Assembly (NCBI GenBank): GCA_964508385.1
Contig: CAZDTM010000001.1
Location: 2,709 to 37,305 of the forward strand
From: Candidatus Woesearchaeota archaeon
Lineage (GTDB): Archaea > Nanobdellota > Nanobdellia > SCGC-AAA011-G17 > UBA489
Direction: 5' to 3'
Length of the DNA stretch: 34,597 bases
How positions within the stretch are numbered: the stretch's first letter is position 1; the number at the start of each line of letters is the position of its first letter. Below the pieces are notes generated by a model that was given only the letters and a program-made list of their open reading frames with translations, was not told the origin of the DNA and made no database searches. This document shows, in pieces, positions 1 through 34,597 of this stretch. The position numbers were made by a program, and so were the translations under genes.

Positions 1-23
1 AACTTCTTTCTGCTTCCACAACC

Positions 24-31
24 TTTAAATA
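24..31 (+). promoter_or_regulatory. candidate TATA box (TTTAAATA) for the Sm/L37e operon
   Basis: TTTAAATA lies 34-41 nt upstream of the ATG at 65. GAGGGG sits 8 nt before the ATG. The same octamer recurs upstream of tbp and in the ileS/rfcS spacer. Confidence 0.35.
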
Positions 32-64
32 CTGACGGAAAAGGTTCCTTGAGGGGTTTTATCA

Positions 65-295
65 ATGACTGAAGAAGATCGACCATTAGATGCATTAAAC
101 GGAGCTCGCGGGAAGCGAGTGATGATTGAGCTGAAGAACGGCAAGCAGTTTATCGGCATTCTTAGAGCATTTGATATTCATATTAACACTGTTCTTGAAG
201 ACGCAGAAGAGAGGGCGAATGGAGAACTCGTGCGAAAGGTTGGAAAGATCTTTCTTCGCGGAGACACCATTATTCTGATTGCTCCATCCGCATAA
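65..295 (+). CDS. Sm-like (LSm/SmAP) RNA-binding protein
   Basis: 76 aa. Sm1-like VMIELKNGKQFIGILRAFDIHINTVL and Sm2-like IFLRGDTIILI. Sits 2 nt upstream of L37e, a conserved archaeal gene pair. Confidence 0.85.
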   Translation: MTEEDRPLDALNGARGKRVMIELKNGKQFIGILRAFDIHINTVLEDAEERANGELVRKVGKIFLRGDTIILIAPSA

Positions 296-297
296 CC

Positions 298-498
298 ATG
301 ACCAAAGGAACATACGCCCGCGGAAAGAAACGATCGAAAGGCAGACTTCATATTCGCTGCCGACGATGCGGGCAGCCGGCATACCACAAGATTAACGGCG
401 TTTGTGCACGATGTGGTTATGGAAAGAGCAGGCGCTTACGGCATTACAACTGGAACAAGAAACACGTGTCGAAGCGACGCATTCTCCATTCAAAATAA
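298..498 (+). CDS. rpl37e: 50S ribosomal protein L37e
   Basis: 66 aa, very basic, with a C4 zinc ribbon (CRRCG...CARCG). The N-terminus MTKGT..RGK is typical of L37e. Confidence 0.9.
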   Translation: MTKGTYARGKKRSKGRLHIRCRRCGQPAYHKINGVCARCGYGKSRRLRHYNWNKKHVSKRRILHSK

Positions 499-511
499 TT
501 TCTCATAAACC

Positions 512-518
512 TTATATA
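512..518 (+). promoter_or_regulatory. candidate TATA box for tRNA-Leu
   Basis: TTATATA is centred about 30 nt upstream of the tRNA 5' end at 545. Confidence 0.45.
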
Positions 519-544
519 GCATCTTCCTGCTTACGTACACTTAT

Positions 545-628
545 GCAGGGGTGTCGGAGCGGTCAAACGAACTAGGCTTAGGACCTAGTGGCTTAGTGCC
601 TTCCAAGGTTCAAATCCTTGCCCCTGCA
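545..628 (+). tRNA. tRNA-Leu (anticodon UAG), class II with long variable arm
   Basis: Hand-folded. Acceptor GCAGGGG/CCCCTGC with discriminator A. Anticodon stem CTAGG/CCTAG with loop CTTAGGA. Variable arm GGC-TTAGT-GCC. T arm CAAGG-TTCAAAT-CCTTG. No encoded CCA. Confidence 0.9.
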
Positions 629-701
629 GTTTTCTTGAGACCATGATAAGCAGCGCCGAGAAGAAAAAACTCATCCAGGGCGTTTTATCTTCAGTGTTCG
701 T

Positions 702-1436
702 TCACTGCGAGGCTATCTTCTCTTTTATGGCTGTGGAAAAGAAGGCTGCAATAATGAGCAGAAGAAGCGGTTGGACATACGCAGACGCAGAAGAAGCATT
801 GCGAACGAGAAGATACAGGTACGCAATGGCGCCTGCCTGGAAAATGGCAAGAACACAGAGTAGCAGAACCCCTGGAATTTTTTTCAAGCTTTCAAGTGAG
901 AACAACTGGTAAAACGCCCTTGTTAACGACTCGTGAAGAGAAGTTGTCATCAGGGTTACCAACACGTATGCTATGGAGAACAGGACGAGGAAGGGCAAGA
1001 AAGAAGAAGGTGAAGGTATGGCCAGTGTTTGTGGCTTGAGAACATTAAAAATGATGGCGGTCATGACCAAGAAGAATCCTGCTGAGAGAAGCGCGTAGTG
1101 CAAAAAGAACTTTTTCTTTTTCTTTATTCTTTTTATTTCGGCATAGAGATGTCCCTGGAATGCTGCCCACAACAGATAGAACATGACTGGAAAACCAATG
1201 AAAGAAAGAAATTGGATACGATTCGTTGGACCCTCAATCTTTTTTAGCAGTTGATATGCCGGAAGGACATTATCCTCAGAAAGCTCTGCTTGCTGGCGAG
1301 CGTACTCTATTTCTGGACCGAGTGAACGTATTGTTTGCAGGTATGAGCCTACTTCAGAGCGTATGAAAAGAAGAAGGGCAAAAGACAGGGCTAAAAAAAC
1401 CAACTGAATGATTGTTAATTTTATTATCTTTTTCAT
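702..1436 (-). CDS. polytopic membrane protein, no recognised family (last gene of the giant-protein operon)
   Basis: 244 aa with about 6 hydrophobic segments and a KRIKKKKKF cytoplasmic loop. Its start lies 4 nt after the stop of the 1900-aa gene. Confidence 0.6.
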   Translation of the reverse strand: MKKIIKLTIIQLVFLALSFALLLFIRSEVGSYLQTIRSLGPEIEYARQQAELSEDNVLPAYQLLKKIEGPTNRIQFLSFIGFPVMFYLLWAAFQGHLYAEIKRIKKKKKFFLHYALLSAGFFLVMTAIIFNVLKPQTLAIPSPSSFLPFLVLFSIAYVLVTLMTTSLHESLTRAFYQLFSLESLKKIPGVLLLCVLAIFQAGAIAYLYLLVRNASSASAYVQPLLLLIIAAFFSTAIKEKIASQ

Positions 1437-1440
1437 TTGG

Positions 1441-4400
1441 CTACCCGGTCACATCAAAGGTAAGCCGCTCTTCGCGGGTTTGCACATTTCTAGCGGTTAC
1501 TTTGAAAGAGACTGTAACTTTGTCAACGTCTTCGCTGCCCTTGTTTACAACCAGGTCTTCTGGCAAGTTAAACGTCTTTTTTTCTCCGGGGCCTACACTT
1601 CCTTCAAGAACGTATCTTACGGTTACAAGCTCTCTTTCTGTGTCTCCCCACAATCCAAGCAAGCCTGGTCGTTCGTTAATTCCATAAACTACAAGGGAAA
1701 GCTGCAAATTGTTTATTATTTGATCGCCATTGTTCGTTATTGTAGACTGAATACCCTTAAGGACAACTGCGTCTTCTTTGTTTTCAAGTTTTTGCAGAGA
1801 AGAATGAGCTTCCACTATGGCCTCCTCTTTGATAAGAAGGGGTGGGCTGGTTTGCGCTGTTCCGCTTTGAGATTTGGTTTCTGCTGAAGCTTGCTCTCTT
1901 GCGCTTTCCTCTTTACTAATGGCTGCCGCCCGTAGTTTTTCTGCCAAAGACTGGTAAGCATCTCCCCTCACAAACAGTGCTGTGGCAGCAAGCTCTGGCT
2001 CAACAAATCCTGAGGAGAGCACCTCGTTCAGCCCAGTAATCGCTCTCTCAAGGGTGTTTTTTGCTGCGTCTAAGGATTGTGTTTTTCCCTCGGTGATCAA
2101 CTGGTTTGCGGCGTCTATTCTTCTCTGAATTTCGGTAGCATCATATACTGGAGCGATGTCTGCGCCAAGCTGTTGCTGCACTTGCTGAACTTTTTGGTTT
2201 AGGTCTCCGCTTAGCGCTTGCTGGTCTGCAAGATTTTTTATTTGGTTCAGGGCGCTTGGCCTGTACAACCAGCAGATACCTAAGTCTCGGTCACGATCAT
2301 CTTTTCCGCAGGTGCCTATCTCCTGCCAATTGTCGTTCGTTGTTCCCACGTCTGGATCGAAGCGCTCGCACTTTCTTAGGATTCCTGTTTGCAACAGCCC
2401 ACGATTCAAGGCACCAACGCCGATACCTGCCGCGCCAGCACCAGGAAATCCTTCGTATGGATACTGCGGAAGCCCGCCGGTCACTCCTTGATCTGTTGCT
2501 TCAAATGTGGTGATTCTTCCAGTTTCCGGCTGGCATTCTTCTTCAGAATCAATCTGCTTCATTGCTTCTGATTCGATGTACCTGTCATTGAGCATGTTGA
2601 GGAAATACGAAGAGCTTACTTTTCCAGAGCCGCATGCGGTCTGCACGCCGTAATTTGGCGAGACAATTTCAACACACATCTGATCGTAGCCGGAAGGAAG
2701 CTGCTGTGAGCAACTTTGAATGTCAAATCGTTTTGCCTGAAGTGGCCTGTTTCTCACCATGCCTATGTTGGGACATGTGATGTACACCGGCGGCAAGATA
2801 TGGCTCCCTTGGGGAGTCTTGCTCTGCAGATAAACTGAGAACCGAATGTCTTGGTTTTCGCCAGCATAGACTTGATAAAAGCTGTTGTAAATGCTGAGCG
2901 GTGTTGTCGTCACATCTGTGAAGGGGGCTTCTTCAAAGAATGCTGTAAACTGTGGCGGACTTTCTGGCCGCGTTACTTGCTGGAAGAGTTCACCTAAGAA
3001 CGGAGCTTTTCCATATACTGCGGCTTTGCATATCTCTCCACCGAGCTCTGGCAGCGCTTTACCAGAATACTGCGCGAACACGTTTTTTGCATAGGACTGC
3101 GTGAAATACTCTGTGTACCCTATGCTGTTGTCGACTGCCTTATCAAATGAGGAGTATTCGCCCCCGCCTTTTGCGTCACCGCCAAAGACTCCGCGCAGAA
3201 CATTCCCCAAGATTCCGCCCCTCACATTAAAGAGCGCAATGCCTTCCCTCCAGAGCATATCACAAATACCAAAGGAGCGAAGCTCGTCACAGAGACCAAT
3301 GGACTGGCCCTCTATTTTTGCGGTCGTCAAGCACTGGCGGTATCCTTTCAAGATTGAGTTCAAGTTGTTGAGACCAGCAATCACTCCAGTGATACAAACC
3401 GGCATGACAACATCCCCGCCGGTAACAACCCAGTTTGGGCTGCACAGGGCAACAGACCCGACTAGCCCTGTTTGCACGACGTTTTCCACCGGCCATTCCC
3501 CGCCAAAGTCGCAACGCGAGGTTGGGCAGATCACGGGGTCGCATGCGTTGTACATCATTCTGCACTCTCCGGGCGACATGAAGTCAATGCACTCTGTTGT
3601 TGTTGGCTGCGGCGCTGGAGTGTTTACGAATGTCCCCAGATTTGAGCAGTGGCCAATTAAATCGCCTGATCTGTAGGATTTACTTCCAATATTTCTATTC
3701 AGCGTATCTACACATGCCTTTCCTGCTGCGAGCGCTTTGTACGCGTTCAGAGCTTCTGGGTCAGCTCTTTTCTTAAAGGCGGAGAGAACATCATTCAATT
3801 CCCCCAACCGGACATCGGAATTTGCTCCAAGCTGGCTGTTTGATTCTGGACGCTCGAAGACGAGCTGTTTCTCAATGCGGCCTGAATCTGAGTACTCGTT
3901 TTCAATATAGAGACGAGAGTTCACGGCAAGCTGTTGAACCTTTCCTTTTGCCCTTCCAGAAGGCGTTGTTGACAGCAGATATTGTGGCTTTTCTTCCTGC
4001 GCCTTTGGTGATACGCGCAATCTCTGGCCGTCGATCATGAGGTCGTATTCTGCGGACTTAAACTTTGCTTCGTTCATACCAATCTGCTTCATCTCCTCAG
4101 TGATGTCTCTTGGCTCAAGACCTGGGAGCGTCAGCGCATACTTGTTTGTCTTTTTGTCATATGAGATGCGGATTGGGTTAATTTCTGCTGGGACGTACTT
4201 TCTAATGGTTCGATCCTCGAGCTTTTGAAGAGCAGTTACTTGCGCAGCAGGATTTTCTTTTTCTTTACTGAAGAAACTCTCAAGTTCCTGTCTCTCATAC
4301 TCTGCTTTGTATGCACTCAGAATCTCTCCGCGATTTTTATTGAATACTTCTGCAAAAGCGGCGTCTGTTGATGATTCATCAAGGCGAAGATAACTTTGCT

Positions 4401-7143
4401 GAATGATACTCTTTATTTCTTCTTTGACATTGTGACTGCCAACACTCTGAACATCGGTGAAGGCTCTTTCTTTGTTTCCATCGTGGAACGCCGTAAAGAG
4501 CTGCTGATTAATCTCCTTTTCTTTTAACTCTAAATTTTTGGCATAATAGTCGACAGCGTACACCTCATCGCCCGGGTGGGCTTCCGCGATTCTCTTCTTG
4601 ATGTACAGATCACGTCGGTCATCAAGGTACGATTCGTCTTTCAGCTCAGGGTAGAGTGCGCTCAGCTTGCTGTCTGCCTCGTTCATGGCCTGCTCCACGA
4701 GGCTTAGATCTTTTTGATAGTCATCAATATTGCTAAAGACGCATTCTTCAAAACTGTTGATCTCGCTCTTGCAATTCTCATTATCTAGCTGGTGACTAGA
4801 ATACCTCTGCCTGTAGACCTCGTTGACTTTTTCTCGTGCAATAGCAGATTTTCCACCAAACAAAAGGTTCTTTGCCGTCAACACAGCCTGCGTCGCAAAG
4901 CAGAACGTAATCCAGTACTTATGAATCTCAGATATTTTGGCGATGAGGTTGTCTAATTTGGCGATGAGTTCTTCTGTCTTTTTTATTTCATTGTCAATGC
5001 TGCTGCTGAAAAGAGGAAGATCAAATGGCCTCTTTTCTATTGGTATGTGGATAGTGTAGAATGATTCTGAAAATGCCTTCTCTGATGCGGGAGCGAGTAT
5101 GATGTAGACTTCGCGCTTCAAATTTGTTTTGAGCAATTCGGCGGGGAATGTATCTTTTGCATCCTTGATCGTGCGAGGGAGCATTACCTGTTTTCCTAGG
5201 CTCACTGATGCCCTGCGTTGAACCGTTGTTCCTTTTTCATCTTGTGCAGTACCAACAAGTTCGACTGAAGAATCTTTAATGCGGCTCACTTTCCAGGTAA
5301 TCATTCCGACGGTGCTCTGGCCAACTTGCTCGAGAGGCGTATCTTGGCGATAATCAAAGACGAGCGTTCCTACTTTAATTTTCGCTGTTGCCTGCTGATC
5401 GGTTGTTGGCTGCCTTACATCAAAGAGAATGAGCCCTGTCACTGAACCGTCTTCCTCCACTAGCTCTTCGCTTTGCGCCTGGAAAGCGAGAATATTTGTT
5501 GCGGCAGAGGTTAACTGCAAAAGTGTTTCGAGCTCTCGCTCTGTTACTCTTTCTGGATATTTCTGGCTTGCCTTAATTTTTTCGAATGCTTGCTGAGCAA
5601 GAAATGGATTGCGCTCGTAGAAGAGACTCATCCAGCCAATTCTGTACAAAGCATCAACACTCTGATTTGATGCAGGATATCCGTCAAGAATCTCCTGGTA
5701 TGACTGCTTGGCTCTTTCTACTGCTTGCTCAAAATTGATATCAGCAATCTTTATTACGCCCTCCCCGGTGCTGCTTACTCTCTTTTCAGATAAGACAAGC
5801 TGCAGCTCATTAATTTTTTTTACTAGGTCTTCCTTTTCTGCTTGGGCCCCGTTTACATTTTGATTCTCGAAGAGTGCGGTTGAGTAGGACTCATACGCCC
5901 TAAACACCTTAAAGAGGAGGTCCCTCATGAGGGCCTTTGTGAACTCTGTTACGGCTGGGTCTTTGATCTTCCTGATCGCTGGAATGACGATCGTCTCGTG
6001 ACATTTTTCAACTTCTTCTTTCTTGGAGAGCGTTCCACATGCAGCGTCGTACTGCGCAAGCAATTCATTGTAGATTGTATCTTGAACCCCCTGTTCTGGT
6101 GGTTGTACTCCTGTTTTGTCGCTGATTTCCCTTGGCTTTCCCTGATTTCCCGCAAGCTTCATTGTTCCTATCTTACCACCAATACTTCTCAGACGCACAA
6201 CTCGTTCACCTTCGGGCGTCATGGATACGTCATCAACGTACCACGATGACCCTGAGAAGAGGGGTTGTCCCGTCGTGAGGATTTTTTGCTCTGTTCGTCC
6301 ATTTCTCGTCACGAGCATGACTGCTTTTGTCGCCTCTGCTCTTACTTCTTTCACCGTAATGCTAAATCGATCAAAGAGCGGGCTGAACATGGACATGCCT
6401 GGTCTGTAGGCATCGATCGTTGAGGATGTTGACCCAGATTTTACTATCGTCGTGTGCACTTCGTTCAGTGCCTTATCATAAATGGTGAATGCTGCTTTGT
6501 CTGGCTCAATACTCTCTGCCCTGATGTAGCCCCCAAAGAAGCGATCGTCTTCCTTCGTTGGAATCCATTCGTCATGGCTTTTCTGTGTGAGCACCATTTC
6601 CTGAGGCCCGAAGCTTAGTCCCCTGGAGACATCAAAGTTGATTCTCGACTGCATATCGATGATGATCTCCTCCGGCACATCTTCTTCTCGCGGAATTCTT
6701 CCTATTCTGACTTCGAGGTATCCCATGTTCTCTGGGGAAAAGCTTTCTCCGCGCGGAGGATAGTGACGCGGCGGCAGGATCTGCGGAGCAGTCAGCCCTT
6801 CAGGCCTCGTTTTGATAGATACCGGAACTGAGGTGACACTCGTGATTTTTGGAATGGTGATGGTTGGATTTGTGAGCGTTCCTTTCAGAAGAACGAAGAC
6901 CGTTGCTCCCTGGTCCTCAATCAATTGCGCTGGAACGACCGTTGGCTGGTAGGAATCCACTTGAAGAGCAATGTCTTCTCCGATGACATTCCGCAGTGTT
7001 GGCTCCTGGCCAGAAAACGTACTCTCAATTGACCTTTCCACTTTCTTCAATTCGTTTTCAGGAATACGGACAAGCTGGGCGCTCACCAGCGGCATGCTCA
7101 CTATGAGCAGTATCATCGCCCATGACATGATTGTTGCTCTCAT
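1441..7143 (-). CDS. giant secreted surface protein (1900 aa), no recognised family
   Basis: Uninterrupted 5.7 kb ORF. Signal peptide MRATIMSWAMILLIVSMPLVSAQ. Charged helical middle region, a Cys-rich module (about aa 1140-1630) and a C-terminal beta-sandwich-like tail. The ATG overlaps the upstream stop (TAATG). Confidence 0.85.
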   Translation of the reverse strand: MRATIMSWAMILLIVSMPLVSAQLVRIPENELKKVERSIESTFSGQEPTLRNVIGEDIALQVDSYQPTVVPAQLIEDQGATVFVLLKGTLTNPTITIPKITSVTSVPVSIKTRPEGLTAPQILPPRHYPPRGESFSPENMGYLEVRIGRIPREEDVPEEIIIDMQSRINFDVSRGLSFGPQEMVLTQKSHDEWIPTKEDDRFFGGYIRAESIEPDKAAFTIYDKALNEVHTTIVKSGSTSSTIDAYRPGMSMFSPLFDRFSITVKEVRAEATKAVMLVTRNGRTEQKILTTGQPLFSGSSWYVDDVSMTPEGERVVRLRSIGGKIGTMKLAGNQGKPREISDKTGVQPPEQGVQDTIYNELLAQYDAACGTLSKKEEVEKCHETIVIPAIRKIKDPAVTEFTKALMRDLLFKVFRAYESYSTALFENQNVNGAQAEKEDLVKKINELQLVLSEKRVSSTGEGVIKIADINFEQAVERAKQSYQEILDGYPASNQSVDALYRIGWMSLFYERNPFLAQQAFEKIKASQKYPERVTERELETLLQLTSAATNILAFQAQSEELVEEDGSVTGLILFDVRQPTTDQQATAKIKVGTLVFDYRQDTPLEQVGQSTVGMITWKVSRIKDSSVELVGTAQDEKGTTVQRRASVSLGKQVMLPRTIKDAKDTFPAELLKTNLKREVYIILAPASEKAFSESFYTIHIPIEKRPFDLPLFSSSIDNEIKKTEELIAKLDNLIAKISEIHKYWITFCFATQAVLTAKNLLFGGKSAIAREKVNEVYRQRYSSHQLDNENCKSEINSFEECVFSNIDDYQKDLSLVEQAMNEADSKLSALYPELKDESYLDDRRDLYIKKRIAEAHPGDEVYAVDYYAKNLELKEKEINQQLFTAFHDGNKERAFTDVQSVGSHNVKEEIKSIIQQSYLRLDESSTDAAFAEVFNKNRGEILSAYKAEYERQELESFFSKEKENPAAQVTALQKLEDRTIRKYVPAEINPIRISYDKKTNKYALTLPGLEPRDITEEMKQIGMNEAKFKSAEYDLMIDGQRLRVSPKAQEEKPQYLLSTTPSGRAKGKVQQLAVNSRLYIENEYSDSGRIEKQLVFERPESNSQLGANSDVRLGELNDVLSAFKKRADPEALNAYKALAAGKACVDTLNRNIGSKSYRSGDLIGHCSNLGTFVNTPAPQPTTTECIDFMSPGECRMMYNACDPVICPTSRCDFGGEWPVENVVQTGLVGSVALCSPNWVVTGGDVVMPVCITGVIAGLNNLNSILKGYRQCLTTAKIEGQSIGLCDELRSFGICDMLWREGIALFNVRGGILGNVLRGVFGGDAKGGGEYSSFDKAVDNSIGYTEYFTQSYAKNVFAQYSGKALPELGGEICKAAVYGKAPFLGELFQQVTRPESPPQFTAFFEEAPFTDVTTTPLSIYNSFYQVYAGENQDIRFSVYLQSKTPQGSHILPPVYITCPNIGMVRNRPLQAKRFDIQSCSQQLPSGYDQMCVEIVSPNYGVQTACGSGKVSSSYFLNMLNDRYIESEAMKQIDSEEECQPETGRITTFEATDQGVTGGLPQYPYEGFPGAGAAGIGVGALNRGLLQTGILRKCERFDPDVGTTNDNWQEIGTCGKDDRDRDLGICWLYRPSALNQIKNLADQQALSGDLNQKVQQVQQQLGADIAPVYDATEIQRRIDAANQLITEGKTQSLDAAKNTLERAITGLNEVLSSGFVEPELAATALFVRGDAYQSLAEKLRAAAISKEESAREQASAETKSQSGTAQTSPPLLIKEEAIVEAHSSLQKLENKEDAVVLKGIQSTITNNGDQIINNLQLSLVVYGINERPGLLGLWGDTERELVTVRYVLEGSVGPGEKKTFNLPEDLVVNKGSEDVDKVTVSFKVTARNVQTREERLTFDVTG

Positions 7144-9140
7144 TACTCAAACCTCGGCGGACTCACTGATGGTGAGAGCTTTTTAATCATCTCGTCAATC
7201 TCTCCCAACTGGCTTTGCTTCGTTGGGGTGCTACCTCTTACGGTATAGAGCGTGAGTGAGCTTGCTGTTCCTACATCTTGACGTTGTGCTGTCCATCTGA
7301 TAGTCCCTCCGCCAGCAATCACTTCCTCGTATTCTGCTGCAGGAATTGTTTGCGATGTGCACGTTTTTTTCGTGACTCCTATACTACCTAAAATGCCATC
7401 GACGGGCATGTCTGCGCAGTGCTTAATTTTCTGCTGTTCAAGGCGGAACGGAGGATTACTCTGGACAATTAATTGAGACGTAATCTCATATGGCCCCGCA
7501 ATCAACTGCACTGTCGCTGGATCTTGAGAGCTTATGAAGGAGGCAACAAAGTCTTTTTCTAGGTGTCGCAGGGTGAACATCGCTTTTTCTTTTGGCTGAA
7601 CAGGCCGAATGATCCCGCCAGCGAGCACATTCACCTGCACTGGAAGCGTGTAGAGCGGCTCTAACACGAGGGGGATGGTGAGGTCCTCATTTGTTGATAG
7701 TGCTTGTTCTGCACGGAAGTATCCTTCTTTCTCGGCGATGAGCAGCCCATTCACGCAAAAAGGAGCGTCTGTCTTCAAGGTAGCAGAAAAGTCATCGGAC
7801 GTTGTCGCTCCAAGCGGGCAGGTAGTGGTCAGGCATTTTAATGTAATGGCTGCTCCCGGGATTGGCACGAGTGAAAAATCAGAACCAATGGCGAGGACTT
7901 CCACGCTTACTTTTCCGCCCGTGTTCCCGCAGATAGCTGATGACGCGTCTATCACGGGAATGCCTTCAAACTGATTTTTTCGTGGTTGGTTGTGCTGGAT
8001 CACTGCCATTATCCCAAACTGAAATGTATTTCCTTTGTCGTCGTTCACTTGCACCAACGCAGGAAACTGAATGTCGTACACGAAGTGGTACTGGTTCAAA
8101 CAGAAGAGGCTCTGCACAACTCTTGAGATTTCTGTTCCTGCTGCAAATTGCTTGCCGCTCACTATTTCTCCAGGCTCACCAACAATGTCGAGAGCAACTG
8201 GCCAGCGTGGCGAGTACATGAATGTAGCAGAGATTGTAGCATCTGCGTCCGCAATGCTCACCTGCTTGTACCTCTCCTTTGCCTGCATGAGCTGTCCCCC
8301 GCTTCCTTTGATTCGTATGAACGGCAGATTCAACTCAAGCACCCTCTTGAAATCCTGAATGACTCTTGATTTTTGCCAGGTTCTTGGTGAACACTCAAAA
8401 TCGACGCCTGAAGAAGGAAGCTCGTCGTAGGTAACAATCATGTCGCTCGCATATCTCTCCAGGAAGGTTTGCTCCTCCTCCGCCGTCATGATGGCTGTCG
8501 CCTGCTTATATAGCCTTCCCAGAGGGAATGTTTCTGAAGCGTAGAACTTCTTGATCGTGTAGGAAAAATCTTCTTTTTTGACTTCGACGGGAAAATCTGC
8601 GATCACATATACTTTCTCATCCGCTATGAAAACCATTGGTTCGAGCTCGTGGGGCTGAATGTTGTAGCCCTCTTCTTTGAGTTCCGCGTATTCATTGAGA
8701 CACAACGCTGTTTTTGTTTTCATGTACTTCGCAAACTCTTGCTCCATTGTTTCTCTTGTAGGAATGAATCTCTCCTCAACACCGTTTGCTTTTTTGTAAT
8801 ACCAGAAGGGAACAAGCAGAGTGCCATCGCCAAAGACGTCGATGCTATTGGAGAATGGATTTAGTGGGCCGCGAGGAAGGTCGTCTTCTGGTGCATCCAT
8901 GTGGCCTCCTTGCTGTGACAGCCTTTGTATTCCCTCCTTAAGAGCGAAGGTGAGACAGGATTCAGTGAAGAGATTTACTTTCTGGGCCTGTTGCGGGACT
9001 GTCTCTGCTTGCACCTGCTGCTGCAAAAGCTCTGATGACTTGATGAGGTCTTTTCCAAAGGTGACGGCAAGAATGCTGACGACTACAAGAAGGCCTAGAA
9101 TGACATACGCAGTTTGACCTCTTTTTTTCAGGTACTTCAT
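7143..9140 (-). CDS. large exported protein with a type-IV-pilin-like (class III) signal peptide
   Basis: 665 aa. The N-terminus MKYLKKRGQTAYVILGLLVVVSILAV has a basic n-region, an RG/Q cleavage-type motif and a hydrophobic helix. A CarboxypepD_reg-like beta region lies near aa 410-500. ATGA overlap with the upstream wHTH gene. Confidence 0.75.
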   Translation of the reverse strand: MKYLKKRGQTAYVILGLLVVVSILAVTFGKDLIKSSELLQQQVQAETVPQQAQKVNLFTESCLTFALKEGIQRLSQQGGHMDAPEDDLPRGPLNPFSNSIDVFGDGTLLVPFWYYKKANGVEERFIPTRETMEQEFAKYMKTKTALCLNEYAELKEEGYNIQPHELEPMVFIADEKVYVIADFPVEVKKEDFSYTIKKFYASETFPLGRLYKQATAIMTAEEEQTFLERYASDMIVTYDELPSSGVDFECSPRTWQKSRVIQDFKRVLELNLPFIRIKGSGGQLMQAKERYKQVSIADADATISATFMYSPRWPVALDIVGEPGEIVSGKQFAAGTEISRVVQSLFCLNQYHFVYDIQFPALVQVNDDKGNTFQFGIMAVIQHNQPRKNQFEGIPVIDASSAICGNTGGKVSVEVLAIGSDFSLVPIPGAAITLKCLTTTCPLGATTSDDFSATLKTDAPFCVNGLLIAEKEGYFRAEQALSTNEDLTIPLVLEPLYTLPVQVNVLAGGIIRPVQPKEKAMFTLRHLEKDFVASFISSQDPATVQLIAGPYEITSQLIVQSNPPFRLEQQKIKHCADMPVDGILGSIGVTKKTCTSQTIPAAEYEEVIAGGGTIRWTAQRQDVGTASSLTLYTVRGSTPTKQSQLGEIDEMIKKLSPSVSPPRFE

Positions 9141-9328
9141 CTTTTTTTCACCAGAACAATTTTTGACCCGCCGAATTTCTGTACGTGAGCTTTTCTTTTC
9201 TTTATGAGCGCGTCCACAAGGTCAAAAACCGTTGTATTCTTGATGCTAAAGTGCTTTGCGATCATACTAAAATTGACGAACTCTTTTGATTGGATAAATG
9301 AAAGGAGCTCCTCTTCAGAAGGAATCAC
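9137..9328 (-). CDS. small winged-helix DNA-binding-like protein (first gene of the operon)
   Basis: 63 aa with a GTG start and GAGGT 7 nt upstream. The pattern LSFIQSKEFVNFSMIAKHFSIKNTTVFDLVDALIKKRK resembles a minimal wHTH. Confidence 0.5.
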   Translation of the reverse strand: MIPSEEELLSFIQSKEFVNFSMIAKHFSIKNTTVFDLVDALIKKRKAHVQKFGGSKIVLVKKR

Positions 9329-9360
9329 ATACTCTACCTCTTTTTCCGGCTTTTTCCAAG

Positions 9361-9374
9361 CTTTTTATCATAAA
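9361..9374 (-). promoter_or_regulatory. candidate TATA box of the four-gene operon
   Basis: The minus strand reads TTTATGATAAAAAG about 40 nt upstream of the GTG at 9328. Confidence 0.3.
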
Positions 9375-9395
9375 CAAAGGCTTAAACTAGCTTTT

Positions 9396-9956
9396 CTAGA
9401 TTTTCCAAGGTTTATAAAGGTTTTCTTTGATGGCTTTTTTGGCTGTCTTACTTATGTAACTGTTTTTCATGGTGCGATAGATGCCGCCCCTGCCTTTGGC
9501 TAGCTTAGCCGCTTTTCTTTTGAGAAGTGCATAACGTCTTGCTTCGTCCGGATGAACCCGAAGGTAATGGCACAGAGCGAGCATAGAACGCTCTACTTTG
9601 CTTCCTTTGTGGGTTAAATGGAGGTGTATTCTTTTTACTTTCTTCCTCACAAAAATGTCTTTTGTAAAGAAGATGCGCGTTGGATGTTTTGTTGTTTTCT
9701 TCTGAGTATACCCTTCATTTTCTAAAATTTGCGCTGCTCTTCGTGTTGTTGCTCTCGGTACGGTGATTAGCACATCAAGAATACCCTTACCGCCCAGACC
9801 AGGAATCGCTGTGCTTCCTACATGAAAAACTGATGCCGATGAGCCGAGAAAGCGTTGAAGTTTTACTTTCTCTCGTCTAAACAAGCTCTTACTCTGCTCT
9901 GAATAAGGACGAAAACGATACTTCTCGAAGGTTGTGTTGATCTTGCTCTTTTTCAT
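9396..9956 (-). CDS. GrpB/UPF0157 family (nucleotidyltransferase-fold) protein
   Basis: 186 aa. HVGSTAIPGLGGKGILDVLI and HLHL..GS.....L.FRDYL-like (HLHLTHKGSKVERSMLALCHYLRVHPDEARRY) motifs are typical of GrpB. Confidence 0.65.
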   Translation of the reverse strand: MKKSKINTTFEKYRFRPYSEQSKSLFRREKVKLQRFLGSSASVFHVGSTAIPGLGGKGILDVLITVPRATTRRAAQILENEGYTQKKTTKHPTRIFFTKDIFVRKKVKRIHLHLTHKGSKVERSMLALCHYLRVHPDEARRYALLKRKAAKLAKGRGGIYRTMKNSYISKTAKKAIKENLYKPWKI

Positions 9957-9966
9957 TGAGGAACAC

Positions 9967-10038
9967 TGGGCCCGACAGGAATTGAACCTGTGACCTTATC
10001 CACGTCAAGGATACGTCATACCACTAGACTACGGGCCC
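9967..10038 (-). tRNA. tRNA-Val (anticodon GAC)
   Basis: The reverse complement folds with acceptor GGGCCCG/CGGGCCC and discriminator A. Anticodon stem TATCC/GGATA with loop TTGACGT. T arm ACAGG-TTCAATT-CCTGT. Confidence 0.9.
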
Positions 10039-10079
10039 TTTTGGCGATTTTCTTGATTAGACAAGTAACAAAAACAACC

Positions 10080-10436
10080 GCGCGTTGTAGAAGTGCCGGG
10101 GCATGTTTGACGAAAATAATCAGAATTACCATTGAAACAGCCCATTCTTGGCGGCTTGGTTGCGGGCAAAATAGTCAAAAAAATACAGGGAGCCAATCCC
10201 CGGTACAACGGACGTGGGGGTTGCTGCGATCCTGGTGTGACCGTTTCTGCGCTCAATTCGCAGGGGTGATTTGCGCCCCCTTCTATTTCTTCCCGTAATC
10301 TGCGGTCTATAGACCTTAATGCTCCTTCTTGGCTTCTTCCCGCTAAATCACTAAGCGCAGACCTTACTGCTCCTAAAACATGCACTTCACGTACCATGTT
10401 ATAACCCCCACTAGAGTGATGCGTCACCATTTTTTT
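10080..10436. ncRNA. candidate structured RNA of unknown class (RNase P RNA-like or other); strand unresolved
   Basis: No credible ORF, and locally GC-rich. Long-range complementarity: 10089-10094 with 10383-10388, 10101-10107 with 10376-10382, and 10092-10100 with 10198-10206. Local hairpins at 10247-10263 and 10304-10315. Oligo-T runs flank the region on both strands. Confidence 0.35.
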
Positions 10437-10471
10437 GGGCTGTTAAAAAGATTGTGGTTCTTACTCAGATT

Positions 10472-10478
10472 AAAAAAA
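10472..10478 (-). terminator. oligo-T terminator after tRNA-Thr
   Basis: Seven T on the minus strand immediately after the discriminator base. Confidence 0.5.
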
Positions 10479-10564
10479 AGCCACCGAAGGGATTTGAACC
10501 CCCGACCCCGAGTTTTTTTGGTGCTTTACAAAACTCGTGCTCTACCAGCCTGAGCTACGGTGGC
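10479..10564 (-). tRNA. tRNA-Thr (anticodon UGU) with a putative 12-nt intron at the canonical 37/38 position
   Basis: The reverse complement gives acceptor GCCACCG/CGGTGGC with discriminator U, and D arm GCTC-AGGCTGGTA-GAGC. Anticodon stem CGAGT/ACTCG encloses 19 nt (TTTGTA + AAGCACCAAAAA + A). T arm GGGGG-TTCAAAT-CCCTT. Confidence 0.75.
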
Positions 10565-10587
10565 GTTAAATAAAAGGTTGTTTGCGT

Positions 10588-10596
10588 CTTTAAAAG
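10588..10596 (-). promoter_or_regulatory. candidate TATA box for tRNA-Thr
   Basis: The minus strand reads CTTTTAAAG, centred about 28 nt upstream of the tRNA 5' end at 10564. Confidence 0.4.
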
Positions 10597-10606
10597 GGTT
10601 TTGTGG

Positions 10607-11476
10607 CTAACCCGTTATTACAGAAAGAAGGAGGACGCCAATTACTGTTAATGCTACGCCTGCTTTCTGGTGATGTTGCATTTTTTCTCTATTAAGGAAT
10701 ACGCCTAACAATACTGCGATGGCGATATAGCTTTCGCTGATCGTTGTCGCGAGTGAAATCGGAATTAGTGTTGTTGCAAAGCCATAAAAAATCCAGGCTG
10801 CATTATCCAGTATACTTTGTGTTACGATGAGGCGCGGGTGCTTCTTGAAATCGCTGAAGAGCGTTGTTATTTCTCCGCTTCCGATCAGATAGATCAGGAT
10901 AATGATTGTCAGCACCAGGTGCACAAACCACACAGTCAAAAGTGGCGAAAGATCTTGGCTGCCAACGCCAAACAAAAAGTTCGTTAGTCCCATTCCTATC
11001 GCGCCCAAACCAGCGAGCATGGCACCTTTTTCGATGAGGCGTCGATGATAAAAGAGGCGCGTGTAGTGCACAGTTACTGCTAATAAAAGGCCGATGAAAA
11101 CCACGAGCATGAGCGCCGCTTGCGTTGTTGTTGGGTGCTCGTTTCGCAAGAAAATGCTGAGGCCGATTGTTATTGGTAACTCGATGCCTAAGATTGGTTC
11201 GATGATGGCAAACTTCCCTTCCTTGAGCGCTTCAAAATCAAAAAGAGCAGTAAAGAGCACGACGATAGAAGTGATTCCAAGAAAGAGTAAACCATTGCTC
11301 ACTGAAAAAAGAAGGCCGAGATCATTTTGCACAAAAGGAAAAATGCCTATTGCGCCAAAAGCAGTAATGAAGAACAGCGCTTTCCAGATGCCGATGACTC
11401 GTGATGTTTTTTGTATAAAAAAGTCGCCAAAAGCCCAGCAAAAGAGCGCGCCTAATGCAAACAAAACGCCTAACAT
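10607..11476 (-). CDS. EamA/DMT-superfamily transporter
   Basis: 289 aa with about 10 TM segments in two similar halves. The N-terminus ALFCWAFGDFFIQK is typical of EamA. Confidence 0.6.
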   Translation of the reverse strand: MLGVLFALGALFCWAFGDFFIQKTSRVIGIWKALFFITAFGAIGIFPFVQNDLGLLFSVSNGLLFLGITSIVVLFTALFDFEALKEGKFAIIEPILGIELPITIGLSIFLRNEHPTTTQAALMLVVFIGLLLAVTVHYTRLFYHRRLIEKGAMLAGLGAIGMGLTNFLFGVGSQDLSPLLTVWFVHLVLTIIILIYLIGSGEITTLFSDFKKHPRLIVTQSILDNAAWIFYGFATTLIPISLATTISESYIAIAVLLGVFLNREKMQHHQKAGVALTVIGVLLLSVITG

Positions 11477-11505
11477 CTGACGATAACCCCCTTCTTTACG
11501 ATGAG

Positions 11506-11757
11506 CTACTCATCGTCGCATAGATCAACACCAAACAGTGCTCCAGTAACCTCAGACATTGGTTTTAACATTGATTCACATTTGACATTCACAAAGAGTT
11601 GTGTTCCTTCAGAAGACTGCTGATACAGAAGATCCACTTGCGTTCGCTGCTCCAGAGCATATTCAGTTGAAGAGGGGGAAGATATTGCAACAAGGTATGC
11701 GACGAGGAGGATAATGGCGGCGAAGAAGAAGATGCGAATTTCTGCTGGTCTTTCCAT
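11506..11757 (-). CDS. small membrane-anchored protein, unknown function
   Basis: 83 aa with one N-terminal TM segment (IRIFFFAAIILLVAYLVAI). A TATA-like TTTTTATAG (11779-11787) is centred 26 nt upstream of the ATG, the leaderless spacing seen at other genes here. Confidence 0.5.
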   Translation of the reverse strand: MERPAEIRIFFFAAIILLVAYLVAISSPSSTEYALEQRTQVDLLYQQSSEGTQLFVNVKCESMLKPMSEVTGALFGVDLCDDE

Positions 11758-11858
11758 GCCATTACAGGCAGGATCCGCTATAAAAAGCTTTTTCTTCAGT
11801 TGCGAAGGAGACGCTAAGAGCGGTTAGAGGAGTCAAGAAGGATGTAAACGCAGTTGAT

Positions 11859-12263
11859 TTAGAACAGCTCTTTTCCAAGAATTGCATGCTCTAAGCTGCC
11901 TTTTCTCGCGCCGTACGCGAAGGTCATGAGGAATGCGAGCAGAAACAACAGGGCTGGTGCTCCTTTGTTGACTGCGGGATTCCAACCTCCTGTCGCAACA
12001 TGTCCGATGAGATATGCAACTAACATTTCAATGACGCCGAAGAGCGACGCAAGACGCGTTAACACACCAACTACCAACGCCAGCCCAATAAGAAGCTCTG
12101 CTGCACCAGCATACCACACTAGCGTTCCAAAAGAAGCGGCGCCGCCGGGCATGTCCCACAATCCAAAGATCTTTTGCAGGCCATACATGAGGAAGAGTGC
12201 ACCAATACCTATGCGAAAGATAACATAAAGAGATTCATTGTATTTTGTGTTGAGTATTCCCAT
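11859..12263 (-). CDS. DoxX-family membrane protein
   Basis: 134 aa with 4 TM segments. RIGIGALFLMYGLQKIFG is a DoxX-like N-terminal motif. Starts 9 nt after the top6A stop. Confidence 0.55.
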   Translation of the reverse strand: MGILNTKYNESLYVIFRIGIGALFLMYGLQKIFGLWDMPGGAASFGTLVWYAGAAELLIGLALVVGVLTRLASLFGVIEMLVAYLIGHVATGGWNPAVNKGAPALLFLLAFLMTFAYGARKGSLEHAILGKELF

Positions 12264-12272
12264 TTTCTTTCC

Positions 12273-13376
12273 TTATTCTAAGAATTCCTTATTCTTAATC
12301 TTTTCAGGCAAATACTTTTCACTGATGAAACTGATTCCTTTTGTTGATAAGGCCTGAATTTCTACTTTTCCATTCATCTCTTTCATCATTTTGAATTGAC
12401 GTTGCCAGTCTTTATTATTCTTAAACCAGTCATACTCCGATATTTGCTTGATTCTAGCCATATCCTGCTCGGTTAATTTGATTATGTGCTTTTTGAGGTC
12501 ATACTTGATTATGTCGTCCATTGTTATACCGACATACTTCACATTGGGGATTGTTAATCTTTCAGCTGCGTGAGCTAATGCAATTGAGCCATACTTAATT
12601 ACAGAATAAATATAGGCACCAAAAATATCTCCGTCACAGAGAACGTAAATAGGCAAACTTTTTTCTTCTGAAAGCCTCTGTAAAAGTCGTCTAATACCCC
12701 GCGTTGTTTGGCCTTGTGAGGTGACCAGGAGACAATTATTCTTCTGCCAGAATTTATCCTCGTTCAATCGTTCAAAAATTGCTGCTTTCTCCATGTAGAG
12801 AACGTACTTCGCATCGACTTTCTTGAATTTGATCTCGTCAGTAATAGAAGGAACAGAGTATCCGCCGCGTCCGAGCTTAGAACAATCGATAGTATCTCCA
12901 CTGTCTTCAAGGACAAGGCTGCCAACCATGCTTCCCATCTTGTTCGCAGAAACATGCAGTTGCTCACGGGAGAGATCGGCGATGACCTCCAAGTCTTCAA
13001 TCACTTTGTCGCTTTCTGTCTGTTCGTCGACAATGTTGACATTTGTGCCTGGGATGGTGCGCTTGGCCATATAGAAAACGTCTCTGAGATGTTCGTGTTT
13101 TCCTGTGTCGAGAAGCTCTTTTTTGAGAATGCGGGCGACTTCAATGGTTTGGAGGAATTTTTTGGCGTGAGCAACATTGAAGAAACTGCGGGTGCCCATT
13201 TTGTCGCCGAGCTTCAACGTCTTTGATTTTTCGTCGAAGACAACGTTGCTGAGGTTACGAAGAGCAAACTCGATTTCTGGATTTTTTCCTTTCTCGATAT
13301 CATGGACTATCTTGGCGCCAAGCTTCTTCAGTTTTTCAGATCCTTCGTTACTTTCCTTTGCCATTTTCTTCTCCAT
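12273..13376 (-). CDS. top6A: DNA topoisomerase VI subunit A (Spo11 homologue)
   Basis: 367 aa. Has the HLRDVFY catalytic-Tyr region and Toprim motifs (VLYMEKAAIF, LLVTSQGQTTRG, LCDGDIFG). Overlaps the top6B 3' end by 29 nt. Confidence 0.9.
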   Translation of the reverse strand: MEKKMAKESNEGSEKLKKLGAKIVHDIEKGKNPEIEFALRNLSNVVFDEKSKTLKLGDKMGTRSFFNVAHAKKFLQTIEVARILKKELLDTGKHEHLRDVFYMAKRTIPGTNVNIVDEQTESDKVIEDLEVIADLSREQLHVSANKMGSMVGSLVLEDSGDTIDCSKLGRGGYSVPSITDEIKFKKVDAKYVLYMEKAAIFERLNEDKFWQKNNCLLVTSQGQTTRGIRRLLQRLSEEKSLPIYVLCDGDIFGAYIYSVIKYGSIALAHAAERLTIPNVKYVGITMDDIIKYDLKKHIIKLTEQDMARIKQISEYDWFKNNKDWQRQFKMMKEMNGKVEIQALSTKGISFISEKYLPEKIKNKEFLE

Positions 13377-16300
13377 TTGCTTGCGCCAAAATATCCGACA
13401 TGCCCTTCTTTAATATTTTTTGAAGTTCTGTAACAATTATCTCTTTTTTCTTGCCAGTTAAATCTGCAAGCGCGTCTGCTACTTCTGGAATGTATTTTTC
13501 GAATAAGGAAACACGTTCTTTTGCTTCTCGCGCCCGGACATGTTGCCTTATGTAAATGTTCAGTTTGCGCCCACATTCTTGAACTGCGAGTTTGATTTCC
13601 TTGATGATCTCGTCATAATGAGCAACGGCATCTTTTGCTTCTGATGTAAACGGAACCCAAACAGACGCCATATGCACCACAATGGCAACTGGCCCTACAG
13701 GGAGGTTGTCTCCAGATTGTTGCAGCCCGTATGCCTTCCAGTTGGTTTCTTGCACTGCGCGCGTGACCGAACATGCTCCTTGTTGATACAGAAGAGGAAC
13801 CCGGTTCGCGAAGCGAAGAAGTCTGACTGCTCCCTCTTTATCCACTGATCCGCCATAAGCGATTGCTACTTCGATAAGGAACGGAAAACCGCGGTAGACA
13901 CTTGGTTGCCTTGACACGGCAGTGTAAAAATCTGCGGCAATTTCCTTTTTTAGGCCCCTCACTAGCGCTTCTTCACCAATCGGACTTAAGCAGTCGGTTG
14001 GGGGGGCGATGACTTTTACTTCCTGCATTGCTTTGAACAAACGTTCCGCCTCTTGGTGTGTTACTGAGTGCGGTTTGTAATCTGCCTGTAATAATGCCTT
14101 CTCGCACATTTCTTTTGCTGTTCCTGCACCAATACGAGAGAATTCAGTTGTTAAGAATCCTTGAAGCGTGCGTGAAGATGTTTCTTCCATCATACGAATA
14201 AGCGTTCCTACCTCAATGCCGTACGGGTGGGGCTTGATCTCTTTTGCTTCGGCCGGCAATTGATTGATAACGCGCGGGAACTCTATTTTTTCGTTGTCTG
14301 GAGTCAGCAATGTGAAACGAGCGTGAGGATTAACAATTGCTGCTTGTTTGATAAATTCATCGACAGACTGTTTTCCTTTCTGGTATTTTCCTTCAAGTTC
14401 TAATTCCACCTTTGTTCCGTGCTCTTTTTTCCACTCTATCTCCTTTTCTGCGAGGATCTTTGGCTCGTTTCTTTTTGTGTCAATTTGCAGTTCGTAATAA
14501 TGGGCTGGTTTTTTTGGATCAGTGCGAGAGGTAATTTTTGTTACTTTGCCTGTTGTGAGCTGGGCATACAGAACAGATGCAGAAATTCCTATTCCCTGCT
14601 GCCCGCGACTGTTATGGCATGCAATCCCACCGATACCGCCAACAAAGTTTTCACACCCAGGAACCGAAAGATCGTAAACATAGTCATAACCTTGGGTTAT
14701 CATTTCTACTTCTCTGATTTGCACAAAAGCTAAATCTCCGGGGTCGAGTTCTTGTGCTACAACCCCCAACACATTTCCAGAGTTATACTCAATGAGTCTT
14801 CTCTTCTTTCTTCCGATACTTCGAGCATAGACATGTGAACCATCTAGAGCTGAACCATAGATGCTCACTTTGTGAGTCATTGTTTCGATTTTTCCAAGTC
14901 CTTTTTCTAAGCGGGATCCATACGAAGAAGTGATTCCGTTCATTAAAAATAGGTATTGCAGGCCTATAGCCAGGTTTTTGCTCTTTGTTCCAAACATGAG
15001 GCTATTTCTGTCTTTGACTTTGTGACCGTCTCCCTGACAGTAACCATCAATAAAGTGCCACCTAAGATCCTCATTGACTCTAAAAACAAACTCAGGAATT
15101 CTCTTATTAAATGCTCCTTTGCCGCATACATTTTTTATAAACTTTACAAAAAGATTGTTGAATAGTTTAACGCGGATGCTTCTTTCCCGTAGTTCAGTAC
15201 TGCTTCCCAAACCAAGTATTTGGGCGAAAGAAAGCACTTCGTTGATTAATGCTTGTTCATGTTTTCCAAATGTTAGTCCCAGCTGTCTTAAGCCTGGATG
15301 TCCTTCTGCAATGTAAACTCCTAGAAATCTCAAGAATTCTTTGCTAAGCGAAAGTGTAACTGGTAACTGGTGCTTTCGGCCGTGATAATAAGTAACAATC
15401 TGCCCTTCTTTGACCTCATGTATCAAGTTTAACTTGCATACCATCTGAAGCGGCAAAAATCCTTTTGTGATGTACTGCTTCATGCTGTCATCTAGTACAT
15501 CTAAAGAAACACCGCCCAAGTTTACTCGATAAAATCTTCTACTCTTATCAACTTTTTTATGGACAATTTCTGCGCTATCCCTCAATTTTTTTACAATGTC
15601 TCGAATGCCGTATACATAGAACCAATTTCTTCTTATGTCTGTGTAGGAGAGGTACTCCAGTACATTTATCTCATAAATGTTTTCTACTTCTGGTAGCTTG
15701 CTGGGCACAACAATATAATCTCCCTTCTTCAGTGATCGTGCTTCAACGCTTTCAACTTTCTCTGTTTTTTGGTTATAGGTGAATAAGCTGTGACAACCAG
15801 TTACTTTTATTTCTTTGTTATATTCTGTCCTTATCTTCAAGATCTCATTTTCTCGTTTGTGTCTAATGACATGACTTACTCTACGCAGGTGATACTTCTT
15901 TGAAAGGGGATCAAATGCTGGAACTTGGATGTCTAAGAAAGATATATTCTGTTCCTCCTTTTCCTTTCCTAAGAAATGGTCTACAAACTCTCCAATGGGG
16001 ATTAGTTCGACTTTGTTATTGCGTTTGATGAAAATTGGTTCATCTGCTGTTAACGATTGCCTCAAATGATGAAATTTGGAACCATAGAGCAGCTTTCCAA
16101 AGACTCGTGGAATTTGCTCTTTGACAATGCCCGGGCCATTGTCTTCTACGCTGACATGGTATCTGTTCTCGGCTGTTTGCTTGATGTGAACCAAGATCTC
16201 GGGTAGTACTTTCATTTCTGCACAGGCGTCGAGAGAGTTATCAACTGCTTCTTTCACAGTCATCAACAATGCGCGCATGGGGTTATCAAAACCAAGAAGA

Positions 16301-16413
16301 TGGCGATTTTTTGCGAAGAATTCAGAAACGGAAATCTCTTTTTGCTGTTTTGCCAACTCTTCCGCTTTTATTGTGTGCGCTGTCGCTTCCTTTTCTTTCA
16401 TCTGATGTGGCAT
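13348..16413 (-). CDS. top6B: DNA topoisomerase VI subunit B, interrupted by an intein
   Basis: GHKL motifs EAVDNSLDA, DNGPGI and SRGQQGIG. 1021 aa with the intein, about 539 aa without it. The TATA-like box at 16423-16431 suggests the real (leaderless) start may be the second in-frame ATG at 16401. Confidence 0.9.
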   Translation of the reverse strand: MPHQMKEKEATAHTIKAEELAKQQKEISVSEFFAKNRHLLGFDNPMRALLMTVKEAVDNSLDACAEMKVLPEILVHIKQTAENRYHVSVEDNGPGIVKEQIPRVFGKLLYGSKFHHLRQSLTADEPIFIKRNNKVELIPIGEFVDHFLGKEKEEQNISFLDIQVPAFDPLSKKYHLRRVSHVIRHKRENEILKIRTEYNKEIKVTGCHSLFTYNQKTEKVESVEARSLKKGDYIVVPSKLPEVENIYEINVLEYLSYTDIRRNWFYVYGIRDIVKKLRDSAEIVHKKVDKSRRFYRVNLGGVSLDVLDDSMKQYITKGFLPLQMVCKLNLIHEVKEGQIVTYYHGRKHQLPVTLSLSKEFLRFLGVYIAEGHPGLRQLGLTFGKHEQALINEVLSFAQILGLGSSTELRERSIRVKLFNNLFVKFIKNVCGKGAFNKRIPEFVFRVNEDLRWHFIDGYCQGDGHKVKDRNSLMFGTKSKNLAIGLQYLFLMNGITSSYGSRLEKGLGKIETMTHKVSIYGSALDGSHVYARSIGRKKRRLIEYNSGNVLGVVAQELDPGDLAFVQIREVEMITQGYDYVYDLSVPGCENFVGGIGGIACHNSRGQQGIGISASVLYAQLTTGKVTKITSRTDPKKPAHYYELQIDTKRNEPKILAEKEIEWKKEHGTKVELELEGKYQKGKQSVDEFIKQAAIVNPHARFTLLTPDNEKIEFPRVINQLPAEAKEIKPHPYGIEVGTLIRMMEETSSRTLQGFLTTEFSRIGAGTAKEMCEKALLQADYKPHSVTHQEAERLFKAMQEVKVIAPPTDCLSPIGEEALVRGLKKEIAADFYTAVSRQPSVYRGFPFLIEVAIAYGGSVDKEGAVRLLRFANRVPLLYQQGACSVTRAVQETNWKAYGLQQSGDNLPVGPVAIVVHMASVWVPFTSEAKDAVAHYDEIIKEIKLAVQECGRKLNIYIRQHVRAREAKERVSLFEKYIPEVADALADLTGKKKEIIVTELQKILKKGMSDILAQANGEENGKGK
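14611..16056 (-). mobile_element. intein (482 aa) with LAGLIDADG homing-endonuclease domain in Top6B
   Basis: Extein junctions are ...KFHHLRQ / SLTADEPIFI... and ...GGIACHN / SRGQQGIG. Block B is KVTGCHSLF. LAGLIDADG-like motifs are LRFLGVYIAEGH and HFIDGYCQGDGH. C-terminal HN is followed by Ser+1. Confidence 0.85.
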
Positions 16414-16422
16414 TTACTGGTG

Positions 16423-16431
16423 TATTTATAA
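16423..16431 (-). promoter_or_regulatory. candidate TATA box for top6B
   Basis: The minus strand reads TTATAAATA, centred 26 nt upstream of the ATG at 16401 and only 14 nt upstream of the ATG at 16413. Confidence 0.4.
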
Positions 16432-16460
16432 GTCTTATGTCGCTGCGTTCATTCCTCTCT

Positions 16461-16985
16461 TTAGAATTTTTCGCGCAGCGATGTGCGTTGTTTCTCAATA
16501 AGATGGTAGACGTTACTGTGCGGTGCGCCTTGAAGAAGTTTTTCTACTGCTGCTTTTGCGAGCATGACATCAGGGATTGCCCCAAGGATGGCAACAGTTT
16601 TTCCGTAGACTGAGAGCTTTGTCTTTGTTAATGACTCAAGCATTTCCCGCGCCTTGCCATTTGTTCCTATGACTCGCGCGCGGATTCTTGTTAGATCATT
16701 TGAATTCTTTCTGGAAAAGTCGGTTATGTCCACGACTTCAAGTGTGTTGTCCTCTTCTAGCAGAACCAACGCTCTGTCTGGACTGAAACCGCGACCGATT
16801 GCCCGGATCACTGTTAACGTCATAAAAACGTGCAACGAATCTTCCCCTGAAATGCATACTTCGCCGTCAGCATTCACTGCGATCTGAGTATCTGTCTTTC
16901 TCTGAATCTTCTGCTTCATCCGCCCTTTGATTCCAACAAGGGCTCCAATGCGCTCCTTTGGAATACGCAACTCCTGCGTGTACAT
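16461..16985 (-). CDS. KH-domain RNA-binding protein (Dim2/Pno1-like)
   Basis: Two KH GXXG motifs (VGIKGRMKQKI, IGTNGKAREML). The start was moved to Met46 of the track ORF (ATG 16985), 1 nt after the aIF-1A stop, which avoids a 134-nt overlap. Confidence 0.75.
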   Translation of the reverse strand: MYTQELRIPKERIGALVGIKGRMKQKIQRKTDTQIAVNADGEVCISGEDSLHVFMTLTVIRAIGRGFSPDRALVLLEEDNTLEVVDITDFSRKNSNDLTRIRARVIGTNGKAREMLESLTKTKLSVYGKTVAILGAIPDVMLAKAAVEKLLQGAPHSNVYHLIEKQRTSLREKF

Positions 16986-16986
16986 T

Positions 16987-17325
16987 TTAGAATTCTTCAA
17001 ACTCTTCGACTTCTTTGAGATAACCGTTTTTCTTGAGCCAGTTAATCTGTGTCTGCCTGTACTTGAAAATGATGTCTCCTTTTTCATCTCCTCCCTGCTC
17101 CCATGGCTCAACAAGGACAAGATCCCCTTCTCTCACCCATAGTTTTCTCTTTAACCTACCGGGAATGCGACAAATTCTTGACTTTCCGTCTGTGCAGCGC
17201 ACGCGCATGCGGGAGCCGCCTAAACGCTGATCAAGGGTCCCGAAGACTTCACGCCCGCGTGGAATTTTCACCCGGCGAATTTCCTCTTCCTCAGTCACTT
17301 CTTCATGATGTCGTTCGTTGGCCAT
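16987..17325 (-). CDS. eif1a: translation initiation factor aIF-1A
   Basis: 112 aa with an S1-like OB core: MRVRCTDGKSRICRIPGRLKRKLWVREGDLVLVEPW. Confidence 0.9.
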   Translation of the reverse strand: MANERHHEEVTEEEEIRRVKIPRGREVFGTLDQRLGGSRMRVRCTDGKSRICRIPGRLKRKLWVREGDLVLVEPWEQGGDEKGDIIFKYRQTQINWLKKNGYLKEVEEFEEF

Positions 17326-17344
17326 AGAGGACCTGTTCTACTCG

Positions 17345-17354
17345 TTTTTATAAA
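17345..17354 (-). promoter_or_regulatory. candidate TATA box for aIF-1A (leaderless spacing)
   Basis: The minus strand reads TTTATAAAAA, centred about 25 nt upstream of the ATG at 17325. Confidence 0.45.
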
Positions 17355-17435
17355 CCTTTCCAGAAGAATGGCTTTGCGCAGCAGACCTGCGGCCTGCGAT
17401 AGAGGGGTGGTTTTTGTGCAAGGCTCAGAAGAAGC

Positions 17436-19736
17436 TTATTCTCGGCGAATTGCCACATCAACGATCAAGTAGAGCAAGATTACTGCGGCGAAGGCGATGA
17501 GGATGTTGATGAGAACCAATCCAAGTGACGCTGATTTTCCGCACTTTCCTTCTTCACAGATACCTATCTTGCATTCATAATCATAAACGCAACTCAGACC
17601 GTTTGACTTTTGAAGAGTAATCTTGTAGGCATCGCTGCAGTAGACGCTTTCTACTCTCTCTCCCGCCTGCAGGCATACTTCGATGTTGTCTGGGCTGCTA
17701 TACAAACAGGCATTGGGGCATTTGTTTTCGATGCACGCTGGACAGATTGCACCGCCGCAGTCGACGCCTGTTTCATCCTGATTTTGTGTGCCATCAGTGC
17801 AACTCTCAGTTGTTTCATTTGCAGGTATACTTCCACAGGGCGAGCATGGACCGCCGCAGTCGACGCCTGTTTCATCCCCGTCCTGCTGTTCGTTGGTGCA
17901 ACTGTCTTCACCGTCAGAAACCTCAGATGAGATTGTCTGTGCTGCTCCCACATCGATCGTCACTTCGGCAAATCTCTGTTGCGTTGGGTAGTCAAGCGTC
18001 ACTGTTTCTGCGAAGTCTCCACCGGGATCCTCATACATCAAAGAAACACCGTAATTTGACAGCCCTCTTGTTGATGTTCCATCTTTCCGTGTTGTGATGC
18101 CCGTGAAGGTTCCTTGCACTCCCACCCCGGAGGTTCCCCTTGTTTCGAATGTCAACCCAATTTGCTCGTCAGTTGAATTCTCGTCAAACTTTGATGCGTC
18201 TGTCTCCAAGGTTACCGCATATGTTGACCCTGAAGGAACTGTCGTGATGAGGACGGCGCCGCCAGCTGCCACGATGTTGACTGTGGAAGAACCGATGGTT
18301 CCGTCTGCATTCAAGTCAACAAGCAAAGGATTTCCTGACGAGGTGGTTATATTAAACGCTACAGAGAGGGTGCCTACTGTCAAGGTTCCTGTTCCTACTG
18401 TCGTTCCTGAGCCATTCACATAGGAAACACCAATCTCTTTATTCTGCGCAACATCGTAGAACCTCACAGCACTCGAAACCGTGTCGAGCTGCGTGTATCG
18501 CACCACATAGGTAACGCCGGTTGGTGTGTTTGTGTTGGTCACCACAAAATAGTTGTTGAGCGCTATTTGAGTATCCTCTTTGATTACCAACGTATCTGCT
18601 TGATCGCCAAGACCAAGGCTTCCTCCGCGGTTTGTTAAGAACGGAATTGAAGACAGGGTATTTCCTGCAGTGTTTACGAAAGACAGTTTGTACTCGCTGT
18701 TTCCACTTGCCGGCGTCAATGCTATTTTGTTGACCGTCGCTTCCCTCAGGCCGTGGTACGTAATGTCCCAGTTTGCGAGCAGGCTGTTTTGGTCTTCAAG
18801 GTATTTCTTGAGGCCTTCATCCTCGGGAACAAAGATCTCGCGTGTTGATGCCAGACGATATTTAATCTTGCTAATGCTGAGGATCGTCCCTGATTTTGTT
18901 GCAACGATGTTCACAAAGCCCTTGTTTATCTTTTTCTTATTTACTTCTACGGAATGCTCGAAACTGTTGTCCTGGTAGTTTGAATCGGTAAACCTAATGA
19001 TTTTTCCCCCAACAAAGAGTTGCGCCATGTTTTTTCCATCGCTGTTCACCAGTATTTTTGAAACGCCAACCATGACCCCGTCGCTCAGGGCATGTATTTC
19101 CCCTTCTGCAAGACTCTCTTGAAGTGGCGAGCCGTCGATGGAGAGCGATGCCTCTTTGCCAGAAGTCTCGACGCGGTCAAGCTTGATGAGGTGCGTCTTC
19201 CCATCGACCGTGAATGATCGTTGTTCCAGTTCAGTCAAGAGCGCGAGAGAAACTCCTGTTGCAAGATCAAGCGTTATCTTTGTCCCGTCCGTTGTGGCAG
19301 TTACGAACGTGTATGGCTCATTAAACAGGTTGAGGCTCTTTTCCGGCAGGTCTTCAAGAACAGTTCCTGCAATATTGCTGTCCAGCCCGTCGTCAAAGTC
19401 TATTTCGTACTCGAAGAAGGCATTTGCTGTGGTGGTGCCGTCATCCACAAACAGGAAGTCTGAAACGACGCCGTCTTCATTCTCTTTAAGCGTCACATAA
19501 GGAAGACTCAAATTGCCAAAACGGAGGTATTGGGCATAATCTGTTTTTCCCTGCTTCGTTGATATGGTCCCGCCAGCCAGTTCAGAAAGCTCCTGGCTTG
19601 TAAAGGACTGAACAACATTCCCCAGTGTTTCGCTGATTCCTAGCCGGTCTGATGAGGTTTCAACACTTGTAGAACTTGCGTGGACTGCTGTAGCAAAAAT
19701 CAGTAGTAGCACTCCACAAACAAGAATGGATTTCAT
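17436..19736 (-). CDS. S-layer-like / surface glycoprotein candidate with a C-terminal membrane anchor
   Basis: 766 aa. Signal peptide MKSILVCGVLLLIFATAVHASS and a Thr/Ser/Gly/Val-rich beta-type body with many N-x-S/T sequons. Two Cys modules of the form C..Q..DETGVDCGG..C..C. C-terminal TM segment LGLVLINILIAFAAVILLYLIV followed by RRE. Confidence 0.6.
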   Translation of the reverse strand: MKSILVCGVLLLIFATAVHASSTSVETSSDRLGISETLGNVVQSFTSQELSELAGGTISTKQGKTDYAQYLRFGNLSLPYVTLKENEDGVVSDFLFVDDGTTTANAFFEYEIDFDDGLDSNIAGTVLEDLPEKSLNLFNEPYTFVTATTDGTKITLDLATGVSLALLTELEQRSFTVDGKTHLIKLDRVETSGKEASLSIDGSPLQESLAEGEIHALSDGVMVGVSKILVNSDGKNMAQLFVGGKIIRFTDSNYQDNSFEHSVEVNKKKINKGFVNIVATKSGTILSISKIKYRLASTREIFVPEDEGLKKYLEDQNSLLANWDITYHGLREATVNKIALTPASGNSEYKLSFVNTAGNTLSSIPFLTNRGGSLGLGDQADTLVIKEDTQIALNNYFVVTNTNTPTGVTYVVRYTQLDTVSSAVRFYDVAQNKEIGVSYVNGSGTTVGTGTLTVGTLSVAFNITTSSGNPLLVDLNADGTIGSSTVNIVAAGGAVLITTVPSGSTYAVTLETDASKFDENSTDEQIGLTFETRGTSGVGVQGTFTGITTRKDGTSTRGLSNYGVSLMYEDPGGDFAETVTLDYPTQQRFAEVTIDVGAAQTISSEVSDGEDSCTNEQQDGDETGVDCGGPCSPCGSIPANETTESCTDGTQNQDETGVDCGGAICPACIENKCPNACLYSSPDNIEVCLQAGERVESVYCSDAYKITLQKSNGLSCVYDYECKIGICEEGKCGKSASLGLVLINILIAFAAVILLYLIVDVAIRRE
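17751..17877. repeat. in-frame direct repeat (28-nt perfect cores, 99 nt apart) encoding the duplicated Cys module
   Basis: ACCGCCGCAGTCGACGCCTGTTTCATCC occurs at 17751-17778 and again at 17850-17877. Confidence 0.85.
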
Positions 19737-19773
19737 TCGCCTCTCTTTCCTTGCCCTTAGAGATGGGTTTCCC

Positions 19774-19783
19774 TTTAAAAAAG
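19774..19783 (-). promoter_or_regulatory. candidate TATA box for the S-layer-like gene
   Basis: The minus strand reads CTTTTTTAAAGGG about 42 nt upstream of the ATG at 19736. A GAGAGG Shine-Dalgarno-like element lies just before the ATG. Confidence 0.35.
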
Positions 19784-19787
19784 ATTC

Positions 19788-20108
19788 CTATGCTCCTGTA
19801 AGACGGAAGAGAACGGTGACGCGATAGATATCTCTGCTTGTTTCTCTGTCTCGCGTGTGAATTGTTCGTGAGAGCGTCAGTGTGCCTTTAAACTGCCGTT
19901 TCAACTGCTTTCCGATTGCTAATGCGAGGTGCCTGTCGGAGATGAAAATGTCGGTTCCTGTTTTGAGAAGTTCTTCCTTAGCAACCCATGCAGCCTGTTT
20001 CTTCTTGACTGCGCCATACACAAACTTGACGAGATCTTCACTGGCTGGACGCAATTGAATGACTGCTTCAAAATAGCCTTGGTGTTTAGACTGAGATGGC
20101 GTGGGCAT
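19788..20108 (-). CDS. NMD3-related domain protein (short form lacking Zn-ribbons), tentative
   Basis: 106 aa. GYFEAVIQLR resembles the NMD3/COG1499 core motif, but there are no CxxC pairs. Overlaps the DUF424 gene by 23 nt. Confidence 0.35.
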   Translation of the reverse strand: MPTPSQSKHQGYFEAVIQLRPASEDLVKFVYGAVKKKQAAWVAKEELLKTGTDIFISDRHLALAIGKQLKRQFKGTLTLSRTIHTRDRETSRDIYRVTVLFRLTGA

Positions 20109-20391
20109 GGGGAACCTCCCCGATCATGATAACTGACTCTCTGCTGATGATCCCTGCAGCAATACCTGCTTCTACCGCTTCCTTTCCAAGAAGGTTGCAG
20201 TTTGTTGCATCCTTGAGGAGGTCGATTGTTTTTGCTGCAGACTTTTTTTCTCCTTTGTAAAACTGTTTGGTCGCTGTGATTTCCATGTTCTTCCCCTTGA
20301 TTTTCTTTCCAATGAGAGCAGCATCGCACACGGCGATGACTATTCTCTGTTGAAACCGCTCTCCTGAAGAATGAATTTTGACATACATCAT
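20086..20391 (-). CDS. DUF424-family protein
   Basis: 101 aa. MMYVKIH...IAVCDAALIGK...NLLGKEAVEAGIAAGII...GEVPHAHAI matches my recollection of DUF424, which usually sits next to aIF-2 beta. Confidence 0.55.
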   Translation of the reverse strand: MMYVKIHSSGERFQQRIVIAVCDAALIGKKIKGKNMEITATKQFYKGEKKSAAKTIDLLKDATNCNLLGKEAVEAGIAAGIISRESVIMIGEVPHAHAISV

Positions 20392-20801
20392 ATCTTTGCC
20401 TTAATGGGATGTTTTGCCCCGCACGCCGTGCATTTCATCATGAGAACGCGTTCTTCTCTCATGAGTTGCGTGTCTGGCTTGTGGCACTCTTTGCAGAGAA
20501 CAAAATCATCGCAATACTGCTCAATTTTTTTGTTGATGCTGTTGGAGGGAAGTTTTCTTCCCAAAACCAGTCTTGGGCCGTCAATGGAGGCGGGAGTCGC
20601 AAGTTCTCGCTGAAGGTATTTGAGAAGATGCTCCTGCTCTCTTCTCGTGATGGAGCATATCTGCGCAAAGTTTGAGATGACGGTTTTATTTCCCTGGATG
20701 TGCCCTATCACCTTTGGTATCTCAAAGCGCTCATCACTCGTCTTCTTGTCTGGGAGCTTTTGTTTTGCCTGTTTCAATAGTGTCATATAATCAAAGGTCA
20801 T
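20388..20801 (-). CDS. eif2b: translation initiation factor aIF-2 beta subunit
   Basis: 137 aa. Has the ERFEIPK..G.KT.I.NF core, the LLKYLQRELAT motif, and a C-terminal C4 zinc ribbon (CKECHKPDT...CTACG). Confidence 0.9.
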   Translation of the reverse strand: MTFDYMTLLKQAKQKLPDKKTSDERFEIPKVIGHIQGNKTVISNFAQICSITRREQEHLLKYLQRELATPASIDGPRLVLGRKLPSNSINKKIEQYCDDFVLCKECHKPDTQLMREERVLMMKCTACGAKHPIKAKI

Positions 20802-20821
20802 AGAAGCACGCGCGGCCTTGC

Positions 20822-20831
20822 TTTTTTAAAT
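20822..20831 (-). promoter_or_regulatory. candidate TATA box for the aIF-2beta/DUF424/NMD3-like operon
   Basis: The minus strand reads ATTTAAAAAAG, centred about 25 nt upstream of the ATG at 20801. Confidence 0.4.
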
Positions 20832-20841
20832 GTTGTTGTGG

Positions 20842-21525
20842 CTACAGGCGCTTGTAGTGCCCTGGTTTAAACTGATAGATCTCTCCTTCGTTCACCAGGG
20901 CGTCAACAAGGGTCATGAGGGCCTGGCGCGAGATCATGAGCTTTTGCTCGAGATCAACGAGTGAGATCCCTTCTTCAGCACCAGTGATGAGCGTGAGAAG
21001 TTGCTTTGTGGAGGAAGAAGGCTCTTTTGCTGGTAACGTGGAGGCCCCTTCCTTGTGATCGTCTTGTGTTGGTCGTTGCCCTTCTTGGATTGTTATGCTT
21101 CTGAGGGACACTTGTTTTGAGAGCGCCAGCATCCGTGAGAGCAGCCAATGGGGGTCATCGAGAATCTTCACGACTTCTGCGGTCATGTACCTCTCATCAT
21201 TGTATTCCTTCACAAGACCACAGCAGTTGACTAGATCCCCACTTTTTACTTCCTGTATTCTCTTGAGATCTTCTTTGAATGCTTTGATGCGAATCGTACC
21301 TGTGCCATCATCGATCGTTAGCGAACCAAAAGAGCCATCCTGATTGATGTAACTGTCTACTGCGGTTCCGATAAGATTAACTCGCACGACGTTCTTTCCC
21401 CTTACTGCAAATGTACCAGAAAAAGCATCTTGGTCTCCGACAACGTAGGCGCTACCGAGCACGTCGGCGATCCAAAGCTGGTGAGCAGTCTGTCGTTGTT
21501 CCATGTTTAAATCTTTGATATCCAT
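20842..21525 (-). CDS. RPA32/Stn1-like OB-fold protein with a C-terminal winged helix
   Basis: 227 aa. The OB core is VRVNLIGTAVDSY...LTIDDGTGTIRIKAF...GDLVNCCGLVKEYNDERYM. The C-terminal wH is ISLVDLEQKLMISRQALMTLVDALVNEGEIY. Overlaps the mcm 3' end by 19 nt. Confidence 0.6.
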   Translation of the reverse strand: MDIKDLNMEQRQTAHQLWIADVLGSAYVVGDQDAFSGTFAVRGKNVVRVNLIGTAVDSYINQDGSFGSLTIDDGTGTIRIKAFKEDLKRIQEVKSGDLVNCCGLVKEYNDERYMTAEVVKILDDPHWLLSRMLALSKQVSLRSITIQEGQRPTQDDHKEGASTLPAKEPSSSTKQLLTLITGAEEGISLVDLEQKLMISRQALMTLVDALVNEGEIYQFKPGHYKRL

Positions 21526-24500
21526 CCACGCCGCGGCTCAAAGATCTCTCCTTCCCTCTTTAAGCGGTCAATTACCTCTTCGACCTCTGCTTCTGTGAGC
21601 TTCTTTTCTGCTGCTTCGGAGATAATGTCCTCAATAGGAATTGTCTTTTTTCCTTGGGCTTCCATTTCAGTGATAATCTCACGGATAACAATAATTTTGT
21701 TTCGAGCAGATGCAGGAATTCCTGTCGAGATTCTGTCGATGTCAAGCTGCCCAGTTTCATAATCGAAACCAACTTGCATTAAGCAGTATTTGAGAATGTT
21801 AATCGCCCGTTTTGCGTCGCCGCGAATCACCTTGTCTGAGAGCCGAACACGGGCAGATGCTTCTGCGAGCCTGATGAGCGCTTCAAGTTGCCTGGCTGAG
21901 ATAGGAATAGGCCTCACTCCCTCCTCGGTTCCACTGCCTGAGTTTCTTAGTTCTACATAAAATGATTTCATCTCATCAATCGCGCCGGCAGTTAACTTTG
22001 GGTGAACTTTCTGCCGCACGTATGCAACATACTTCTTGATGAAAGACGTCGAGACCTCTGGTTCAGCGAGCTGCGGATCCCTCTGAACATCAAGAATGTG
22101 TGAAGCGATCTTTGTGTCCTTCTCCTTGTTCGGCAGATCTCGTACAGGGAAGATCAGATCAAACCTGTTGATCAGTGCGGGCGGAAGATCAATTTGTGAT
22201 GCGATGGGCTGGTAGGGATCAAAGCGCCCGAACTTTGGGTTGGCCGCAGCAAGGAGTGTTGTTCTTGCGCGGAGCGTCGCCTGGATGTTGGCTTTGCTGA
22301 TGGTGACGGTGTTATGCAGCACTAAACCTTCGCTGATGAATGTTTTCGTTGGCTCCACAGTAACGTCATACGCCCAGGGGATGTCGCAGTTTTTGATGAC
22401 GCGAACATTCTTGACTCTTACTGTCGTTATCTCTCCAGCAAGATAGTCCCCAATAGACTCTACCTTTTTTCTTAGGTCCTCAATTTTTTTTCTTGCTGCG
22501 TCTTTCATGATTTTGCTGTAGTGCTCGCTTTTCCTTCTTTCAAGATTGTACACCGTTGATGCGCTTACTTTCATTCGTTTTGCAAGGTCGGCAACACTGA
22601 CTCGTGCAGTGCGCCTTATTTCTCGAGCGTTGCCGTTCTTTAAGACGTCGTCAACCATTTCAAGTCGGTCCTTTAGTCCATTTAGGTATCTTAGCACTGT
22701 TTTGCGGTGCGAATTATGGTTGTCTTTTATGTGGCGTATAAAGTATCCGTCACTTAGGCCTAATTCCTTGAGCGCATTATTTAATTCACGAACAATATAC
22801 TTTGGGACATTTTCTCGTGAATTTGCTTTTTTCTTGCTGTTTGTCACCACATTCATTGCTTTTTCGTATCGTGCATCACTCTTCTCAAGGATGCACTCAG
22901 AAAAACGTTCTAGACTTCGTGTACCGGCAACATACACCTTGAAGTACGTCTTTCCCTTTGCTTGAAATGTATGAATGTAGCTCCAGATTCCCTGTTGCAG
23001 GAGGATATCTTGGTAATCCTTTGCAAGGCCGTATGATCCGGTAGAATAGCCAAGATGATTCGCGTCCACTATTCCATCTCCTCTAAATGCGGTCTTCAAA
23101 AATTCGCATTGGAGTGAACCCTCCATTGTTCGGATGATGTTGCCTGTTTGTTTGTATACTGCTTTTTTTGCTATGCCTTCAAAGTTTCCTTTAATGAAGT
23201 TATATGCCCTGAGTGATGGAAGCCTCGTTGTGGTGAGGTCTTTCTTTGCCTTCGCATTTGTGTAAGCATAACGAATATTCGTTTGAGGAGAACTATTGAA
23301 TACGCGCTCAAACAGAAGACGCACTTCATCATTTATTACGCTGTCTGTGTTAGAGATACCGATTTCTGCATAGTGTGTTCGCGGGAGATAATAGGTATGT
23401 CCTTCTGAGACAAGATATCCTAAGAATCTTGCCATGTCTTTGTCGATATATGCGGGTGTTGCTATCTGTTTTCTTCCTTGTAGAGCGATGACTGGCGCGA
23501 GAAGTTGGCTCTTCTTCTGTGTCTGAATGCTCTGTGGTGCGGGGGCAGTCATTCCTGGTCGTACATGGATAGCTGCCACCTCCTCAATGCCATTTTCTCC
23601 GTAGACAAAGAGAGGGTGTTCTGGTGTTACCCTGATTGATCTTCCATTTGAGTACTCAATTTCAACAAAATGCTTTGGCGCCTTGTGCCTGCTTACGCGA
23701 TTCACTTTTATTGGAAATATTTCTTTGAAATCTGTGGTGAGGACCTCTATGTTGTTGACACCAAGGACTTCACAATCCCCAACAGAGGCTACTTTTTCCC
23801 TGTTTGAATCAAGGAGAGCATCAACAAAGTTTCCGATCTTTCTTACAGAGCCGTCTGCAAACATGAGTTCTGTGTCTGGGTGGTATGATTGCTGGGCGAG
23901 CGCCTCATGAAGGGCCGAGGTGTCTTCCTTCGTCATTTTATCCATCTCATCAAGAAGAAGGAATCCGCCGTTGGCCAAGACGATTGCTCCTGCTTCAAGC
24001 GCCCATCCTCGCAAGAACTCATCCTTTACAACGGAGGCGGTAATGCCTGCCGATGTTGTTGAACGCCCTGCGATGTATCTCGCTTTTGGAGCTGCTTTTG
24101 CCATATACATGAGGATCGTAGATTTTGCTGCTCCCGGGTCTCCTACGAGAAGCATGTGGATGTCCCCCTTTGTTGTTGTGCCGTCCGGCCTTTCCTTTCT
24201 CACGCCGCCCATCAACTGCAGGACGAGAGCATTTTTGATATCCTCGTGCCCAAACACCGAAGGGGAGATGGACCTGCCTAATTTGTTGTAAATCTCTGGG
24301 TCGGCTGCGAACGCCTTAATCTTTTCTTCGTCTTCCGGCGTGATGACAATGTCCTCATAGGTTTCGTCGATTGGCTCGATGAAATTAGTTTCTGCCATGA
24401 TATCGTAACGCGTAGACTGACCACCGCTCTTCGCTTGAATAGGGATCTCCTTGATGACTCCATTAACTCTGACTTTCGCGCCCGGCGTTGTTTTCTTCTC

Positions 24501-25103
24501 CATCTTCGGCTCAACGAGATCTTCCCTGAGAAACACGGCGATTCTTTTTGACTGCTCTCCCCCCTCGAGAGCTTCAGACGCCTCCTCAACAATCAGCCTT
24601 TGTGTGTCAACCAGTTCCCGATGAACTACCTTGAATTTTCCTCGTCTTCCGCAGGAGCACCTGCTGGGCTCTTTGAATGTTTGCTCTGTCTGCGCGATGG
24701 TGAGGTGATTGCCGCACGTTGGGCACTCAAAACGCGCAGAGATGACTTGGGGCCGGACGTCAGAAGTCTGTCTCACAATGCCATCAAAAGCGACGATCTT
24801 GTCCAAATGTTTGCTTCTAATGTCCCGAATCTTGATGGCCTGTGATTCTGGCAACGCCCGGATGCGGATCTTTACATTCTTCTTCTCTGCAATATCAAAC
24901 TGCTCGAGCGCTACTTCCGACATCTTGAGCGTTTCTTCTGGCTCCATCAGCAACAGCTCGGCGAGCTCGGGGTCGTACTTTGCTAGATCAGAAAACTCGA
25001 TAACCAGGGAACTCTCTCCTTTTTCTACAATGTCGTGAAGCTTAGACTTGTACGTAAGATCAAAGAATTCATGGAACTTATCAATTTGCTCTTGAATCTC
25101 CAT
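21507..25103 (-). CDS. mcm: MCM replicative helicase, interrupted by an intein
   Basis: Zn finger CPTCGN...CSCG. Walker A GDPGAAKS, Walker B FLLLDEMDKM, and arginine-finger region NRFDLIF. 1198 aa with the intein, about 672 aa without it. Confidence 0.92.
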   Translation of the reverse strand: MEIQEQIDKFHEFFDLTYKSKLHDIVEKGESSLVIEFSDLAKYDPELAELLLMEPEETLKMSEVALEQFDIAEKKNVKIRIRALPESQAIKIRDIRSKHLDKIVAFDGIVRQTSDVRPQVISARFECPTCGNHLTIAQTEQTFKEPSRCSCGRRGKFKVVHRELVDTQRLIVEEASEALEGGEQSKRIAVFLREDLVEPKMEKKTTPGAKVRVNGVIKEIPIQAKSGGQSTRYDIMAETNFIEPIDETYEDIVITPEDEEKIKAFAADPEIYNKLGRSISPSVFGHEDIKNALVLQLMGGVRKERPDGTTTKGDIHMLLVGDPGAAKSTILMYMAKAAPKARYIAGRSTTSAGITASVVKDEFLRGWALEAGAIVLANGGFLLLDEMDKMTKEDTSALHEALAQQSYHPDTELMFADGSVRKIGNFVDALLDSNREKVASVGDCEVLGVNNIEVLTTDFKEIFPIKVNRVSRHKAPKHFVEIEYSNGRSIRVTPEHPLFVYGENGIEEVAAIHVRPGMTAPAPQSIQTQKKSQLLAPVIALQGRKQIATPAYIDKDMARFLGYLVSEGHTYYLPRTHYAEIGISNTDSVINDEVRLLFERVFNSSPQTNIRYAYTNAKAKKDLTTTRLPSLRAYNFIKGNFEGIAKKAVYKQTGNIIRTMEGSLQCEFLKTAFRGDGIVDANHLGYSTGSYGLAKDYQDILLQQGIWSYIHTFQAKGKTYFKVYVAGTRSLERFSECILEKSDARYEKAMNVVTNSKKKANSRENVPKYIVRELNNALKELGLSDGYFIRHIKDNHNSHRKTVLRYLNGLKDRLEMVDDVLKNGNAREIRRTARVSVADLAKRMKVSASTVYNLERRKSEHYSKIMKDAARKKIEDLRKKVESIGDYLAGEITTVRVKNVRVIKNCDIPWAYDVTVEPTKTFISEGLVLHNTVTISKANIQATLRARTTLLAAANPKFGRFDPYQPIASQIDLPPALINRFDLIFPVRDLPNKEKDTKIASHILDVQRDPQLAEPEVSTSFIKKYVAYVRQKVHPKLTAGAIDEMKSFYVELRNSGSGTEEGVRPIPISARQLEALIRLAEASARVRLSDKVIRGDAKRAINILKYCLMQVGFDYETGQLDIDRISTGIPASARNKIIVIREIITEMEAQGKKTIPIEDIISEAAEKKLTEAEVEEVIDRLKREGEIFEPRRGWISKI
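22311..23888 (-). mobile_element. intein (526 aa) with LAGLIDADG endonuclease and an extra HTH segment in MCM
   Basis: Junctions are HEALAQQ / SYHPDTELMF... and ...EGLVLHN / TVTISKANI. Block B is RVTPEHPLF. LAGLIDADG-like motifs are FLGYLVSEGH and FLKTAFRGDGIVD. An XRE-like HTH (IRRTARVSVADLAKRMKVSASTVYNLERRK) lies at about 22530-22628. Confidence 0.85.
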
Positions 25104-25149
25104 CGTCGGTACTCCTGCCTATAGGGATATGAAGATCAAGAAGGGGTGC

Positions 25150-25701
25150 TTACTTCTTGAGTTTCTTTAAGTTAACGATCAGCTGATCGACAGCTTCCTT
25201 CAGCTTTGATTCTGAACGCGTTCCGGTGCAGACAATTTTCCCGTTGCTGAACAGGAGGAATGTTGCCCGCGTTCCATCAAGTTTGTACACCAAACCAGGG
25301 AACTGCTCTGGCTCGTACTCTGTGTTCTCCAATTCAAGTGCGAGTGAGTTGAGATTTAAGTCCATGCCGATGGACCCAGAGGCAACCATGTTTTGTACCT
25401 GGATTTTTGGCTCAATAGTAATTCGAATGCTAATCTTTTCGATGTTTTGGATGATCTTCTTGATTGATTCTTTTACTTTATTTATGGTTTTCGCTCCCGT
25501 ACACACAATCTTTCCGGAACTAAAGATAAGAGCGGAGGTCTTTGGCTCCTTGATGCGCATCACCAAACCAGGAAATTGCTCCGGATTGTACTCTGTGTTT
25601 GGAAGGGTTTCTGCAAGTTTAATCAAAGGGATGTCCTTCCCCAAAGAAGCAGTCGCGACAATGTTTTGAATGGTAATTTCTCTCTTCTGTTTTGAAGCCA
25701 T
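25150..25701 (-). CDS. tbp: TATA-box binding protein
   Basis: 183 aa with two imperfect repeats (IQNIVATASLG...EQFPGLVMRI and VQNMVASGSIG...EQFPGLVYKL). Confidence 0.93.
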   Translation of the reverse strand: MASKQKREITIQNIVATASLGKDIPLIKLAETLPNTEYNPEQFPGLVMRIKEPKTSALIFSSGKIVCTGAKTINKVKESIKKIIQNIEKISIRITIEPKIQVQNMVASGSIGMDLNLNSLALELENTEYEPEQFPGLVYKLDGTRATFLLFSNGKIVCTGTRSESKLKEAVDQLIVNLKKLKK

Positions 25702-25734
25702 TCCTCAACCCCCGGCCCTTTGGGGAGAGAAGAG

Positions 25735-25752
25735 TATTTAAATCTATTTAAA
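25735..25752 (-). promoter_or_regulatory. two tandem TTTAAATA boxes upstream of tbp
   Basis: The minus strand reads TTTAAATAGATTTAAATA. Identical octamers lie at 25735-25742 and 25745-25752, 34 and 44 nt upstream of the ATG at 25701. Confidence 0.45.
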
Positions 25753-25800
25753 GAGTGAGTTCACTACCAAGTTGTAAAGCTTTTCGTAGGGGAAAAGAGG

Positions 25801-26781
25801 CTATTCTTCCTTTTGCAGAAACCACGGCGTCAGCTCCACTTTCTTGAGCATCCCGTTGGATTCGTAGTTGAGGACATTTTTTCTCTTCAGTGTTTCCAGA
25901 ATGCGGGCAAGAGAGGTTTTTGGGATGTGGGTTGCGTGCCGTATTCGTGCTTGCGTGGACTTTCCTTCATTTTCCAGGAGGTATTCAACAACCTGCCGTT
26001 CGCGTTCGTTCAGTGTTTGCAAGATCGTTGATATCCTGCTGGTCATTGCTTTGTCACGCTCTTGTTCCCCCCTCCCTGTTCCTGCCTTTGCTGGAGAGCG
26101 GGACCGAGCTCTTTTGAGAACAAACCACATTCCGGCCATCATGCCTGCCAATACTACAAGAATGGCGGCGAGTGAAAAACTGTCACGAAGTTTGATCTTC
26201 ACACGAGCTGTTTCTCCTTGCTGAACCTGTATGGTTTTTGATCCTGCTTTACTCTCCTTTTCCGCATGAACTGTGCAGGTTCCTACTGGAAGCAGAGAGG
26301 TAAATGAGCCGTACTTGTCTGTTTGGTCTCCATACTCGATGCCATACTCTTTTTCACACTGGATGGATACTCTTGCGTGGGGAACGCGGTTCTCTAGACT
26401 GTCGACAACAACAAGATCAAGCGTCGAGACTGGCAGGAGGTATACTGTTTCCGTGGTGTTGAGATCTTTGCTTTCAAGGCGCAAAAAAAAGTCTTTTCCT
26501 TCAGTGGACGGAACATCAACAGTGATGCTGAGGTCTGTGTCGTGAGGAAGCACCAAGATGATCTCGTTATCCGCTGCATACTCTGTGATGGTAAGTATCT
26601 TGTTTGTTGATTTGTCGAGTATCCTTGTAGAGACGATGACTTCGTCAAGAGGCTTCTTTTCAAATGCATCAAAAAGAAGCAGCTTTACTTCTTTCTCTTG
26701 GTCTATCGAAAAAACTGAAGAGGCATATGCGAAGATCATGCCTACGAATATTATCCAGCATATCGTTCCTTTGTGTGCCAT
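25801..26781 (-). CDS. membrane-anchored transcriptional regulator (extracellular beta domain, TM segment, cytoplasmic wHTH)
   Basis: 326 aa. N-terminal signal/anchor ICWIIFVGMIFAYASSVFS. CarboxypepD_reg-like stretch (ARVSIQCEKE..TDKYGSFTSLLPVGTCTVHAEK). TM segment LAAILVVLAGMMAGMWFVL. MarR/ArsR-like wHTH (ERERQVVEYLLENEGKSTQARIRHATHIPKTSLARILETLKRKNVL). Confidence 0.65.
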   Translation of the reverse strand: MAHKGTICWIIFVGMIFAYASSVFSIDQEKEVKLLLFDAFEKKPLDEVIVSTRILDKSTNKILTITEYAADNEIILVLPHDTDLSITVDVPSTEGKDFFLRLESKDLNTTETVYLLPVSTLDLVVVDSLENRVPHARVSIQCEKEYGIEYGDQTDKYGSFTSLLPVGTCTVHAEKESKAGSKTIQVQQGETARVKIKLRDSFSLAAILVVLAGMMAGMWFVLKRARSRSPAKAGTGRGEQERDKAMTSRISTILQTLNERERQVVEYLLENEGKSTQARIRHATHIPKTSLARILETLKRKNVLNYESNGMLKKVELTPWFLQKEE

Positions 26782-26857
26782 GTTCTCTTCTCTCGTTTGT
26801 CTCTGCCTTCTTATGTTTTTCTCTCAGAAGAGTTGTACGAACCCCAAAAGAAGGGGG

Positions 26858-28324
26858 CTAGCTAAAAATAGCTAGCACGATGTTTTTAAGCTGTGTGAAG
26901 AGACCTGGTTTTGCGCATGATCCATCCGGAGCAAAGTTGGACAGGCATTCCCAGTAGTTGTCCGCTGGCTGACCGCCTTCTTTCTGCGCTTCCACCTTCG
27001 TGTGGATGGTGCAATAGGAGGGGGTGCCATCAACAGAGAATCTTGTTCCGATGGGAACACAGGTGTCCCTGCCATTTCTCACCAGACAACTATCCTGACC
27101 GCATCCTTCTATCGATTCTTGCGGAATCGGCGCTTCAAGTACTGTTCCCGGTTGATCTGCGTATTCGTAATACCCATATCCACCCTGGCAAGTTACCTTA
27201 CATTGCTGACGAAGCGCGTCGCATCTTCTGTGCTGTTCTGATAACGTTTCATCAGACTTTGTTTCATCAGACTTTTCAGGAAACCTTTCTTCGTTGATTC
27301 CTTCGAAGCAGGCTTTGTACATTTTAGTGCACTCTTCGCATTCTCGATTTAAGCGATGACTTGGGTCGCCCTTTCTTGCTGTTGGGTCTTGTGGCTGCGG
27401 GCAGGGCGGTATTCTACCAGATCTGAGCCAAATCTTTACCGTGTCACGTGGTGCTCGTTCTTGTTGTAGATCATTGATGAAGCTAATGCTTTCAATGGCA
27501 ATGTTTGTTCCATCACTCAATGTTTGCGTAGATGACACTGGGTCTCTATCGCCTTCCCTGAAAGGAATTAAAAAACGACCATATGCCAACTGCCTTGCAC
27601 TTTCACCATTCACGTTGAAAGTTGCTGTTGGTGGAGAAGTATTTTCGATTGATACTACTTCAACGTCATAGCTCTTTCCTTCCAGCAACAAAGTTCTTTT
27701 TTCTCCCTCTGCGAGCACTGCCATTGTTCTTGGAGGCTCTGGACAGGCTCGGGTTTCGATGTACACTTGACTGTCCGTCCTTATTGGCGGCTGCACTTCT
27801 GGAGGGTAGAGAACTTGCGTTGTTGGTTGCGGCATTGAATTGTCTGGATTCTTCATATAAAATGTTGTTCCAACGTAGTTATTTGCTTCTGACGTTTCTT
27901 TCACTTGGTTGTTGTGGTCAATGATAAACACAGTGATAAAAGAGCCGGTGTGGTACATTGTGTCATCTTTGTAACTTGGGTTGAATTTCACCAGTATCTC
28001 TTGCTCGGACTGCGGAGGAAGATCGATTCTTCCAGTAAAGTACGCAGTTGATCCTGCTCCTGTTGGATAACCGTTGTTGTAAAAGATCCAGTCCACATTC
28101 CTGAGATAGACGTTTCCAGAGTTTCTCACGCGAGCCTTGAGCTCTGCAGTTTCTCCGTTTTCATAGAAAGTTTTGCTTGACTCGACGCGGGTAAAGTAGA
28201 GATCACCATTGTAGTTTTCTACTGGCTTCACGCTGACATCAATCTCCTCTGGTTGAGCAGCAGTGAAAGGGATCATGCTCATGGCAATCAGGATAAGCAT
28301 GAAATAGGATACATTTGTTGTCAT
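26858..28324 (-). CDS. secreted Cys-rich protein with an N-terminal CARDB-like domain
   Basis: The start was chosen at Met113 of the track ORF, with GGAGG 8 nt upstream. The alternative is ATG 28366. Signal peptide MTTNVSYFMLILIAMSMIPFTAAQ. The C-terminal half carries many Cys (ECEECTKMYKAC, CDALRQQCKVTC, ...). Confidence 0.6.
   Translation of the reverse strand: MTTNVSYFMLILIAMSMIPFTAAQPEEIDVSVKPVENYNGDLYFTRVESSKTFYENGETAELKARVRNSGNVYLRNVDWIFYNNGYPTGAGSTAYFTGRIDLPPQSEQEILVKFNPSYKDDTMYHTGSFITVFIIDHNNQVKETSEANNYVGTTFYMKNPDNSMPQPTTQVLYPPEVQPPIRTDSQVYIETRACPEPPRTMAVLAEGEKRTLLLEGKSYDVEVVSIENTSPPTATFNVNGESARQLAYGRFLIPFREGDRDPVSSTQTLSDGTNIAIESISFINDLQQERAPRDTVKIWLRSGRIPPCPQPQDPTARKGDPSHRLNRECEECTKMYKACFEGINEERFPEKSDETKSDETLSEQHRRCDALRQQCKVTCQGGYGYYEYADQPGTVLEAPIPQESIEGCGQDSCLVRNGRDTCVPIGTRFSVDGTPSYCTIHTKVEAQKEGGQPADNYWECLSNFAPDGSCAKPGLFTQLKNIVLAIFS
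27246..27275. repeat. perfect 15-nt tandem duplication inside the CDS
   Basis: GTTTCATCAGACTTT occurs twice in tandem and encodes the duplicated KSDET pentapeptide. Confidence 0.9.
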
Positions 28325-28390
28325 CTTTCTTCCTCCACGATAGTGCTTGCGCACTTTTTTGATCATCTTGCGCTGTAGAGAAGTGCAGCA

Positions 28391-28398
28391 ATATATAT
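28391..28398 (-). promoter_or_regulatory. candidate TATA box for the secreted Cys-rich protein gene
   Basis: The minus strand reads CATATATATT, about 25 nt upstream of ATG 28366 and about 70 nt upstream of ATG 28324. Confidence 0.35.
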
Positions 28399-28473
28399 GC
28401 CTTGGGAGGGAACCACCACAAAAAGAAGGCCTTTTCTCTGGTTTTGTCATCCAAAACAACAATTTACGTGGCC

Positions 28474-28497
28474 AAAAATAAAAAAGAGAACAAAAAA
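28474..28497 (-). terminator. oligo-T tract downstream of ileS
   Basis: The minus strand reads GCTTTTTTGTTCTCTTTTTTATTTTTGG, starting about 30 nt after the ileS stop. Confidence 0.4.
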
Positions 28498-28529
28498 GCT
28501 TTTTCTCGTTGAATAGCAGAAAAAATAGC

Positions 28530-31376
28530 TTATGCTTTCCCCATATGCACGTCAAAACTTTTGTCTCTGATTTTTTCAGTGGAGTGAACTGCATACGCTT
28601 TTGCTGGCGCCCCAAAGAGAAGCTCCTTCGCGCCAACTTTTGTTTGAAGGTGCTTCGCAAACATTTTGAGCGGATGTGCGCCGTCGATAGCGAGCAGAAT
28701 CTTATCCTCTTTGTTCAGCCCCTGTTTTTTTCTGAGGTCTTGAATTCTTCTGGCCAGTTCCCGAGCAAATCCCTCAGCTTCAAGTTCTGGTGTTTGGGCC
28801 GTATCTAAGACAATTTCCGTTTCCCCTTCTTTCTTTTTGATAATCTGAATTTTTTTGACGTTGGTTTGGCGGAGAACAAGCTCGTTTAATTCATTTAGAG
28901 CGTTAATGACTTCTTGTTGAGATGTTGAGACCGTGACTTTTCCCAGAGGCCAGCGTATACCTATTTTCTCTTTCTCTCTCTGGGAAAGCATTTCTTGAAT
29001 GACTACTTTGGCATGTCCAACCTTCTCTTCAAGTTTCTTGTTGATCTTCTTCTCCTCTGCTTGAGGCCATGCGTACAGATGAATTGACTCTTCTGGCAGC
29101 TTGAATGGCTTGCGCAGATCTTGGTAGATAGCCTCTGCGATGAACGGGCAAACAATGGAAAATGCTTTCAACGTTTCAAAGAACACCTTGAAGATTGTTG
29201 TCGCCACTTTTTCCGGTTCTTCATTGATCTTTTCCCGCGTATATTGAATGTAAGAACGACTCAACTCCAAAAATATCTCTTCGAGAAAAATTGGGACCTC
29301 ATTTAGCTTTAGGTCGTTCATGCACTCTGTTGCTTTTTTGAGGCGTGTGTGAGCATACGAAAAGATGTATTGCTCTTCTGCATCGAGCGCTGTTCGCTGT
29401 TTCACATACGGCGCGTACAACAACAGCAAGCGAGAGATATTCCAGACAATGCCGAGGTTCCGATATTTTAACTTCATGTCCTCAAAGTTGTAGTTTAAAT
29501 CAACCCCTGGATTCGCAGCGCCGAGCACATAGTAACGCAACGTATCTGCGCCATATTTTTCTATAACCTCTTCCGGCAGTATAAAGTTCCCAAGAGATTT
29601 CGACATCTTCCTGCCAAGAGCATCGTTTATGAAGCCGTGCATATAGGCGGCCTTGAAAGAGGGGATTCCAAACAACACCTTAGAGGTGACCATTAGCAGG
29701 TTAAACCACCCGCGAATTTGGTCTATCCCTTCGATGATGACGTCTGCAGGATAAAACTTTTTCATGAGGTCTTCCCGTTGGGGATAATCCAGAGCGTTCC
29801 ATGCTGCGCATCCTGCATCGACCCACACATCAATCACGTCCGGCAACCGTTTCATTGGATACTTGCACTCTTTGCAGGGGAACGTGACCTCATCAATCCA
29901 TGGCTTGTGAAGATTCCTCACGCTGCATTTTGCACGTTGCTCAAGCTCTTTTACTGAGCCGAATATCTCTGTAGAGGTGCAATCTGTGCAACGCCAGATG
30001 GGAAGTGGTGTTCCCCAGTAACGTTGCTTGGTGATGGAGTTATCGCGCAGATTAGAAAGCCATGACTGAAACGCGTTGAACGCCGCATCTGGAACCCACT
30101 GGATCTTTGTGTTGTCTTTGAGTATTTTATCTTTTAGGTCCTCCACTTTCAAGAACCACTGGCGTGTTGTTTTATAGATGATTGGACTGTGGCAGCGCTG
30201 GCAGTGCGCATACTCGTGTGAGACGTTCTCCTCTTTAACAAGAGCTCCTTTTTCCTTGAGAATTTCGATGATCTGTTTGTCGTCTGTTTTTGCCTTAAGA
30301 TCCTTGAGTGGGCCCATGTCGTGGGGAAATATTCCGTACTCATCAAGCGTATTGAAGATGGGCAGCTTATAACGCGTGCCTACCTCGTAGTCCTCTGGGC
30401 CGCAACCGGGGGCGCAATGCACCAGCCCTGAACCAGTGGTAATATCTACATGGTCTTTTGAGATAACAATGTAATGAAGACGCGTTGTCTTCTGCAACTC
30501 TTTGTATTGTGGAAGAATGTCTTGGAATGGGTGCTCATATGCGACATCTGCAAGCTCTTGGCCCAATACTCTTTTTGTGATGACCAGTTTTTCGTTTGCA
30601 GTGCCCTCGACGACGTGCTTTGCCAATGATTCAGCGACAATCCATACTTCGCCGCCGACCTTGGCCTTCACATAGGTTACCTCTGGGTTCACCATGACTG
30701 CCATGTTGAAGGGTATTGTCCATGGCGTTGTTGTCCAAACAATAAGATACTCGTTGTTGCTTCCTTTTACCTTAAACTTGAGGTAGATGGAGTTGTCGGT
30801 TACTGTTTCATACTCCAACTCATGTTTTGCCAACGCAGTTGCGCATGAAGCACACCACGACATGGACCTGTTTCCCTCATACAGCCTTTCTTTTTTGTGC
30901 GCTTCTTTGATAAAAAACCATACGCCTTCTATAAAATCTTTTTTAACTGGCTGATACGCATTATCAAAATCAAGCCACACGCCTAAACGCCTGAAGTCCT
31001 TGTTCATTTGGTGCATATTATCAACTGAAAACTTTTCACATTCCTGAACAAACCTCGCCACGCCGAAACGCGCAATGTCTTCTTTCGTTTTAAGCGAGAA
31101 CTTCTTTTCCACCTTATGTTCGGTAGGCAAACCGTGCATATCATATCCGGCCCTGTCCCACACATCGAAACCGCTCATGCGTTTGAAACGAACAGTCATG
31201 TCCTTCAGCGCCTTATTCCACGCTGTGCCGATGTGAACGCGGCCCGATGTGTACGGCGGGCCATCCAAAAAGTAGAACTTCTTTTTTCCTTTGTTGAGGG
31301 CTCTTGTTTTAGGGTAAATCTTCTTGTCTTCCCACAAATTCAGGGCGTCTTCTTCAACTTTCTTAAAATCGTACAT
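28530..31376 (-). CDS. ileS: isoleucyl-tRNA synthetase (short, 948 aa)
   Basis: HIGH-region PPYTSGRVHIGTAWNK and KMSKS motif (GRKMSKSLGN). Editing-domain TTTPWTIPFN. WCASCATALAKHELEY. Confidence 0.88.
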   Translation of the reverse strand: MYDFKKVEEDALNLWEDKKIYPKTRALNKGKKKFYFLDGPPYTSGRVHIGTAWNKALKDMTVRFKRMSGFDVWDRAGYDMHGLPTEHKVEKKFSLKTKEDIARFGVARFVQECEKFSVDNMHQMNKDFRRLGVWLDFDNAYQPVKKDFIEGVWFFIKEAHKKERLYEGNRSMSWCASCATALAKHELEYETVTDNSIYLKFKVKGSNNEYLIVWTTTPWTIPFNMAVMVNPEVTYVKAKVGGEVWIVAESLAKHVVEGTANEKLVITKRVLGQELADVAYEHPFQDILPQYKELQKTTRLHYIVISKDHVDITTGSGLVHCAPGCGPEDYEVGTRYKLPIFNTLDEYGIFPHDMGPLKDLKAKTDDKQIIEILKEKGALVKEENVSHEYAHCQRCHSPIIYKTTRQWFLKVEDLKDKILKDNTKIQWVPDAAFNAFQSWLSNLRDNSITKQRYWGTPLPIWRCTDCTSTEIFGSVKELEQRAKCSVRNLHKPWIDEVTFPCKECKYPMKRLPDVIDVWVDAGCAAWNALDYPQREDLMKKFYPADVIIEGIDQIRGWFNLLMVTSKVLFGIPSFKAAYMHGFINDALGRKMSKSLGNFILPEEVIEKYGADTLRYYVLGAANPGVDLNYNFEDMKLKYRNLGIVWNISRLLLLYAPYVKQRTALDAEEQYIFSYAHTRLKKATECMNDLKLNEVPIFLEEIFLELSRSYIQYTREKINEEPEKVATTIFKVFFETLKAFSIVCPFIAEAIYQDLRKPFKLPEESIHLYAWPQAEEKKINKKLEEKVGHAKVVIQEMLSQREKEKIGIRWPLGKVTVSTSQQEVINALNELNELVLRQTNVKKIQIIKKKEGETEIVLDTAQTPELEAEGFARELARRIQDLRKKQGLNKEDKILLAIDGAHPLKMFAKHLQTKVGAKELLFGAPAKAYAVHSTEKIRDKSFDVHMGKA

Positions 31377-31401
31377 TCTTCCCTCATTTCTCCGGCCATA
31401 C

Positions 31402-31409
31402 TTTAAATA
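31402..31409 (-). promoter_or_regulatory. candidate TATA box for ileS (divergent spacer)
   Basis: TTTAAATA/TATTTAAA is centred about 29 nt from the ileS ATG at 31376. Confidence 0.35.
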
Positions 31410-31433
31410 TTTTCTTGATTTAGCCCATAAAAG

Positions 31434-31441
31434 TTTATAAA
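31434..31441 (+). promoter_or_regulatory. candidate TATA box for the rfcS operon (leaderless spacing)
   Basis: TTTATAAA is centred about 27 nt upstream of the ATG at 31465. Confidence 0.4.
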
Positions 31442-31464
31442 GCTTCGCGGCTTTGTCTTGCAGA

Positions 31465-32430
31465 ATGACTGATCCTCAAGCACAAGAGCTCTGGACTGAG
31501 AAATACCGCCCAAAAAGCTTTGACGATGTTGTTGGGCAAAAGGAAATTCTTGCCCGCATTAAAGCATTCGTGAAGGGCGGGAATCTTCCGCACATTCTTT
31601 TTGCCGGGCCTGCTGGCGTTGGGAAAACAACGACTGCGCTGGTTATTGCGAAGGAACTTTTTGGCGAGACGTGGAGGGACAATTTTCTTGAGTTAAACGC
31701 GAGCGATGATCGCGGAATTGATACTATCCGAATCAAAGTGAAAGACTTTGCGCGAACCAAGGCGATGGGCACTACCCTCCCGCGCGTTATCTACCTCGAT
31801 GAATGCGACAGCCTGACACGAGAAGCGCAACAAGCATTGAGGCGGACCATGGAAACCTTTTCAGGAAATGCTCGATTTATTTTGTCGTGCAACTACTCAA
31901 GCAAGGTCATTGATCCTATTCAAAGCAGGTGTGCTGTCTTTCGTTTTAAGCCAGTTGGCGTTCAGGATTTAGAACGGGTAATAGACCACGTGAGCAAACA
32001 TGAAGAGCTTCACGTTTCCTCTGATGGGAAACAGGCCTTACTTGCTGTGAGCGAAGGAGATGTCAGACGCTTGGTCAATGTGATGCAGAGTTGCGCTTCC
32101 TTAAGCAAAAAACTTGATGAAAAGGTAGTGTATGATGTCGTAGCTGCGGCACGGCCGAAAGAAATCAAAGATGTGCTTCTTTTTGCGCATGAAGGCAGAT
32201 TTGTTGAGGCAAAGAAAAAACTTCTCGACGTCATGCTTCATCATGGTTTAAGTGGACTTGACGCCATCAAGCAGATTCAGCAAGAGGTTTGGAACCTCAG
32301 CATCCCCGACGCTCTCAAAGTCAAAATGGTTGGGCTTTGCGGAGAAATTGAGTTTCGCATGGTTGAAGGGAGCGACGAGTTTGTTCAGCTAGAAGCATTG
32401 CTGGCTGGATTTGTGGGGTTGAAGCCGTGA
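31465..32430 (+). CDS. rfcS: replication factor C small subunit
   Basis: WTEKYRP, Walker A GPAGVGKTT, Walker B IYLDECD, and an SRC motif (IQSRCAVFRF). The ATG at 31465 is preferred over the track's TTG at 31453. Confidence 0.9.
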   Translation: MTDPQAQELWTEKYRPKSFDDVVGQKEILARIKAFVKGGNLPHILFAGPAGVGKTTTALVIAKELFGETWRDNFLELNASDDRGIDTIRIKVKDFARTKAMGTTLPRVIYLDECDSLTREAQQALRRTMETFSGNARFILSCNYSSKVIDPIQSRCAVFRFKPVGVQDLERVIDHVSKHEELHVSSDGKQALLAVSEGDVRRLVNVMQSCASLSKKLDEKVVYDVVAAARPKEIKDVLLFAHEGRFVEAKKKLLDVMLHHGLSGLDAIKQIQQEVWNLSIPDALKVKMVGLCGEIEFRMVEGSDEFVQLEALLAGFVGLKP

Positions 32431-33596
32431 GACCCTGGACTGACATTTACGCGCCACAGACTATTTCTCAGGTTGTCGGCCATGACACTGAGCTACCGCA
32501 CTTAGCCGAGATGATCAAAAAGAAACGTCCCGTGTTGCTGTACGGCCCTGCCGGTGTGGGGAAAACTGCCGTTGTGCACGCTCTTGCTCATGAGCTAGGA
32601 TATGATGTTGTTGAGGTCAATGCTTCTGATGTCAGGAACGCTGATCATGTGCAACAGGTTGTTGGCGGAGCGTTGCAACAAGCGAGCTTGTTTGCCAGGG
32701 GTAGAATCATTCTTGTTGACGAGCTCGATGGTATTTCAGGCAACGAAGACCGAGGAGGCATCACGGCATTACAGCTGCTGCTGGATCAGGGCGGCCATGC
32801 TGTTGTGCTTGTCGCGAATGACCCGTGGGACACCCGGTTTTCTACGCTGCGAAAGAAGTGCGGCCTCATAGAGTTTAAGAAAGTACGGCCGGAGAGCATT
32901 GCAAAAGCGTTGTTTGCTATTTGTTCTCGCGAGGGAATTCATGCGTCTCTTGAAAATCTGAAGGAGCTGGGAAGACGATCTGGCGGGGATGTCCGGGCCG
33001 CCATTAATGATCTTCAAAGCCTTACTGCTGGAAAGAACATCCTGGCTAAAGAGGATCTTGGCTTGTTGGATGAACGTGATCAGGAGAAAAACATCTTTGA
33101 GGCGATGCGTATGGTCTTCAAGGGCACTGATGCTGGACCTGCTTTGAATGCTTTTGATAGCGTTGATCTTGAACCGAACGAGGTGCTGCTGTGGCTTGAA
33201 GAGAATCTTCCCTTTGAGTATCGGGGAACAGATCTTGCACGAGGATTTGACGCACTGAGCAGAAGCGATGTTTTCCAGGGCAGAATACGGAAACGGCAGT
33301 ACTGGCGTTTTTTGGAGTATGTACGGACGTACCTTATCGCAGGAGTAATGACTGCGAAAGAGAAGCCTTCCTATGGGTATACGCCGTATCGACGCTATCA
33401 GCGCCTTCTTACCATGTGGATGGCTAACCAGCGCAACTTCAAGAGAAAGGAAATTGCGCAGATTATCAAAAAAGAAGCGCATTGCTCAACACGGCGAGCA
33501 GTTCAGGAGTATATTCCTTACCTGCAGATCATGGCAAAACATAAAAAGACACCTTCTTTTCTTACGGAAGAGCAGACTGAATGGTTGAAGAAGTGA
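32427..33596 (+). CDS. rfcL: replication factor C large subunit (short, 389 aa)
   Basis: The GTG start overlaps the rfcS stop (GTGA). Has PWTDIYAP, Walker A GPAGVGKTA, VDELDG and GDVRAAINDLQ. Confidence 0.8.
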   Translation: MRPWTDIYAPQTISQVVGHDTELPHLAEMIKKKRPVLLYGPAGVGKTAVVHALAHELGYDVVEVNASDVRNADHVQQVVGGALQQASLFARGRIILVDELDGISGNEDRGGITALQLLLDQGGHAVVLVANDPWDTRFSTLRKKCGLIEFKKVRPESIAKALFAICSREGIHASLENLKELGRRSGGDVRAAINDLQSLTAGKNILAKEDLGLLDERDQEKNIFEAMRMVFKGTDAGPALNAFDSVDLEPNEVLLWLEENLPFEYRGTDLARGFDALSRSDVFQGRIRKRQYWRFLEYVRTYLIAGVMTAKEKPSYGYTPYRRYQRLLTMWMANQRNFKRKEIAQIIKKEAHCSTRRAVQEYIPYLQIMAKHKKTPSFLTEEQTEWLKK

Positions 33597-33603
33597 CTAC
33601 CGC

Positions 33604-34038
33604 GTGAAACTTTCTTTGGAACTCTGTTATGAACTGGTGCGCTCTGCCTTTGTGGGCATTCTCGGAACGATTGCTAATCTGATAACACTTTACTCCCTCG
33701 TTCACTTCTTAGGATGGTATTACCTCGTTGGTGCCATTCTTGCCTACATCATCAACTTTTTTGTCCTCTTTTTTGGAGACAAGCACTATACATTTAGGAA
33801 TACCGGCAACAATGTTGTGAGCCAGTTCTCACGATATGCGCGCGTTTATCTCTGGAGAACCTTTTTCAAGATACTTGCGCTCTACCTGCTGGTTGAGTTT
33901 ACTCACCTCAACTATCTTGTTGCTCAATTCATCGCTATGAGCGTCATTGGAACACTATCATATACAGCAGTGAAATTCTGGGTGTTCAACGATGAGCAAT
34001 CTTTAAAAAGGAGCGTTGCTGGCAGAAGAGGATTGTGA
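33604..34038 (+). CDS. GtrA-like family membrane protein
   Basis: 144 aa with 4 TM segments, a GTG start, and F.(V/I)G..G...N motifs typical of GtrA. Confidence 0.5.
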   Translation: MKLSLELCYELVRSAFVGILGTIANLITLYSLVHFLGWYYLVGAILAYIINFFVLFFGDKHYTFRNTGNNVVSQFSRYARVYLWRTFFKILALYLLVEFTHLNYLVAQFIAMSVIGTLSYTAVKFWVFNDEQSLKRSVAGRRGL

Positions 34039-34334
34039 AACTCGACGAGTTGCGTGCTGGACAGGGAAAAATTGACGTTGAAGCTGAAGTGATAGAGAAA
34101 GGAGAACCGCGCAGCTTCCAGAAGTTTGGCAAAGAAGGGAAAGTGTGCAATGCTACCCTGAAAGACGACAGCGGGACGATCAAACTTACCTTATGGAACG
34201 ATGAGGTTGACGCTGTCAAGGTTGGCGATAAAGTAAAAATAACTAACGGCTACGTTAGCGAGTTTCAGGGCGAGAAGCAGCTGAGTGCTGGTCGTTTTGG
34301 AAAGTTAGAAGTTGTGAACGGCAATAAATCTTAG
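34035..34334 (+). CDS. single-OB-fold ssDNA-binding protein (mini SSB/RPA-like)
   Basis: 99 aa. The GTG start overlaps the gtrA-like stop (GTGA). Core sequence IDVEAEVIEKGEPRSF...GKVCNATLKDDSGTIKLTLWNDEVD.VKVGDKVKITNGYVSEFQGEKQLS. Confidence 0.6.
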   Translation: MKLDELRAGQGKIDVEAEVIEKGEPRSFQKFGKEGKVCNATLKDDSGTIKLTLWNDEVDAVKVGDKVKITNGYVSEFQGEKQLSAGRFGKLEVVNGNKS

Positions 34335-34597
34335 AACTTCATTGAGACTAATTTTTTGACGCGCATCTCAGTAGACGGATGTGTGCTGAACATGTTTACC
34401 ATGCTTCTTCCAGAGAATGGATTAATAATAAAAAGAGAAGACGTTGTTGGACTCCCGAACTGCAATGGAATCTTGCGCGATGCTCCCTCTATCTTTCTCA
34501 GGGCGCTTGCTAATGCGCTTCCATCTTTGAGCAAGTTGGCACCCGATGCGTCTGCCATGTACTCACGTCTTCTTGAGAGTGCCATCTGAAGAATCAT
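34331..34597 (-). CDS. htpX: HtpX-like M48 zinc metalloprotease, C-terminal fragment (continues beyond the window)
   Basis: SRRREYMADASGANL...ALRKI......FSTHPSTEMRVKKL is the typical C-terminal part of M48/HtpX. The HEXXH motif would lie outside the window. Confidence 0.65.
   Translation of the reverse strand: MILQMALSRRREYMADASGANLLKDGSALASALRKIEGASRKIPLQFGSPTTSSLFIINPFSGRSMVNMFSTHPSTEMRVKKLVSMKF

What the first reader, a model, noticed from the sequence alone, without database searches (positions are those of the whole stretch)
702..9374. Orphan four-gene cell-surface operon built around a 1900-aa secreted giant protein
Seen in sequence:
- A 63-aa wHTH-like gene (GTG start, GAGGT 7 nt upstream), a 665-aa gene, a 1900-aa gene and a 244-aa polytopic membrane gene share one strand.
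- Their junctions are ATGA (9137-9140), TAATG (7141-7145) and a 4-nt gap (1437-1440). A TATA-like box lies at 9361-9374.
- This makes one unit of about 8.6 kb, a quarter of the window, embedded among core replication and translation genes.
- The giant has a cleavable-type signal peptide and a beta-rich N-terminal third.
- Its middle is long, charged and helical, with one hydrophobic segment (YWITFCFATQAVLTAKNLLFGG, about nt 4850-4915).
- It ends with a Cys-rich module and an Ig/CARDB-like tail.
- I recognise no catalytic motif or named family in any of the four proteins.

Inference: this is a dedicated, possibly self-regulated surface appendage, adhesion or host-contact system. Giant surface proteins are known from small-genome episymbiotic archaea. 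I cannot map this gene set (regulator, pilin-like exported protein, giant, membrane partner) to any described system.
Basis: partly seen in the sequence, partly recalled or inferred. Interest (0 to 1): 0.8.

Follow-up and report, generated by a model that had tools for sequence, protein, structure and literature searches.

The report
Conserved Woesearchaeota giant surface-protein operon
The four genes are real and form a conserved operon, but it is not an orphan: it is the local copy of a gene cluster found across hundreds of uncultured tiny archaea (Woesearchaeota/Pacearchaeota), built around a giant secreted protein that in some relatives carries enzymes that cut bacterial cell walls, so it most likely mediates contact with a partner or prey cell.

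Summary
Four minus-strand genes (63, 665, 1900 and 244 aa) sit at the stated coordinates, with the stated 4-nt and 1-nt overlaps and 4-nt gap.

"Orphan" is wrong.
- The giant's Cys-rich core (aa ~1185-1630) defines a family with 1081 cluster representatives.
- It occurs in at least 561 species-level genomes; the 80 best loci, which were the ones inspected, are all labelled Woesearchaeota, Pacearchaeota or Nanoarchaeia.
- In 65 of 65 loci that include the giant's 5' end, a 665-type gene lies directly upstream.
- The 6-TM gene follows the giant in 39 loci, and the small wHTH gene leads the cluster in 25.

The member in MAG AR20 carries an SLT domain. This is therefore very probably the "large murein lytic-transglycosylase protein" family already noted in the DPANN literature. 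The window copy has no hydrolase domain.

In 84 relatives' tails Pfam finds unrelated murein-hydrolase families in roughly one in six. The 665-aa partner has a conserved K[KR]G-Q-V-T prepilin-type (EppA-like) N-terminus followed by Ig-like domains. No Pfam, PDB or Foldseek match explains the core.

Best reading: a surface host-contact and cell-wall-breaching complex. It is a new member of a known but uncharacterised kind. Interest is moderate.

The parts
9329..9395 (-). Intergenic leader upstream of the operon. It holds the A/T-rich TATA-like box (9361-9374) and GAGGT (9336-9340), 7 nt before the GTG start.
   Evidence: Sequence read; ORF borders. Promoter function is inferred, not tested.
9137..9328 (-). 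Gene 1: a 63-aa winged-helix (FeoC/MarR-like) protein with a GTG start. Its stop overlaps the start of gene 2 (ATGA).
   Evidence: Pfam FeoC E 3.8e-4 at the cut-off, MarR E 0.017. Homologues lie directly upstream of the 665-type gene in 25 loci.
7143..9140 (-). Gene 2: a 665-aa exported protein with a prepilin-type (class III-like) N-terminus, an alpha/beta region and C-terminal Ig-like beta-sandwich domains.
   Evidence: AF2 model pLDDT 78.5. Foldseek hits only CnaB/adhesin/pilin-type Ig domains. No Pfam or PDB sequence match.
9048..9140 (-). N-terminus of the 665-aa protein: leader MKYLKKRG, then QTAYVILGLLVVVSILAVTF. Family consensus is M-x-K-[KR]-[G/A/S]-Q-[VIA]-T-x-F-[VI]-I.
   Evidence: Same form as the EppA-type sites KGQV/KGQL/KGQI of Methanococcus maripaludis pilins (PMC4371748).
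1441..7143 (-). Gene 3: the 1900-aa secreted giant protein. Its start overlaps the stop of gene 2 by 1 nt.
6154..6996 (-). Giant aa 50-330: conserved beta-rich N-terminal domain of unknown fold.
   Evidence: Conservation. No PDB or Pfam match for its profile.
4654..5196 (-). Giant aa 650-830: conserved middle block. It includes the hydrophobic helix aa 743-764 (nt 4852-4917) with invariant C748, N759 and G764.
   Evidence: The AF2 model places it in a 70-residue helix.
2254..3591 (-). Giant aa 1185-1630: the family-defining Cys-rich core. It carries the motif NACDPVICPxSRC and has 19 of its 20 Cys invariant or nearly invariant in the 13-sequence set. It has two small-residue-rich hydrophobic helices (aa ~1220-1260) and an internal Ig-like sandwich (aa ~1398-1510).
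   Evidence: No PDB sequence hit. No Foldseek hit better than E 0.01 in PDB or BFVD.
1444..1878 (-). Giant aa 1756-1900: lineage-specific C-terminal tail. It sits where relatives carry swappable modules, including murein hydrolases.
   Evidence: No family hit. No homologue in about 250 relatives. Tail variability.
702..1436 (-). Gene 4: a 244-aa membrane protein with six predicted TM segments and no conserved catalytic-type residues.
   Evidence: Homologues lie directly downstream of the giant in 39 loci. No Pfam or NCBIfam match.

Best explanation
This is the local copy of a lineage-wide Woesearchaeota/Pacearchaeota cell-surface module that mediates contact with another cell, probably a bacterium.

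**Proposed working**
1. The small wHTH protein, the pilin-like 665-aa protein, the giant and the 6-TM protein are made from one transcript. Gene order and the tight junctions are shown; the single transcript is inferred.
2. The giant leaves the cell by the Sec route. The signal peptide is shown; export is inferred. It has no membrane anchor of its own.
3. It is held at the surface by its conserved modules (N-terminal domain, middle block, Cys-rich core). These would bind the 665-aa partner and, in Woesearchaeota, the 6-TM protein. The 665-aa partner would either sit in the membrane by its N-terminal helix or be processed like an EppA-type pilin and built into a short fibre. All of step 3 is inferred.
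4. Long helical linkers hold out a fast-changing tail. In roughly one in six relatives that tail is a murein hydrolase that would open the partner's cell wall. The fusions are shown; the activity is inferred.

The window copy has no hydrolase. In this organism the complex would act as an adhesin or contact scaffold only.
For: **Gene order and junctions**
- A 665-type gene lies directly upstream of the giant in 65 of 65 loci whose giant 5' end is present. The TM gene follows in 39 loci and the wHTH gene leads in 25.
- The 665 stop and the giant start are -8 to +2 nt apart in 46 of 62 loci.

**Family size and range**
- 1081 representatives, 935 of them at E<=1e-30.
- At least 561 species genomes; the 80 best loci, which were the ones inspected, are all labelled Woese-/Pacearchaeota or Nanoarchaeia.

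**Export signals**
- Hydrophobic N-termini in the giant and the 665-aa protein.
- The conserved K[KR]G|QVT motif, compared with EppA substrates.
- Ig-like adhesin-type domains in the 665 model.

**Functional hint from fusions**
- SLT in the AR20 member (E 1e-22).
- SLT in 38 of 247 members, 7 times before and 32 times after the core.
- Amidase_3, M23, NlpC/P60 and DUF1615.
- Among 84 tails: SLT 9, 3D 2, DPBB_1 1, M23 1, NlpC/P60 1, Peptidase_M15_4 1.

**Literature**
- The same inference is drawn for the large SLT proteins of these lineages in PMC8204110 and PMC9723730.
Against: - The window protein and more than 80% of relatives carry no recognisable hydrolase. The fusion argument therefore speaks for the family, not directly for this copy.
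- No physical link between the four proteins has been shown.
- No pilus assembly ATPase, platform or prepilin peptidase gene lies in the window or in the five annotated loci.
- Position +5 after the putative cleavage site is Phe, not the Glu described for EppA substrates.
- The core has no structural match, and its model is only of medium confidence (pLDDT 66).
- Near-universal conservation next to housekeeping genes would fit a structural envelope role equally well.
Confidence: 0.55

Rival explanations
1. Structural cell envelope (S-layer-like) pair. The giant would form the outer layer of the cell. The 665-aa protein, and the 6-TM protein where present, would be its membrane-anchored stalk. 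This is functionally comparable to the SlaA/SlaB two-gene S-layer of Sulfolobales. The hydrolase modules would be occasional add-ons.
For: - The pair is present in every locus examined and in at least 561 species genomes.
- It is vertically inherited, syntenic with LSm, L37e and S8e, and shows no compositional anomaly.
- One protein is secreted without an anchor and the other has an N-terminal helix and Ig-like domains.
- I found no S-layer protein described for these lineages in the papers read.
Against: - There is no sequence or fold similarity to any solved S-layer protein.
- Much of the giant is long helix and linker of variable length rather than stacked beta domains.
- Enzyme cargo of at least six unrelated murein-hydrolase families is inserted at varying positions, which is hard to fit into a regular lattice.
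- The window holds other candidate envelope proteins with CARDB and CarboxypepD_reg domains.
Confidence: 0.2
2. Antibacterial weapon of the polymorphic-toxin type. A conserved delivery scaffold would carry exchangeable C-terminal effectors. It would be used to kill or lyse bacteria for competition or 'vampiristic' feeding, rather than for stable attachment.
For: - The architecture is a conserved N-terminal part and core with a hypervariable tail (median 354 aa, range 0-1883).
- The tails hold SLT, 3D, DPBB, M23, NlpC/P60, M15, amidase and GDSL modules.
- The literature proposes predatory use of the large transglycosylases (PMC9723730). Archaeal peptidoglycan hydrolases that kill bacteria have been reported (PMC12352652).
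Against: - Most tails, including the window's, have no recognisable effector.
- The downstream gene is a conserved 6-TM protein, not a tail-matched immunity gene.
- There is one conserved chromosomal locus rather than the multi-copy, mobile cassettes typical of polymorphic toxins. Copy number per genome was not measured.
Confidence: 0.15
3. Chance ORFs or a horizontally acquired island (virus, plasmid or integrative element) unrelated to the host's biology.
For: - The unit occupies a quarter of the window.
- Three of its four proteins match no named family.
Against: - Each protein has many homologues in the same order in related chromosomes.
- The locus lies in conserved synteny with LSm, L37e and S8e.
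- GC content matches the rest of the window.
- No integrase or repeat borders are evident among the annotated neighbours.
Confidence: 0.01

Closest known systems
Large extracellular murein lytic-transglycosylase-domain proteins of Woesearchaeota and Pacearchaeota (fam00969 of Castelle et al. 2021, PMC8204110; the AR20 protein of Castelle et al. 2015; 'large lytic murein transglycosylase' of Vigneron et al. 2022, PMC9723730)
   Same: - The window giant shares the Cys-rich core, N-terminal domain and middle block with the AR20 chromosome's member (L044, CP010426.1). That member carries an SLT domain at aa 385-487.
- Size range and lineage restriction are the same.
   Different: - The window protein has no SLT or other hydrolase domain.
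- My census shows SLT is an accessory in about 15% of members and sits at variable positions. The family is defined by the core, not by the enzyme.
- Identity with 'fam00969' is inferred from the description.
EppA-type archaeal type IV pilins (Methanococcus maripaludis EpdB-EpdE)
   Same: A short basic leader ends in K/R-G and is followed by Gln at +1 and then about 20 hydrophobic residues. KGQV in the 665 family compares with KGQV/KGQL/KGQI in Epd pilins.
   Different: - The protein is 620-670 aa with a large alpha/beta part and Ig-like domains.
- Position +5 is Phe, not Glu.
- No pilus assembly genes lie nearby.
- Processing is untested.
Bacterial pilus-tip adhesin arrangements (PilY1 with minor pilins; modular pilins of Streptococcus sanguinis); my own knowledge, analogy only
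   Same: A large Sec-exported adhesin is encoded next to, and would be presented by, a pilin-like protein.
   Different: No sequence or fold relationship was detected. No filament has been shown.
SPEARE giant proteins of Nanohaloarchaeota (my own knowledge; giant proteins of nanohaloarchaea are discussed in PMC10266531, listed)
   Same: Giant secreted proteins of DPANN archaea thought to act in host contact.
   Different: They come from a different lineage and have different domain content. No homology was seen in any search here, but a direct comparison was not run.
SlaA/SlaB S-layer operon of Sulfolobales (my own knowledge)
   Same: A two-gene unit encoding one very large secreted protein and a smaller membrane-anchored partner with beta-sandwich domains.
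   Different: - There is no sequence or structure match.
- The anchor is N-terminal here.
- The giant is largely helical between its conserved modules.

Membership tests
Woesearchaeota/Pacearchaeota giant surface-protein family (literature: large SLT-domain proteins) | Cys-rich core module (NACDPVICPxSRC, about 20 conserved Cys) | tested here: met
   The window's aa 1185-1630 aligns with 12 homologues at 32-49% identity and 53 columns are invariant. The profile finds 1081 representatives with the core at about aa 1100-1700.
Woesearchaeota/Pacearchaeota giant surface-protein family (literature: large SLT-domain proteins) | Conserved N-terminal domain and middle block, with an N-terminal signal peptide and a length of 1700 aa or more | tested here: met
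Woesearchaeota/Pacearchaeota giant surface-protein family (literature: large SLT-domain proteins) | Murein lytic transglycosylase (SLT/GH23) domain, the feature by which the literature recognised the family | tested here: not met
   There is no SLT hit in Pfam at E<=1 or in an iterative search seeded with the AR20 SLT. Only 38 of 247 members have one.
Woesearchaeota/Pacearchaeota giant surface-protein family (literature: large SLT-domain proteins) | Restriction to Woesearchaeota/Pacearchaeota genomes | tested here: met
   All 80 best loci of at least 561 positive species genomes carry such labels. The window context is an archaeal chromosome.
Class III (prepilin-type) signal peptide / type IV pilin-like protein (665-aa protein) | Short basic leader ending in [KR]-[GA], followed by Gln at +1 (EppA type) | tested here: met
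   The window has MKYLKKRG|QTAY. Among the 65 family members, 46 have G-[Q/E] at this site (43 with Gln) and most of the others have A-Q or S-Q. Motif reference: PMC4371748.
Class III (prepilin-type) signal peptide / type IV pilin-like protein (665-aa protein) | Hydrophobic helix of about 20 residues directly after the site, continuing as a long alpha-1 helix | tested here: met
   The hydropathy segment spans aa 7-35. The AF2 helices span aa 8-45 and 50-76.
Class III (prepilin-type) signal peptide / type IV pilin-like protein (665-aa protein) | Glu at +5, described for EppA substrates and bacterial pilins | tested here: not met
   Position +5 is Phe or Tyr in 43 of 46 aligned members.
Class III (prepilin-type) signal peptide / type IV pilin-like protein (665-aa protein) | Cleavage by a prepilin peptidase and assembly by a PilB/PilC-type machine | not testable with these tools
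   No such genes lie in the window or in the five annotated loci. The rest of the genome is not available.
Winged-helix transcription regulators (FeoC/MarR-like) (63-aa protein) | Match to a wHTH family model above its curated cut-off | tested here: inconclusive
   FeoC scores 21.0 bits against a cut-off of 21 (E 3.8e-4). MarR, DnaD_N and Mnd1 score below their cut-offs. DNA binding is untested.
Archaeal S-layer proteins (SlaA/SlaB type) | Sequence or fold similarity to a known S-layer protein | tested here: not met
   Nothing was found in Pfam or NCBIfam, in PDB sequences or in the Foldseek PDB search.
Polymorphic toxin systems | Conserved N-terminal scaffold with exchangeable C-terminal effector domains | tested here: met
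   This holds at family level. The window tail itself has no recognisable effector.
Polymorphic toxin systems | Tail-matched immunity gene immediately downstream | tested here: not met
   The downstream gene is the same conserved 6-TM family whatever the tail.

The most novel reading that the evidence does not exclude
The strictly linked pair would be a previously unrecognised archaeal contact machine, distinct from any known secretion or adhesion system. A pilin-like protein with an EppA-type signal would prime or carry the giant. The giant's structurally unmatched Cys-rich core has two conserved, small-residue-rich hydrophobic helices (aa ~1220-1260). These would insert into the partner cell's membrane, after local wall digestion, to open the conduit through which these reduced archaea obtain lipids and metabolites.
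Probability: 0.1. Interest if true: 0.85.

Novelty: new member of a known kind. Interest (0 to 1): 0.5.

Why it matters
Woesearchaeota and Pacearchaeota are among the most widespread uncultured archaea, and nobody knows how, or on whom, they live.

This locus is one copy of what looks like their most conserved lineage-specific surface module. Three things were not found in the papers searched here:
- The family is defined by a fold-less Cys-rich core rather than by the transglycosylase domain.
- The giant is always paired with a prepilin-type protein.
- Murein hydrolases of at least six unrelated families are swapped into its tail.

Together these give a concrete, testable handle on host contact. 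They point to which proteins to localise by cryo-ET or immunolabelling and which partners to co-express. They also show which relatives (those with SLT, M23 or amidase tails) argue for bacterial hosts or prey.

For this particular window the gain is smaller. It is a typical, hydrolase-less member.

Tried and rejected
**Searches that found nothing**
- Pfam and NCBIfam on all four proteins found no family apart from the borderline wHTH hit. The same held for five TM-family and five 665-family relatives at E<=0.1 and for 29 N-terminal domains.
- PDB sequence searches with the single proteins and with the profiles of the core, the 665 family and the N-terminal domain found nothing meaningful.
- The Foldseek search of the 665 model returned only generic Ig/CnaB domains with TM-scores near 0.1.
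- The Foldseek searches of the giant aa 640-1780 model against PDB and BFVD gave no hit at E<0.001, only an ApaG/CARDB-like sandwich.
- Profile-profile comparison of the giant's N-terminal domain and core with the 665 family showed they are unrelated.
- The supplement search for fam00969 and Module 98 found nothing in the held files. One cited paper (PMC6509191) is not held.
- Rfam found only the three tRNAs.

**Technical limits**
- A third word-indexed protein search with the core profile returned only 7 short fragments and added little.
- One large alignment failed and was repeated with fewer sequences.

**Ideas rejected**
- Mobile-element or chance origin, because of the conserved synteny.
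- The downstream TM protein as an enzyme or sortase. It has only three conserved residues and none of catalytic type.
- A degenerate SLT remnant in the window giant.


Full report
**1. The observation**

The window has four ORFs on the minus strand: 9137..9328 (63 aa, GTG start), 7143..9140 (665 aa), 1441..7143 (1900 aa) and 702..1436 (244 aa).

The 67-nt gap upstream holds GAGGT 7 nt before the GTG start. It also holds the A/T-rich TTTATGATAAAAAG at 9361-9374.

The surrounding genes are chromosomal archaeal housekeeping genes:
- LSm, L37e and tRNAs.
- GrpB, Topo VI A and B (the latter with an intein) and MCM (with an intein).
- aIF2-beta, RPA, TBP, RFC and an Ile-tRNA synthetase-type enzyme.

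GC content of the unit (0.44-0.51) does not stand out.

The giant has a hydrophobic N-terminus and 26 cysteines, 20 of them between aa 1144 and 1624. The segment YWITFCFATQAVLTAKNLLFGG is aa 743-764. The 244-aa protein has six hydrophobic segments.

Pfam and NCBIfam give nothing above threshold for the three larger proteins. The 63-aa protein gets a FeoC-type winged-helix hit exactly at the cut-off. The 'Ig/CARDB-like tail' could not be confirmed.

**2. Not an orphan**

The giant has full-length homologues at 30-36% identity. The 665-aa protein has more than 20 homologues of nearly the same length, some labelled Nanoarchaeota or Nanoarchaeia.

Three blocks of the giant are conserved: aa 50-330, aa 650-830 and above all aa 1185-1630. 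The linkers between them and the tail after aa ~1750 vary.

A profile of the core (alignment A1) was searched without a word index against 1.84 billion representatives. It found 1081 proteins at E<=0.001 and 935 at E<=1e-30. The core nearly always sits at about residue 1100-1700 of an 1800-2400-aa protein.

In species-representative genomes the core patterns hit at least 561 genomes. All 80 best loci are labelled Woesearchaeota, Pacearchaeota or Nanoarchaeia. They include the complete MAG chromosomes CP010426.1 (AR20) and CP066683.1.

**3. Gene linkage**

In five annotated contigs the 620-660-aa gene directly precedes the giant, often near LSm, L37e, S8e, S3Ae or TFB genes.

I then searched the 85 held loci with local profiles:
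- Every locus in which the giant's 5' end is present (65 of 65) has a 665-type gene directly upstream on the same strand.
- The stop of that gene and the start of the giant lie -8 to +2 nt apart in 46 of 62 cases. A 4-nt overlap occurs in 27.
- The 6-TM gene follows the giant in 39 loci, and the small wHTH gene precedes the 665-type gene in 25.
- Neither was found in the loci labelled Pacearchaeota.

The conserved core of the system is therefore the pair. The four-gene form is typical of a large Woesearchaeota subset that includes AR20 and the window.

**4. What the parts look like**

The 665-aa family starts M-x-K-[KR]-[G/A/S]-Q-[VIA]-T-x-F-[VI]-I, followed by about 20 hydrophobic residues. 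This has the form of the processing sites of Methanococcus maripaludis pilins EpdB-E (KGQV, KGQL, KGQI). The dedicated peptidase EppA needs the +1 Gln of those sites (PMC4371748). The +5 Glu mentioned there is absent, because the family has Phe.

The AF2 model of the 665-aa protein (22 sequences, pLDDT 78.5) shows three parts: long N-terminal helices, an alpha/beta region, and beta-sandwich domains from about aa 405. Foldseek matches only the sandwiches, to CnaB-type adhesin and pilin domains, with low TM-scores.

The AF2 model of giant aa 640-1780 (46 sequences, pLDDT 66) shows, in order:
- a 70-residue helix that contains the hydrophobic segment;
- helical bundles;
- a beta domain;
- a helical Cys-rich part;
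- a well-predicted Ig-like sandwich (aa ~1398-1510);
- a disordered Gly/Pro-rich loop;
- long C-terminal helices.

Neither PDB nor BFVD gives a match at E<0.001. PDB sequence searches with profiles also find nothing.

The 6-TM family has only three well-conserved residues (P83, Q94, Y32), which argues for a structural rather than catalytic role.

**5. Functional hint from fusions**

Among the 18 longest members, Pfam finds Amidase_3, SLT, Peptidase_M23, NlpC/P60, DUF1615, ankyrin and LRR domains.

The AR20 member has an SLT domain at aa 385-487 (E 1e-22), between the N-terminal domain and the middle block. An iterative search seeded with that domain finds SLT in 38 of 247 members, 7 times before and 32 times after the core. 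It finds none in the window protein.

Among the tails of 84 loci Pfam finds the following:
- SLT in 9.
- 3D in 2.
- DPBB_1, M23, NlpC/P60, Peptidase_M15_4 and a GDSL esterase in 1 each.
- Transglutaminase-like, TIG and ankyrin domains as well.

Tail length ranges from 0 to 1883 aa, with a median of 354. The window tail has no homologue among the relatives.

So roughly one relative in six carries an enzyme that cuts bacterial murein. These enzymes come from at least six unrelated families and sit in the variable parts of the protein. This is the strongest clue to function. It concerns the family, not the window copy itself.

**6. Relation to the literature**

Castelle et al. [quoted passage not shown] It is specific to Woesearchaeota and Pacearchaeota, was earlier noted in three genomes including AR20, and was proposed to attach to bacterial cell walls (PMC8204110).

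Vigneron et al. 2022 speak of large lytic murein transglycosylases and a predatory lifestyle (PMC9723730). A 2025 study finds peptidoglycan hydrolase homologues particularly prominent in Nanoarchaeota (PMC12352652).

The AR20 chromosome's member of the present family carries the SLT domain. The window giant is therefore very probably a hydrolase-less member of that known family. I could not obtain the family's sequences to prove identity.

I found no paper in the held library that describes three things:
- the conserved core;
- the obligate pilin-like partner;
- the four-gene cassette.

**7. Mechanism and rivals**

The best-supported reading (confidence 0.55) is a surface complex for contact with another cell. 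The giant is exported by Sec. It is held by the pilin-like partner and, where present, by the 6-TM protein. It projects a fast-changing tail that in some lineages opens the bacterial wall.

What is shown:
- gene order and tight junctions;
- the export-type N-termini;
- the motif;
- the domain fusions;
- the distribution.

What is inferred:
- the single transcript;
- processing of the 665-aa protein;
- the protein-protein contacts;
- localisation;
- enzymatic activity.

The rivals are an S-layer-like envelope pair (0.2) and a polymorphic-toxin-like antibacterial weapon (0.15). Each is compatible with part of the data. An island or chance origin is excluded by synteny.

**8. Verdict**

The locus is a new member of a known but uncharacterised kind.

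Interest is moderate (0.5). The family is a lineage hallmark with no structural precedent and a newly defined partner, but the giant itself has been noticed before and this copy is a typical one.

Noticed in passing
window 13348-16413 (-) and 21507-25103 (-): Both the Topo VI B subunit (1021 aa) and MCM (1198 aa) are interrupted by inteins with LAGLIDADG homing-endonuclease domains (Intein_splicing E 7e-23 and 4e-16).
   Followed up: no
window 10479-10564 (-): ARAGORN could not assign an anticodon to this 86-nt tRNA ('tRNA-???', anticodon 'gt'). Rfam scores it as tRNA at 53.5 bits. It may have a long variable arm or an intron.
   Followed up: partly
window 17436-19736 (-): A 766-aa ORF among translation genes has no Pfam match at E<=0.001.
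   Followed up: no
window 25801-26781 (-) and 26858-28660 (-): Two further likely envelope proteins lie here. One is 326 aa with CarboxypepD_reg plus a DUF7343 HTH-like domain. The other is 600 aa (TTG start) with a CARDB domain. The 600-aa ORF overlaps the upstream Ile-tRNA synthetase-type ORF by about 130 nt, so its true start is probably further downstream.
   Followed up: no
protein P0047 (NCBI MEK7201576.1), 96% identical to window giant aa ~1150-1660: A partial protein nearly identical to the window's core is deposited as 'Patescibacteria group bacterium'. All other family members are archaeal, so that 1.5-kb contig is probably mis-binned.
   Followed up: partly
L002 18103-19341; L001 21906-23117: In close relatives, IS605-type OrfB/TnpB and DDE transposase genes sit between or beside the cassette and the L37e/LSm genes. 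The synteny is therefore locally disturbed by insertion sequences.
   Followed up: no
L008 3370-4161; L053 14230-15108: In two relatives a second, partial match to the 665-family profile (E 1e-17 to 1e-21) lies downstream of the giant and TM genes. This may be a paralogous Ig-domain protein.
   Followed up: no
L048 4297-6303 and 7691-12766: In this relative the 665-type gene and the ORF holding the giant's core are about 1.4 kb apart, not abutting. This could be an insertion, a frameshift in the giant's 5' part or an assembly problem.
   Followed up: no
P0114 aa 3482-3682 and 3553-3668: The Pfam DUF1615 region in the tail of this 3779-aa relative is also hit by the SLT profile built from the AR20 domain. 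DUF1615 may therefore be a lysozyme-like (SLT-related) fold.
   Followed up: partly

Follow-up and report, generated by a model that had tools for sequence, protein, structure and literature searches.

The window, that is, the whole stretch of DNA analysed (34,597 nt from a Candidatus Woesearchaeota archaeon), carries on its minus strand a gene for a giant protein of 1900 aa (1441..7143) in which cysteines and hydrophobic segments gather in one region, and the question it raises is what such a module does. A sequence-only reading had proposed a disulfide-stabilised extracellular domain with membrane-interacting loops for insertion into, or fusion with, a partner membrane, and had named a buried hydrophobic core as its own alternative. 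The giant starts with a Sec-type signal peptide (aa 1-22, VSA/Q) and is otherwise predicted to contain no transmembrane segment. The module is probably, though by no means certainly, the disulfide-stapled structural core of this anchorless, secreted protein, serving as a rigid core for structure or docking. The Woese- and Pacearchaeota, whose genomes are smaller than 1 Mb, are abundant archaea that have not been cultured.

Cysteine clustering and putative disulfide pairing

The Cys-rich module covers aa 1142-1629 (2257..3720, minus strand). About 21 of the giant's about 26 cysteines had been claimed to lie between KACVDTLNRN and LGICWLYRP, and a recount gives 21 of 26 within these 488 aa; the remaining 1412 aa, described as nearly Cys-free, hold five (369, 381, 748, 791 and 801), and the hypergeometric probability of finding at least 21 Cys in the module is 4.9e-9. 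C748, outside the module, is also invariant among homologues and belongs to a second conserved island (aa 701-800; 4744..5043, minus strand). Conservation of the cysteines, a check suggested by the sequence-only reading, is borne out by an alignment of 121 homologues, in which 15 of the module's Cys vary hardly or not at all (1185, 1194, 1201, 1206, 1250, 1271, 1285, 1294, 1372, 1490, 1504, 1537, 1592, 1612 and 1624); the clustering is therefore not a chance feature of a single sequence. Additionally, 97 of these homologues have C1211 together with C1234 and 24 have neither, with no discordant case. Taken together, the Sec signal peptide, the invariant Cys and this perfect co-variation support, at the level of sequence, the proposed disulfide-stabilised extracellular domain. 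An extra pair, C1457/C1478, is located in an insertion seen in only one of the 121 homologues and is lineage-specific. A heme or Fe-S role of the module Cys was considered and rejected, as the protein is secreted and lacks a CxxCH motif.

Architecture of the module

As a whole, the module matches no known family or fold in sequence and profile searches of Pfam, NCBIfam and PDB or in Foldseek searches of PDB and BFVD, the latter returning only generic Ig-like sandwiches and meaningless Kir channel matches. A known enzyme or lectin family, which the sequence-only reading had set against its own proposal, was sought by sequence and profile, and no such match was found. Scanning 79 module homologues singly against Pfam at E up to 1 yielded scattered chance matches only, the best of which, a class II bacteriocin family in 3 of the 79 (E 0.007), is a composition effect.

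The module would consist of four pieces. The first is a Cys knot (aa 1185-1211; 3511..3591, minus strand) with the motif CDPV[IM]CPxSRC and five Cys within 27 aa, modelled by AlphaFold2 at pLDDT 43-62; it is specific to full-module lineages and was not found in remote giants. Next comes a putative helical domain (about aa 1223-1395), which would contain hydrophobic stretch 1 (aa 1219-1261; 3361..3489, minus strand) and whose core (aa 1240-1395; 2959..3426, minus strand) includes Cys 1250, 1271, 1285, 1294 and 1372. The helical part of the model is of moderate confidence only (pLDDT 51-79, and below 50 for aa 1350-1391). The third piece (aa 1398-1510; 2614..2952, minus strand), which includes C1457/C1478, is modelled at a pLDDT of about 90 as an ordinary Ig-like beta-sandwich; its Foldseek matches are ApaG/DUF525, TRAP and GH2 Ig-like domains, with probabilities of 0.97-1.0 and target-normalised TM-scores of up to 0.47. 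Finally, a variable and presumably floppy linker (aa 1541-1589; 2377..2523, minus strand; pLDDT 36-40), which contains hydrophobic stretch 2, would lead to a C-terminal beta sub-domain (aa 1590-1629; 2257..2376, minus strand; pLDDT 88-94), whose C1592, C1612 and C1624 are 98-99% conserved in the 121 homologues.

Variable segments on a disulfide scaffold could also indicate a recognition domain that displays its loops to a ligand on the partner cell, with the N..P loop in stretch 1, the linker and the beta-sandwich insertions as candidate binding surfaces. The stretch 1 loop ranges from 4 to 19 aa with varied composition, the linker has a top-residue frequency of 0.24 and a gap fraction of 0.37 in the homologue alignment, the C1457/C1478 insertion is confined to a single homologue and Ig-like sandwiches often serve in binding. 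However, neutral surface loops are also variable, the invariant polar residues of the module (D1202, R1210, E1329, Y1351, Q1398 and Y1419) point to a conserved rather than a diversifying function, and no lectin or carbohydrate-binding family was matched in Pfam, the homologue scan included. A binding role is considered unlikely.

Hydrophobic stretches and membrane insertion

Both hydrophobic peptides quoted by the sequence-only reading are present in the giant. Stretch 2 (aa 1565-1589) lies slightly away from where it was placed, at 2377-2451 (minus strand) instead of 2385-2460, and both stretches are hydrophobic but not strictly uncharged, since E1220 and D1245 occur in stretch 1 and R1581 in stretch 2. 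Insertion energies were calculated as the Hessa dGapp summed over 19 residues and amount to +6.1 kcal/mol for stretch 1 and +7.8 kcal/mol for stretch 2, compared with -1.75 for the anchor helix of the partner protein described below and -3.0 to -0.4 for four helices of a 244-aa membrane protein, which served as controls. By this measure the module has no insertion-competent segment, and among about 110 homologues a single internal segment falls below +2.5 (+2.1, in P0128), outside the module.

Stretch 1 runs from a short helix ([TS]G[IL][IV]GSxxLC) through an invariant PN, an aromatic residue and the variable loop into the first residues of a long helix (PVC[LI]TG[IV]xAGL); in the AlphaFold2 model it appears as a 10-residue helix, a loop and the beginning of a long helix. 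Conserved Cys are found on both flanks. The loop is charged in 112 of the 121 homologues, position 1255 is polar in 50% of them, and the first half of stretch 2, GFPGAGAAGI, is an insertion modelled at a pLDDT of about 40 and absent from about 90% of homologues. The positive dGapp values, the charged and variable loop of stretch 1 and the frequent absence of half of stretch 2 argue against the proposed membrane-interacting loops for insertion or fusion. Stretch 1 looks like packed helices and stretch 2 like a variable linker, and the buried hydrophobic core fits better. Probable non-insertion of these stretches spares effort on a tempting but weak idea.

In the preferred reading, stretch 1 would form a helix-loop-helix. 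Its two non-polar helices, which are short and have many invariant Gly, Ser and Ala residues, would be buried in the helical domain and pinned by a C1211-C1234 bond and by C1250 with another Cys, and the intervening loop would be exposed at the surface.

The same helices could instead be conditionally membrane-active, a shielded helix-loop-helix dipping into or perforating the partner cell membrane once its wall has been opened by a C-terminal or trans-acting hydrolase. The 19-residue Kyte-Doolittle mean of stretch 1 reaches 1.70 at aa 1239, above the classical threshold of 1.6, which stretch 2 does not exceed; positions 1225-1235 are never polar in the 121 homologues and include the invariant G1226, G1229 and S1230; in 78 of 121 the residue after the invariant PN is F, W or Y; and homologues carry SLT, amidase, VanY, YkuD and GDSL-lipase domains. 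The best helical Foldseek matches, Kir channels, have two paired helices alongside an Ig-like domain, but these matches are weak, with a TM-score of 0.12 and an rmsd of 22 A. The unfavourable dGapp of stretch 1 also counts against membrane activity, as do non-polar runs of only about 11 residues each, the variable and mostly charged loop, and the conserved Cys on both helices, one of which co-varies with a knot Cys. In remote giants the helix is kept but not its hydrophobicity, and it becomes amphipathic (e.g. CLTGINARLVTLRNIL). Moreover, no structural match to fusogens or pore formers was found by Foldseek in PDB or BFVD with a model whose helical part is of moderate confidence. Such membrane activity is therefore judged improbable. 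Its more specific form, in which the shielded helix-loop-helix is freed at contact, for example by reduction or by the partner, and inserts into a bacterial membrane after murein hydrolases have opened the wall, is slightly more doubtful still; if true, the module would be the part that breaches the membrane in a hitherto undescribed machine for contact between archaeon and bacterium, core to Woese- and Pacearchaeota.

As a separate observation and a counterpoint to the structural core, the 11-residue non-polar run and the aromatic residue at the loop tip also fit a shielded membrane-dipping element. A membrane-inserting helical hairpin of the colicin, Cry domain I or diphtheria T-domain type was rejected on the two dGapp values and the length of the non-polar runs, as such a hairpin calls for a pair of hydrophobic helices, each about 20 residues long, that insert favourably.

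The partner gene and its neighbourhood

The end of a second gene on the minus strand (7143..9140) overlaps the start of the giant gene. It encodes a 665-aa protein with a class III (prepilin-like) signal, KRG/Q, in which the N-terminus MKYLKKRG is followed, after the predicted cleavage site, by QTAYVILGLLVVVSILAVTF. The signal shows a basic N-region, [KR]G then Q/A and an uninterrupted hydrophobic helix, the anchor helix used above as a control, and Q9 is conserved in at least 90% of 57 homologues. A prepilin peptidase is encoded in the genome by a Peptidase_A24 gene on contig C69, and pilus-type ATPases are encoded elsewhere. The AlphaFold2 model of the partner (pLDDT 87.6) has, besides a long helix at the N-terminus, an alpha/beta domain and beta-sandwiches in tandem. 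Its gene lies directly upstream of the giant in 65 of 80 loci and in 10 of 10 distant loci (E from 1e-78 to 1e-158), and its profile finds a match in 371 of the 401 high-quality genomes sampled from the phylum (93%). The giant and the pilin-signal protein are operon partners. Four nt past the stop codon of the giant, a co-directional gene (702..1436, minus strand) encodes the polytopic membrane protein of 244 aa, with 4-5 predicted transmembrane helices.

Within this arrangement, the structural core proposed here may act as a rigid body, locked by oxidation, through which the giant is attached to its stalk, the membrane-anchored partner with the pilin signal, and perhaps also to the membrane protein encoded downstream. 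It would thereby position the exchangeable C-terminal tail, a bacterial cell-wall hydrolase in many relatives, at cell contacts. Both docking of the module to the partner and a cell-contact function of the giant are inferred.

An anchored stalk beside an anchorless giant also recalls two-component envelopes of the SlaA/SlaB type, in which the giant would form a canopy borne by the stalk, with the module mediating self-assembly of a lattice. The partner model matches SlaB (8qox_B) with a Foldseek E of 1.2e-5 and a probability of 0.99, and the gene pair is near-universal in the phylum. However, the likeness of the beta-sandwich repeats to the SlaB stalk, as to adhesin B-repeats, is weak, local and generic, with overall TM-scores of about 0.12-0.16; S-layer proteins seldom have highly variable tails tipped with enzymes; and the window encodes another putative S-layer-like protein with a C-terminal anchor (17436-19736), for which no Pfam family was matched. 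A lattice-forming module accordingly seems quite improbable.

Family, conservation and distribution

The module had been called the most distinctive part of the protein, and this holds because it is both the most conserved region of the giant (40-61% column identity, compared with 6-25% for most of the rest) and the one that defines the family. The family consists of giant exoproteins of 1.5-3.7 kaa confined to DPANN archaea of the Woese-/Pacearchaeota type; at 50% identity it counts 1093 representatives, of which 920 match at E below 1e-30. The module is present in 467 species genomes, nearly all labelled Woese-, Pace- or Nanoarchaeota, and in its full form it is found in the order to which the window belongs, in family f38 and in a few others. 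When nine segments of the giant were compared with 10 distant giants, only aa 1240-1395 was detected (hhalign probability 99.3%, E 2e-20), and this helical core of about 155 aa is universally conserved in this class of giants. The module boundaries, the likely disulfide staples and the helical core define a concrete target for expression, suited to structural studies, to labelling with antibodies and to testing which parts keep the apparatus together. The giant gene, with one copy in the 839-kb genome, is chromosomal and core to its lineage, and neither viral contigs nor BFVD yielded any relatives when searched, which speaks against an origin from a prophage or virus.

Judged by sequence, the giant is a member of a known, uncharacterised family, reported as fam00969, which comprises large murein-transglycosylase proteins defined by an SLT domain (PMC8204110; Vigneron et al., 2022, PMC9723730). 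The giant resembles the other members in being extracellular, confined to the same lineages and of the same size class (up to 3,000 aa and more), and at least 303 homologous matches, with E down to 3e-188, include SLT-bearing proteins; one of these (P0026; PF01464) matches the giant over the core at E 1.6e-145. Unlike such members, the giant itself matches neither SLT nor any other hydrolase domain in Pfam and NCBIfam, even at E values up to 1. Peptidoglycan hydrolase domains lie C-terminal to the module, at the position of the tail, in most homologues examined, and no recognisable domain of this kind was found by Pfam in the non-conserved tail of the giant (aa 1640-1900; 1444..2226, minus strand). 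Since about two thirds of the listed homologues likewise lack an SLT or other hydrolase domain, the SLT domain is accessory rather than family-wide. The Cys-rich module and the fixed partner gene are not described in the published accounts of fam00969 (PMC8204110; PMC9723730). It is the module that all members have in common. A cryptic enzyme with an active site built from the invariant D, R, E, Q and Y residues of the module (D73, R81, E200, Y222, Q269 and Y290 in module numbering) and the near-invariant H295 is very improbable, given that no enzyme family was matched by sequence, profile or fold.

Comparison with known systems

Several known systems resemble parts of this arrangement. The SlaA/SlaB S-layer of Sulfolobales (8qox) likewise has an anchored beta-sandwich stalk encoded beside a large anchorless exoprotein, but the SlaB anchor is C-terminal whereas that of the partner is N-terminal and pilin-like, exchangeable enzyme tails distinguish the giant, and no sequence homology was found between the two pairs. 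Type IV pilus tip complexes, in which minor pilins accompany a PilY1/PilC adhesin, similarly pair a prepilin-signal protein with a very large secreted protein; here, however, the partner is far larger than a pilin, the operon holds no pilus genes and the giant shows no homology to PilY1 or PilC.

T7 gp16 and the T5 tape measure protein Pb2 are envelope-crossing phage proteins that join muralytic and membrane-active parts. In a comparable manner, members of the family unite murein hydrolase domains with a hydrophobic region rich in Gly within a single very long protein, and this combination of the module with murein hydrolases in relatives, which recurs in phage envelope-crossing devices, stands as a second counterpoint to the structural core. 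The giant differs from the phage proteins in lacking both an insertion-competent segment and viral relatives, and in being encoded by a single-copy chromosomal gene core to the lineage.

Class II fusogens and fusexins (HAP2, archaeal Fsx1, flavivirus E) are also disulfide-stabilised extracellular domains with Gly-rich hydrophobic loops. Assignment of the module to this class was rejected, as it combines a helical domain with one beta-sandwich instead of an all-beta three-domain fold, has no C-terminal transmembrane anchor and gave no Foldseek match to these proteins in PDB or BFVD.

Two minor points concern annotation. An antisense ORF on the plus strand (3101-3676) is rejected as a real gene because the minus-strand frame is the one conserved in the 467 species. 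Of the 80 listed loci, 79 are labelled Woese-, Pace- or Nanoarchaeota or simply archaeon, and the remaining one, labelled gammaproteobacterium, is probably mis-binned. Together, the giant and its partner gene occupy about 1% of the genome.

Conservation and predicted fold of the cysteine-rich module

The open reading frame at 1441-7143 (minus strand) encodes a giant protein of 1900 aa, whose N-terminal Sec-type signal peptide is the only other strongly hydrophobic segment besides the two stretches considered below. The sequence-only reading had located most of its cysteines in a single region, and this is confirmed: 21 of 26 fall within a module at aa 1142-1629 (nt 3720-2257), between both flanking peptides named there, and the probability of at least 21 falling in 488 aa by chance is 4.9e-9. 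The module is also the best-conserved part along the full-length giant (40-61% column identity), followed by two smaller islands at aa 51-300 and aa 701-800, while the C-terminal 260 aa are without conservation. Among 121 aligned modules, 15 cysteines are invariant or nearly so. Of these modules, 97 have both C1211 and C1234 and 24 have neither, with no discordant case, providing strong evolutionary evidence for a disulfide between them. C1144 and C1166 mostly occur together (both in 42, neither in 69, C1166 alone in 10), and C1457 and C1478 are jointly present in this giant only. The second island (aa 701-800, window 4744-5043, minus strand; 45% column identity) contains C748, which is invariant in 31 full-length sequences. 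Together with the 15 module cysteines this gives 16, an even number that leaves room for a possible inter-domain disulfide between island and module. The same island includes a moderately hydrophobic segment, KYWITFCFATQAVLTAKNLLF.

An AlphaFold2 model of the module, generated from a 79-sequence alignment (mean pLDDT 70.7), predicts a confident N-terminal helix and hairpin at the module start, a poorly modelled Cys knot (aa 1185-1211, pLDDT 43-62), a helical domain (aa 1223-1375, pLDDT 51-79) overlapping a low-confidence segment (aa 1350-1391), a confident beta-sandwich (aa 1398-1510, pLDDT about 90), a disordered linker (aa 1542-1580, pLDDT about 40) and a confident small beta sub-domain (aa 1590-1627). 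Foldseek searches of the PDB recovered only generic Ig-like sandwiches (ApaG/DUF525, TRAP and GH2 domains) with target TM-scores of up to 0.47. Matches to Kir channels were discarded as meaningless (TM-score 0.12, rmsd 22 A), and a structure search of BFVD returned nothing below E 1e-3.

Hydrophobic stretches and the membrane question

Both hydrophobic peptides highlighted earlier exist, at aa 1219-1261 (stretch 1, nt 3361-3489) and aa 1565-1589 (stretch 2, nt 2377-2451); they are hydrophobic as described but not strictly uncharged, since E1220, D1245 and R1581 are present. Using the Hessa biological hydrophobicity scale (19-residue sum), the insertion energy of the best window is +6.1 kcal/mol for stretch 1 and +7.8 for stretch 2, compared with +1.4 for the signal peptide of the giant, -1.75 for the anchor helix of the upstream partner protein and -3.0 to -0.4 for four helices in the membrane protein encoded downstream (244 aa, 702-1436, minus strand). 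No internal module segment below +2.5 was found in about 110 further homologues. For stretch 1, AlphaFold2 models a helix of 10 residues, followed by a turn and a loop and then the first part of a helix of 28 residues. Positions 1225-1235, a run of only 11 residues, are never polar in 121 sequences and include the invariant G1226, G1229 and S1230, a pattern diagnostic of tightly packed helices. Half of the sequences have a polar residue at position 1255 of the second helix, indicating that one face is exposed, and the loop between the helices ranges from 4 to 19 residues and carries one charge or more in 112 of the 121 sequences. Within stretch 2, GFPGAGAAGI is an insertion that is missing in about 90% of homologues and falls where the module is least conserved and least ordered. 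The proposed membrane-interacting loops for insertion or fusion are not supported, given the unfavourable dGapp values, the short runs, the charged and variable loop and the rare, disordered insertion. An unlikely rival reading, in which stretch 1 would form a hairpin that is membrane-active only conditionally, can draw on its hydrophobicity and faces the same energies and charges. The alternative of a buried core fared better: a packed core plus a floppy linker is favoured over membrane insertion, with burial itself still putative.

Family membership and distribution

A word-indexed search identified at least 303 proteins matching aa 1130-1640 (E down to 3e-188), all of 1.1-3.1 kaa and usually with the module near residue 1100-1650, and an exhaustive profile search yielded 1093 cluster representatives, 920 of them with E < 1e-30. 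A scan of one genome per species detected the module in 467 species, and among the 80 loci listed, 79 carry the label Woese-, Pace- or Nanoarchaeota or just 'archaeon'. The remaining one, a typical partner-giant pair on an 8-kb contig (L067, CAYWKL010000040.1), is labelled 'uncultured Gammaproteobacteria bacterium', most likely a binning error and not a bacterial occurrence. No relative was found on viral contigs. Castelle et al. (2021, PMC8204110) describe fam00969, a family of Pace-/Woesearchaeota-specific proteins of up to 3,000 aa whose defining feature is a murein lytic transglycosylase domain, and these large transglycosylases are also mentioned by Vigneron et al. (2022, PMC9723730). SLT, Amidase_2, M23, VanY/M15, YkuD or GDSL domains occur in about a third of the listed word-search homologues, mostly C-terminal to the module in the four inspected; Pfam and NCBIfam searches detected none of them in the giant itself. 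Owing to its homology to fam00969-type proteins, the giant is a new, SLT-less member of a previously reported family, and the feature common to all members is the Cys module and not the SLT domain. No description of the module boundaries, the Cys pattern or the universal helical core was found in the literature within reach of the search.

Operon context and proposed role of the module

The gene of the 665-aa partner (7143-9140, minus strand) overlaps the start of the giant gene. Of 80 loci, 65 have the partner gene immediately before the giant gene, the remainder being truncated contigs, and in at least 35 loci the giant is followed by a polytopic membrane protein with a length of about 250 aa. 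At its N-terminus the partner has a prepilin-like signal (KRG|Q) and, after it, a hydrophobic helix; at least 90% of homologues keep Q9, and the genome encodes a prepilin peptidase and pilus-type ATPases at other sites. Its AlphaFold2 model is confident (pLDDT 87.6) and displays an alpha/beta domain and tandem beta-sandwiches besides a long N-terminal helix; for the sandwiches, Foldseek gives weak, local likeness to the SlaB stalk as well as to B-repeats of adhesins (SdrD, Cna, SpaC), with overall TM-scores of about 0.12-0.16.

Across 401 high-quality genomes of the phylum, the partner profile matches 371. Most genomes within the window's own order have the full module (E < 1e-90), which also occurs in one additional family, f38, whose genomes are very small, and in two isolated genomes besides; about 110 other genomes give weaker matches confined to profile positions of about 70-250, in ORFs of 1.0-2.3 kaa. 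Ten such loci were fetched, and all ten have a partner homologue directly upstream of the giant (E 1e-78 to 1e-158). When nine segments of the giant were tested, the helical core at aa 1240-1395 alone was detectable in these distant giants, and profile-profile comparison of aa 1242-1439 gave 99.3% probability (E 2e-20). The distant giants retain Cys 1250, 1271, 1285, 1294 and 1372 but neither the Cys knot nor the first helix of stretch 1, and the helix that they do retain is amphipathic, e.g. CLTGINARLVTLRNIL. Within 19 kb, one distant genome (L091, G346:C8:1-19000) encodes two homologues of the partner along with two giant ORFs that bear the module, indicating tandem duplication of the pair in some lineages.

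Since the giant itself lacks an anchor, the partner is by prediction an anchored stalk and the helical core is the one element of the giant recognisable wherever the partner is found, we infer that the module is probably a rigid body, locked by disulfides, that holds the giant, presumably by docking to the partner, and would present its variable tail. Less probably, the module could be a recognition domain displaying loops, in keeping with the variable inter-helix loop, or, with lower odds still, could form a lattice. A cryptic enzyme is the weakest rival, as module profiles matched nothing in PDB, Pfam or NCBIfam, including any known enzyme or lectin family. With no known family or solved fold matching it, the module represents a solid, expressible target in an important uncultured archaeal group.

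Genomic surroundings

The source genome (839 kb, 94% complete) has a single copy of the module, and its nearest relatives are metagenome-assembled genomes labelled Woesearchaeota. The window is archaeal, encoding topoisomerase VI A and B, MCM, TBP and RFC. Two of these genes contain inteins with a LAGLIDADG homing-endonuclease domain (Pfam Intein_splicing, LAGLIDADG_3), namely topoisomerase VI subunit B (1021 aa, 13348-16413, minus strand) and MCM (1198 aa, 21507-25103, minus strand). Homologues of a 600-aa CARDB-domain protein (26858-28660, minus strand) and of a 326-aa protein with CarboxypepD_reg and wHTH domains (25801-26781, minus strand) lie downstream of the giant operon in L001, the locus of the closest relative, reflecting local synteny. 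Just upstream of the partner gene, a 63-aa ORF (9137-9328, minus strand) is probably a real small operon gene, with homologues at the equivalent position of other loci, including L013 (48% identity) and L033 (54%, inside an extended partner reading frame).
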